Position numbers and translations under genes: made by a program
The notes under the pieces: model-generated
Database searches by the model: none
Told to the model about the DNA's origin: nothing
The model's input: only the letters and a program-made list of their open reading frames with translations
Part shown: positions 1 through 64,000 of the stretch, piece after piece
How the letters are laid out: each line of letters starts with the position of its first letter
Numbering within the stretch: position 1 is the stretch's first letter
Assembly (NCBI GenBank): GCA_030390025.1
Contig: CM059438.1
Coordinates: forward strand, 35,650,001 to 35,714,000
DNA length: 64,000 nt
Reading direction: 5' to 3'
Source of the DNA: Squalus acanthias
Taxonomy: Eukaryota

Positions 1-35
1 ACATGTTTTGCTCCCCCACTGCTGGGTATGGTGGT

Positions 36-890
36 GATTAGCTGAGCCATACAGACTAAAGAGGTCCCAGGTTCAATCCCCGATTTGTGTAGAGTTAGCT
101 GATCTCAGTGGGGTGTTAAAACTGGCCTCAAGTGTCAGCCGTGGCTCAGTGGGTAGCACTCTCGGTTTGAGTCAGAAGGTTGTGGGTTCAAGTCCCACTC
201 CAGAGACTTGAGCACAAAAGTCTAGGCTGACACTCCAGTGCAGTACTGAGGGAGTGCTGCACTGTCAGAGGTGCCGTCTTTCGGATGAGACGTTAAAACT
301 GAGGCCCCGTCTGCTCTCTCAGGTGGACGTAAAAGATCCCATGGCACTATTTCGAAGAAGAGCAGGGGAGTTATCCCCAGTGTCCTGGCCAATATTTATC
401 CCTCAATCAACATCACTAAAAAACAGATTATATGATCATTATCACATTGCTGTTTGTGGGAGCTTGCTGTGTGCAAATTGGCTGCCGCATTTCCTACATT
501 ACAACAGGGACTACACTTAAAAAAAGTACTTCAAAAATTGGCTGTAAAGCGCTTTGGGATGTCCAGTAGTTGCGAAAGTCGCTATATAAATGCAAGTCTT
601 TCTTTTAAGACCTTTGGTTAGAGAGCTGAAAACTAGCCAGAGTTCCTGCTCTTTTTTTGCTATCAACTGACCCTGCTGGAAATGCTTTGTGTGATCATCA
701 CTGAGAATAGGAATAGGCTTGGAAATGGTGCCCATCCCAGTTGAATAGCCGGTTGCTGACTGTCTAAGCTCAAACATGAAGAATGAACACTTGATAAGGT
801 ATCAGAAGGTGATTGATCCCCATGGAACTGTACAGCAGCAAGGAATCTATGTCTTCAGGCAAGGAGAGGAGAAAACTGATGGGGGAAAAA
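36..890 (+). mobile_element. Old, diverged tRNA-derived SINE-like repeat (family not named), interrupted by a younger SINE at 132-606
   Basis: The segments gctgagccatacagac..aggtcccaggttcaatccc, ccctgctggaaa, aaacatgaagaatg..cacttgataaggta and ccatggaactgtac recur in diverged form near 2090-2400(-), 11005-11385(+), 16700-16900(-), 33960-34505(+), 42525-42680(+), 43380-43680(-) and 59900-60280(-). Boundaries are approximate. Confidence 0.55.
132..606 (+). mobile_element. Full-length tRNA-derived DeuSINE (SacSINE1/AmnSINE1-like)
   Basis: A-box tggctcagtggg and B-box ggttcaagtccc; central Deu-like body (gtgcagtactgagggagtgctgcactgtcagaggtgccgtctttcggatgagacgttaaa); L2-like tail gctatataaatgcaagtctttcttt. 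A near-identical copy lies at 15675-16095. Confidence 0.85.
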
Positions 891-1041
891 AAGGAGGAAT
901 GGAAAATATTGGGAGGACATGGCAATGGTGGGAGAATGGGGAAGCATTTCGGACTTGTGACACCCATGTTTCTCTCTGCTGCTGTTAGATTTTCCCTTCC
1001 TGTTGATAAAACCTCCCTATAATATAAATGAGCTGGTTCTT

Positions 1042-1297
1042 AAAAGATCCAATGGCACTATTTGAAGAAGAGTAGAGGAGTTTATTTATCTCTCAAGCAA
1101 CACCCTAAAATCAACAGGTTATCTGGTCATTTGTCTTATTACTATTTGTGGGACCTTGCTGTGCGCAAATTGACTGCTACGTTTCCCTACTTAACAACAG
1201 TAGCTATGCTTCAAAAGAAATTAATTGGCTGTGAAGCACTTTGGAACATCCTCAGGTTGTGAAAAGTGCGATATAAACGCAAGTTTGTTCTTTCTTT
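1042..1297 (+). mobile_element. 5'-truncated DeuSINE (SacSINE1-like) fragment
   Basis: aaagatccaatggcactatttgaagaagag...gatataaacgcaagtttgttctttc aligns by eye to 332-606. Confidence 0.75.
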
Positions 1298-1989
1298 CAC
1301 TTCTGAGTGCTCAAGATAATAACAGTGGTTTTAGGATTAATTCGAGGAAGTCTGCAAAGTGAGAAAAGATCTGCAGCATAGAATTTCAAGGATTTTTTGT
1401 TTAAATGATACTTTATTGTACACCTGCCAGGTCGCTTGCCACACTTTCAACAACTTTCTGCTAGACTGCCACCCAGGCAAACCACTGGCTTACATCAAGT
1501 TTTTATAGTCCGGGTAGGGACTTTCCAACATTAACTGCATTTAAAGACTTTAGAGTAGGGATTTTCCAGTAGTTACATGTAATAACATGGATGTTGTACA
1601 GTTACATGTAAGGAGCTTTCATTGATAACTTGAATGTTCAGAACTCAGGGTTACAATTAACAGAATATTCTATAATTAAACAAGATAACTATTCAATTAT
1701 AACCAGGGCAGTTAGTAATATTTCTCTGCAACAAACATTGCTCACCCAGTTCAATTTTTATTGAACATAGAATACAGCTTTAATACTTACCAATTTGTAC
1801 AGGTGGAATGCTGGAGAATTTAGTTGAGGCGTTAAATAGGTAGTGACTGGAGGAAAAAAAATTTTGCAGCAGCCAGAGTTTGAAAGCATGGTGGATGGAT
1901 TACCTATTACTTGTATTCTGATTCCAATTGACATGATGCCAAGTGACTAGTATGTGACAGTAGTAACTCATTTTTTTTACAAATATATG

Positions 1990-2028
<39 letters not shown>

Positions 2029-2561
2029 TCTGCAATAGCAAATTTAAACTTTTGCTGCTATATGGAATGTGGACCCTTTTTTCTTACCAATTGACTCCCT
2101 TTTCCTCATGTCCTGACAGCTTGATAAGGTATAGTTCCATGGGCTCCCCTCACCCAAGCGACCGTTATTCACATGACCCATGACCGTGAAAGTTGGCAGA
2201 CTATACAACAATAAGGGGCATCACAGTTACGCTCAATCTTGTTCTTACTCAATGTCTATACACAAGCCTCCTGCAGGGGTTGCTGGATAGAAATCTGGAG
2301 TGGGAGCCCTGGCAGCTTTCTTCCCCCTCCATAACCCAGAGGCCCTGAGGCCAGTTTAAGCACTTTATTGCCATCCCAGCACAGACCAGAGATGGCTCAG
2401 TTAAACCCACTGAAACTGGATGTGCAACCTATTTAATGGCATCAGATTGAATATGTAAATTAAGTTGTGTTTCATCTTTCAATGTATTTAGCATTTTATC
2501 ATCTGGGGCTGGTTCAGGAACAGCATAATCATTTATTTTTATGGCATGTCACATGTATCTC

Positions 2562-2864
2562 ACAGAATCCCCACAGGGCAGATAGAGGCCATTTCGGCCC
2601 ATCGAGCCTGCACCGACACATATCCCACCCTATCCCCGTAACCCCACGTATTTAATCCCCCTAACACTAAGGGTCAATTTATCATAGCCAAATCAACCTA
2701 ACCCGCACATCTTTGGACTGTGGGAGGAAACCGGAGCACCCGGAGGAAACCCACGCAGACACAGGGAGAATGTGCAAACTCCACACAGACAGTCACCCGA
2801 GGCCGGATTCGAACCCGGGTCCCTGGCGCTGTGAGGCGACAGTACTAACCACTATGCCACCGTG
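2562..2864 (-). mobile_element. V-SINE (HE1-like shark SINE)
   Basis: Minus-strand tRNA head (ggtggcatagtggttag...ggttcgaatccgg), V-domain gtctgtgtggagtttgcacattctccctgtgtctgcgtgggtttcctccgggtgctccggtttcctccca, and a CR1-type tail (gatgggccgaaatggcct). Confidence 0.85.
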
Positions 2865-2905
2865 TTGACAGTCACCAGTATTCTAACCAAACATCAGCAT
2901 TAGGT

Positions 2906-3037
2906 ACAAAAGCAAAATACTGTGGATGCTGGAAATCTGAAATAAAAACAGAAAATGCTGGAAATACTCAGCAGGTCAGGCAGCGTCTGTGGAGAGAGAA
3001 ACAGAGTTAACATTTCAGGTCAATGACCTTTCGTCAG
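2906..3037 (-). mobile_element. Solo Penelope pseudo-LTR fragment with a hammerhead motif, flanked by a direct repeat
   Basis: Reverse complement of 4704-4830. The direct repeat tcagcattaggt at 2894-2905 and 3034-3045 is the likely target-site duplication. Confidence 0.75.
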
Positions 3038-3094
3038 CATTAGGTGTTGATTGAGTACAAGTTTCAGACTAGTGGTACACAACCGATCATTTAG

Positions 3095-4834
3095 GCCCAA
3101 CCAGTCCCCATCCACCACCACCCTCCTCCGCCTGGCTGAACTTGTTCTCACATTGAACAACTTCTTCTTTGACTCCACTCATTTCCTCCAAATCAAAGGT
3201 GTTGCTATGGGTACCCGCATGGGTCCTAGCTATGCCTGCCTTTTCGTGGGATATGTGGAACACTCTTTGTTCCAGTCCTACTTGGGTCCCCTCCCTCACC
3301 TCTTTTTCCGGTACATTGATGACTGTATCGGTGCCGTCTCCTGCTCTCGCCCTGAACTAGAACATTTCATTCACTATGCTTCCAATTTCCACCCTTCCCT
3401 CACCTTCACATGGTCCATCTCCAACTCTTCCCTTCCCTTCCTTGACTTCTCTGTCTCCATCTCTGGGGATAGGTTATTGACAAACATTCACTACAAGCCC
3501 ACTGACTCCCACAGCTACCTGGACTACACTTCCTCCCACCCCGCCTCCTGTAAGGACTCTACTCCATTCTCCCAGTTTCTCCGTCTCCGCCGCATCTGCT
3601 CTGATGATGCCAGCTTCCATACCAGTGCTTCCGACATGTCTTCCTTTTTCCTCAACCGAGGATTCCCCTCTGCTGTGGTTGACACGGCCCTCGACTGTGT
3701 CCGTTCTATCTCCCGCACTTCTGCCCTAATCCCTGCCCCTCCCTCCCGGAACCATGATAGAGTTCCCCTTGTCCTCACCTTTCACCCCACCAGCCTCCAC
3801 ATTCAACGGATCATCCTCCGCCATTTCTGCCACCTCCAGCGTGATCCCACCACCAAACGCATCTTCCCCTCACCTCCCCTTTCAGCATTCCGCAGGGACC
3901 GCTCCCTCCGCGACACCCTAGTCCACTCCTCTACCACCCCCAGCACCCCTTCCCCTTCGCCCGGCACCTTCCCGTGCAAGCGCAGGAGATGCAACACATG
4001 CCCTTATACCTCCCCCCTTCCCACTGTCCAGGGCCCCAAACATCCCTTCCAGGTGAAACGGTGATTTACTTGTACTTCCTGCAATTTACTATACTCTTTT
4101 CGCTGCTCACGATGTGGTCTCCTCTACATTGGGGAGACCAAATGCAGATTGGGTGACCGCTTTGCGGAACACCTCCGTTCAGTCCGTAAGGGGGACCCCG
4201 AGCTCCCGGTGGCCTGTCACTTTAATTCACCGCCCCATTCCCACTCAGACCTCACCGTCCTCGGCCTCTTGCATTGTTCCATGGAAGATCAGCATAAGCT
4301 CGAGGAACAGCACCTCATCTTTCGATTAGGCACTCTACAGCCCTCTGGACTCAACATAGAGTTCAACAATTTCAGATCATAACCTCGGCCCCTATCACAT
4401 ATATATATATATATTTTTTATCCACACTTTTGTTTGGCCTTTTTTTCTTCCCTCCCACATGGCAGCTGTCCTTCATTCTGCCAGCGCAATTCACACTTCA
4501 TCTAGAGCCATCCTTTGTTCCTTAACCTGTCCCATTTCCACCTCCTCTTGCCTTGAATATCTCTTAATGTCTCTCAATGTCTCTTAATCTCTCCTGCTTT
4601 CTATCCTATCACTGACCTTCCCTTTTGTTCTTTCATCCCCTCCCCCTTTTCCCAGCCCTAAACTTGCTTTAAAATCTATTTCATTTCCTGCTTTTTTCCA
4701 GTCCTGACGAAAGGTCTTCGACCTGAAACGTTAACTCTGTTTCTCTCTCCACGGATGCTGCCTGGCCTGCTGAGTTTTTCCAGTGTTTTCTGTTATTATT
4801 TCGGATTTCCAGCATCTGCAGTATTTTGCTATCA
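3095..4834 (+). mobile_element. 5'-truncated Penelope-like retroelement (RT + GIY-YIG endonuclease) with 3' pseudo-LTR
   Basis: RT motifs QIKGVAMGTRMGPSYA, FRYIDD, LPFLDF and HYKPTDSHSYL. The same frame continues past one TGA (4062-4064) into CSRCGLLYIGET..RFAEH..VACHF..EQHLIFRLGTLQPSGLN (GIY-YIG) to the stop at 4382. 10-bp target-site duplication gatcatttag at 3085-3094 and 4835-4844. Confidence 0.92.
4700..4736 (+). ncRNA. Minimal hammerhead ribozyme motif in Penelope pLTR
   Basis: CTGACGA-A-AGGTC-TTC-GACCT-GAAAC-GTT. Stem I (agtc/aact) has one mismatch next to the core. Confidence 0.6.
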
Positions 4835-6081
4835 GATCATTTAGCTTGTGGGTTAGGAACAACAACAACTTATATTTATGTAGCTCCTTTAACGTAGTAA
4901 AACATCCTAAGGCACTTCATAGGAGGAAAAGCACCATTATATTAAATGATTTTCGACATATTGCCCCTGATGAATTATGAGTGCAGAATGGCACTGTACT
5001 TTTAAAAAATATAAATCATACAAAAAATGTTGTAATGTGACTTAACCAGGATAAATTGGTGTCATCCCTTTCCAGTGCGCGAGAGCAATCAGGGGAGTAG
5101 GAGTGAACAAACCTACCAGAAAGTATATGTTAATTGAAATTCAGAAATGGTAACAGCAACATTAACTGTTGTATTACCCTGGGTCTTGCACACTGGTGTG
5201 TATCATTGCTATGAGCATCTGCACTAATGCTAAGATTTTGCTCACAATAAGTTGGAATTTCCTGTTGAATAAATGCTTAATGCTTTTGTACATCACTCCT
5301 TCATCCACTATTTCAGTCAAGACTTAAAAAAAAAGTTAGTGGCTGCATGAAAATGGTGGACAGTGGGATGCCATACCAACATGTCAAGCATTTGACTGCT
5401 AATATTCCCAAACAGTCACTTCTAATGCTTTGTATATATTATATGAAAAACAACTAAAAAGCATGTGAGAACAGCATAACTGGCTTTTCAATACAGCTAT
5501 CAGCAGCCTCTGAGGAGAGAAAGGAAAGCTCATAGAATACAAGGAACATTAAAGATCCCATCACACTTGAAGCTACCTTCATAAAACCTAGATAAAGAAT
5601 AAATCAAGCTTTAATTAGCTTTAATGTACTTGTTGTGGAAACGGAATACATAAGGGTGGGGGGAAAGGAGTTAACTTTTTAAATAAATTGAAAACCAAAC
5701 TGAGGAACGATGGCCAAGGTGAGTATAAATCAGGAAGTAGTGATTAGGTTAGATGACACCAACATTGGGTTTAAAAGCCTGAAGATTGTCGCAGGAAGGC
5801 AAGACTGAAGGAAGCCAAGAGTTGTGTGGTTTTGTGGTTGTGGGAAAGAATGAGTTTGAGTAGGAGACTTGCCATAAGTCTTGATTTGGATGTAGAGAGG
5901 AGGAAGAGGGTGTAGAGACTTAGAAGGGACCTTCAGAGAAGCACTGGCCATAGTAGTGCCAATAACATAGAGAAAAGATCACAGTGGAGAGAGGCTAGAG
6001 GCAAGTCTGTCAATTGGATCAATTTATTACACATTTGGTATCGGAGTGGTGGGTTTTTTGTGCTGCACTAATCCTATAGAA

Positions 6082-6321
6082 AGAAAAGAACGACTTGCCT
6101 TTTATATAGGTCTTTCACAACATCAGGACGTCCCAAAGCACTTTACAGCCAATTAAGTATTTTTTGAATTGTAGTCATTGTTGTAATGTAGGAAATGTGT
6201 CAGCCAATGTATGCACAGCAAGCTCCCACACACAGCAATGTGATAATGACCAGATAATCTGTTTTAGTGATGTTGGTTGAGGAATAATTGTTGGCCAAGA
6301 CACAGGGAGAACTCTCCTGCT
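6082..6321 (-). mobile_element. DeuSINE (SacSINE1-like) 3' fragment
   Basis: Reverse complement of the SINE tail and body (caggacgtcccaaagcactttacagccaat...cacagcaagctcccac). Confidence 0.75.
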
Positions 6322-6410
6322 TATAGGGGCAGAATAATACTGCCGACTTCGCACAAAGCAGAGACTTGGCACCAGTGGACACACCGTGTGAAACAGTTAT
6401 GTTCAGAAAC

Positions 6411-6447
6411 AGTTCTGACGAAAGGTCTTCGACCTGAAACGTTAACT
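6411..6447 (+). ncRNA. Minimal hammerhead ribozyme motif, intact copy, in solo Penelope pLTR (about 6404-6510)
   Basis: AGTT-CTGACGA-A-AGGTC-TTC-GACCT-GAAAC-GTT-AACT: stem I AGUU/AACU, 5-bp stem II, palindromic AACGTT in place of stem III. Confidence 0.7.
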
Positions 6448-7139
6448 CTGTTTCTCTCTCCACGGATGCTGCCTGGCCTGCTGCGTTTTTCCAGCGTTTT
6501 CTGTTGTTATGGTAAAAAAAAGCCCAACGCACTTTATGAATTTTATTTCTGAACTTTTTTTAAATCTCAAGTGATCCACAGTATCGTCATTCAACTGCTG
6601 ATGATACCTGAGCTGTGACAACCGGGTCAGATTTCACTGACATCAGCGTGTCGTGTGTCCAACTGAATGACCATCTCCTGAACTCCGCCTTCCTTCCATT
6701 GGCCGGCCATTCCAACGGGAGCTTCCTGTTTGGATGAATAATCGAGGACAACATTGAAGGGAGACTTTGATAAAACTTCATCAACCTGGAGTTGTCGGGT
6801 CTGTTGGAACAAACAGTTCCCTGATGAACGGCCATTAACTACTATACTTAATAGGGAGGCATTTCAATATTTTAGACTAATACACTTATATTACATAAAC
6901 ACGTTTTAAATGGGATTAAAATGGACCTATTGAGTATCCTTTTACTTTGTATCGATTTATGTGTCTGTATTGTCATGGTTTGGGCAATTTTCCAAACAGG
7001 GAAAAGTTCAAAGATGAATTGTGCACCAAACTAGTTAATCGTTTCTGGGTTTGATCCAGTGTCTGCGGTGGAATTACAGCCCTTTCCTCCTTCCAGCAGT
7101 CTGCCATTTATCTCAACACCTCTCTTTTTATATATCCAG

Positions 7140-7811
7140 GAATCTGCGGTTGAGTTGATCTTCGCCGCTTTCTCCACCACGGCGAGTGCCAGCACATCCC
7201 TGGTGCTCCTGCTCCTCCAACACGCCCAGGTCCTGGAGAAAGTGAGGCAGGAGCTGCAACAGCACGGTTTAATCCGTAATTGCCAGTGCAATCAGCTCCT
7301 TACAACCCGGGATCAAACCGCTCCCCACAAGGACAGCCAGCTCTCCCCGGGCACTGAAAACAAGGCGGCAGCTCAGGACCCGGACGGCCGGCGTGACTCG
7401 GTGACCCGGGACAAACAGACTTGGGCTGAAGGGTGCCAGCGGTCTTTCACCCAAGAGAATTTAACCCGGGACAAGGGCTGGCTTCAATCCGCTACCTCCA
7501 TAGGTAAACTGGTCCAGGATAACGAGTGCCAGCAAATCCGCATCAACCAAGACAGCACAATCCAGGATAAAGAGTACTTTCAGCCCCTCCTCACTCGAGA
7601 TAGTGAGTGCCCGGAAGCCGAGTCCCCCGAGGCCACAGGGACAGAGACTGAGGCGGGTCAGCTGTCCCGGGATTGCGACTGCCAGCGCTACCTGAGCCTG
7701 GACACTCTCAGCCGCCTGCGCTATCTCGACTGTGTGGTCAAGGAGGTGCTGAGGCTACTCCCCCCGGTCTCTGGGGGCTACAGGACAGCGCTACAGACCT
7801 TTGAACTGAAT
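7140..7811 (+). CDS. cyp26c1: Cytochrome P450 26C1, penultimate coding exon (I-helix to post-K helix), 224 codons
   Basis: Acceptor tccag|GAA, donor AAT|gtaagt, phase 0/0. [28 protein letters not shown] and [43 protein letters not shown] are CYP26C1-type (ExxR motif). Lies immediately upstream of cyp26a1. Earlier exons were not found in 1-7139. Confidence 0.93.
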
Positions 7812-7842
7812 GTAAGTAGCACTTAACGCCGTGGCAGGAAGT

Positions 7843-8330
7843 GATAGAATCAGAATCGTGCAGGCCATTCGGCCCAGCGTGCCTGTGCCGGCTCTTTGAA
7901 AGAGCGATCCAATTAGTTACACTCCCCCCCCCCCCCCCCCGTAAATGTTGCCTTTTCAAGCATTTTTCACCCAGAGGGTGGTGGGGGGTCTGGAACTCAC
8001 TGCCTCAAAGGGCGGTAGAGGCAGAAACCCTCATCACATTTAAAAAGTATTTGGATATGCACTTGAAGTGCTGTAACCTACAAGGCTAGGGACCAAGAGC
8101 TGGAAGGTGGGATTAGGCTGGATAGCTCTTTTTGTCTAGGCACAGACACGATGGGCCGAATGGCCTCCTTCTGTACGGTAAATTTCTATGATTCCTGTAG
8201 GCAGAAAGTTACTATTGAATCTGCCTCCACCATCCTTTCAAGCCGTGCATTCTAGATCATAACAATTCGTTCTGTAAAAATAGTTCTCCTCATCATCCAT
8301 CTGGTTCTTTTGCCAATTACCTTAAATTTA
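7843..8330. mobile_element. Nested CR1 LINE 3' fragments: a + strand tail (about 7966-8195) inserted in a - strand tail
   Basis: aggccattcggccc (minus tail) at 7862; cacccagagggtggtg...gatgggccgaatggcctccttctgt...ttctatgattc (plus tail); the minus copy resumes at gaaagttactattgaatctgcctccacc. Confidence 0.7.
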
Positions 8331-9333
8331 ACTCTCCTTTTACAAGCATTCTTGTTTGCAAAATCATCCAGTATCACCAGGCGAATGTGGGCACGGTATC
8401 ATTCAGTTCAATTCAATTTTAATGACTGTAGACGAATATTTTAATTTCTGTTGTATTTAGCCTTCTCTGTTATTATAAAATCTCCGCCTTCCCCACCCGC
8501 AATGAGCAGAGGGGGCTCCCGGGGGAGGGCAGACTGGGGCCCACAGCTAAACTGAAAGGGTAAACCCAGCCGAATGAGTGAAGCTAAAACAAAGAGCTAA
8601 AGATGAACACGTTTAAACACGCCCGTCTGTTCGAGGTATCTTACCCCCAGACATGAACCGCAAGCGTGGCCGTGTCAGTTAAAATACAGAAATGTTATAT
8701 TTTTAAGAGTTTGCAGTAATAAATATCGAAATCCATTGTCAGAGCATTGCCTCGCAACGTGTATAAAAAGAGGGATCCCGGCGAAAATCAATCCTAGCGG
8801 CCTCCAGATTTGGCCCCAGGTCTTAACTATAGCGAAATATCCCCCTACCGGGTACTTGGAGGCGCAAACACCGCCACAAATTTAATCAGAACATTGTTGG
8901 GTATTTAAACTACACTTATAAATGCATACCTTAGGTTCTCCCGCTGGTCCGCCGTAACTTCGGCGGATTAGCCGCGGAAACCCCGCAGAGTGGTATTGCC
9001 AATGATGCCTCTCAGGAGGAGACCCTGGTACCGCTGTCTGCCTGGCAAGGATTTGACCCCCTCTTGTCAGTTTCCTAATGACTATCCGGGGAATGGGGAC
9101 GAGCAGGATTTCTATTGATCCAAGATGACCCACACGGTAAATGGAGATTAGAACTGAGTTGAACTTCTATGGACTCCTCAATCTGATATTGAGCCAGGTA
9201 GTCCACAGTCCTCCAGGTGTTTCAGCAACAAGTCTACCTCCTTAAAACAATACTGCGGATGCTGGAAATTTGAAATAAAAACAGAAGATGCTGCAAATAC
9301 TGAGTTCTGATGAAGTGTCATCGACCTGAAACT

Positions 9334-10051
9334 ATGGTGCCGATCACACCGTCCTAAGCCTTCTAAAAGGCCCCGCAAGTTCCGGGATGCCACATGTGCT
9401 GCGCATGCGCGCGAAAACCTGGAACTTGCGATCTGTCTCGGTTCGCCTTGACGGATCTACCGCACCGACCCAAAAACACTTTCGCTGGCACAGAGTTGGA
9501 CTATTTGCTCAGCTACAGCCCATCAAATGCCCACAAAACCCTTACGCCTGGTAAAAGCAGGCGTAGCGTCTGCTTTTACCAGTATAAGGGTTAAAATAAA
9601 TGTTCAATTAAAATTAAAAAAATGATTAAAACATACAAAAACATTTAAAATGAGTTTATGTAAATTTTGGCCCGGATTAAAATTATTTTTCAAAAAATTA
9701 AATTTTTATTTTAAATGCTTAATTAAAGGGACTTTTAATTAATTTTGAACATGGGGACATTATTTTTATTTCAGTTGTGTTCATTATTTATTTATTTGGG
9801 GATTCCGTTCGTAAATGGAATCCCCATAAGCTTATGATGAATCCTCCTTTCTAATTGGTTGACCTGGCCCACGTGATCTAGGGACGCTTCTGGACCGCTT
9901 GCGTCCTTGGGCTCCGTGGGCCGATGCGCAGGCATACGCCTGCAGGCCCAGGACCCAAAGACTCCGAAGCCCGGGAGCCAACAGGTAGGTTAGGATTTTT
10001 CCGAAGTAGGCGTACTCCGGAGGTACGCCTCCGACCGCAAATTTCGCCCCA
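9334..10051. mobile_element. Non-coding insertion, probably a non-autonomous DNA transposon, splitting a Penelope pLTR
   Basis: The pLTR reads ...gacctgaaac at 9332 and resumes aactctgtttctctctccacag at about 10054. The insert has GC-rich ends and an AT-rich core; its right end is gcaaatttcgcccc. Confidence 0.55.
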
Positions 10052-10076
10052 TAAACTCTGTTTCTCTCTCCACAGA

Positions 10077-10576
10077 TACTGCCTGACCTGCTGAGTATCT
10101 CCAGCATTTTCTGTTTTTAAGTCTAGCTCCTTGATAGGACCTGGGCATATAGATGTGTCAATGGGGTCTGGGATTCTTTCCACACGTTTCTAATAACCTT
10201 TCAAGCTGAACTAGGTGGTCCTAGCTGGTCAAGCAGGGAAAGAGTAACAATGTTCTAAGCTGGTAAACTGCACAGTTTTACCGTCTTAAACTCCAGCGGT
10301 ATTCTTGTTGCATACTTGGTGGTCACTGGGCCTTGGTTCTGCCAACCTGCACCCGAGTTTATTGGGCTTAGGTGCATAGGATGTGTCTATGTGGGGAGAA
10401 AATGTGCAGTCCATCAAAAACTCTTTCCCTGCTGACCAGCTAGGGCCACCTAACTCAGCTTGAAGGGTTACTAGAAAAATCCCAGATCCCACTGACACAT
10501 CTATATGCCGAGGTCCAATCAAGGAGTTAGACTTAAAAACAGAACATGCTGGAAATACTCAGCCGGTCAGGCAGCA
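10077..10576. repeat. Long imperfect inverted repeat (arms about 10077-10245 and 10420-10576)
   Basis: gtttttaagtctagctccttgataggacctgggcatatagatgtgtcaatgggg is the reverse complement of cccactgacacatctatatgccgaggtccaatcaaggagttagacttaaaaac with few mismatches. Confidence 0.85.
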
Positions 10577-11479
10577 ACGGGATTTCTCAGTATGGACTGT
10601 AGACTCTTGAGCGTGGCGATGGAGGGTTTCCACATGTGTCCAACGTCCGGCTGACAAAAAAAACACCAATACCATCTCCCCAGCCGAGTTCACCTGACCT
10701 GTTACATGTCATGGAATCTTCCTGATCTGCATGAACTCCTTGAGCCATTGGAGCAACCATCAGCTCTTGCTCAGTTGAAATAATCTGTTTCTGAGCTGGT
10801 GCGCTGCCTAATGTCTGCATAATGAATTATCTGAAAGTACAATGTGCTTTCAAAATGTCCAGCATCTTCATGTGGTTACAGGTACAGTATCTGAAATCCA
10901 TTAGCCCGATACACAGAACTCACCCGCAGCATTATTCATTGTCATTTTCTTTAAAAACCCATAATTAATTCCCTCTCCCCTGCAATGATGGTCCAGTTGT
11001 AGTTGCACTAAGCCATGCAGAAGGTCCCAGGTTCATTTCCCATCTGATCTGAATCAGTTGTTTTCAACCAGGGTAATAGTAAGAGTGCAACAATTGGCCT
11101 AGGCGCCCCAAGGATGGGGAGTGAGAAAATGGGAGCCCGTGCTCCAATTCCTGGTTCCTATGGAGTCATTCTGCTGGAAAGTATGCATGTATGGAAGTTG
11201 AGTGAGAACAAGATCGAGCTGGCTTGTGATGGTCAAATAGCTTGACAATAATGATTGTCTAGGCTTACATATGAAGAATAGTCACTTTGGTGAGGTACCA
11301 GAAGGTACCTGCTGCTGTTGGACTGTACCCCAGCAGGAGACACTGTCTTCAGGAGCGGAGAGGGAGAAAGGGGAAGAACATTGGTGAAGAAATAATCATT
11401 ATCAAAAATAAATATGATTTCCCTTGACGTAGTGCTGGCCCAAAAGTTTAATCTCCATCCCCACAACTGATCAGTTATC

Positions 11480-12075
11480 AAGACTGCTTTCTTTCACCTC
11501 TAAAACATGATCGGTCTCCACCCTCACTGCTGCTGAAACTGTAATCCATCGCCTCAAGCTTGGCCTCTCCTCTAATACTCTTCTTGAAGGCCTCCCCTCT
11601 TCCACCTTCTACAACTCATTCAGAGCGCCAGAGGCAGCGTCCTCACCTTCACAGTCCTGCACTGCCATAATCCCCTTTCCTTGGCAAACTCCCATGCCCC
11701 AACAAATTGACTTCAAGATTCTTCCACGCCTCCCTCTCACCACCGCTCAGTGATCTCCTCTAACCATTGGTCATCACACACGCCCTCCGCTTCTCTGACT
11801 CTGGCTCACTCCTTTTTGCTTACTTCCTGCACCCTACCATAAGTAGGTACTTTTTCAGCCACTGTGTGTCTGCAGTTTGGAACTCACTCCTCGAATCCCT
11901 CAGCCTTTCCACCTCCTTCCCTCCTTTTAAAAGTCTATAAACCCTTCTCTTGGACGGTACTGTCGCCCTCTCTTTTCCCAAATCTTTCCCAAATCTTTCT
12001 CCCTTCTGATTGTTTTCCTTTGTTCTGTAAAACGCTTTGAATATTTCTCTCCCAACAGGAACACTACTGAAATGT
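11480..12075 (+). mobile_element. Highly degraded L2 LINE 3' fragment
   Basis: Pyrimidine-rich, with L2-like remnants (gctgctgaaact..atccat, ctcattcag, ttgacttcaagatt, tttggaactcactcc, tgtaaaacgctttga) resembling 33060-33450. Confidence 0.45.
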
Positions 12076-12300
12076 AAATGTGTTCATCAATACTGTGTTT
12101 TCCGCAATAACTGCTGGCTATTAACTTAAATGGAACCCTAGCAGGAGTTTTAATGAAACGTGTTATTTGTAAATAAAGGAAGAAGTCACTGTATGTTGGC
12201 GTTTAGTTCGGTGTACCTTTCATTCAAGTTTTTAAATTGTATTTACTGCAATTTCAAATGACATAACTCAAGCAACTAACGTGCGTTGTCTGATTCCCAG

Positions 12301-12669
12301 GGATACCAGATTCCCAAAGGCTGGAGTATTATATACAGCATTCGCGATACACAAGAGACGGCTGCCGTCTATCTCAACCCGGACACTTTCGACCCCGATC
12401 GGTTTGGACCCGAGCGGGACGAGAGCAAAGCGGGGAGATTCAATTACTTGCCCTTTGGAGGGGGCGTTCGGAGCTGCATAGGGAAAGAGCTGGCGCAAGT
12501 GATCCTCAAAACCCTGGCGATGGAACTAAGCAGCACAGCGCGCTGGGAGCTGGCCAGCGCCGTCTACCCCAAGATGCAAACTGTCCCGGTTGTGCACCCT
12601 GTCGATGGGCTGAAGGTTCGGTTTCGTCGCGTGGATGGAAAAGGGAATAACGTGCCCATAAAAGAATAA
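12301..12669 (+). CDS. cyp26c1: Cytochrome P450 26C1, last coding exon
   Basis: Acceptor ttcccag|GGA. GYQIPKGWSIIYSIRDTQETA, FDPDRF (PERF-like), heme motif FGGGVRSCIG and MQTVPVVHPVDGL. Stop TAA at 12667-12669. Confidence 0.95.
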   Translation, partial: GYQIPKGWSIIYSIRDTQETAAVYLNPDTFDPDRFGPERDESKAGRFNYLPFGGGVRSCIGKELAQVILKTLAMELSSTARWELASAVYPKMQTVPVVHPVDGLKVRFRRVDGKGNNVPIKE

Positions 12670-13394
12670 GAATAATAGGACAAAGCGAAATGCATCGCAG
12701 TGTGCGGCGGGAGTTGGCTGATGCCCACTTACCGTGACTTCATACAGCAGGGTCAATTCTACGCCAGACGATTTTTCACGAAAGGTAAACGCCAATCGCT
12801 ACTTAGTGTTGAGTGGCACCAAACTTCGTTAAAATGCCCACTGCTAACCCCTTTTGATTATAGCAGCGAATAGTCTTTTTCTGATAGCCCTTCCTATCCA
12901 AGTATTATCGAACCTTTACATGGGTTCTTCCATAATTCAAGAATAACGAAATATATTTGAATACTGCGAGCTCCAGATAAATCATTGCAAAACACTGTCC
13001 TTAATCTATGCACTTAAACATCAGAATGTACTAATTTTCTGAAGGTACAGTTACGAACTAAAGACCAGATTCACAGTTTTCCAACACAATTATCGAGCAA
13101 CTGGCTGATAGCTTGAGAATGAATTCCTCCCCACTTTTGAAATGTGGTATTTCTGCTGGGTTTCACCGCAGGAATGGGTGGTTATCATATCGAGGACTTT
13201 ACCAGATTGCCTTTTTTTGTTCAGTTTTTCAGAATGTGTGTCGCTTAATTCTTCAACCAGCAGAAAAAGGGTTAATGGATACTGTAATCAAAATGAAGTG
13301 TGAGGCCTTTTGGGCGGTGGGTGTCACTCGGGTCGGGTTACAACAGTGAACCGGAATTCTGTGAAGCAAAAGTTGGGATAAGCGGGAGAAAGAG

Positions 13395-14435
13395 AATGGA
13401 CAGTGTGAGGATTGTATAAAAAGGGAGGACAGTAAGGTGGAGAGATGGGCTGTGAGGATTGTGAATGGGGAGTGAGGTGGAGAGATGGATTGTGTGAGGA
13501 TTGTGAATGGGGAGTGAGGTGGAGAGATGGATTGTGAATGGGGAGTGAGGTGGAGAGATGGATTGTGTGAGGATTGTGAATGGGGAGTGAGGTGGAGAGA
13601 TGGATTGTGAATGAGGAGTGAGGTGGAGAGATGGATTGTGTGAGGATTGTGAATGGGGAGTGAGGTGGAGCGATGGATTGTGTGAGGATTGTGAATGGGG
13701 AGAGAGGTGGAGAGATGGATTGTGTGAGGATTGTGAATGGGGAGTGAGGTGGAGAGATGGATTGTGAATGGGGAGTGAGGTGGAGAGATGGATTGTGTGA
13801 GGATTGTGAATGGGGAGTGAGGTGGAGAGATAGACTGTGTGAGGATTGTGAATGGGGAGTGAGGTGGAGAGATGGACTGTGTGAGGATTGTGAATGGGGA
13901 TGAGGTGGAGAGATAGACTGTGTGAGGATTGTGAATGGGGAGTGAGGTGGAGAGATAGACTGTGTGAGGATTGAGGTGGAGAGATGGTTTGTGTGAGGAT
14001 TGTGAATGGAGAGTGAGATGGAGAGATGGACTGTGTGAGGATTGTGAATGGGGGGTGAGGTGGAGAGATGGACTGTGTGAGGATTGTGAATGGGGAGAGA
14101 GGTGGAGAGATGGACTGTGAGGATTGTGAATGGGGGGTGAGGTGGAGAGATGGATTGTGTGAGGATTTTGGAAGGGGAGTGAGGTGGAGAGATAGACTGT
14201 GTGAGGATTGAGGTGGAGAGATGGACTGTGTGAGGATTGAGGTGGAGAGATGGATTGTGGAAGGGGAGTGAGGTGGAGAGATAGATTGTGTGAGGATTGT
14301 CGGAAGGGAGTGAGGTGGAGAGATAGACTGTGTGAGGATTGAAGTGGAGAGATGGATTGTGTGAGGATTTTGGAAGGGGAGTGAGGTGGAAAGGTGGACT
14401 CTGTGTGGACTGTGTGAGTATTGAGGTGGAGAGGA
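13395..14435 (+). repeat. G/purine-rich minisatellite, about 1 kb, unit about 26-38 bp (tgtgaggattgtgaatggggagtgaggtggagagatggat)
   Basis: Directly visible tandem array with short and long unit variants. Confidence 0.95.
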
Positions 14436-14944
14436 TGCGAGGCAGGCGGACGTGATTTACATTTAAAACCAGCCGCAGTGTTGAATGGAATTTAGGCTTC
14501 AAGCATATGTGATAATCTTTGTCCTTTTAGAACAATGAAAGGACTGTTATATAGCACATGGGCCAGTATTTATGTACAGCACCCCACAAATTTAAACTAA
14601 TAGACATGCCAAAAATTTATCAACTATTGTCACCGAGCATCACTCGGGGATCTAATTTACCCTTTTAGGATTTTTTAAATTCTTACTGACAGTTATCCCG
14701 TGCTACTTCACTGCCACATATTCTCCATCTAACCTTTAGCAGAAGTATCCTGTCTGCAGTTCCCAAATATCATTCTCTGGTAGGACAGTTAGAGATGCAT
14801 ACCCACCTGTATTATGTATGATAAATCGTCACGTGTTATTAAAGTCTTTTTTGCCATTTGTGGTAGATTCCCCCATTCACATATTGTGACAATGTGGTTG
14901 TGATGTTGCAAATGCTGTCGGTGTGTGTTGTGTTAAAATTCATG

Positions 14945-14950
14945 AATAAA
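14945..14950 (+). terminator. Candidate cyp26c1 polyadenylation signal AATAAA
   Basis: First canonical AATAAA found by eye after the stop codon. An ATTAAA variant lies at about 14838. Confidence 0.5.
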
Positions 14951-15674
14951 TGTGAAAGAATAGGAACACGTTTTTAAAGCACTGCTTGAGCCCCGCTTGG
15001 GATCAGGTGTTGCAGTTTTAAAGTTGTATGTGGAATCTTTTGTTCGGAAACAGAGCTGTTGGTTTTTATTTACAAAATGGAGACTGATTTTATTTCAAAC
15101 CTAATGGAATGGTACTGTGTGAGCTCTGATATGGAGACATTAAAACCTATCGTTAAGGTGAATGAAACTGATTGTCCCTTTGTGGTGTTTTTTTATCTGA
15201 AATTCTACGAATAGAATATACCCACATCCTTCACCTCTATCATTCGCTCGCTGGTGAACCGTAAAAGCTTTTCTCGTGTGAATGCAACTCCAGGAGGAAA
15301 TACAGACTGTTTATTTTTCCTATTTCCCACTTCCTGTAAATAGCAGCCCTCTGTCACCTCAGTCAAGTGATGGTTCTTCATCCGGGAGCCGAGCCACCCA
15401 GTGCCAGTGTCATGAGATATCACCGCGCATACACAGCCGGGGAATGGGTCCCAACACAAATTCACCCCTGCACTGAAATCAACTCTCTCCATTCAGTACA
15501 ATAAAATAATCCTTAATCAGGAACTGAATCTTAACTCTGAACCTAATCCAACATTGAACCATAAATCTAACTCAAATCTTAGAGTTTTTACTTAATTCCA
15601 CTGAGAGGGCAGTTTGGAGGGGGCAGGGTGGAGTTATTACATGAGACCATCAGTCCATTGGACTTATTATTCGT

Positions 15675-16095
15675 GTGTCAGCTGTGGCTCAGTGTTGCAC
15701 TGTGGCCCCTGAGTCAGAAGGTTGTGGGTTCAAGTTCCATACAAGAGGCTTGAGCATAAAAATCTAGGCAGACACTCCAGTGCAGTACTGAGGGAGTGCT
15801 GCATTGTCAGAGGTGCCGTCTTTTGGATGAGACATTAAACTGAGGCCCGTCTGCTCTCTCAAGTGGACAAAGGTCCTGTGGCACTATTTTGAAAAAGAGC
15901 AGGGGAGTTGTCCCCTATCCTGGCCAACTATTATGTCTCAACATCAGTAAAAAAAAAATTATCTGGTCATTATCACATTGCTGTTTGCGGGAGCTTGCTG
16001 AGTGCAAATTGGCTGCTGATTTCAATGTCATTGGCTGTAAAGCGCTTTGGGACATCCTGAGGTGGTGAAAGGCACTATATAAATGCAACTCTTTT
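15675..16095 (+). mobile_element. Near full-length DeuSINE (SacSINE1-like)
   Basis: Colinear with 132-606, including A/B boxes and the tail gcactatataaatgcaac. Confidence 0.85.
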
Positions 16096-16099
16096 ATAA

Positions 16100-16665
16100 A
16101 AATGCTGAACCTTTATAAAGCGCTGGTTAGGCCACAACTGGCGTATTGCGTCCAGTCCTGGTCACCACACTTTAGGAAGGATGTGAAGGCCCTTGAGAGG
16201 ATGCAGAGGAGATTTACCAGAATGGTTCTGGGGATGGGGGATATTAGCTACAAGAACAGGTTGGAGAAGCTGAATTTGCTTTCATTAGAGCAAAGGTAAT
16301 TTGATAGAGGTGTACAAGATTATGACAGGTTTGGATAGGCTAGGTGGGGAAAGGCTGTTCCCACTAGTTGATGGTACAAGGACTAGGGGACACAGATTTA
16401 AGGTTTTGGGCAAGAGATACAGGGGGGATGTGAGAAAAAACTTTTTTACGCAATGAGTGGTGATGACCTGGAACTCGCTGCCGACGGAAGTGGTGGAAGC
16501 GGAGACACTCAATGGTTTCAAGGGGAGACTGGATAGGCACTTGAGGGAAATAAACTTGCAGGGCCACGGGGATAGAGCGTGGGAATGGGACTGACTGGGT
16601 TGCTCTACAGAGAGTCGGCATGGACTCGATGGGCCGAATAGCCTCTTTCTGTGCCTCTATGACTC
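16100..16665 (+). mobile_element. CR1 LINE 3' end (ORF2 C-terminus + 3'UTR)
   Basis: LYKALVRPQLAYCVQSWSPHFRKDVKALERMQRRFTRM is typical of the CR1 ORF2 C-terminus. Tail gatgggccgaatagcctctttctgtgc..tatgactct. Confidence 0.9.
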
Positions 16666-18726
16666 TTTCTTTCTGGAAGGTATCTCAGCCAAGCCTTGTA
16701 CCCACTCTATTTACACACTTTCCAGCAGGGGATACTGGATAATGATCAATATCAGAAACACTGACTGATTTTTCTCCTCCCTAGCCCGGGGACCTGGGGC
16801 CAATTGCAGCCTTGCTGAGAACAGCTCACCGCGCAAATCCCGATCATGGGACTCTCTTGCCTACATGGCTCTGTATCAGACCCGGCCACACACAGCCATG
16901 GGGAAACAAGGACTCGTGTGGTTACTCTTCATGTGTCAGCCCAGCGATTGTCGGTGGGCCATGGTGACTTCACTGTCCGCAGTGGATATCCACAAAGGGA
17001 CATGTGTGCTGAGTTCACTCGGAGCAAGAGCCATTCCCTGAGCCTCGCATCCCTGAGGCCAGTTATAGCAGGGCCACTCCCACTGGCCTTAGGTCGGCTA
17101 ATTGAACATGGACAAGGTGTCCGCCCTGGTCTGCGCGGTACCAAACCAATTGGCCCATTTTCCCACTGAGACAGCAGGGGCAATTGAGGAGCAGTAATTT
17201 TAATTAGGATGGAAATTAAGTCAGAGGCGGAATTAGGCCAGCTCTACACTCAGACTCTCATCTGTAGTGTTACTTGCAATTCAATAGGACGTTTACCCTA
17301 CATGCAATTGCCCAACAAGCGTGGGCATGTTATAAATGTGCAACGATCAACCCTACAGTGAGCGTATTGTACTTGCTTTGATTGTTATCTGATTTATTAT
17401 AAAATTCCACAATATTTCAGCGACGAGATCCAAAAGTAACACCCGCTTTCAATCCTATTTGCTGTGGTTTGTCTGGGACTTCAGTTTTGTTACTACAATA
17501 ATACATTTGTGTAATTTTTGTGACTGACCTTCTTGATGTTATCTGACATTCATTATTTAAATCATGCATTGGTGTAAGACGTGGCGGGGTTTTATAACCA
17601 TTTCGATGATTTGTAGTGCACCTGTTTTCTTCTGTTTTAGAAACCTGCAACATCAGTATCGTTGAATGAACACTGATTTTTCACATTTGCTGTCGCCTAG
17701 ATGACCTGTATCTGTTGGTACTGGAATTGTTTTTTCTTTAATACAACTTCGTAAATAATGAAATATTAATGTCGCTTGAAGCAATTACACGAGTGAAATA
17801 ACCGTTGGAATGTACAACTTAGGTTTTGCTGAGATTTGTCAGACGTTTCCTCGAATCTTTGTTTTGAACCTGTAGTAAAGTATCCAGTATTCGAATCATG
17901 AACCTCCTGTGAAATGTCGCAGTTTATTCCCTATAACTGATCTTTAACATTCCAGGCGTGATCCTGGACGGGGATTGTTGGACTATTGGATGGTGGGGAA
18001 TTCGCCTTTTGGAGTCACTAGTGGAACTATGACAAATATGTTTAACACACTTTCTTCGGAATACCGATCATACAACATTCTATCTTTTTCCAGGCGTATT
18101 TTACCTTTGAAAATAAAATGTCCATTAAATATCCTGCCGATAACATTTTATAGTTAGCTAAACAATCGGAAAAATTCACATTTGCAATTTTAGGATGATA
18201 CAGACTGTTCAAAACTGCAAAAATATTGATTACCTTTCGAGGAGGCAAACCGAAATGAATACTTGGCCTGAATTGGTTTCCGTACGGTCAGCCAGCAATC
18301 ACTTAAAACACCGCACATCATAAACCAGCATCCAAGACACATTCATCTAGCTTTTGGATTTACTTCAAACTTGTAGATAAGCAGACAGCAAACGTTACCT
18401 TTTAATATATAATTACACCATTTGCAATCATCAAACGACTGTAATTTAGTTTAAATTGAGCACAATGTCAGCCAAGAGAATAATAAGTTTGACCCCGTTC
18501 TTATACTTTGCACTCAAAAGTAAAATAAATTAAGATTGCGTTTCTGTTTAATAGCCACGGATAATCACTCTACCTGAATTTCTTAACTGACAATTTGTTC
18601 TTCGAGGTAAATTAGACAATCTTTTCCGTCTAGTGCCAGCATTGCGTTTTCTTTAATACAATACTTACAAGTTTATCGCCGATCCCTCTATTCACAGTAC
18701 AGTGTTAAAATTGTGTTCGGAATTAA

Positions 18727-19093
18727 AGAAAGAATTTGCATTTATATTTCACGACCTCCGGACGTCCCAAAGCGCTTTACAGCCAATGAATTCGAAGTGT
18801 AGTCACTGTTATAATGTAGGGAAAAGCAGCAGCCAATTTGCGCCCAGCAAACTCCCAAATGCAATGAAATACACGACCAGATTTTTTTTTCTTTTAATGA
18901 TGTTGGCTGAGGGATAAATATTGACCAGGACACCTGATAGAATTTCCCTGCTCTTCTTCAAATAGGGCCAAGAGATCTTTTCCATCTACAATGCGACACT
19001 CCCTCAGTATGGCACTGAAATGTCAGCCGAGGTTTAATGTCTGGAGTGGGGCTGGAACCTCCAACCTTCTGACTCAGAGGCGAGAATGTCACT
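18727..19093 (-). mobile_element. DeuSINE (SacSINE1-like) with internal deletions
   Basis: Reverse complement of the tail (ggacgtcccaaagcgctttacagccaatg) and head (ctggagtggggctggaacc..aaccttctgactcaga). Confidence 0.75.
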
Positions 19094-19629
19094 CGAAAAA
19101 TAAAAGCCTTTTGATTGAAGCTTTCCATTCCATCCGTGATATAGTACAGTGACAACAGATCAGTGGGAGCATAAATATAAAACCCTGAACATGTCATTTC
19201 AAGTTCTAAAGCTGACACCTGTCACTGAACAGGAGCTCAAGAATTTGCCAATAGCATACTGTAAAGAAAAGAGCATTCCGTAAAATGTGAAGTATGATAG
19301 AGCATTATAAGGACTCAATGGACATCGGGCGGGCGGTTGATGCATTTCTTAAATCAGGGGACAAAACAAACATCTCAATCACTGATATATCAACCTGATG
19401 ACTTCTCGTGTGGAGGACTGTCACAAAGTTAAAGGAGGGGTTGCAATACTTACTACTACTTTAACAAATATTTGTGAAAAGAAATACCATTTTACCGACC
19501 AGAAAACTTGGTCAGTACTGAAGAGATATTTTCTCCGGTGCGTTCTGATTTGTACTGTCTCAGGTCTCGGCTAGTTTGGTATTGTAGACCTTGTTTGTCG
19601 GACTAGTGTACATTGCCTGTATTATTGGC

Positions 19630-19669
19630 TGACCCTTCAATGAACTAGAAGCACGTGTCCTTGTGACCT
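19630..19669 (-). promoter_or_regulatory. RARE cluster: consensus DR5 plus DR2-like site
   Basis: TGACCC-ttcaa-TGAACT (19630-19646), which reads AGTTCA n5 GGGTCA on -. TGTCCT-tg-TGACCT (19656-19669). E-box CACGTG at 19652-19657. Confidence 0.7.
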
Positions 19670-20035
19670 TGCCATTAAGGTGAATCCTCACGGTCAGCAA
19701 GAAAGTATATTGGCACTTGGTAGAGGGTTGCAAGTAATGCCGGCTCCTAAAATCTTCAGCTGTGTGAATGGTTTACATCGGCCCCAACAGCGGTGGGCAG
19801 AAGAATGAAAGTAAAAACAAATAAGCTGAATACGAGTATTTTGGGGGAAAAACCCCATAAAAATAAAATATGACCCAGTCATATTTGTGTAGACACATAC
19901 ATGTGCATATCTGCGCTGAGGTCGGTCATCAGTTCCCTACATATTTGCATTCGGTAGAGAAGTACCATGGTTGAGTTTATTTTGCCATGTGCGGAATGTT
20001 GAGGTATGATTTTCACTGTTGCCGCCCAAATATTT

Positions 20036-20049
20036 TGACCTTATGCCCT
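20036..20049 (-). promoter_or_regulatory. DR2-like RARE
   Basis: TGACCT-ta-TGCCCT, which reads AGGGCA n2 AGGTCA on -. Confidence 0.45.
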
Positions 20050-20505
20050 TTTTAACAGCGCGATATGGAAGCTAAGTTCACACATGGTATAAAACCCCGG
20101 GAGAAAACTCTACCATCAGGTAAACTGACCCGCTGCCGATATTCCTAGCACTGCATCCACACATTTTTCTTTGTAGATTTTATACGTTGGAGTCTACACA
20201 GTAGTTACAGAAATGTAGGAAACCGCTAAATCACTTCTCTTTATAATAAACTGTTTGAATATAAAACGCAATTGCTAAATAAGGCGCATGGAACCTCAGC
20301 TTTGTTCATCTGCAGAAAATGGGCAAGTTTACAATGCAGCCGCGGGTCTGGGCTGTTTATCGCAGTAAGGTTGAGTAACGCCGCTCTGGTTTGATCTTCT
20401 GATAAGCGATGACTTCAGATCAGTGCGGGCATCAGATAATAAGGAATTTGGGCGCTGGCTTGCGTCCAACACCCCCTCCCACTGATCTGTTAATTTGACG
20501 GACAG

Positions 20506-20576
20506 TGAACTTGACGAAGTTTCTTCCAAAGTTCACGCAAATGTCACGGTCCGTCTTTTAGGTCAGATCGCGGTCA
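20506..20576 (+). promoter_or_regulatory. Distal cyp26a1 RARE cluster, probable orthologue of the mammalian R2/R3/half-site enhancer
   Basis: TGAACT half-site (20506-20511), AGTTCA-cgcaa-ATGTCA (20530-20546) and AGGTCA-gatcg-CGGTCA (20560-20576). The order matches the mammalian distal enhancer as I recall it. Confidence 0.7.
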
Positions 20577-21764
20577 ACTCTGGCTGAGAACGGGAACAAG
20601 CCTGGGGGCCAAAAAGAGTCATGTGTCCCCCTGCCACGGGGAGCAGATAGGAACGGCCATTCACTGACAATCCACAGGAACCCCGGCATCAAACTACACA
20701 TCACACATTACTGTTAACTTTTATAGACTGAAAAGTCACCCACCTCACCTCTAGGCTAACCCAGGTCAGAGAGGAGCAAACACAATACATCACCGAGCTG
20801 AATTCAATAGGTTCACCTGCAACTAATGGGCTCGGAAAATACACATCATCTGTCATTAATACAATCACATGAATCAAAATACCTTTTTTTATTATACTGC
20901 AGATTACCGCGTGTTGTGCGAATCTCTATGAACGCCGCCCGGTACTTTTTAAATGCCAAACTCTAATTTCATTCCTTATCAGTCCACGAAGGAAGCGACT
21001 GCCTTCAGAGATCATCATTGTTATGAATTGTCGCTACAACCCATAATTACGCCATCTGCTGGGACCCAACAAACAAACGAGCATAACTGAATGAGCATAA
21101 CATCGATTAATAAATAACTGGCCCATTCCGCTCTGTAAAGAGAACAGCCTCACCGCCCGAATGCCGAACAATGAAACGTCTGTATACCTTTTTAAAGACA
21201 GATTTGACTAACTATGGTAGGCAGACGTTTATAAATTACAGTTTGAGGATCTGCAATTGAATCCTGGCGAACGCATTACCAATTATGCTTGAGTTAAAAT
21301 TGTTACAGTTAAATGTAAAAGTACACATTTATAATATGGCTATCTCATCGGCCACTGATAGTTAAATCTAAACGAAAGACGTTTCTAACATATCACCAAA
21401 ATACAGTTGCTATGTGGCACACGGAAATCATTGGCCTTTGGGAAAGTTTTGCTTGGATGAGAATCCTGCATTTTAAGTGTTAGCTTAAATAATGTGAAAT
21501 GAGTTACTACATTGGAATGCTACACTTGGATCAGGTATATGGCGCATAGTAAATAGATCATTTTGGAATAGACGTATTGCAGTGTTAGCACAAGAGGAAC
21601 ACTAACTGCACCATGACCCTGCTCTGTCTTGCTGCTCTGAACTACACAAATCCCGTGCCTTGTGCTGGCTTTCATCCATTCATTTAATCTACCTGCAATT
21701 CAGCCAGTTTTGGAATAGATTCTTTAATCCGAACCAGATTTTTACAGCGACAAACATATTTCAT

Positions 21765-22262
21765 AAGAACAAAAGAAATAGGAGCAGGAGTAGGCCATTT
21801 GGCCCTTCGAGCCTGCTCCGCCATTCAATAAGATCATGGCTGATCTTCTATCTCATCTCCACCTTCCACTGTATTTCAAGAGATACATCACGCTGATACT
21901 ATTTTACTGAATCATAAATAAGGATTAAATTGCCATATTTCTTGAATATGCGATCGAAATCCTAGTGATCTCCGCGACACATTGTGCAACAATCACACGA
22001 CTCGTGAAAGCACAATAGAATGATTTTCAACTCGCAACTGCACTTATAGAATCATACAGCACAGAAGGAGGTCATTCGGCCCATGTGCCTCCGCCGGCTC
22101 TCTGAAATTGGTCGCACTCTCCATGCTCTTTCCCCATGGCCCTGGAAATGTTTCCTTTATAAGTATTTATCCAATTCCCTTCTGAAAGTTTCTATTGAAT
22201 CTGCTTCCACCGCCCTTTCAGGCAGTGCATTCCAGATCAGAACAGCTCGCTGCGTAAAAAAA
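21765..22262 (-). mobile_element. Two short CR1-type 3' tail fragments (about 21765-21870 and 22047-22262)
   Basis: ataggagcaggagtaggccatttggcccttcgagcctgctccgccattc and atagaatcatacagcacagaaggaggtcattcggccc are reversed CR1 tails. Confidence 0.7.
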
Positions 22263-23809
22263 TCTCAAAAAACATTTGCAGAGCACTGTCTAAAGCTCGA
22301 ATTGTGTTTTTCTCGATACAACACCCGACCGCCTGCCTTTGGAACGGTGCAACTGGTGTGTTACAGTGAACAAGAGATGCGGCATTGTGTATCATCTTGT
22401 GTTAACCTCCAGTCATTCTCAAAGAGTTGGATTCTGTCGGAGGCCTTCCAGGGACATCTTTATTCTTCAGACAATCGGAACTAGGTGATAATGGGCGAAA
22501 CACAATCAGAGCTATTTTAGTGCGTATTGTGGAGGGCGCATCTATAAGACCATCCCTGGTGCTGAATATTCAAAGAGCACAACACCTCCTGCGATTCCTG
22601 GTTGAGTCTTGAGTACTCCTTTCACAGAGACTGTGCGTTAACATTTTAGCATTGGTGCTGGTGAAACGAGCACTTTAAATGTCAGGGAATGTGCAGCCGC
22701 CAATAAAAAGAGACTATATTCTGTCATGATTTTATACAATACTAATTATTATGTTTTCCTTCGACAATAAATTCAACAATTTCATTAACCTCTGGTTGTC
22801 TGTGTGATTGAAAACCGGTCAGACCGCCTCCCACACACTAGCCGAGTTCATCCCTCGCTGAGTGAGTGTCTGACTGAGCAACACCTCTGGTCAATCACCT
22901 TCTCTGCAATTATTAGATTTGCAGAATGGTGAAATATAACGACGTTTCATTTGATGTGAACAACGGATTGAATCATTGTTTAGAAAGGTATAAGTAGTGG
23001 GTGTAACTGAAGGATTAACTATAATGGGATGTTTAGTAAGACGCCGCATCTGCCGCGCAAACAGATTGAACGGGACTCGTCTTCTCACTGAAACGGAACT
23101 CAAACCGACAATTAGCAACTGAATAGCGCTGTAAGTATTGTTACCTCCCTCCCCATCAGCGGTGCAGGTAGCAATATTCATTACTTATTAGTCTGCACAC
23201 AATTATAATTTGCATTGTAAAGGCCGGAATGTGATGGCTGAATGTTCCCCCCTGTATAGAGTGATCTGCAGTACACAGTGATGGATACTTGAACTTCAGG
23301 AAGAGCAGCACCTGTTTGTGGATGTGGAGGGACTGGAGACAGCTGGCCGTGTCATTCTGGACACTTTTACATTGACCACTTCCAGCTAAAAGTCCAAACG
23401 GCTCTTCTTTCATTGTATCGCAACGCTGGCGGCAGTCCAAGCGGGGGCAATATTGTCTCTCTGTAATATCCCATCACGGTAAACGGGCTGTGCTTTCTGC
23501 TCAATTCTATTTCGGGACCCGTTTCCTGTAAAGCGATCCCTCCCTTTGCCACTCGGCAAATAGGATTCCGTGTGCTTAAATACTGCCAGAAAAATACTAA
23601 TAAAGGTTGAAATTAGGAGCTTTAGAAAACAGATATACAGCTTCAATAAAACACCGGGCATGGGCCTTATTTGAGCTATGTCCTGTTTAATTGCACAATT
23701 TGTAATCTTTTGGTTAAAATAAGCAAGCCATCTTTGTGAGAGGTTGGCAAAACCCGAGGCTGTTTCGGTGACCGGGACGCGTATGTGACCAGTCCCGGTA
23801 GAAAACACC

Positions 23810-23826
23810 GGGTCAGCAAGGGTTAA
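23810..23826 (+). promoter_or_regulatory. DR5-like RARE (one mismatch)
   Basis: GGGTCA-gcaag-GGTTAA. Confidence 0.4.
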
Positions 23827-24074
23827 CAACTTAGAGCTGCAGAATTACAGGAAAACGGAGGGTTTCTGTCCATCATTGTTTCAATATGTACAAATGTGCC
23901 AAAGTATTAACTGATCAGTGGGTTTATTTGGAATGGATTGTAATAACCTGGCACTTAAACGGGCCGGGGCGGCTCATTGCTCATGATGGCCATACTCTCG
24001 AGCTGCGGCAAAGGGTATTTGTGGTTCTGTAATTAAATTTAAGAGCAATCAGATTAGAATTAAATAAATACAGC

Positions 24075-24091
24075 AGTTCAACCAAGGGGCA
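24075..24091 (+). promoter_or_regulatory. DR5-like RARE (one mismatch)
   Basis: AGTTCA-accaa-GGGGCA. Confidence 0.45.
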
Positions 24092-24306
24092 GCGGAGTTG
24101 TATTTTGTTTGTACATTTCGGTCATTTCCAGGAACCCAATACCTTCCTTTAAGAGCAACAAGTCGGATTGCCATTCTGCCTTGCAGACGGGTACATACAT
24201 TGCGCCGGGTTATAGCCGCTGTAAATGTACCTATAAAACTGTGGGTGGCAACGGCGACCGTGTTTACTTTCTGATATAACCTTGCTTTTCCACTGCTTTG
24301 CCTGGC

Positions 24307-24323
24307 TGACCTGGGTTTGAACC
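24307..24323 (-). promoter_or_regulatory. Consensus DR5 RARE, 1.3 kb upstream of the cyp26a1 ATG
   Basis: TGACCT-gggtt-TGAACC, which reads GGTTCA n5 AGGTCA on -. Confidence 0.65.
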
Positions 24324-25447
24324 TCGAGCTAGCACGGGATCATAATTTTAGGAATTCACATCTGAATGACGTTGTAGTTATGTTCTCACAGTTACCCAAA
24401 GGCACGGTTTAATCTGCAGTCGGGGGTGAACGCCAGGCCAGGCTGTTATTCTAGATAACTGTCACTCAGCCCCTGCGCCACGTCAACGCGAAACTTGGCT
24501 CCACGACAATGACATAATTAATCTTTACATCAGCCAGAGCCCTTCGAACCAGGGGCGGGCGGAGGCAGGAACCCACCCACAACAAAACTCTTGGACTCTC
24601 CGCCCGGGTTTTAGCAGGAAATCGTGCAGAATACTTTTTTAAAAATCGCAACCCGAATGTGTTATTAAATCTCAGGTCCAGCCCATTATCACAGCATGTA
24701 ATCCTCATGGAGATGAGCGAGCCGAGGTGACCACGGGGCATCGGATATTAACCGTAACTTTTGAACTATATTCAACACACTATCGAGATGAGCAGATTTC
24801 AGCTCTGCTAAATGACTTTTCAGATTTACATTCTTAAATATCCGAAGAGACGTTACGTTGCCCGTGTCTTGATACACGTGGCCATTAAGACATCATTACA
24901 TGATTAGGTGCGACCGGGGTCAGCGTGACAAGTCTTAGTACAATCTTCAATTTAAGGCATGCTTTTATAAAACCGTTCCATATGCTGAGGTTCAATACAA
25001 CGCAAGTGCTGCTCAGTGCGGTAAATGTAAATGTGACCACTCACAGTCTATGGGCCAGTTGCCAATTTGCGGGTTATGTATATCATAAGGGACACATTAC
25101 AAACTTAATCAAACAATTAAATTGGGCCACGGGAGCACTATAAAGAATGGAGTACTTTTCTCTCAAAGACAGGTATCCCTGCCCTTACATTGATGAGCTG
25201 TAATGTGTTCTCCTCCCTTCTGACCTCAATGATCGTTTCCATACACTTGAGCTCCTCCCCCCCAAAATATTTCATCGAGTCTCCCGAGCCACGTATCACG
25301 GGCTGGATCATAAATCGAGGTGATCAGAAACTCATGCTGTCCTTTATGGATAGCTCCACTTCTGGCTAACAATGGGTTAAAGATTTTTGGGCAGCGTCAC
25401 TGAAACAGGCGGAGTCAGAGGGATGGCACAATCTACACAATTAAAGA

Positions 25448-25464
25448 TGAACTTTGTGTGAACT
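25448..25464 (-). promoter_or_regulatory. Proximal cyp26a1 DR5 RARE (R1)
   Basis: TGAACT-ttgtg-TGAACT inside caattaaagaTGAACTttgtgTGAACTaatt..ctgaccaaggtaa, the conserved vertebrate CYP26A1 R1 context, about 45 nt upstream of the TATA-like box. Confidence 0.92.
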
Positions 25465-25507
25465 AATTTAACTGACCAAGGTAAGAGGGGCTGAGACCTG
25501 GAGTGGT

Positions 25508-25513
25508 TATAAG
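25508..25513 (+). promoter_or_regulatory. TATA-like box of cyp26a1
   Basis: TATAAG between R1 and the ATG at 25636. Confidence 0.65.
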
Positions 25514-25635
25514 GAGGCTTGAACCTGGAGTGTGAGCATTTGGGAGCCTCACTCGCCTCATCCTGAGAACAGCAATACTTACAGGCTGAGGGTGTCCTGA
25601 GGGAAGAACTGAGAGGAGGTCCTGCTGCTGTTAAG

Positions 25636-25824
25636 ATGGTCTTATTTACACTTTGTGCTACTTTCTTGTGCACTTTCGTGCTGCCGCTGTCGCTCTTCCT
25701 CGCCGCGGTGAAGCTGTGGGAAGTTTACTGTATAAGTGGAAGGGACCCCAGCTGTGAAAACCCCCTCCCTCCGGGCTCCATGGGGCTGCCGTTCCTGGGA
25801 GAGACTCTCCAGCTGGTCCTGCAG
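25636..25824 (+). CDS. cyp26a1: Cytochrome P450 26A1 exon 1 (membrane anchor, Pro-rich hinge)
   Basis: MVLFTLCATFLCTFVLPLSLFLAAVKLWEVYCISGRDPSCENPLPPGSMGLPFLGETLQLVLQ|gtgagg; 189 nt. Confidence 0.96.
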
Positions 25825-26396
25825 GTGAGGAGGTTCACTTATTTCAAAATAACTCGACTTTTTTTTCCCAAATCTAGGGGCCATGTCAAAATCCGTGACT
25901 TCCTCTGAGAGAAACCGAGAGCGAAGCGGTAAAAGTTGACAATAAGAATAGAAAATATATTTTTAGAAAAGAGAGGATGAGAACAAATTGCAACCTTGGG
26001 AGAGAAAACAGGTAGGCACTGCTCAGCTCTGATCGAGGCGTCCAGTATCTTTGGAGAATTGCATTCCAGTGTGTCGTCATTAATAAGAGCGCAGGCATTT
26101 AACAGCAAGCGTCGCTGTGCAGAAAAAAAACAGCAACTTGGCTTGTTTGAATGGCTGCCAAACTGATTTATTTCGCACCGTGCGCCAGGTTAGCCTTGCT
26201 GGAAGTTTGATGCGGGGCTGTCACTGGTATCAAGCTGCAGCGGAAGTATTCTAAAAGCAGTTTAAAACGTTTTCTTCCGCAGGTTTAGAAATCGCACAAA
26301 TTATGCAGCAACCTGAACACTAACCCCCCAGAAGTGCCCCCCCCCCTCCCCGAGTATTAATCGCACCCTAACCGATTAACCTGTATCCATTTACAG

Positions 26397-26621
26397 AGAT
26401 ACAAGTTCCTTAAGATGAAAGTACGAAAGTACGGCCACATCTACAAGACGCATCTTTTCGGGAGCCCGACTGTGCGGATCATGGGAGCTGAGAATGTGAA
26501 GCATATTTTATTAGGGGAACACAAGCTGGTGTCGGTGCAGTGGCCCGCCTCGGTGAGGACGATCCTGGGAGCCGGCTGCCTGTCCAGCCTGCACGATTCC
26601 GAGCACAAACACAGGAAGAGG
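26397..26621 (+). CDS. cyp26a1: CYP26A1 exon 2
   Basis: ttacag|RYKFLKMKVRKYGHIYKTHLFGSPTVRIMGAENVKHILLGEHKLVSVQWPASVRTILG...HKHRKR|gtaagt; 225 nt. Confidence 0.96.
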
Positions 26622-26976
26622 GTAAGTGCACACTTTCCACATCTGACCCATTAACCGAGAAAGGTTGCTGTCTAAAAGACTTCGCGGATCAAGCGTCTTG
26701 CAGTTTGCAAACTTCTAGCCTTTGAATCTCAGGCTGAACAAGAGTAAGAATAGGAAATCCCACAGAATCATTGGCATTAACCCATGAGTAGAAAAGTCCA
26801 ATTAGGCAGTGCTGGAGTCAGAAGTGCTCATTTAATAGTCAGTTGCATATTACATTCATTTTAAAAGTGGCTTCTTTTAAGTTCTTTTTAAAATACAAAA
26901 CTGAGAGTTTATTTTCAATGTAGAAAGAGGGGAATTGGTGCTGGTTTAATCAGATGTTTTAATTTTTTTTTAATAG

Positions 26977-27261
26977 GTGATTTTGAAAGCTTTCTCCCGA
27001 GAAGCTCTCGAGAACTACATTCCAGTGATGGGCGAGGAGATCAGGGCCGGGGTGAGGCGATGGCTGGAGAGCGGCCCCTGTGTGCTGGTTTACCCCGAGA
27101 TGAAGCGCCTCATGTTCGGGATCGCGATGCGGATCCTGTTGGGCTTCGAACCCACGCAGACCAGCCGGCAGACACAGCAGCAGCTCATCGAGGCTTTCGA
27201 GGAAATGATTCGCAACCTCTTCTCACTGCCCATCGACGTGCCGTTCAGCGGCTTATACCGG
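26977..27261 (+). CDS. cyp26a1: CYP26A1 exon 3
   Basis: taatag|VILKAFSREALENYIPV...VYPEMKRLMFGIAMRILLGF...FEEMIRNLFSLPIDVPFSGLYR|gtaaga; 285 nt. Confidence 0.96.
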
Positions 27262-27425
27262 GTAAGATCCGGAGTCAAGATTACAAAAAGGGAGGGAGGG
27301 AGGGGATTGGGGCCGGGTAAATGGAGTGCAGGTTTTTGCTCCAATAGGAACTAAAGCACGGGAGACTGAAGAATGTAACCTTTAAATGGCGGGGTAACAA
27401 TGAGTGTGCCGTTATTTGGTGACAG

Positions 27426-27575
27426 GGGCTGAAGGCGAGGAATGTTATCCACGCAAAAATCGAAGAGAACATCAGGAAAAAGGTGGCGAAACGCGAGGCC
27501 ACGGGCCAGTTCAAGGATGCTCTGCAGCTTCTGATCGAACACTCAGAAAAGAGTGACCAACCCCTGCGTTTACAG
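27426..27575 (+). CDS. cyp26a1: CYP26A1 exon 4
   Basis: gacag|GLKARNVIHAKIEENIRKK...KDALQLLIEHS...LQ|gtaaag; 150 nt. Confidence 0.95.
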
Positions 27576-27584
27576 GTAAAGCTA

Positions 27585-27875
27585 CTGCCCCTACCCCAGA
27601 ACACTGCCCCAGAACACTGCCCCACCCCCGCCCCTTCCCCAGATCATTACCCCAGAACCCTGACCCTTCCCTATAACACTGCCCCATCCCTGCCCATTGC
27701 CCCAGAACATTGCCCTTCCCCAGAACACTGTCCTTTCCCCAGAACACTGCCTATGCCTCAGATCATTACCCCAGAACATTGACCCCCAGATCATTACCCC
27801 AGAACATTGCCCCTGTCCCAGAACACTGTCCCTGCCCCAGACCATTTTCCTAGACCCAAACCCAGAACACTGCTC
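27585..27875 (+). repeat. C-rich degenerate minisatellite (cccagaacactgcc) in cyp26a1 intron 4
   Basis: More than ten cccagaacac/cccagatcat units starting right after the donor site. Confidence 0.85.
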
Positions 27876-28245
27876 AATAACTAACGCAACTCCTGATTTT
27901 ACACCGCAGTTGAACAAACTTAATATACACCATTTTTTAAAGCAACGACGGGTTAAATGTTTTTCGTTCTTTAAATGTTTAAATCCCAGTGAGGAGTCTC
28001 ACTCCGGCTTCCTTCATCCTGCGGCAATGCGCAATGTCCAGATGAGAAATGCCATCGACTCCGTGCACACGGCCCTGCTACCCGGTGGCTTCACGGGTGC
28101 AAATTGCAGAACATTTGCAGCAGTGGCAATCTTTGGGATCATTGACGATCTTCAAGCGCAGTCTCTACTACAGGAGGTTCAGTGCCGGCACTCTTGGAAC
28201 GTGCCTGATGTGTGTGTTTTGTTTTCTCTCCCTTTTTATTTGAAG

Positions 28246-28380
28246 GAGCTGAAGGAATCTGCCACCGAGCTCCTGTTTGGAGGACACGAGACGACAGCCA
28301 GCACCGCCACCTCCCTGGTCACTTTCCTGGCCCTGCACCCTGAAGTGCTGCAAAAAGTCAGAGGGGAATTGCAGGAGCAG
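28246..28380 (+). CDS. cyp26a1: CYP26A1 exon 5 (I-helix)
   Basis: ttgaag|ELKESATELLFGGHETTASTATSLVTFLALHPEVLQKVRGELQEQ|gtaagg; 135 nt. Confidence 0.96.
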
Positions 28381-28569
28381 GTAAGGCATCGCATACCAGT
28401 CAGAGCTCACTGCACATTCCCAGCCTCACATCCATCCCCTTGATCGGATTCCTTGGGTTGCACGGATTTGCAACAACCAAAATCCATTAGCAGCAAATTG
28501 AGAGTAATTTAAGCACCAATCCCGGATTTTGTTTTTGGTTTTAAATGTGGCTTCTCAATGGATTTGCAG

Positions 28570-28725
28570 GGATTACTGAGCAGCGACGCTAAAGAGAACA
28601 AACAAATCACCATTGAAGTCCTGGAACAACTTAAGTATACCGGAAGCGTCATCAAAGAAACTCTTCGACTGAGTCCCCCGGTCCCCGGAGGATTCCGCGT
28701 GGCCCTAAAGACCTTCGTGTTAAAT
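28570..28725 (+). CDS. cyp26a1: CYP26A1 exon 6 (K-helix ExxR)
   Basis: ttgcag|GLLSSD...LEQLKYTGSVIKETLRLSPPVPGGFRVALKTFVLN|gtaagc; 156 nt. Confidence 0.96.
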
Positions 28726-29257
28726 GTAAGCGGAAATTTCAGAGTCAGAAATAAGCGTTCTGTGAAACATTGGAGCCGTTTGAAACCTTTACAGCAGTCA
28801 CCCTAAAGCAATTCCCTGCGTACATTTAGAAAAAAAATCAGAATTATCCCACAATTGATTTTACAATACCTCCAGACTTTGTAATGTTTAATTAATAATC
28901 GTAAATATCGCCAATAGGTTTTAAGCGGGTCTCCACCACTTTGCATGGGCAACAATTAGGCATTCCTGCAGCCGTCGCAAGCTACAAACGATTTCCCTCT
29001 GCAGTATCAAGCAACATGAGAATCTAATTAAACCGTTCGTAGTTCAGCGATTACACCGAGTGCCCAGGAGGAATCATTGGCAGCACTATGGGATGGCACT
29101 GGTAGTCTAGTTCCATAGCTCCAGCTTTTTCGGTCCAGATACTGAGAGTTGCGGGGGGGGGGGGGGTGGTGTCTGCGAACGTGTTTTGATTTAACCCATT
29201 TATGTTTAAACGATGGATTGGACGATCGGATCGATTGGGAAGATTCTGAACAGCAAG

Positions 29258-29271
29258 AGTTCACAAGGTCA
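29258..29271 (+). promoter_or_regulatory. Consensus DR2 RARE in cyp26a1 intron 6
   Basis: AGTTCA-ca-AGGTCA. Confidence 0.6.
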
Positions 29272-29482
29272 TTTACATTAAGAGGCCGATAACATCGGAT
29301 CATTAATTCGCAGCCAATTTCATGCCCATCCTTTAGACCCCCACAGCCTACTAATGGGGACTGTATATGGCTCCAATAACACACCTGAGCTATTAGGAAA
29401 CAATTCACTTCAATTCCAAGGTGTATGATAGTATAAATATCACAATCCTTACAACAGAATTTATAAAAAGTGCTGGATTGTA

Positions 29483-29756
29483 GAAACATAGAAAAATAGG
29501 AGCGGGAGTAGGCCATTCGGCCCTTCGAGCCTGCTCCGCCATTCAATATGATCATAGCTGATCCTCTACCTCAATACCATATTCCCGCTCTCTCACCATA
29601 CCCCTTGATGCCTTGTGTCTAGAAATCTATCTCCTTCTTAAATATATTCAGTGACTTGGCCTCCACAGCCCTGTGGGGTAGAGAATTCCACAGGTTCACC
29701 ACCCTCTGAGTGAAGAAATTTCTCATCTCAGTCCTAAATGTCCTACCCCTTATCCG
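29483..29756 (-). mobile_element. CR1-type LINE 3' fragment
   Basis: gaaacatagaaaaataggagcgggagtaggccattcggcccttcgagcc...gagaattccacaggttcaccaccctctgagtgaagaaatttctc. Confidence 0.8.
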
Positions 29757-29813
29757 AGATAAATTGTAGATAAATATATTACGTTAAAATAATCAAGTCA
29801 ATTTCATTTCCAG

Positions 29814-30158
29814 GGATATCAGATACCAAAAGGCTGGAATGTGATTTACAGTATCTGTGACACACATGATGTAGCCACAAATTTCTCGAAGAAGGAAGAG
29901 TTTAACCCGGATCGCTTCATGGAGGGCTGTCCGGAGAAAGATTCCTGCAGATTCAGCTACATCCCATTCGGCGGAGGCTCCAGGAGCTGTGTGGGCAAAG
30001 AGTTCGCCAAGATCCTGCTCAAGATCTTCACCGTGGAGCTGGTCAGGGCTTGCGACTGGGAACTTTTAAACGGACCTCCTACAATGAAAACTAACCCCAC
30101 CGTATACCCAGTGGACAACCTGCCCACAAAATTCACACCGTTCCCATACACAATCTGA
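29814..30158 (+). CDS. cyp26a1: CYP26A1 exon 7 (heme-binding), stop TGA
   Basis: ttccag|GYQIPKGWNVIYSICDTHDVA, FNPDRF, heme motif FGGGSRSCVG and PTVYPVDNLP. The seven exons sum to 494 aa; all introns are phase 0 and GT-AG. Confidence 0.97.
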   Translation, partial: GYQIPKGWNVIYSICDTHDVATNFSKKEEFNPDRFMEGCPEKDSCRFSYIPFGGGSRSCVGKEFAKILLKIFTVELVRACDWELLNGPPTMKTNPTVYPVDNLPTKFTPFPYTI

Positions 30159-30664
30159 CCTTTTCACAACACCCCGGGACTCTGCAGAGCCACCGCCTCA
30201 CCATTAGCGGCCCCCGGCCTTTCCCGTAGTGTTCCAGTCAGTGTACCAAGATGTGGGGGGAGGGGGAAGGAATATTCTTCAGGAAGTCATGAAACTGGCA
30301 AAAGCTTCAATCCCATTTTTAAATGGTAGTTTCGTCCGGATCTTGAAGTTGAAAACATTTCTCCCACAATTGTTGTTGCCTGTTTTTCCGCAGTGATTAT
30401 AGAGTCTGACTGTTTCGCACAGCTCACTTGTTTTTTTTTTAAATTAATTCTGTAAATAAGCTATTTTATACTACCGTATTTGTAATCTTCTCAAAACCAC
30501 TGCTTTTAGATTATGAATTATTTAACTACATTGTAGCTTTGTAATGCGACTGCTAATTTATGTTAAGCCTTGGAGTGTAAATATTATAATTTAAAGAACA
30601 GGCTGCCTGGCAAACATTGCAAGTACGTTTCAAGCACTAGGCCATGAATCAGGAGGATACATGG

Positions 30665-30703
30665 TGAGAGAGAGAGAGAGAGAGAGAGTGTGTGTGTGTG
30701 TGT
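30665..30703 (+). repeat. (GA)n(GT)n compound microsatellite in the cyp26a1 3'UTR
   Basis: Directly visible. Confidence 0.9.
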
Positions 30704-30736
30704 CCGTCCCTATATCAGGAATGTTTAACAACACGC

Positions 30737-30742
30737 AATAAA
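30737..30742 (+). terminator. cyp26a1 polyadenylation signal AATAAA
   Basis: First AATAAA found after the stop codon, about 580 nt downstream, following an AU-rich 3'UTR. Confidence 0.7.
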
Positions 30743-30775
30743 AAGGACATGAACCATAGAGCACTAGTGAAACGA

Positions 30776-30781
30776 TTTATT
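30776..30781 (-). terminator. myof polyadenylation signal AATAAA (minus strand)
   Basis: TTTATT on +; the first minus-strand AATAAA found after the myof stop at 31457, about 680 nt downstream. Confidence 0.65.
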
Positions 30782-31294
30782 AGCAGCTAACATTGCAGTT
30801 GTTAAAGTACAGCAACTACGCATTTAAATTACATTATTTTGGTCCAAATTCTTATGCAGCAAAAAGTGGACTGGAAAAAACATTAAACACGGAGCCTTTG
30901 CCTAATGCAACACGATATAACCCTCCGAATGTCAACTGCCGATTTCTTCCATTCCAGTAGGATACATGCAAACCAAGTGGAAGCATTTGTGCTTTTTTCA
31001 TTAAGTACAATTTTGGAAAATATTCTATAAAAATCCCATAATCTGCGTGTCGTGTGTGTTTTAAACCTATATTGTAACAGATTAGCAAACCGACCACCTC
31101 GAATAGCCATGATTTAACACACTTTTCAGCTTAGTTCACCGTTCCAAATACACAAAAAAACCCTGGTATTTCATAACTAGAGAGGCACCTGCTAAACAAA
31201 CAGTCAATTGCGCAAACGCTGGGATAAAACCAGCAGGGTCCTGGTCATCAGGGTCAGCACATTAACATGGAATCACTGATAAACGGCCCAGTCA

Positions 31295-31319
31295 TGACCC
31301 CATGAACCTTGCCTAACCT
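31295..31319 (-). promoter_or_regulatory. Composite DR2/DR5-like RARE 3' of cyp26a1, inside the predicted myof 3'UTR
   Basis: TGACCC-ca-TGAACC (consensus DR2) followed by ttgcc-TAACCT. TGGTCA-tca-GGGTCA lies nearby at 31242-31256. Confidence 0.5.
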
Positions 31320-31456
31320 TGGTAAATGTAGATCTTGTCACCCTCCTAACCTCAGTCCATTTCTACCCTTAAGGCCACGAGGTTGTAGACATATGAAATG
31401 AATGTTCCTGGACCAGCTATACAACAGAGTCGCTGCTGCGGGAGGACGAGCCAATC

Positions 31457-31498
31457 TTACATTCCTCTAGGATTCACAATTCGCATGGATAGGTAGTT
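31457..31498 (-). CDS. myof: Myoferlin terminal coding exon (NYLSMRIVNPRGM*)
   Basis: Acceptor tcttccacag|AAC TAC CTA TCC ATG CGA ATT GTG AAT CCT AGA GGA ATG TAA. Matches the MYOF C-terminus NYLSMKIVKP; phase 0 fits the upstream exon. Not in the ORF track. Confidence 0.9.
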   Translation of the reverse strand, partial: NYLSMRIVNPRGM

Positions 31499-32289
31499 CT
31501 GTGGAAGATAATAAGATTAGTAAAAGTGAATACCGTGAAGTGCTATTTAAGTTTGAACTTACAAACATCTCCTCATTTAATAGTTCTCAAAAGCAGCAAC
31601 ACATTTTCCAGCATATCCACAGGTCATCTGTTAATTTGACAAGCTCAGATAAAAGCTTATCTAAGACCTGGGTCAAGAATTACATCGGCTGCAGATGGTT
31701 ATCTGAAACACTCAGTAGAACTTTAAAAAAAAATGATTAATAGAAATAAAAGGAAACACGTAGACTTGCTTTTACTCACAATAAAAGGAATATAGCTTCT
31801 GGATTCAATTTCACCTTTCCATGACCTCAGAGTTGGTGGCCAAACACCATCTCCTGAGCCACATGTGGCTCTTCACACCTACCTGCACATTCAATCGAAG
31901 TGCACACTTGGTATTAAGGGTGCACTCACACACTGGGGCCAATTTCTCTCTGAATTGCACCCATGTGTGTCCAGGTCCATTTCTGTGCCACAACAGAGGA
32001 AGATGGGGCAGAAACCAGTTACACCTGGTTACTTCTCTGCTTCATGGTACTTCAGGTTGGAGTTTGAGTTTCACTGCGACTAAAAATAGGCATTTCTATT
32101 TGAATTGAGATTTTTGATGCACAGGTTTCATCCGTTAGACCAGGTGCCGTGTGACAGTAAAAACTTCATCTCAGAATTTATTAGCACCTCTTATGCTAAT
32201 CTGCAGAGATCCAAGGCACTTTCCATCACACCAGCCTTTACAGTCACCAGATCAACTTCTGTCATTTCCTCCACCATGCACATTTTCAC

Positions 32290-33450
32290 CTTCCCTCCCC
32301 ACTATTCCCTTCAGGATATCCTTGTTCAATCTTCCACTAGTCCAAATTCCACCTGGCCTTCCCCAAGCAACAGCACCAGATACACCACCACTTGACTTCT
32401 CCCACACCATTGTCCAGGACACCAAACACTCCTTCAATGCTAGACAGCGTGTACTTCCTTCGATCTAGTACTCTATATTCACTGTTCCTCATCCACATCA
32501 ACTTTTCTGCAGTCTTTTCCATGGTGGACCAGACCATCCTCCTCTTCGGTCTTTCCATTGTCCAGCTCAATGGGACTTCCCTCGCTTAGTTCTACTCTTA
32601 TCTAGGCAAGTTTAGCGCAAGGATCTCCAACAATGACTTCTGTTCCCATTCTATTACATCTGCAGTCTCCCAAAGATCTATCCTTGGGCCCCTCCTTTTC
32701 CACATGTACACACTGCCCCTTGAGTCATCATCATCTGAAGTCATGGGGTCAGGTTCCATGTGCACACTGGTGGCACCCAGCTCTACCACTATCTCGCTCA
32801 ACCCTTCCACTGTCTCAGTATTGTCTGACTGCTTGTCTGAGCCACTTCTGGAGGAGTCTCAATTTCCTTCAGTTAAAGATTGGAAAGATTGATGCCAGTG
32901 TCTTTGGACTTCTACAAACTCCACAATTTTGCCTCCTCCTAGGTCACAGTCTCAGGTTGAAGCTCACTGTTCACAACTGTGGTGAGTTTCCAACCCCATA
33001 TCCTCTATGACAAAGATTGTCCACATGCACCTCCATACATCGCATGTCTCTGCCCCTGCATAAGCCCCTAAGCTGCCCAAACCCTTATCCATGCTTTTGT
33101 TACTATTCCAATGCTATTCTGGCCAGCCTCCCATCCTTCAACTTCAGCTTATCCAAAACTCTGCTACTAGTATCCTATCCTGCACCAAATTCCACTCACC
33201 CATCACTCCTGTGCTTGGTGACCTACACTGGCTCCCGATCCCCCAACGCCTCAAACTTAAAATTCTCAGCCTAGTGTTCAAATCCCTACATAGCCTCCCC
33301 ATTTCTGTAACCTAAAGCCTACAACCCTCAGAAATTTCCCTTCCTCCAACTCTGGCCTCCTATGCATCCCCAAATCCTTTGTCCTCACCATTAGTGGCTG
33401 TGCCTTCAGTCATCTAGGCCCAAAGTTCTGGAATTATTCAAAACCTCTCC
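32290..33450 (+). mobile_element. Degraded L2 LINE (RT/C-terminal region); L2-type tail also at about 34132-34280
   Basis: Remnants FSAVFSMVDQTILL and LQLIQNSATSILSCTKFHSPITPVLGDLHWLPIPQRLKLKIL are typical of L2 ORF2; many frameshifts. Confidence 0.8.
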
Positions 33451-36099
33451 ACATCCCCACCCTCAAGAACATAGTCACACTGCATCAAAAATATTAGTTG
33501 GTTTTGAGGAGTGAAGGGAAGAGGAGCAAAGAGGCAAGGAAAAAAATGGCATAAATTGACAAAACACAGAACAAACAAAAATAAATAAATTGATTCTTGA
33601 CATTTTTCCCTCTGAAGATTTCCCCGTCTCTCAAACTGATTCTACTAATTCAGAGGCCAGACTTTTCTATTCTACATTGAATGATAAGGGACAAGTTCTG
33701 CATTCTTTCCCCTGTGACCTGAAGAGCAGCATTCTAGTTCTGCACAGAGCTCTATCTAGTGGCCAGGCTGAGAACTAGACTAACTTGTCTATGAACCAGA
33801 TCAGTTTGAACGTCAATCAAGGATGTGATTCAAACGTATGATTATTATCTCTTTACTACTGGGTCAAGACCCACTCCTCCAAATAAGGTCACAAAGACAC
33901 CAAAATTATTTTTTTTACCTCATGGGAACAATCATTTGGTGAAAAACAAATATTCTGAATGGCACCAATGGCTCAGCAAGTTTATTTATTCAATGAGTTA
34001 CTGACTTATACAGACCAGGAAGGTCTCGGGCTTAAAATCTCAGTCTGTGCTGTAGTGGCTGATCTCGACTTGGGGAAGTGGGCTTCAATTGGCCTCAGTG
34101 GTCCTGGGGAGCCTCTCTGCCTCTCTTCCAAGATGCTCCTTAAAATCTATCTGACCAAGCTTTTGGTCACCTGTTCTAATATTGAGACTTGGTGTCACAT
34201 TTTGTTTGATAATGCTCCTGTGAAGCACCTTGGGATGTTTTACTATTTTAAAGGCGCTATATAAATGCAAGTTGTTGTTTTGGGGAAGAAAGGTAGAAAT
34301 AATCCTGTGATCCCTGCTGGAAAGTGTGTTGGTGTAAATGTTGGTTAAGGCTCGCTATCTCCTGTTTGAACAGCCTGCCAACACAACAACTACTTTCACA
34401 CATGAAAGGCAACCAGGTGGGTGAAATACCCAAGGGCTGCAGGTGCCCATATAACTGTACTGACATGAGTCAGCATCTTGAGCGGCAGGAAGGAGAAAAT
34501 TGGGATCAGGGAACAAAAACAAAATACATCAAATTAAGCATCTCCATATGCAGATATTAGTTAGAAATGTTCCTAGAATAGGGGGCTGGATTTCTACATG
34601 CTTCAAGGATGGACTTAATGAGGAGGAACTGGGATTTAAATTAAATCCATTTAATTGGAGGTGTTGAAACAGAATTAGCGTCTTGCGACACAGGATAGAT
34701 TCCCCACTCTACTGACTTTCTGACCTCAATCAAGCTGCATGCCAAGTGCAGGCTCAGCATCTCTAAAGAGAGGAAAAAACACTTTTGTTTGGGAGTCTCA
34801 ACCAGGATTCTCTCATGTGATTCCTGGCAGTCGGCCAGGAACAGCACTGCCAGTCCTTAGAACAAGCACTCACTCACTTGCATTGGCTACTGCTGACGGC
34901 GTCTGGCCCAGGAGGAACTAATGATGGAAGAAAGTGGAGGGTGGAAAGAAAAGCTGTACATTTTTCCTTTCAGGTTATGCTGCACAAGTTTTATATTATG
35001 GCTGAATTTTAGAACATTAGATACTCATTTCAGCTTTAAAAAAAATAGCGAGGACTGGCAATGTGCTATGGAGAGCCCACTACTCTGTACAGCTCGGAGT
35101 CTTCATGCAACATATTTTACACAAGGTTATTTTTTAGGTTTAAACTGCCCTTAATTAAGATGTTAGAGGCTAAAAATGAAAAATAATAATCTTTCCTAAA
35201 GTTCTTTTCTGCTTCAAGGACCTGCTGTGTCAATCTTGGAAATGGGACCTTTACCCAATTCTCCATCTGTTCAGGAACTGAAGAAATTCCCTAGCCTGGT
35301 ATTGGCCCTCAGCTCAGCTACTCAGCGGTGATTTTTCTCCCCCCAGAGATCAAAGCAGTTAGGGTGGATGTACACTCTCTGGACGGAACTGGAGACTGCT
35401 GTGAAAGTCCAAGAGCAGACGGGCACTGCTGAGCCCACACTTTTACACCAAAAGACACGAGAGGGGGGAGTGAAAGTTGCCTAGCAACATGCATGACTCG
35501 ACAACACAACTTGCTGAATAATGTATAGATTCTTGGATTGGCCAAGGTGTTGGAAGGAGCCAATGTGGAATAATTTAAATAAAATTCCTCCAGGACTTGC
35601 TGGAAGTTGGGGCGCTCATATTTGACAGAACCCATTGTACACCAATTCCTTGATCTGCAGATCCCAACCTCCAAAGGCTGTTGTGCTTTTCCACATTATC
35701 ACACTAAAGAAGTGCTGTAGCAGGCCTGCCCAATTTGATGTGGAAGATCAGCATCTCTTTATTTACGGAGACTACTCCCTCTATTTGTTGCTGCAAATTT
35801 AACGTTCTGAAACAGGCCCTCCACTACACACTACTTTATCCCAGGTTTGTACATACATAAACCTGATGCCTTGCTCCTTTTTCCTCATCTGAGGCAGCAA
35901 AACTTGCCAAAGCCACAGTGAATTAGACATCCTTTTGATCTGATAGTATCACATATCTGTGAATCCAATGAGCATGATAAACTGGGCCCCTTCCAGTTTA
36001 TGCCTTGTGGAAGCAACAAAGCAGTTATATAATTCTTATGGTGAAGCTCGAGGAATGGTTAGTCTCATGTTGGAGAACAATCATGACTTTTGCCAGTTT

Positions 36100-38150
36100 T
36101 ATTCTGATCTACATCAGTCAGAATTGCTGTTGAGGCAATCTGGAGTAACCTATCTGATTTTTCCTTCACACATTGAGGATGAGGAAGACGGAGGGGGACA
36201 AGGAGGGTGAAAAGGTGGCTACCCTGGATGAGCATGAGAACTATTGATCTTGGAGGAGATGCTCCATGCCATAGACTCCTTTTAGGTTGATAATGCCCTC
36301 TGTACTTGGTGCTGCCCCTCTATTCCCAATATTTGGCAAGATGCATCCATCTTCTTTATCCTGAAAGGCGGCAAGGAGCCCTATGAATGTGCCTTCAACA
36401 AACCAATCTTTCTTCATCATTAGTCAAAGATATCTCCCCGATTTCTAGTTAGCAGTCCGAATAGATTCATTGGTTCACACTAATTCAACAAGATGGATCT
36501 GTGGAACATATACATTTAATAATGCAGCCGATTTAGAAATGATGCCCATGCGGCAGATACCAGCTTGGTCCTCTCCCTTGATATTGCAAAGGATTTTGAT
36601 CAAATCAAGTGAGTTTGAGTGTTGCTGCAGACCATGAGGTTTGGGAGAACCTATACTCAGTGGATCACCAATGAGATTGTCTCTCCCTCTCAAAGAGTGG
36701 TATTTGGTCTTTCTTCCTCATTCTATGTTGGTTATTGAGCTCTCAGCATCAAGTATACATCCTTTCCCTGATATCTGAGGGATTCAAGTGGTGGACAGGG
36801 ATATCAGACATTATGCAGTTATTGTACAAATGGGCCTCAGGTCTTCCTCGCCTGCTTGCTTTATGAAGTGCATTCAGCAGCACAGTCTGGGAATAAAATC
36901 AACTATTGCAAGTCAGATGACTTTGGCCAGTTTCTACTGGCTTAGGAACCTTTTCATTTTGTTGGGGCTCTGGCATTTTGGGGTGCAGATTGCTCCAGAC
37001 TTGTGCCACCTTATTGGATCAACCATCTGGGATCGCAGCAGGGTCACCGTTTTGATAATTAGCATTCTGTCGAGGTTGCTTTATTTAGTCCAAATTCTCC
37101 CAGTATGTACACCGGGGGCCATCTTTAAATAGCAAGATTGGGAGATATTAAACTTTATACAGGATGACAAGCATTCTGCATTAAGTTGAAGTTGCTGCAA
37201 TCCAATGGCTATCCTCCCTTTATGGGCTATATAGCTTCATGCATGTTAGACTACAACTGAAATAGGGGTTCTCACCCCAGTACCCATCTTATTTCATTTA
37301 AAAGAAGCCACGTATCATTCCAATTGTCTTGTGGATCAGGTCAGATTTTGAACATTTTCATATTCTATTGACTGCCTGTTCCCAGTATGGGATGACCCAG
37401 AGATCTCATCACTAATGGGTGGATTCCATAGATGGCACAAGTCGGAACTCGTGTGCCTTTTCCATTTGGTGGGCGGTGAATCAGTCTGATCTTTTACCTC
37501 TGCAGCAAAAAGTCACACTTAGAAAGTGACTTTTCTTTCGGTATCTCCAAGGTTTGTTGTTTTCTTCCCCCATTTCCAAAAATTACTTGTAAAATTTCTA
37601 GATGAGAGACGGCCTTGAAGCCAATGCTCCTGCTAAGCTGCGCAGCGGTCTGGAGGTCCCGCATAGGCCGCTCACCGGCTTTTATATGGAAGAAACCGTG
37701 CATGCGCGAAAATTGGAATGGGCCTCACAGCCGGTTAAAGGGACCGCGCACAAGCAAAAAAAAAAAAAGGAACCATTGCTTGGAGCCCTTTCTGGTTAGT
37801 TTGGCTGTAGCAGCTAAACGAATTTTACAGTTCTGCTCATTTCTATGGACATGGTAAGCTCGTCTCAGTTGTGAGAAGTGGGTGGCCGATGTAAATCTAG
37901 GACTGGTCGACTGTTCTACAAAGAGTCCTCAGGCTCACAGCCAGCAATCGCTAGAGGAAAACAATTAAAATTTTTATGCTGAACGTGTCACTTGACCGCT
38001 CCACGAGTAGCCAAGATCTCAGAACTGTGAGGCATGGGACATAGAGGAGTCAGCACCCACTAGGACATTCTGCAGATCTGCTCTAAGGTTTGAATTTATT
38101 AGACTATGATTTTATAGGAGCTCAAGTTTAGCACGACACATCCACTTTAC
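36100..38150 (+). mobile_element. Ancient, heavily decayed L1/Tx1-clade LINE remnant with a nested GC-rich insert (about 37580-37830)
   Basis: Scattered motifs in the expected order: LKGGKEPYECAFNKPI (cf. K.GKDP..C.SYRPI), LSLDIAKDFD (cf. SLDAEKAFD), ILSRLLYLVQILPV (cf. ILPRLLYLFQ.LP). Boundaries uncertain. Confidence 0.55.
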
Positions 38151-41100
38151 AGCTGTTAAAGTCCCCTTGGACCCCAGCAAGAGCCGTCTCATTTAACTTG
38201 TTGCAGCTTGTCACTATCTCCTGACTCTCTAGTGCCAGGTAGACTTGTCTTCTGATCTGCCTGGTCTTCAATATTCTGGGGAATAGCCCACTCTGAATAA
38301 TCTATCCTGAAGGTAATTTTTCTTTTAAAAGGTGTGGTTCCCTTTGAATTATTTTGCTCACTGCTTTGTTACTGCAGTGTACTCAAGATACCTTATAACC
38401 ACACTGGGTTAGCTGTATTTAGATGGAACACAAAGAATTCTCCGTGAACAGACCCTGCCACCCCATCGCAGGTGTTTTGATCCTTTATCCTTCTTTTCGG
38501 TTATAGTCACTAGTTCTGATATCAACCGTAGTCTTTCATATGATACATATTTTCTTGATGTATCCAGATTGCTCTGAACAAATTTCTCTCCCATTGTCCT
38601 GTTTATACTCACATTCATATTTCATAGTTTATAGGGGAGACATGTCTCACTGTGGTTTCATCCAGGATATAACCTGGATGTCTAGTGTTTACATCACCTG
38701 GTACCCAGGAACGCACAGGATCGGGCCATCCTCCTTTGGCAAGAAAATAAAAACACAAGTCTACTTCATTTTTGGTCATTATTCTTCGTCTCCCAGGCAC
38801 GAGGACTAAACAGGCCAGACTGCAGGCAGTGCTATTCCCCAGTCGCCCCACCAGGTGGTGTTCTTGAGTGGTGCGGAAGCGCCTCCCCCGTCTGTGAAGG
38901 GCTGAGGAGCCAAGCTCACTTGGACTTTAGGGGAAGCTAAAGTGCAAATCCTAGGTTACCATTAAACACTATTACTGCATTAAAAAGTGAATGGTGCCAT
39001 GACATTTTCAAAATTAGCCAACATACCAAAAATTCATGTAAGTTATGTTAGTCTTGTAGAGAAATCTGATCTTTAAATTGAGAGTGGGGACAATATAGCA
39101 CCCTAAATTTGAATGTCTGGTTACATCATTAACCAGAAAAACAGAGTCTTGATGAAAAACTAGTGGCTTAATTTAAAGCAATATCATGCCATTTTATCTG
39201 CTTATTAGAAACCCACTAAGTTTCTGCCAATGGCCAATCTTGAGCGGCGACTTGCTCAAGGGCCACTTGAACCTAGCACCATGAAACCACTCCAGTGCTG
39301 AACTCTCGTCTCCAATATCAGAGCTGGTGATATTGGAACGACAGAGGGCCCTGAATTCAGACTTGGAGACACATGAAGCAGCAGCTCTGATGAAGGTTTC
39401 AAGTAAGAAAGGTGGGCTGCAAATGGTCCTGTAGTACAGCACCACTGAAATACAAGGTTAGATTTGACAAACTACAGAACTTCAATTTCGTCATTCAGGT
39501 CAAGTCGCCTGCTCAAATACTGTATTCAAATACATGTGGCAATACATATACATATATTTTCTCCTGAATTAATATACTGCCTAACCTGAACCCATGTAAG
39601 TAGGAGACCTACTTTTGGCCTCCACAATTACTGCTCTAAGGTAGTCACTTTTGAGGCACATAAATAGGGCTCAAGAAAATCCTCATCCAATTTCCCCTTA
39701 ACCCCTTGGTAGTGAGGCACCTGCTCTTTGCTTGCCAACTTCACATGACAGACAGCAGGAGGTGTGAATGTGTGCTCCCATCTCCATGGGGCTCCAGGAC
39801 ACCGTGCCACTGGCTGTGTGACTTTTTCTCTACAGATCTAGATCTCCATTTTCTTTCCCACTGTGGACTTGAAATTTAGAAAACAACTTTATATCCAGGA
39901 AAGATAAATCATAGAATTGCTTACATTTTTAGTCAGTTGCACATAGTATTGCAGATCAAAATTGAAACATATCCAAATTTGTAAATTTAAATTGAGCTAA
40001 ATTTATTTAAAATAAACACAGCTATTTATATTAGCACACATGGGATCAAACTTCAGGTTTTAAACAGAAACCTTTCCCTCCTAAGAAAAAGTGGAAAATA
40101 CTTGCTTTATAAAAACTTTATACATTGGTATAAAGCGAATCAGATACACCAACAGCAGCACTGTGCTTGTAGCTAAGAATCCCCAAAAATGCCTTAATGT
40201 TAATTAAACGTAGGTGAAAAAAATGGATAAGAGTATGCCAGCACAGACATGTAAAGAAAAGAGCATCACCAAACAGCTATTGAAAAATCCAGCCCTCGTG
40301 ATAATAGAACAGTTAAAGCCTCCCGACTCCCTGGTCCTTACATTTCTCAGCTTTATCAGCCACTTAAAAAAAATTCAGCCATGCTAAGGTCACAAGGCTA
40401 AGGAGGGAGATGATGATGGTGCACAAACAGCACTGGAAAGTAAGGTCATGAGAAGGGGACTTGCCTTAACACAACATTGAGAGATCCAACACTGCACAAC
40501 TAACAGCTGCCTTGGTTTGCCATTCCTGTGCTAGCTCCACTAACTGTGATTTACTACTGTACCAGCTCTGGTGTTGACACCTTTATGTCCCTCCCTCCTA
40601 TCCCAGCAGGCCTGGAGGCCATGATGGATGCTGCTGAACTTTTCCTCCTATCACCTTAAAAAGAACTTTCCCATAATCTTTTGTCTTCCATCAAAGTGGA
40701 AGACAGAAGGGTTTTTATTTAATTTTAAATTAACAGCCTTGTTGCTCCAACATGGTAGCAATATACAGAATTTATTACACCAGTGAAATTCTTAAACTCC
40801 AATCTCTTTTTTTCTACCCAATGAACTGAACATAGTCCAGAGTAAATCAATGTAATTGCTGCTCGCCCAGCATTATTGTAGCAATACTTTATACTATGTG
40901 CCATTGGTAATTTGGTGTATTTAATTGAAAATGCTAAGATAATGGGGAACTTAACTACTGACATTAACCCTTTTATTGCCGATGGCCCATGAATAGATTA
41001 TATATAAAAGAGGCTGCACTTTACAGTCAGTTAAATATATTCCAACTTATTCCAATGATGTAAATACACAAACAAAAAAAACGTACTTTGCCGTTCCGCG

Positions 41101-42200
41101 GCTGTATAATTTCGCTTTCGGTTATTTAAAAAAAAAGTTAAAAACTTCACCCCTTCCCTTTTGAGGTAGTTTAACATTTGCAGTAAGGCCCTGGATTCCC
41201 ATTCAAAAGTTCCAAACTCCAATTGCAGCTCATGCAGCCTCCAAGAGCAGGTTTCTTTTTTTTTTTTAAACTGGCTGGATCATAAAATAGATCTCAAGGA
41301 GACATATCCTGTCTCGCAAAGTAGATTACTGGTTAGTCAATATAGCACATCAATAGGGGCTGAGAAGCCCGCACTCTAGGTTAAAGGACAGCAAAGAAAC
41401 AGGATGGCAGCAAACAGTGGGGGAGGGAGTAAAAGTACAAGTGTATTACAACAAAAATCTGGCTTGTTCATTGAGTTTTAGTACTATTTCTGATCATGGA
41501 CCAAAAATTACAAAAAAAAACAACAACAGTGCATGAAGGGAGCAAATTAATTGTGGCATTTTTAAGTTTAACAGATTAAGAGCTTATGCTGAAGAATCAG
41601 GAGCAACTTAATTTTATGCAGGCCTGGACATTGTACACAGTAAGTGAGGAAGAGCAATTAAATAGGTTTAATAGCAATTTTTATTCTTTAAGTTAATTAT
41701 AGAAGCTCTTACTTAATTAAATCAAAGCAATACAGTGATTAAATCACGAGCCTGTGCATTTTTACTTTGCTGCCAAAACACAACTTAAGCTTCCTTAAGC
41801 CAATCTCCTACTGTGCCACTATCTTCAAAAGCAGTCTCAATGCAAGAGGATTTTTCTACCTTTAGACTGGAGTTGGCGACAGTTCTGTAAACACAGTAAT
41901 GACAGTGCCAGAGACACCAAGAGAAGCCCCTTTGAGAATTTGACTTGGTGCCTCCAAACTCTGCTGAAAGCAGCAAGCGTCTCCATTTTAGATCAGGCCT
42001 CAGCTACATTTGACCAAATAGTCACCATTAGATTCTATACAAGGAAAAGCAAAGCCCAAAATGTTACACATCAGTGATGAACTGAGCTACGAGAAAGAGG
42101 AAAGAAAAAAAACATTAAGTTTATTCCTTGAAAAAAAACTGTTTACTTGTGCACTCTCACTTTGGTAACAGCAATATTAAAACCTACACCATGTACTTAC

Positions 42201-42348
42201 CGGCAATGAATAAAAGAAGATCCCAAGGAACAGAACTACAAACAGCAGTATTAGGATCCCAAGAAAGATCCATTTGAATCGGCGCCAGATGATGTATTTC
42301 ATCGTCTTGCAAGGACTGGTGAACCACAGGAAAGAAGTTTCTGGACGG
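42201..42348 (-). CDS. myof: Myoferlin penultimate exon (C-terminal transmembrane helix)
   Basis: atcag|(N)[49 protein letters not shown]|gtaagt; 148 nt, phase 2/0. Confidence 0.95.
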
Positions 42349-44313
42349 CTGATTGTAAAGAATTAAATCCAGTTAATTTTCCTTTCTAATGGATAAAGCG
42401 TACACAGTTTACATTAAGCACTCATTTACAGGGTTAAGAAACCATTACTCAAGCAAACCACGGGCACGTTTATTATCCCTTTTAAAAACCATGGTAAGTG
42501 AGTTCCTTATCTAACCAAAGGCTCAGTGGGTAAATGCATAATGTGGCATGATACTGAGCTGTCGTCATGAGGACAGTCTGGGTTTCGATCCCTGATAGAT
42601 GCAGAGTCACCAGTTAAACAGGCAGGAGTGATGGTGCTACAGTTGACTTCAGTGTCCCCTGGGGTGGGGTGGAGCAAAGTGCCATGATTGAACAGGCTAT
42701 TGAAAAACACTATGTTCAAGTTTACAATTGAAGAATGGCCACTGGAGTGAGCTACCATGGAGCTACTGTCAGTTGGACTGTACGCACTGCCTTCAGAGCA
42801 CAAAGAGGAAGCCTCACCTGCCTGAGAAGAGAGACATTTGATGGCATTGTACTGCCCTCCTTATTGCACATGACTTGTGTGTGGAGCTGGGAGAAAAGAA
42901 GACAGCATCCAACCTAACTTATAGCATACATCAACTAGGTGCAAATAACCAGCATGGTTAAGTATCAGATTGGTTCAGTTAACAATTGAGTGTTCAAACC
43001 CCACTCCTGGACTTCCGTACATAATCTAGGTTGATATTCGATCGCTACATTATCAGGTGAGCCATCCTTAAGATGAGATGTTAAGCTGAGGCCCCATCTG
43101 CCTGAATGTTAAAGATCGCATGGCAGTATCCTGGCCACCAAGCAGATGTAGCCGACACCAGGTAGCAATGAGCAAGAAATTGTGTACAACATAGCAACTA
43201 GCCAGAGGCTTTTAAATGTTTAAGCGCCGACTTTCCTTTCCGTGTCTTCTCAATGTATACCTGTTCCAGTATTTGCAAAATGCGATTTTCGATAATGTCC
43301 TTTGTTGGTTTAATTTCCCCCCCCTTCAATTTTCTTTGCCTTTCCTGAAAGATGCAGTGTCATGAGGGTTTGTTTTGCATTTCTGGATAGCAGCAACCCT
43401 CCTATACCTCCCTCAAGTGGCTGTTTATGCATTAGCCCAGACAGCAAGTGTCAGAAGGGTATTCAACTACAGAGAGCGCGAGAGCATAACAGTCCAAACT
43501 TGTCCTTACCCTACACCCACACAAGCATTATCCAGTGCCCTCTGCTGCAAAGGGACATTAGGTGTGGGAACCCTGGCAGATTTCCACCTCCCTAACCCAG
43601 GGGTGTCCAAGCTTTTGTCTTCACTGGCTTATTCTTGTTCCATGTCACACCACTCTATCGGGAGCTGATCCTGCAGCCACCTTGCTTCTCCTCATCTATG
43701 TACTGCGACTCCTGCTGGTCATGAAAGGATCAGGCTTGGCTTCAAGCTCCCACCCTGCTCATTATCTGTGCTCTTGTATAATGAGATCCCGGAGGGAAAG
43801 CAGCAGCTGTGGATCTGTACCCCAACAGGAGTCCATGCTTTCAGAAAGGCAGGGGAGAATGCTGAAAAATTGTTGGGAGGAACAGGAAGGGTGGGTCAAT
43901 TTATACACCGATTCACTTGCAACAGCATTATGAATGTAGGTGAAGGTTACAAAGATTGTAACATCCCCAAAAATAAAAGGCATGAAAGGTAAATGCCTCC
44001 CCAGTCTAAATTTCATGTGACCAAATGTCAAAGAATAAACTAACTGCTGAAATGTTGTCTACTTTTGAGTAGTTGAGAACAAAACTCTCAATAGGACACT
44101 TGAATGTAAATCCTGACTGCATGAAATAAGAGGAGATAAAACATCTCTGCTTTGAAAGAATGGGTAAAACCCATCCATTCACTTCAAATAGCCTGTATTC
44201 AATGTTTAAAGCATATAGACCCCTTTGCTTTCAAATGCGAAGCACATTTGAAAGAACAGGGACCTATATGTAAGGCACAAATATACAAAAACAAATCAAG
44301 GAAAAAAGGTTAC

Positions 44314-44423
44314 TTCGGAGGCTCCAGTTTTGGGTTCATGTTGGGTTCATCTCTTGCTTTGGCAGCAGGTTTTTCCTCAGCCTCTTGTTCAGTGATAATC
44401 TCCAGTGTCATTTCAACTTTACC
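44314..44423 (-). CDS. myof: Myoferlin exon (ferlin C-terminal region)
   Basis: ttccag|[36 protein letters not shown]|gtaacc; 110 nt, phase 0/2. Confidence 0.95.
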
Positions 44424-45739
44424 CTGGAAAACAAAGAAAAAAAAACTTTTAGCAAGTTGTCTAACCAGAACAGGCATTCACAGATAAGTGATACGGTTAC
44501 CTTAGAGTACAGGACTTCTAGGATTACCTCAACCTTTTAAAAGCAGTACACTATGCAATCCTTTTTAGGCCAACAGCCTGATCTCAAAAGCTGACTAAAG
44601 CAAGTATGCGATCCATGAATTAGGGGCAGGGTTATTTTAGTGATATTCTCAATTAGCTAACCAAACAGTGGATCTAAAAGGTTTGTTTGGTATTCAAGCA
44701 TTACTTTAAGGGTTAACGGAATGGCTGTGATGGTTTTTCTATTTCAGTTTAAAATTCTTTCAACAAGGTGCCATCATTGGCTATGAGTGATGAACTGAGC
44801 TATTTAAAAGCTCAATGGCAATGCCAAACATATTACTGTGGCTCCTGGCTGTTGAATCATCAATCAGGTAGCCTTTCATATTCCTTGTACAGATTCAAAT
44901 GATTGCCGGTCATATTTTTCCTGTAGGGAAGATGTGCACCTGAGTGAAAAATTCATATGGTGCTGTGTAAAATACATTTGCTGCTGTACAAACACATGCA
45001 CGCTATATATGGATATAGTAAGAATGTGCGAGGCTTTTCTGCATGCTGGCCCATTAAGTGAGTATTTGAAAAGTTAAAGTCTTCCCTTCTTACATATGTT
45101 GAGCTGGTGTCTTTGTAATACTTGCTTATTTGGAGGCCCTGCACCCAAAAAAGCTCAATTTGAAGAGCGTCTTGAAGGCTTGCAAATGGGTGCAGTTAGC
45201 AGGAACTCGCAATGGTGATCATGTTTAGTGGGTGGGGCCGGCTTAGAGCAGAATGTTCTGTACAATCGGTGCAAACGATCATCGCGTTCCTGCGCCGATG
45301 GTTACCACGGGGGGGGGGGGACCACACACACACCCACCCACCTTATTTTATTCAACAGGATGAATGACATACCTATCTGCCTGCCCTAACATTTCTCCAA
45401 TTCAGACTGCTCTTGTGTAACATTAGGAAAATGAACAAGGTCAAAAAACAGAGGTTGCAAACCACATGGAGTGATATTTGATCTTCAGAGTGAAATACAT
45501 TAGTGAGTGAGGCTTACTCCAAATACACCAGATCTCTTAGGCCTGCTATTAGGAATAGTAATCATACAGTGCTCTCCTAACACCATGAAAATTGGCCACT
45601 TCGTTTATAATAAATCTTTGACCCATTCACAAAATTATTGTTTGAAGTCAGTTACATTCTTCACACAAACGATAAGAATTAGAGACCAGTTATGTGATAA
45701 TGCTGAAAATAAAATCCCAATACACTGGAAGGTCCTTAC

Positions 45740-45933
45740 AGCCAAAATACGGTTGCCATCTTTCTCTTGGGCACATGGCCACCATCCATTGAGAGATTTC
45801 TGAGAAAAAAGTGAAGTCGTTTTAGATGCTTTCGTAGGAGCAGTTCCCTTCGCCTCTGGGAGCATTTTCAAGTTGCATCCTGCAGCTGTTTTGGCTGGAC
45901 ATATTGTGGAATTCAGGTCTAGCTCAAGGACAC
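45740..45933 (-). CDS. myof: Myoferlin exon (last C2 domain)
   Basis: tcacag|(G)VLELDLNSTICPAKTAAGCNLKMLP...SLFSQKSLNGWWPCAQEKDGNRILA|gtaagg; 194 nt, phase 1/0. Confidence 0.94.
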
Positions 45934-46604
45934 CTGTGAAGCAGAGATAAGAACACCAGAATTATGTAGATATAGATGATGAGAATCAAAAAACAACCAC
46001 AAGGTTAGAGGGTTCTGGCACCATTTGCAGTCTGCTGCACTCTGTTTGCCCTCCTACTGGACCATAATCAAACTTCTAAACTAACAACCAGATTACTTTT
46101 CTGATCCTATTATTCATGATGAACAAGAATGTTTCAAAGTTCATTGGGTCAACTAAATTCAGCAGATAAAAAACAAGTCATCACAATCCCATTGTTTCGC
46201 CTACTGGCGTCTCACTGAAGTTGTTTTACCTGCGATGCTGAAAAACAAGGCCATCTCACAGGAAAATTTGCACGTGCGTGTGTGAACAGATAAACAGATT
46301 TCCTCAATGCTTTCACTGATCCAGCATACAATACTAATGCACATATTCTATTTAGCTACCTAATCAGTGGCTTGACAGGGTACATTATACTGATGGTGAT
46401 GCCTGGATGATATCAGTACTCTTTCTGTAACCTTAAGCCATGTGTTGCAGTCAATTGTGGGGGTAATAGGACAATGAAAAGCATGCTGAACTGCCACTCA
46501 GTATTTTTAATTCTCAGTACTTTCAAGGGAGGATAAAATGCAACTAACTCCTTTATTGAAATACAGTTCCATGGGACAGGGCTGTGACTCCCTTACTTTA
46601 AAAA

Positions 46605-48790
46605 AATTCTTTCATGGGATGCGGGCATCGCTGGCAAGACCAGCATTAATTACCCCTCCCTAATTGCCCTCGAGAAGGTGGTGGTGAACACATTCTTGAA
46701 CCTTGCAGTCCATGTGGTGAAGGTACTCCCACAGTGCTGTTGGGGGGGGGGGGGGGGCGGTTTTGACCCAGCTACGATGAAGGATCGGTGTTATACTTCA
46801 AAGTCAGGATGGTGGGTAACTTGCAGGTGGTGGTGTTCCCATGCGCCTGCTGCCCTTGTCCTTCTAGGTGGTAGAGGTTGCGGGTTCGGGAGGTGCTGCC
46901 GAAGAAGCCTTGGTGAGTTGCTGCAGTGCATCTTATAGATGGTACACACTGCAGTGGAGGGAGTGAATGTTTAAGGCAGTGGATGGGGTGCCAATCAAGC
47001 GGGTTGCTTTGTCCTGGATGGTGTCGAGCTTCTTGTGTTGTTGGAGCTGCACTCATCCAGGCAAGTGGGGAGTATTCCATCACACTCCTTACTTGTGCCT
47101 TGTAGATGGTGGAAAGGCTTTGGGGAGTCAGGTGGGGAGTCAGGAGGTGAGACACTCGCCACAGAATACCCAGCCTCTGACCTGCTCTTGTTGCCACAGT
47201 ATTTGTGGCTGGTCCAGTTAAGTTTCTGGTCAATGGTGACCCCCAGGATGTTGATGGTGGGGGATTCAGCAATGGTAATGCTGTTCAATGTCATGGGGAG
47301 GTGATTAGACTCTCGCTTGTTGAAGATAGTCATTGCCTGGCACTTCTGTGGCGCAAATGTTACCTGCCACTTACCAGCCCAAGCCTGAACGTCATCCAGG
47401 TCTTGTTGCATGCGGGCATGGACTGCTTCATTATCTGAGGAGTTGTGAATGCCGCTGAACACTGCAGTCATCAGCGAACATCCCCATTTCTGACATTATG
47501 TTGGAGGGAAGGTCATTGATGAAGCAGCTGAAGATGGTTGGGCCTAGGACACTGCCCGGAGGAACTCCTGCAGCAATGTCCTGGGGCTGTGATGATTGAC
47601 TTTAAACCACCACAGCCATCTTCCTTTGTGCTAGGTATGACTCGAGCCAGTGGAGCGTTTCCCCCCCACCCCCCCGATTCCCATTGACTTCAGTTTTACT
47701 AGGGCTCCTTGATGCCACACTCAGTCAAATGCTGTCTTGATGTCAAGGGCAGTCACTCTCACCTCACCTCTAGAATTCAGCTTCTTTGTCCATGTTTGGA
47801 CCAAGGCTGTAATGAGGTTGGGAGCAGAGTGGTCCTGGCGGAACCCAAACTGGGCACCAGTGAGCAGGTTATTGGTGAGTAAGTGCCACTTGATAGCACT
47901 GTCGATGGCACCTTCCATCACTTTGCTGATGATTGAGAGTAGACTGATGGGGCAGTAATTGGCCAGATTGGATTGGTCTTGCTTTTTGTGGACAGGACAT
48001 ACTAGGGCAGTTTTCCACATCGTCAGATAGATGCCAGTGTTGTAGCTGTACTGGAACAGCTTAGCTCGAGGCACGGCTAGTTCTGGAGCACAAGTCTTCA
48101 GCATGATAGCCGGGATGTTGTCAGGGCCCATAGCCTTTGCTGTATCCAGTGCACTCAGCCGTTTCTTGATGTCACGTGGAGTGAATCAAATTGGCTTCTG
48201 TGATGGTGGGGACCTTAGGAGGAGGCCGAAATGGATCATCCACTCGGCACTTCTGGCTGAAGATGGTTGCAAACGCTTCAACATTGTCTTTTGCACTCAC
48301 GTGCTGGGCTCCACCATCATTGAGGATGGGGATATTCATGGAGCCTCCTCCTCCCGTTAGTTGTTTAATGGTCCACCACCATTCATGACTGGATGTGGCA
48401 GGACTGCAGAAGGACTGCAGAGCTTTGATCTGATCCGTTGATTGTGGGATCACTTAGCCCCGTCTATAGCATGCTGCTTCTGCTTTTAACATGCATGTAG
48501 TCCTGTGTTGCAGCTTCTCCAGGTTGGCACCTCATTTTTAGGAACGCCTGGTGCTGCTCCTGGCATGCTCTTCTATGCTCCTTATTGAACCAGGGTTGGT
48601 CCCCTGGCTCGATGGTAATGGTAGAGTGAGGGATATGCCAGGCCATGAGGTTACAGATTGTGGTGGAATACAATTCTGCTGCTGCTGATGGCCCACAGCG
48701 CCTCATGGGTGCCCAGTTGAGCTGCTCGATATGTTCTGAATCTATCCCATTTAGCACGGTGGTAGTGCCGCACAACACGATGGAGGGTGT
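46605..48790 (-). mobile_element. 5'-truncated CR1-group non-LTR retrotransposon, frameshifted ORF2
   Basis: GPDNIPAIMLK..WKTALVCPVHKK..NYCPISLLSIISKVME..QFGFR..ALDIKTAFD; QQDLDDVQAWAGKWQVTFAPQKCQ; IYKAQVRSVMEYSPLAW. Confidence 0.9.
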
Positions 48791-48925
48791 ACATTTCCAT
48801 GGGATGGGGTTGTGACTCCCTTACTGAGGGACAGTTCCATGGGGCAGGGCTGTGACTCCCTTACTGAGGGACAGATCCATGGGAGAGAACTATGACTCCG
48901 TTACGGAGATACAGTTACAGGGGGT
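48790..48925 (+). repeat. About 40-bp minisatellite (acagttccatggggcagggctgtgactcccttactgagg), with one further unit at about 46561-46597 on the other side of the LINE
   Basis: Three to four units are visible here and one matching unit lies left of the LINE. Confidence 0.75.
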
Positions 48926-51900
48926 GGGCCTGTCCTTGGTACTTCATCTGTGACTGTCAGCATCAGCAACCTATTGCTCGTGAAGCCAAGACTGATACTT
49001 TCATCAACCAGCACTCACAAGAGTGCATTTCTAAGAGGGGGTCACGAACAGAGCAGGAACGTTGGCCACAATTCACTTCTCCAACCCAGGGTCAATGTAG
49101 CATCTCTATCACTGCTTCAGATGAGACCAGCTGACAGCAGAGACATGGGACACCCTGGGACATTCCTGGCTCAGAAACAGTGATGTTAGTCATCAGAAGA
49201 GCCAATACAGATTCAAGCTGACCAACTCTCATGCATTTGGCATGCTGGTGAAGCCCCCTCGCCCCAGAATGTGAGATTTCCAGCCAGCAACATGCTGGTG
49301 AATCCACACTTTATGGTTTCCTTCTAGTTTATCTTGCTGGTGGGCGAGAGAAAGCAAAGGAACACCGTGAAGGTGGAGCTAAGCTACAGGACCCATAGCT
49401 TTAACAGGGGGCTTTCATTACAAGCATGGATTGTGTGTCAGCCCCACTTCCAAAGTGTTCTTTCACAGTCTCATTCTCCAGGCAGAGCTTGTTAAGATAA
49501 CAAAAGCTTGGAAACTGAATGCAGTGCTTACCCTCACAGCCAGGTGGGCTGTGAAAACAGGGGAAAAAAAATCTGGGGGTGGAGAAGAAACACAGGGTAA
49601 GAAAAACAAAGGAGGGAAAGTGAGACAAATAATCAGGTTCTACATATACACTGCACTGAAGGATGTAGTGTTAGCTCCAACTCAGTGATACAAATAGGAT
49701 ACACCTTTTCACTGCCTTCTTGCATTGAGGAAGGCAGGGTTCCTCATAGGCACTGAAAAGCATACAAAGAACATGGCTAATTGATCTCGCCAGAGATCGA
49801 ATCTGACCATATTGTCAGCTTCAATCATTAAAATGGGAATGTTGCTACAGTAGACTATCAGTTTCCATCTTTTGCAAGTGAGCTCAGATAGGTGACTGGT
49901 TGAAAGGACATCCTCTTGTTACCAGAAGTGGCTCAGTTGCGCAAATGATAATTTATGGAAATCAGCAGCTTGGGGCAAGCATATCCACAGTAATAGAACA
50001 AACTGGGATTAAAACAGACGTGACGTCCTCTACTCCCTGAACAATGGGCGGCGCTCGTTTTTAAACTAGGGTTTATGATTTGGTATAAGAGGCAATGCAG
50101 TTCACCCGGGTTTGGCCAATGTTGGCAGCTTTGAAGACCTGACAAATTAGTAAAGATCACATGCCATCTCACTGACGATTGACAAGACCCACTTAGTAAC
50201 TAGAAACTTAATTTAATCTTCTTTTCAACTATTCACAGAATTCATTTCCTCTACTTTACTGCAATAAAGCTATTGTAGTATCATCACTTTGACAAATGCC
50301 GTATAGTTCACTGCATGGTGTAAAAATAGGCCCAGTTTGGAGTGGTGACTCGATACTATACTGATGTTGCAGACTCGATACTATACTGATGTTGCAACTT
50401 ATTCACTTTTTTTTTAGCCAATTATGATTTAATTTAAACTTGTAGGTCAGTGCCACAGCAGGAGGATGGAGAAGACAGACAGAGAGAACTTTAACAAAAT
50501 TATTTTTTGAAATTAAAGTTAGAAAACATTTAAATAATTGATGAGAAATACACAGTTAAGCATATTAGAAAACTAGATGGAGAGACAAAGTCAGAGCAGA
50601 GGTTTTTAAAAACTTGTTAAAATCGTTAAAATCATTGAATACATCTTAACATAGAAGGTTAATATTTCATGAATAAAGTTGCTCCCAACATCTGTGTGGC
50701 ATTACTACTGATGTACAGTACTTAGGTCAGTGTCCAAGCTGACATTTTAAGGAAATGACTATACAGGGAGACTAATTCCCTGAAACAATGAGGGCCAAGA
50801 GGATTAGCTGAAAAACAAAACCAAACTTCTTCCTAAATGGATACAATTACAGCTACACGAATAATCTCAACATTGCTCAACACTTAGTGGTTTTAAAAAT
50901 GGGAACCAAAAAAATGCAAAGATTTAAAAATAACACCTTCAACAGTTTGCCTCAGTAACAGTTTCAAAGTATTTGTGGCATGAAACATATTCAAGGATCA
51001 TCTCTAATCTCAATGACTTGCTTATATCCTAATGATAAATTGTTAGATAGCCTTGTTTGATTGCCTGGAGATGCTGAGGAAATGGTCATGGCACCACCTT
51101 CAGCTCTTACAACCTCATTATAGCTATGCACAAAATGCAATGACATCAATCCTGCATGATAATGTCATATGGAGTATTTAAAAGTGCATTTTTTTCTTGG
51201 TTTTATAATGAAAACAAACAAACTACTGGACCCAGAATCTATAAATCATTTTTGGAACTGAAAAATCCAGATGTTGAAGGCAGATCAATGCAACCAGGTG
51301 GTTGTTAACAAGATTGCCTACCAAAGGAAAAGGTGGCAACAAAACTATTCATCTTGGTGTAGCTAAAAAGCTTTCATTTTTTATAGCTACACTAAGAGAA
51401 CCCAAGTCATGGCTAGGTTCTAAATGTTGAATCATAGCTAGGGTGGAAGGCAGACGACAGTAAGGGTTGCATCAGTCATGCTCCTTTTACCATCACAATC
51501 ATCTTCATCAACCTCTTGCCATATAAATGCTGGTTTTATTACAGTAGCGAGAGAAACTTTTTATCCCTGCCTATGGAAGTGGTCCAGTTTCTGTTGTGCT
51601 AAACTGGCTCATTTTATACCGGGGACAGAATCGACAGCAACGGGAAGCTGTGCATGTGGTGCTGAAGATCATCACCTCTAACTGGTAGAGCTACTGTTGG
51701 ATGGGGTACATGCTGTCAGAAGAATGGTGGCAATGCACTCACGCATCTTATAATAATTTGTGCTGCCCACATGATACTCAGGAGTTCCTGCTACCTGCTG
51801 TTTGCCCAGCAGGGGCTCAAATTCAAACTCATTAGTTGTATGATCAAAAAGGGCCTACTTTCCTCGAGATGGAGAGTGACAAATGGGGTCTCTTTGGAGG

Positions 51901-54900
51901 TCAAGTTTGCTGCAAAACAACATGTCTGACAATGGAAATTGGAACAGTATCAATCCTTTGACCAGCCAGGCTGGCTCATTGGTGGAATTTGGAGGGGTAC
52001 TTGTGCCACTGATAGCTGGGACTCTTCCCACTTGGCTCCAGATAACATGCTGAAAGCCGATGCCACTGGCACAGGTCTTGCACAATACAAAAACAGTTTA
52101 GGTTGCAAAGAGACTTGGCAATTAATACAATTGAATGAAAGATCAAATAAAAACTTACAAGAATTTAAAATAATGGCTTTATCCATAAACTAAAAGTTAA
52201 ATTAAAGGGCTTCTGAAGTCTTGGCTTGCACGATGGAATCAAGTACTCCTGGACTAAGTCATGAATGGGGATGTAAAAGCTGTAAAGCTCAGTTGTGTTT
52301 ACATGTCGAGTCCCAATAAATGGGTATAGTTTATGGAGTTACCTGCAAATTATGATAAGAGGCTTCACAGAAATGGTGTGAGGAGTTTTGAGGAATTTAG
52401 TATCAGATCTGCCATCACACTGCTCATGGGTAATCTGGGGTCTGGAGAACCGATACTAAAATGGAGCGGTATTTAATCTAGGCTGTTTCTTTCAGACCAC
52501 CACTTATCGAATCCCCGGGAAGTGGTCTAAATAGACACATCCAGAGGTCAATTAGACGCAAGTTTCTCTAGTTTGGCAGATGCTTGAAATTCCCTGGTTC
52601 CTGCCCTTGGGGACAGATTAGATTATCAAGGTAAGAAATTAGCAGACAATGCCTAGCCTCTTTTTAAAATGGAAACAATTGTATGAGTTTCTTGCTATTT
52701 TAAAAATATGGCATGAGCCTGACTGACACCCCCAAACTTTGGCTAGATCACAAAACCTGCCCCATTACCAGCAACTGGGATCCCTGTCCCCCAGTTCTAA
52801 GATTTTAGAATCTTAACCCACCCACCCCACTCCATAGAGCCTAGTAAGCTCAGTGTTGTCACATCTTGGGACTCTCCATTCCTAGTGCTGGCACACTCCT
52901 GTAGCTTTATCCCCAGTACTCCCACACCCCTGCTCCAGTGTTGCCATGTCTCAGTGAAGCCCCAACATTCCCCCCCCCACCGCCAAACTTTGGCATATTT
53001 CCCCCCCACCACACCCCCTGCCCTAACCACCATCACTGCCAGACACCAGGAATCACCTCAAATTGCAGCTCAGTACTTTCCATAACTGCTACTAAACTCC
53101 ACAACCTTCCATCTCACCACTATTGGGGAAGAAATAGAGGGCCTTAAGGAATGTCCAAACTTAACAGGATTTGGGGGGGGGGGGGGGGCAGAAAGGAGAT
53201 CGCTCAGTGCCTACAGCACTAGGATAGCAATGGGAGAGATGTTGGGGTCTGGCAGAAGGTTTAACCCAGTACACATTGCCTACTATTTGTGCATCTTTAG
53301 CTTTAAAATTAATTAAAAAGGCAAAATATAAAAATTAAATACATTGGCACAGGTACATTCAATAATAAATCAAGGTCACTCATTTATTGTCTTCACAGAA
53401 AAGTCGACTAACTGGTGGAATTTGATGCCCAAAACGCAGCAGCTAAAAACCCCACAATACCGTGCAGCTCAGAATTTGTCATGTGGTCACCATAAATCAA
53501 TCAATCAGTGTACTGATGCCATGTTGCATGGGATAACTGCCTTATGGTTAGAAATGTGTATTCTCCAATTCACCATGAGCAGTTACAGGAGCTCTGCTAG
53601 TACACCTATTTAAGAATTTATCTGGCACGTGCTTTGTCTAACCACTGCAGGGGTCACACCCATATTTATGCAAATTTGAGATATTTGCATTTGATTGACT
53701 CAAATAGAGCCACCACCATCCTTCATAAAACAGCAAACTACAACTGAACAGGTAGGCAATATACCAAATCAAGCATGGGAAAAGTGCATAAATAAACCTT
53801 CCATCTCACCACCACTCGGGAGGAAGTAAAGAGGGCCTTAAGGAATGCCCAAACTAAGCTTACCAAGTATGTATGAACACAATGAATTCATGAACAGTTC
53901 ACAAAACCTACCAATTAATAACTAATTGCATAACAGTTTTTTGAAATTTGTCAGCTGCCATTTTGTTTCTTCAACCTAAAGGCTACACATGGGTGCCAAC
54001 TACAATTTTCTAACATAAAAGTTAAATAATTTACAAAAACATATTTACATTAACCCATAAAACCTTCCAACACTTGTTGGAATTGTATCAATTTTGCACT
54101 GAGGCCTAACCTCGATCAGATGTCTGGGGCTCGAGTTGGTCTGTGCTCCTGGTGCTATCTTGCCTCGGCCCAGCATAGCCCCAAGCAACATCAGAGATGG
54201 TCAGTTATTTTTTGACCACTGTGTCTGCCTGCCTGGTGTCCTGCTCCGCTGCTGCCTCACTTACCCAAAGTCCTTCCTTGTCTGGCCCACCTTGTCCTGT
54301 TCTTGGCACACCCCTGACCATTTCCTGCTTATAGCCATTCTTTTCTGGTGTTCAGTTCTAATTTATTTGACTGACTATTTGCCCCTCCCCTTGTACCTTG
54401 GGTCAGATGTGCCCAAACATTAACCTTTATGAGCCACATAGGTGTGTGCCATGGAGCTTCAGGGAACACCTATAAAATCAATGCTTCCATGGTTATGGAA
54501 CAATTTGCATGGACCACCTTAAGTATTGGGCTCTTTGGGACTGCATAGGCCAAAGACTGTCCCTTTTTACACTGCATGCAACTATCTAAAAGGATGGCTG
54601 TCTAAAAAGGTTTCCACCAATTGCAGTTAAAAGTCCAACAGGAAAAAAACCTAAGACAAATTATCTGGTCATTATCTCATAACTGTTTGTGGGACCTTGC
54701 AGTGCACAAATTGGCTGTTGCGCTTCCCTACATTTTAACAGTGGCTATATTTCAAAAGTACTTCATTGGCTGCAAAGGGAATGTCCGGAGGTTGTTAAAG
54801 ATGCCACATAAAGGTAAGTCATCTCCTTTCCTTTAACAGTGACTCACATTTAAAGCTATTTTGAAGTTTTTTTTTATTAACACCACCACTCCAAAAGCAG

Positions 54901-55294
54901 CATTTTATGGATTTGCTGTGGACTTCAGCAGTGGCACTGGCAACGAACTCAGTTTAAAAACTGTAAATCAATAAGTGTTCAACATTAGGAACAAACAATA
55001 GTTACACCCATTACCAGAGTTCAACTGGCAGAAACATGTCAGAATACCCATTGGAAGTTATGTTCACATAAATTAAAAAAACATATACCTGTCAAACAAT
55101 GACCATAATAGCATTCAATTGTTGAATACAAGGCATATAAACCAGCAATTAATTCCAGCACCAAAAAAAAAATTCTTTGGAAAAACTTTGACAGCCTATT
55201 TGTTGCTGCATTAGCAAAGAGGCAATGAAGGCATCGCTTCAGTTTAGCCACAACAGGTTAAGCAGAAATAGATAAACTGACTGGAATTCCATAC

Positions 55295-55394
55295 CCAAAT
55301 AGTCGTCCATAGAAAATTTATCATTGTCCCAGATTTGAATGATTAGTTTCGGAGGGGTTCTGAACTCTGTTTTGTCAAGGCTCCAAAAATTTTC
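55295..55394 (-). CDS. myof: Myoferlin exon (last C2 domain, WDND motif)
   Basis: ttccag|[33 protein letters not shown](G)|gtatgg; 100 nt, phase 0/1. Confidence 0.95.
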
Positions 55395-56391
55395 CTGGAA
55401 CAGAAAAAGTAAAGCTAACATGGATGATCCGTTACACATTAATCTTCTTCCCTTCACCTTTTACGTGAAGCCATCTGTGATGGCTTATACTGTCTGAAAG
55501 GGTGGAGGGAACCGTAGAATTGTTCAAAAATATTAGCTGTTACGAACATTGCCGATTTGTTTAAACTGTTTTATTGAAGCAGGCAACTTAATTCTGTCCG
55601 ATGCACTAATATTTTTCGACATTTGTAAATGCTGCAGTAAAACGATTTGAAAATGGTTTTTGCTAATATGGCGTGCACACCCTAACCCTAAACACCTGGT
55701 TTAAACACACAACCAGCTGTACAGAGTCAAATTAGAGGGAGCTGGGAAGAAAGCTGACATGAGTACAAAAGTATAGAGGCTACAAGGTCACTCTAATGAT
55801 GCATTTTTAGGTCCAAAGAAAGGAAAAGGTCAGTGAGATATGACCCCTGCTAGCCCCAACCATGGAATACATTTCTCCATGCAGTAGTATTCCCACAGAA
55901 CACTGCATAAACAACTGCTCACAGCAAGGGTTACACTCACATGGCTGTTAGCATGAATAGAAAGAATGTACACTTACAAACAAGAGGAAATGGTGCAGGG
56001 CAGAGGACAATAGACCTCCCTATGGGAACTTCTTTCCAAAAAGAGGACTGGTTGCAAACCAATGAAACCGCCCTGTGGGGATAGCAGCACTCCGCAATTA
56101 CTGTACTTGAACCTGAACATTCCAGAGAACATGTGTTAAGTCCATGGGTTTGACTTTGCCCTCCACTGAACAGAGCTGGCAGAAAGTTAAAACAAGCTTC
56201 TGCCTCGAGTCAGACTTGGACTCGCAGCCCTCCCCATCACATGCTGATTTCGTCTCCTACATTTCATGTTCGACATGGCAAAGATGTTGTTAACCGTTTA
56301 GCAAGATAACCTGTAGGATTTAAGAGCTGACTGAAGAATTTCAGACAACATTATGGCCCTTCGGTGCCATGAACGATTGCTTGCTCATTCA

Positions 56392-56595
<204 letters not shown>

Positions 56596-57087
56596 TCAAA
56601 TAACATCAGTTATAGGAAAAGGGGTCAAACATAAACCACGTATACCAAAAATAACGACTTTGGCAGCAGAGAATGTTTGGAACAATGTGCGATTGGCAAG
56701 AGGGTCCAAATACACACACTTCCAATGTAAACTCCCACTCACCCCTCCAAAAAAAATGTAAACTCAGATAAAGCAGAGAAACTGATGTAATAAAACATTA
56801 TAAAAAAGGACATTAATAAGGAGGATTGAAAATACAACAGGCCGGATCTGGCTGGAGCAGGGCATGCCCTATTAGACAAATTTTTTCTGTACCCTTCAGC
56901 GCAAACAATTTTGTGCCGTAATTTGCTGGAATGCAAGCCGATAACAGCGATGGCAGCAGAACATCTGGGACCTCAGTGAACTGAGAGACCAACAGTGTAT
57001 CTCCTTAACCAATGAGATTTAAGGATTAAGAAACAGAGGAATGATTGAGAAGGAGGGTGAATTACAGTCAAATCAGGTACAGAGAGA

Positions 57088-57308
57088 GAAAGAAAGATTA
57101 GATTAAAAGAGGGAGAGGGAAAGAAAGATTAGATTAAAAGAGGGAGAGGGAAAGAAAGATTAGATTAAAAGAGGGAGAGGGAAAGAAAGATTAGATTAAA
57201 AGAGGGAGAGGGAAAGAAAGATTAGATTAAAAGAGGGAGAGGGAAAGAAAGATTAGATTAAAAGAGGGAGAGGGAAAGAAAGATTAGATTAAAAGAGGGA
57301 GAGGGAAA
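57088..57308 (+). repeat. Perfect 31-bp tandem repeat (aaagaaagattagattaaaagagggagaggg) running into an N-gap
   Basis: About 7 identical units before the gap at 57309. Confidence 0.95.
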
Positions 57309-57537
57309 NNNNNNNNNNNNNNNNNNNNNNNNNNNNNNNNNNNNNNNNNNNNNNNNNNNNNNNNNNNNNNNNNNNNNNNNNNNNNNNNNNNNNNNNNNNN
57401 NNNNNNNNNNNNNNNNNNNNNNNNNNNNNNNNNNNNNNNNNNNNNNNNNNNNNNNNNNNNNNNNNNNNNNNNNNNNNNNNNNNNNNNNNNNNNNNNNNNN
57501 NNNNNNNNNNNNNNNNNNNNNNNNNNNNNNNNNNNNN
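57309..57537. other. Assembly gap (N run)
   Basis: Run of N. Confidence 1.
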
Positions 57538-58050
57538 GACATTTTTAAAATCTCCAAGAACAATTTACCACCTGAAGGAATGGAACTCCACAGTATAAAT
57601 TGTTCAATTTCTGGGCCAGAGAGGTCGATTGGCATTGCATTAACAATTATCATGTTGATAAAAAGGTATTTACACTGCTAATTATAAGACTTTGCTCTCT
57701 GCAGCGCGTTTAATGGGCAATTCCAGCAAGTTCTAAAAGGGAGCCCAAGAATGAGATGCCGTTTGTGCAAAGCAAATGGCGTTACGCTGTAAGCCAACCA
57801 GCATATCTCTGAAACCCCTGAATTTGCTGGCCGATTTTCACATTAAACGGCAAGAGCCAGCTCATTACGTATGCTTTGGCAAAAATCCCCATCAATCTGG
57901 TGTACTTTGGTACACATTTTCATATCTTTGCACCTCTTAATTTACCAAGTTATAAGGCTACCCACAAATAACAAAAAATGTATAAGAAAGCTCTTAGCTT
58001 CTCTCTAGAATGCATGGTTCCTTGGGAAACAGAAAAGGGGAGAGCAACAA

Positions 58051-58374
58051 NNNNNNNNNNNNNNNNNNNNNNNNNNNNNNNNNNNNNNNNNNNNNNNNNN
58101 NNNNNNNNNNNNNNNNNNNNNNNNNNNNNNNNNNNNNNNNNNNNNNNNNNNNNNNNNNNNNNNNNNNNNNNNNNNNNNNNNNNNNNNNNNNNNNNNNNNN
58201 NNNNNNNNNNNNNNNNNNNNNNNNNNNNNNNNNNNNNNNNNNNNNNNNNNNNNNNNNNNNNNNNNNNNNNNNNNNNNNNNNNNNNNNNNNNNNNNNNNNN
58301 NNNNNNNNNNNNNNNNNNNNNNNNNNNNNNNNNNNNNNNNNNNNNNNNNNNNNNNNNNNNNNNNNNNNNNNNNN
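58051..58374. other. Assembly gap (N run) adjoining a GA-rich simple repeat
   Basis: Run of N followed by (GA)n. Confidence 1.
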
Positions 58375-58396
58375 AAAAAAAGAGAAAAAGAGAAAG

Positions 58397-58432
<36 letters not shown>

Positions 58433-59000
58433 AAAATAGGAAAGCACCTGAGACAGAAGGAAAGAAAATAGGAAGTAACCCAGACATGGAGAGGGAGTGG
58501 TGGTGGGAAGAGAAAGGGGAGGACTACACAACAGCTTTTCCAGGGGCTCCCAAACCTCCATGCACAGCATACACCTCTTCAGTAGGAAAAACAAGCTGCA
58601 ATCTCACCAACTCACAAGCATCAACACCAAAACCAGCCTGACTCCAGTTTCCCAGTCCATGCCCACCCAGAGAAACAAAGTCTCAAGAGAAATGTAAGAT
58701 CCCAATGAAAAAAGCTGCATCAGCTCAGTAACAAATGGGTTCCAGGCCCTAAACTCCTCACAAGTAGGTCTACATGCACAAGTAAAAAAGGCTGTAAAAT
58801 GAAAGTGCATTTTCATCTTTAGCACCTATATATATGAACCCAGCGATACTGATGAGATGAAAGTCTTCTCTCTTGGATGGATGTTAAAGTCCTACGTGAA
58901 ATTAGTTTGTGTTTCAATCCAATTCCTAGCAGGTGTGGGTCTATACTACAAAACTATCAAGTGACAGCAATTCTACACAATTTGATGCAAAACTCGCCGA

Positions 59001-59380
59001 AATCATAGAATGGTTACAGCACGGAAGGCGGCCATTCGGCCTGTCGAGCCCGTGCAAACTCTCAGCTCGTCCCACTCCCCTGCCCTTTCCCCGTAGCCCT
59101 GCAATTTTTTTTTCCTTCAGATACTTATCCAACTCCCTTTTGAAAAGATAAAATTGAGTCTGCCTCCACCACCCTTTCAGGCAGTGCATTCCAGATCTTA
59201 ACCACTCGCTGTGTAAAAAAGTTTTTTCCTACGTCACCTTCGGTTCTTTTGCCAATCACCTTACATCTGTGTCCTCTGGTTCTCGACCCTTCTTCCAATG
59301 GGAACAGTTTCTCTATCTATCCTGTCCAGACCACCTCATGATTTTGAACACCTTTATCAAATCTCCTCTCAATCTTCTCT
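59001..59380 (-). mobile_element. CR1 LINE 3' fragment
   Basis: aatcatagaatggttacagcacggaaggcggccattcggcc...tctgcctccaccaccctttcaggcagtgcattccagatc...catgattttgaacacctttatcaaatctcctct. Confidence 0.85.
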
Positions 59381-59558
59381 AGCAAAGGTCATTGGTGACT
59401 GGCAAATTGCAAAAAATGACCATAATGCAGAAGGTGGTGCACAATGCAACTCTCACTACAGAGGGGAAAGGTTGGAGGCTGGTGCCCAGATCACTACCAA
59501 TGACATACTCCATATATGGCATGCAAAAGCAGCCAAGGGTGATGGTATTTTTCCTCTG

Positions 59559-59591
<33 letters not shown>

Positions 59592-60284
59592 GGGTGGAGG
59601 AAAGAGAGGAGTACCTAATTTCTGCATGGTGTCAGCCAAGGGAAACCCAGCCACAAATGAGAATTTTTATAGGTAATTACAGATGGTAACATACCCTACC
59701 ACTGCAATGGTGCAGTATTGGAGTTCCTGCCAGTATGCAGGACAAATACCCTTTTCCACTGCCTGTATGTAACACATATACAAGGAGAGAGAAAGATGTT
59801 TTCACACAGAAAAGTACCAGTCAGGTTCCCAGTGTATAAACAAACCATATCAGAATACTTTCAAGTTAGCTTCTCCACTCCTACCCCACCCCAAGCTTCT
59901 CCACTCTGCTAAAATGCTGACTCATTACTGAAGTACGGTGCCTTTGCATTGGGCACCCCTCCAGTATCTTGCCCAATTGGTCATTCTTCATGTGAATCTA
60001 GCTAATACTGGAAGAATATTCAACTGTGGCGGTACCATAGCTGAGCTTGACCCCTGCCTAACACGATATCCATACAGTACACTTACTAGTGGGGGAAATC
60101 ACTGGATAGCATTCAGGAGCAGGCACCCTGCCCGATTTCTACCTCCCTTGGAGGCCAAGTGGAACACCTCCAATTGCTGCCCCCCCCCCCAACAAGATCA
60201 GCTAACACAGCAGACCAGAAATGTCACCTGGCACCTTCTGATCTGTACAGCTTTTTGCATTGTACCAAATGGTGCCTTTATTCA

Positions 60285-60321
<37 letters not shown>

Positions 60322-60924
60322 AATTGGGATAGTTTTAAATAAAGTGATTCATGCAATTAAGCAGTTAATGAAACCTTGTATGGACGTACACACACACACG
60401 CACTGTGGTCACTAGCAGTGTTTGAAATCCGGGCCTTCCTGAAACAACCTCTTTAGTTTACACTTTTGGCCTTTCTTGCACATATTTAACAGCTGCTGCA
60501 TTTTTGTTCCATACATGAACATTCAATCCAGAAATAAAGCCTGCAGCTCAGATCACTCATTGAGATCTCGCAATCTTTTTTGGAGATGGCCTTCCATTCT
60601 TAACCTAGAGCAGATATTTTGCAATTCTTTCAGTGACTCTCCAGCCTTTGTTCCAGCTCCATTACATGGTACAAATGAGCCTTCGTCAAATTTTTCCCCT
60701 TCTGCTCATCACAACGAGCTGAAAGCTGTAATCAGCTCAGTTTGCACATGTCAGAGCCGGACAGGAGTAACTTCTACAAATATGTAGCCTATATTCTTTG
60801 TAATTCAAGGTTTTCCCCCCAACTTGACATAAACCTGTGCAATAATTTGAAGTGGAACTACGGTGGCGATACAGCACGCTGGCTAGTCAGCGCACAATAC
60901 TAACGGTAACAAAACAAAAAGTAA

Positions 60925-61050
60925 AGATCCTGCAGATGTTGGGAATCTGAAATACAGAAAATGTTGGAAACACTCAGCAGGTCAGGCAGCATCTGTGGAG
61001 AGAGAGAGAAACAGTGCCAACGTTTCAGGTCGATGACCTTTCGTCAGAAC
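60925..61050 (-). mobile_element. Solo Penelope pLTR with hammerhead motif (core about 61019-61050)
   Basis: Minus strand reads gtt-CTGACGA-A-AGGTC-ATC-GACCT-GAAAC-GTT-ggc, followed by the same pLTR body as 4737-4830. Confidence 0.75.
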
Positions 61051-63671
61051 GATGACATCCTGATCGTCGCTTTGCTGCCGAAACGAGCAGCAGCCAGAAA
61101 TACAAAGACCTTTCCCCCACCTTATCAAACAGATAGGAGGGACACTGGAGGGTATTACTCTGGGCTGCGCTCACACATTTTTTTAGAACAGCTGGCTCTG
61201 CAGAATACAGAAAACAGAGTTTTGCAGATCCAGATACAAGAGAAACTTTGAGATTTGAATTATTTTTCTAACTCCAACTTTAAATGTAAAACAACATTTT
61301 ACGCCTGGAAATAACTGAACAATGTTATTGTACAAACTTTTAACTGGCTCATAGCAAATTCCTTTCTTTGCTATTCCAATGGGGCATTAACTCTATCATG
61401 TGCAATATAATTAAACTGACAAGGAGGTTAAATCCTTGGTTAAAATAGCAGAGAAGAATTTGATTAGAATACATTGGCGTTTGAGCAACACTAATATCAT
61501 TGCATTTATACAATGAGGGGTGTTGAATGTGAAATTTACAAAAAATGAATCACAGTTCACTACACTGCAGATGAACCAAGTTCATTTAATTTAAAAGATT
61601 CACTCCACCTGCCTGAACAGGCAGATAGAACATGATATTTTATCAAATCTCTCTCATTTGGACAGTTAAACTTTGCAACCATACAGATTCCACACACTTG
61701 CTACCTATGGATATGAACAGACATTGACAAATTGTCAAACCTTGCATTCCCATGCTGGTCACAGAGTGCTGCTGTTTGTGTAGGTTTAGAAGCATCAGTA
61801 ACTTAATATTTCCAAAGTTATTACATCCTGTACCAGATGACTGTTCCTTGTGTTCGGGAATAAATTCTAGCCTAGTTAATGGGTATATTTTTCCGATGCA
61901 CACAAACTGCAACCGAAGTCACTGCTGTCCAACATCCATCATGAACATGCTGCTGTCAAAAGTTTTAAAGACCATATGTCACCTGGAATTTCTGGGTTGC
62001 AAGTCAGAATCTCCAGTTTCAAATTGCATCAACAAATTCATTCACAATGGGATTTTATTTCTTTTAAAGCAAAAGTTTAAATGCAATTCCAGACAGTATA
62101 AAAAAGGTACCCAACATGAAGTTTAAATGTATACCAAGATATTCCCCGTGATCGGTGAGCAATGCCACCATCCAACACTAACCCATGAAAGCACCCGTAA
62201 ATTTGTCTAAGGCGCAAGTATTTTTAACATTGATAAGTCATGATAACGTAGCTAAAAAGGTTCATTTAATAGTTTTTAAATAATGTATTACATCAAATTA
62301 AACCACTTCTCTAGTGGCAGATTTGACAGGTTTGTAAATTTGCAGATAAAAATAAAGCACTAGTGCTTGCAGTTACTACACAATTGTTTCTCAATAAATA
62401 AGTCAACATTTCTGAATGAAGAAAAGGAACTATGGTACTGACAAGATACAAGTGTTCCTGTGGCGTAATAAATAGCTGCGTGTGTTACGGCCATCATCCA
62501 TAACAAGACACCAGAGGTACCATTAGCACTCTTAAGTGTTATATAAATCAAATAGGTGCATAAAAAGCTGTCTGGGGCATTCTCCATGGCATGCAAACCA
62601 CATGAAGATCCCATCTGCTCGGCTAACACTACCGGAGTTGAAGGCTTTGGCTACCATGTAAGAAGAAGATTAAACCTACATCCATCAAGATGAAAGATAA
62701 TTATTGCCTTTGTCAGACACCACCTGTTTCTGCAGCATTCTTGAACTCAAAGGACATGCTGAAACTTTCCTCTGAAGTTCATGTTTGACAGTTGCTCCAG
62801 GCATTTCTGTTCATACCTATACTGCAGCCTCCTCCTGCACTCCAGCATCTTGCAGGCTTAATATACATACTGTACAGGATAGCTGATCACCTACATTTCC
62901 AATGGCAACACAATCAAATGTGATGGTGCCTCTTTCTTAAAAATCTTCAATCAAGTACTAAATCCTCTCTTAGGAATGAGCCTATAAAAGTCAAAAGAAC
63001 ATATTTGACTTTCTTTCTACATGTACCAATCTATACCCTAGGTAAGGACAAGCCTTTCCTTCATGATTACATTTTTGGAAATACAACATCGAAATTTAGA
63101 CCACTCTTCTAATTGGGTAGCTTTTTGCAGTCAGGTTAAGCACCAACATTGCAGAGATATGGAATGTTTTCCTAATTTCTTTGCCCAGTATCAGCACTAA
63201 ACACCGCAAGATTGGATACAATCTCAGCCAGAAGTAAAATATCCCAACTCTGACCTACCAGTGTACTGTAAACTAACCACAGAATGCCATAATCCCAACC
63301 CCAAAATAACACTCCCGACTGCACCAATGTGATTTTTTCTATTTCCATGACCAGCGATCTTTACTGCCTCTAAGTGAGACCGAATTTAGGTTATGGATCT
63401 GTGTCCAATTCGAACTTTTGGACAATTGCAAGCAAATTTCTAGTGAACAGAGATTTCATCCCATCTGTTTTGGCTAGATTCAAAATCCAGACAATAAGTA
63501 GACAGAACAAGTTCTCTTAAATACGTAAAAAGCAGAATACTAATTTGGTTCACATTATGATAACAAGAGACCAAAAAAAAATTCCAAGACAGTATTTTTG
63601 GAAACATCACTTGGAAAATGATTAATGTCAACTTGGGCAGGGTGGCAGCCCCTATTGGAATAATAAAATGA

Positions 63672-64000
63672 TAAAGCACAAAAGGAGGCTATTCAGCCCA
63701 TCGTGCCTGTGCTGGCTCTTTGGTAGAGCTATCCAATTAGTCCCACGCCCCTGCTCCTTCCCTATAGCCCTGCAATTTCCCCCCCCCCCCCCCCCAAAAG
63801 TATTTATCCAATTCCCTTTTGAAAGGGACTATTGAATCTGCTTCCACCACTTTCAGGCAGTGCATTCCAGATCACAACTCGCTGTGTAAAAAAATGTTGC
63901 CTCAGGTCACCTCTGGTTCTTTTGCCAATCACCTTAAATCCATGCCCTCTGGTTACTGACTCTTTTCCCCACTGGAAACTGTTTCTCCTTATTTACTCTA
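63672..64000 (-). mobile_element. CR1 LINE 3' fragment running off the window end
   Basis: gcacaaaaggaggctattcagcccatcgtgcctgtgctggctc...attgaatctgcttccaccactttcaggcagtgcattccagatc. Confidence 0.85.

Follow-up and report, generated by a model that had tools for sequence, protein, structure and literature searches.

The window analysed here is a stretch of 64,000 nucleotides of the Squalus acanthias genome. A second cyp26 gene is followed by plus-strand cyp26a1, and this in turn by the 3′ part of the ferlin gene myof, encoded on the minus strand (Table 1). The cyp26a1 product shares 483 of 494 residues with P0005, a Heptranchias perlo CYP26A1. Its last exon carries a Pfam p450 match and shows 97% identity to Heptranchias CYP26A1 and 49% to the last exon of the upstream paralogue. 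Full-length matches on a single gene are closest in sharks; ESM Atlas and PDB searches returned generic P450 matches only. The best named relatives are CYP26A1 and a second cyp26 gene lies upstream, as for a CYP26A1 orthologue. The gene is compact, with a span of only 5.1 kb.

Several other features surround the coding sequence. Exons of the upstream paralogue, labelled cyp26c1 from synteny, lie at 7140-7812 and 12301-12669 (+), with 12301-12669 being its last exon. One exon contains a long insert of low complexity, and about 2.3 kb separate the stop of this gene from its first AATAAA. A TATA-like box is found 129 nt 5′ of the cyp26a1 start codon. Three cyp26a1 contigs carry 149-183 letters more upstream (25450-25636) than the six coding exons require, possibly reflecting an upstream start or additional 5′ sequence. 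Degenerate short-unit tandem repeats occur in cyp26a1 intron 4 (27590-27870) and 3′ of the paralogue (13256-14526). A high-copy repeat, visible as very high contig depth, occupies part of cyp26a1 intron 6 (29500-29755). Reverse-transcriptase-like remnants, judged by eye from translations, were noted at 3051-4379 and 46998-48453.

The identity of myof was assessed from its exons in the window. Scored against myoferlin, the ferlin exon at 45740-45931 reaches 65 bits, compared with 33-37 bits against dysferlin, so that on this one exon, with no tree, the gene is nearer to myoferlin and is taken as the MYOF orthologue. Among solved chains, dysferlin is the sole match of the transmembrane exon. A preliminary description of this DNA had placed the terminal myof exon at 31457-31498; these coordinates hold for the coding part only, and the whole exon would continue to about 30762.

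Table 1. Features of the cyp26a1-myof locus (positions in the window)
Feature	Position	Strand	Remarks
cyp26a1 coding region	25636..30158	+	7 exons, 494 aa, no internal stop
cyp26a1 exons	25636-25824, 26397-26621, 26977-27261, 27426-27575, 28246-28380, 28570-28725, 29814-30158	+	
cyp26a1 stop TGA	30156-30158	+	
cyp26a1 3′ UTR	30159..30753	+	reaches the last letter of the X9 contig
cyp26a1 AATAAA	30737..30742	+	on the minus strand, contributes to the U-rich tract 30744-30737 that follows the myof end
Spacer	30743..30775	.	33 nt; likely cleavage zone of both mRNAs
Palindrome CACTAGTG	30762-30769		inside the 33-nt spacer, off centre
myof AATAAA	30776..30781	-	TTTATT on the plus strand; the chief U-rich stretch in the 40 nt that follow the cyp26a1 hexamer
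myof downstream U/GU-rich region	30726..30755	-	+20 to +50 from the hexamer; 16 U, 9 GU/UG
myof last exon	30762..31498	-	13 codons and stop; 3′ UTR about 695 nt
myof stop TAA	31459-31457	-	
myof last intron	31499..42200	-	10.7 kb, GT/AG ends
myof penultimate exon	42201..42348	-	transmembrane segment; Pfam Ferlin_C, E 6.2e-11
DR5 RARE-like repeat	25448..25464	-	172 nt 5′ of the cyp26a1 start codon; putative, consensus match
DR5-like repeats	19630-19646, 24307-24323, 25448-25464, 31811-31827, 44333-44349		consensus matches
DR2-like repeats	29258-29271, 31295-31308, 46138-46151, 49890-49903		consensus matches

The two genes lie tail to tail. Their stop codons are 1,298 nt apart, in keeping with the 1.3 kb first reported. 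Between the stops there is one AATAAA on each strand, and the two hexamers face each other across 33 nt, exactly at the positions originally given. Both likely cut sites fall in this spacer, and there would be essentially no intergenic DNA, as first claimed. Convergent expressed genes and a hexamer spacing that leaves the cut sites in between are among the traits of bidirectional poly(A) elements, and both are found here.

How readily such a layout arises by chance depends on what is counted. A facing AATAAA pair anywhere is not rare: the window contains one, and 34 of 100 shuffles contain at least one. For the first hexamers of both genes to face each other within 15-50 nt is a rarer outcome, reached in 37 of 5,000 shuffles of the inter-stop sequence, or 37 of 1,867 when only shuffles with a hexamer on each strand are considered. 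The facing of the two first hexamers is beyond chance.

In fish and mammals, the hexamer precedes the cut by 10-30 nt and a GU/U-rich region follows it by 5-30 nt, according to the relevant parts of two papers (PMC3460199, PMC12138237). The 100 AATAAA of the window were ranked by downstream U plus GU count, an ad hoc score and not a trained model. The myof hexamer ranks first, and UGUA motifs are positioned 26 and 48 nt 5′ of it. The cyp26a1 hexamer is equalled or exceeded by 75 of the 100 and has no UGUA within 150 nt, the nearest being 157 nt upstream. With a myof cut at 30762, an 8-nt U-rich tract (the cyp26a1 signal in reverse complement) would lie at +18, followed at +26 by a GU-rich run. 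A cyp26a1 cut at 30753-30763 would place TTTATT at +23 to +13, with little else. Judged by these motifs, the myof site is textbook and the cyp26a1 site is weak. The proposal that each AATAAA acts as the other gene's downstream element therefore fits well on the myof side and poorly on the cyp26a1 side, as far as motifs can tell.

The reading that we favour, and consider likely, is a single bidirectional element that is strong on the myof side and weak on the cyp26a1 side. The two mRNA ends would meet there or share at most about 20 nt. For myof, AAUAAA at 30781-30776 on the minus strand would be bound by the cleavage machinery, with the cut some 14-25 nt further on, near 30762-30750. The tract UUUUUAUU and the GU-rich run would then lie 6-35 nt past the myof cut. 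On the plus strand, the machinery would bind AAUAAA at 30737-30742 and cut at or beyond 30753. Here UUUAUU would be almost the only downstream element, so that the cyp26a1 side is likely the weaker one. Each hexamer is thereby predicted to double as a U-rich downstream element for the opposite gene. The same double use was reportedly described by Jan et al. in 2011. We infer both the exact cut sites and the reciprocal use of the hexamers.

The palindrome CACTAGTG, around which the hexamers had been said to face each other, is where it was said to be, but it is weak: an 8-bp palindrome is present in 93 of 5,000 shuffles of the spacer and in 179 of 1,922 tiles of 33 nt across the window. The palindrome is probably incidental. 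It is nearly coaxial with a 9-nt inverted repeat (30724-30732 and 30798-30806), as might be expected if the shared element were a structured RNA, or the relic of a small inverted-repeat transposon that supplied signals on both strands. Such a repeat arises in 22 of 2,000 shuffles of a hand-picked 100-nt stretch, but the 351-nt stretch really searched yields one in 182 of 1,000 shuffles. Folding gives a z of -1.90 on the plus strand (8 of 200 shuffles) but only -0.86 on the minus strand. Rfam returned no match up to E 1, a 12-nt deletion at 30788 in one organism (C) takes out part of the right repeat arm, and DNA run depth at the element is single-copy-like. Neither a significant conserved structure nor a multi-copy repeat was thus found, and we hold either origin to be highly improbable.

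Transcript evidence comes from assembled sequencing runs. The stretch, or part of it, is contained in 24 runs, all as unstranded contigs, and 4 of the 24 were aligned to 29700-31600. Three of these (X1, X5 and X9, from three organisms and three studies) were taken as RNA-like because their contigs are spliced; none is recorded as RNA. Their cyp26a1 contigs, about 2.2 kb in length, come in precisely at 29814, where the exon starts, and spliced contigs of cyp26a1 and myof co-occur in 3 of the 3 RNA-like runs aligned, which are bulk samples. The preliminary description made its reading depend on a splice from 42201 to 31498. This splice is present in X1 and X5, where the loose ends behind 31499 correspond to the plus strand from 42202 onward, and in both X5 and X9 a full-length myof contig includes the spliced terminal exon.

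The fourth run aligned, X22, is DNA-like. A single contig spans 29758-31591, with 59 substitutions and 70 gap letters, and runs through the site, which places cyp26a1 and myof in the same adjacency in a second species. This adjacency is shown, as are the last myof splice, the gene models with their orientation, and the motifs.

Some contigs end inside the 33-nt spacer. The X1 myof contig begins at 30762, 14 nt past the myof hexamer, with 1 unaligned letter. X9 comes from a diverged relative, whose cyp26a1 piece shows 50 substitutions and 38 gap letters; its 7,155-nt myof contig is aligned to 30771 with 2 letters unaligned. This is 5-7 nt past the hexamer, nearer than a cut site should be. In the same run, and in this one study, the cyp26a1 contig finishes at 30753, 11 nt past its own hexamer. 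Depth arithmetic for the bin 30724-30787 in X1 and X9 gives no further contigs and no missing letters, and no poly(A) tail is found among the loose ends listed for the four aligned runs. Since contigs fix neither end nor strand, the ends at 30753, 30762 and 30771 are a weak hint of mRNA 3′ ends. The shared 3′ end first proposed is supported by the geometry of the motifs and, weakly, by these contig ends.

Other contig observations were set aside. A gap in X5 from 30660 to about 30946, with a myof contig stopping at 30947, was dropped, as a filter or an allele bubble suffices to explain it. The 17 nt left uncovered in X9 (30754-30770), and the lack of a gene-joining contig in X1 and X9, do not count against read-through, since contigs lose rare forms. 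A (GA)n(GT)n microsatellite at about 30657-30715, in the cyp26a1 3′ UTR just 5′ of its AATAAA, breaks the contigs of X1 and X5. The myof 3′ UTR has a length-variable spot, with an 8-nt insertion at 30909 in X1 and a 9-nt insertion at 30914 in X9.

The unequal strength of the two sites raises the question of whether only myof uses the site well, with cyp26a1 ends that are heterogeneous or lie further on, truly overlapping the myof 3′ UTR in antisense. The weak downstream region and distant UGUA of cyp26a1 would suit this, and later ends are on offer at ATTAAA 30882 (+) and AATAAA 31745/31780. One X1 contig of depth 6 starts at the microsatellite and reaches 30776, which is 34 nt beyond the cyp26a1 hexamer. 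A contig that retains an intron has a similar depth (5.13), and the X1 contig may accordingly represent read-through, or else pre-mRNA, from either gene. There is also precedent in c-fms/HMGXB3, for which the sections consulted give 1-4% read-through (PMC8370744). Against this, the cyp26a1 hexamer is the first after the stop and AATAAA is the strongest hexamer type, and the X9 cyp26a1 contig stops right behind it, a weak hint in itself. We judge ends elsewhere to be unlikely and retain the single bidirectional element.

The close spacing of the two genes is not general among vertebrates. We take the human CYP26A1-MYOF distance to be about 230 kb. In mouse, the gap comes to 197,508 bp when subtracted from coordinates in a supplementary table (PMC4446430), which agrees with the mammalian distance of about 200 kb that had been put forward for human. 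The order of the genes is itself ancient, with the Cyp26 pair lying between Myof and Exo6 from lamprey onward, according to passages of one study (PMC10879103). Human variants between CYP26A1 and MYOF have been linked to glaucoma and Meniere disease in parts of two further papers (PMC5814451, PMC13393102). The portions available of PMC3156792, PMC3769385 and 10.1101/2021.06.23.449634 do not give gene distances.

Two further records were compared. L001 is a metagenome record in which one exon is 100% identical over 113 residues to a named songbird CYP26A1. The last exon of myof is absent from the 6,887 nt after its cyp26a1 stop, where the best match is 4 of 10 residues, compared with 10 of 10 for the control in our window. 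The first AATAAA after that stop (+438) is followed by 1 nt and then by TTTATT (2871-2883). No gene faces it within reach, which shows that a facing pair of hexamers need not mean a partner gene. A teleost-like record (L002) holds 369 nt past the stop and is uninformative for the myof distance. The abutment of cyp26a1 and myof is not vertebrate-wide and is so far seen in sharks only.

Polymerases run on past poly(A) sites, and at this locus the termination zone of each gene therefore lies inside the other. Polymerases from cyp26a1 would terminate in the last myof intron (31499..42200). On induction by retinoic acid (RA), as first proposed, they could enter the last exon and intron of myof and collide with its polymerases or yield antisense RNA, altering the 3′-end choice or level of myof. 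Parts of one paper describe induction of Cyp26A1 by RA through RAREs (PMC10879103), and a putative DR5 RARE precedes the start codon here. The weak cyp26a1 poly(A) site and the presence of both spliced transcripts in every RNA-like run would favour such coupling. So would the report, in section 5.4 of a review, that nearby opposite-strand genes suppress distal sites (PMC12138237).

For myof to be affected, an alternative end is needed. The myof 3′ UTR holds no further AATAAA or ATTAAA and three weak variants only; with no second strong signal there, alternative ends would need to be intronic. The last intron does contain 13 sense AATAAA, one of them 76 nt in. At 42125-42050 (-), this AATAAA is followed by a long pyrimidine tract and AG, and reading on from the transmembrane exon into the intron meets a stop after 7 codons. 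This segment may be an intronic poly(A) site, or else an alternative last exon. The intronic AATAAA at 42125 ranks about 21st by score, however, while the terminal myof site is the top-scoring one in the window, and the full-length contigs of X5 and X9 go to the terminal exon. In mouse the genes are 197.5 kb apart, so that not all vertebrates need the coupling. As cyp26a1 is just 5.1 kb long, interference is no less plausible from myof onto cyp26a1 than in the other direction. We think RA coupling to myof improbable. A regulatory purpose is superfluous for explaining the shared end.

Repeats resembling RA response elements may bear on the tight linkage itself. The window has 5 DR5 matches where 0.82 are expected and 4 DR2 matches where 0.80 are expected, and 0 of 100 shuffles attain either number. 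Five of the nine repeats are inside myof (31295, 31811, 44333, 46138 and 49890), and one is in cyp26a1 intron 6. Linkage might then be due to cyp26a1 response elements lodged in myof as a bystander host, with the shared end as a by-product. Sections of the mouse study report a DR5 region bound by RAR/RXR 3′ of Cyp26a1 (PMC4446430), and synteny with Myof extends to lamprey (PMC10879103, in part). On the other hand, consensus matches do not equal function, and one repeat falls in a myof coding exon. The 6.9 kb downstream of cyp26a1 in the bird-like record L001 contain no DR1, DR2 or DR5 match and no non-coding similarity at E < 0.05. Moreover, regulatory linkage needs no zero distance. This account of the linkage is doubtful.

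These threads can be joined into a broader but speculative picture, in which the cyp26a1-myof block was ancestrally compact, as it is in the shark, and acts as one regulatory unit, the mammalian gap of about 200 kb being a later expansion. RAR sites in the myof 3′ UTR and introns would drive cyp26a1. The weak cyp26a1 site would send RA-induced polymerases head-on into the last myof exon, and myof read-through would traverse the 5-kb cyp26a1, giving mutual tuning, a coupling that the mammalian expansion would have broken. We regard this picture as a whole as improbable.

What the analysis provides is the likely 3′ ends of two shark genes, the retinoic-acid-degrading cyp26a1 and the membrane-repair gene myoferlin. 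Its comparative value lies in an interval of about 197 kb in mouse having essentially zero length in these sharks. It follows from this zero length that any downstream control elements of cyp26a1 either lie inside myof or arose after the shark split. Were the coupling true, polymerase collision between convergent genes of a vertebrate could be tested at this locus in a natural setting, with a ligand as the switch. No account of abutting cyp26a1 and myof 3′ ends was found in the literature searched, which covered text without figures and few subscription papers.

The arrangement itself is already known, and in this respect the mechanism proposed at first is not new. By 3P-seq, zebrafish has 797 opposite-strand poly(A) pairs within 50 nt of each other, 336 of them within 10 nt, and the sections at hand attribute these to palindromic bidirectional elements like those of C. 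elegans (Ulitsky et al. 2012, PMC3460199). The shark locus shares with the zebrafish and C. elegans elements, as far as these are described there, convergent transcripts, facing signals and scant intergenic DNA, and its opposite poly(A) sites probably also lie within 50 nt. Unlike the zebrafish pairs, the shark ends are inferred from contigs and the two sides are unequal in motif strength. It further differs from both in that the host is a shark and the mouse orthologues are 197.5 kb apart.

In human cells, c-fms (CSF1R) and HMGXB3 are likewise tightly juxtaposed convergent genes with possible antisense read-through. They differ from the shark pair, in the passages describing them, by a 162-bp intergenic region, separate signals, read-through measured at the level given above, and reciprocal effects (PMC8370744). 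The bidirectional termination zones of yeast (10.1101/2022.11.02.514956) and the shared polyadenylation regions of Arabidopsis (PMC3032780) also end transcripts of both strands in one short stretch. Signals in these organisms are degenerate and broad, whereas the shark has two canonical AATAAA at vertebrate spacing. The EXOC6-CYP26C1-CYP26A1-MYOF synteny block agrees with the window in having a second cyp26 gene upstream of cyp26a1 and myof after it, but its synteny passages, unlike the present description, mention neither distances nor abutting 3′ ends (PMC10879103). The cyp26a1-myof pair adds one case to a known arrangement, and is notable chiefly for the gap of about 197 kb that separates the same genes in mouse.
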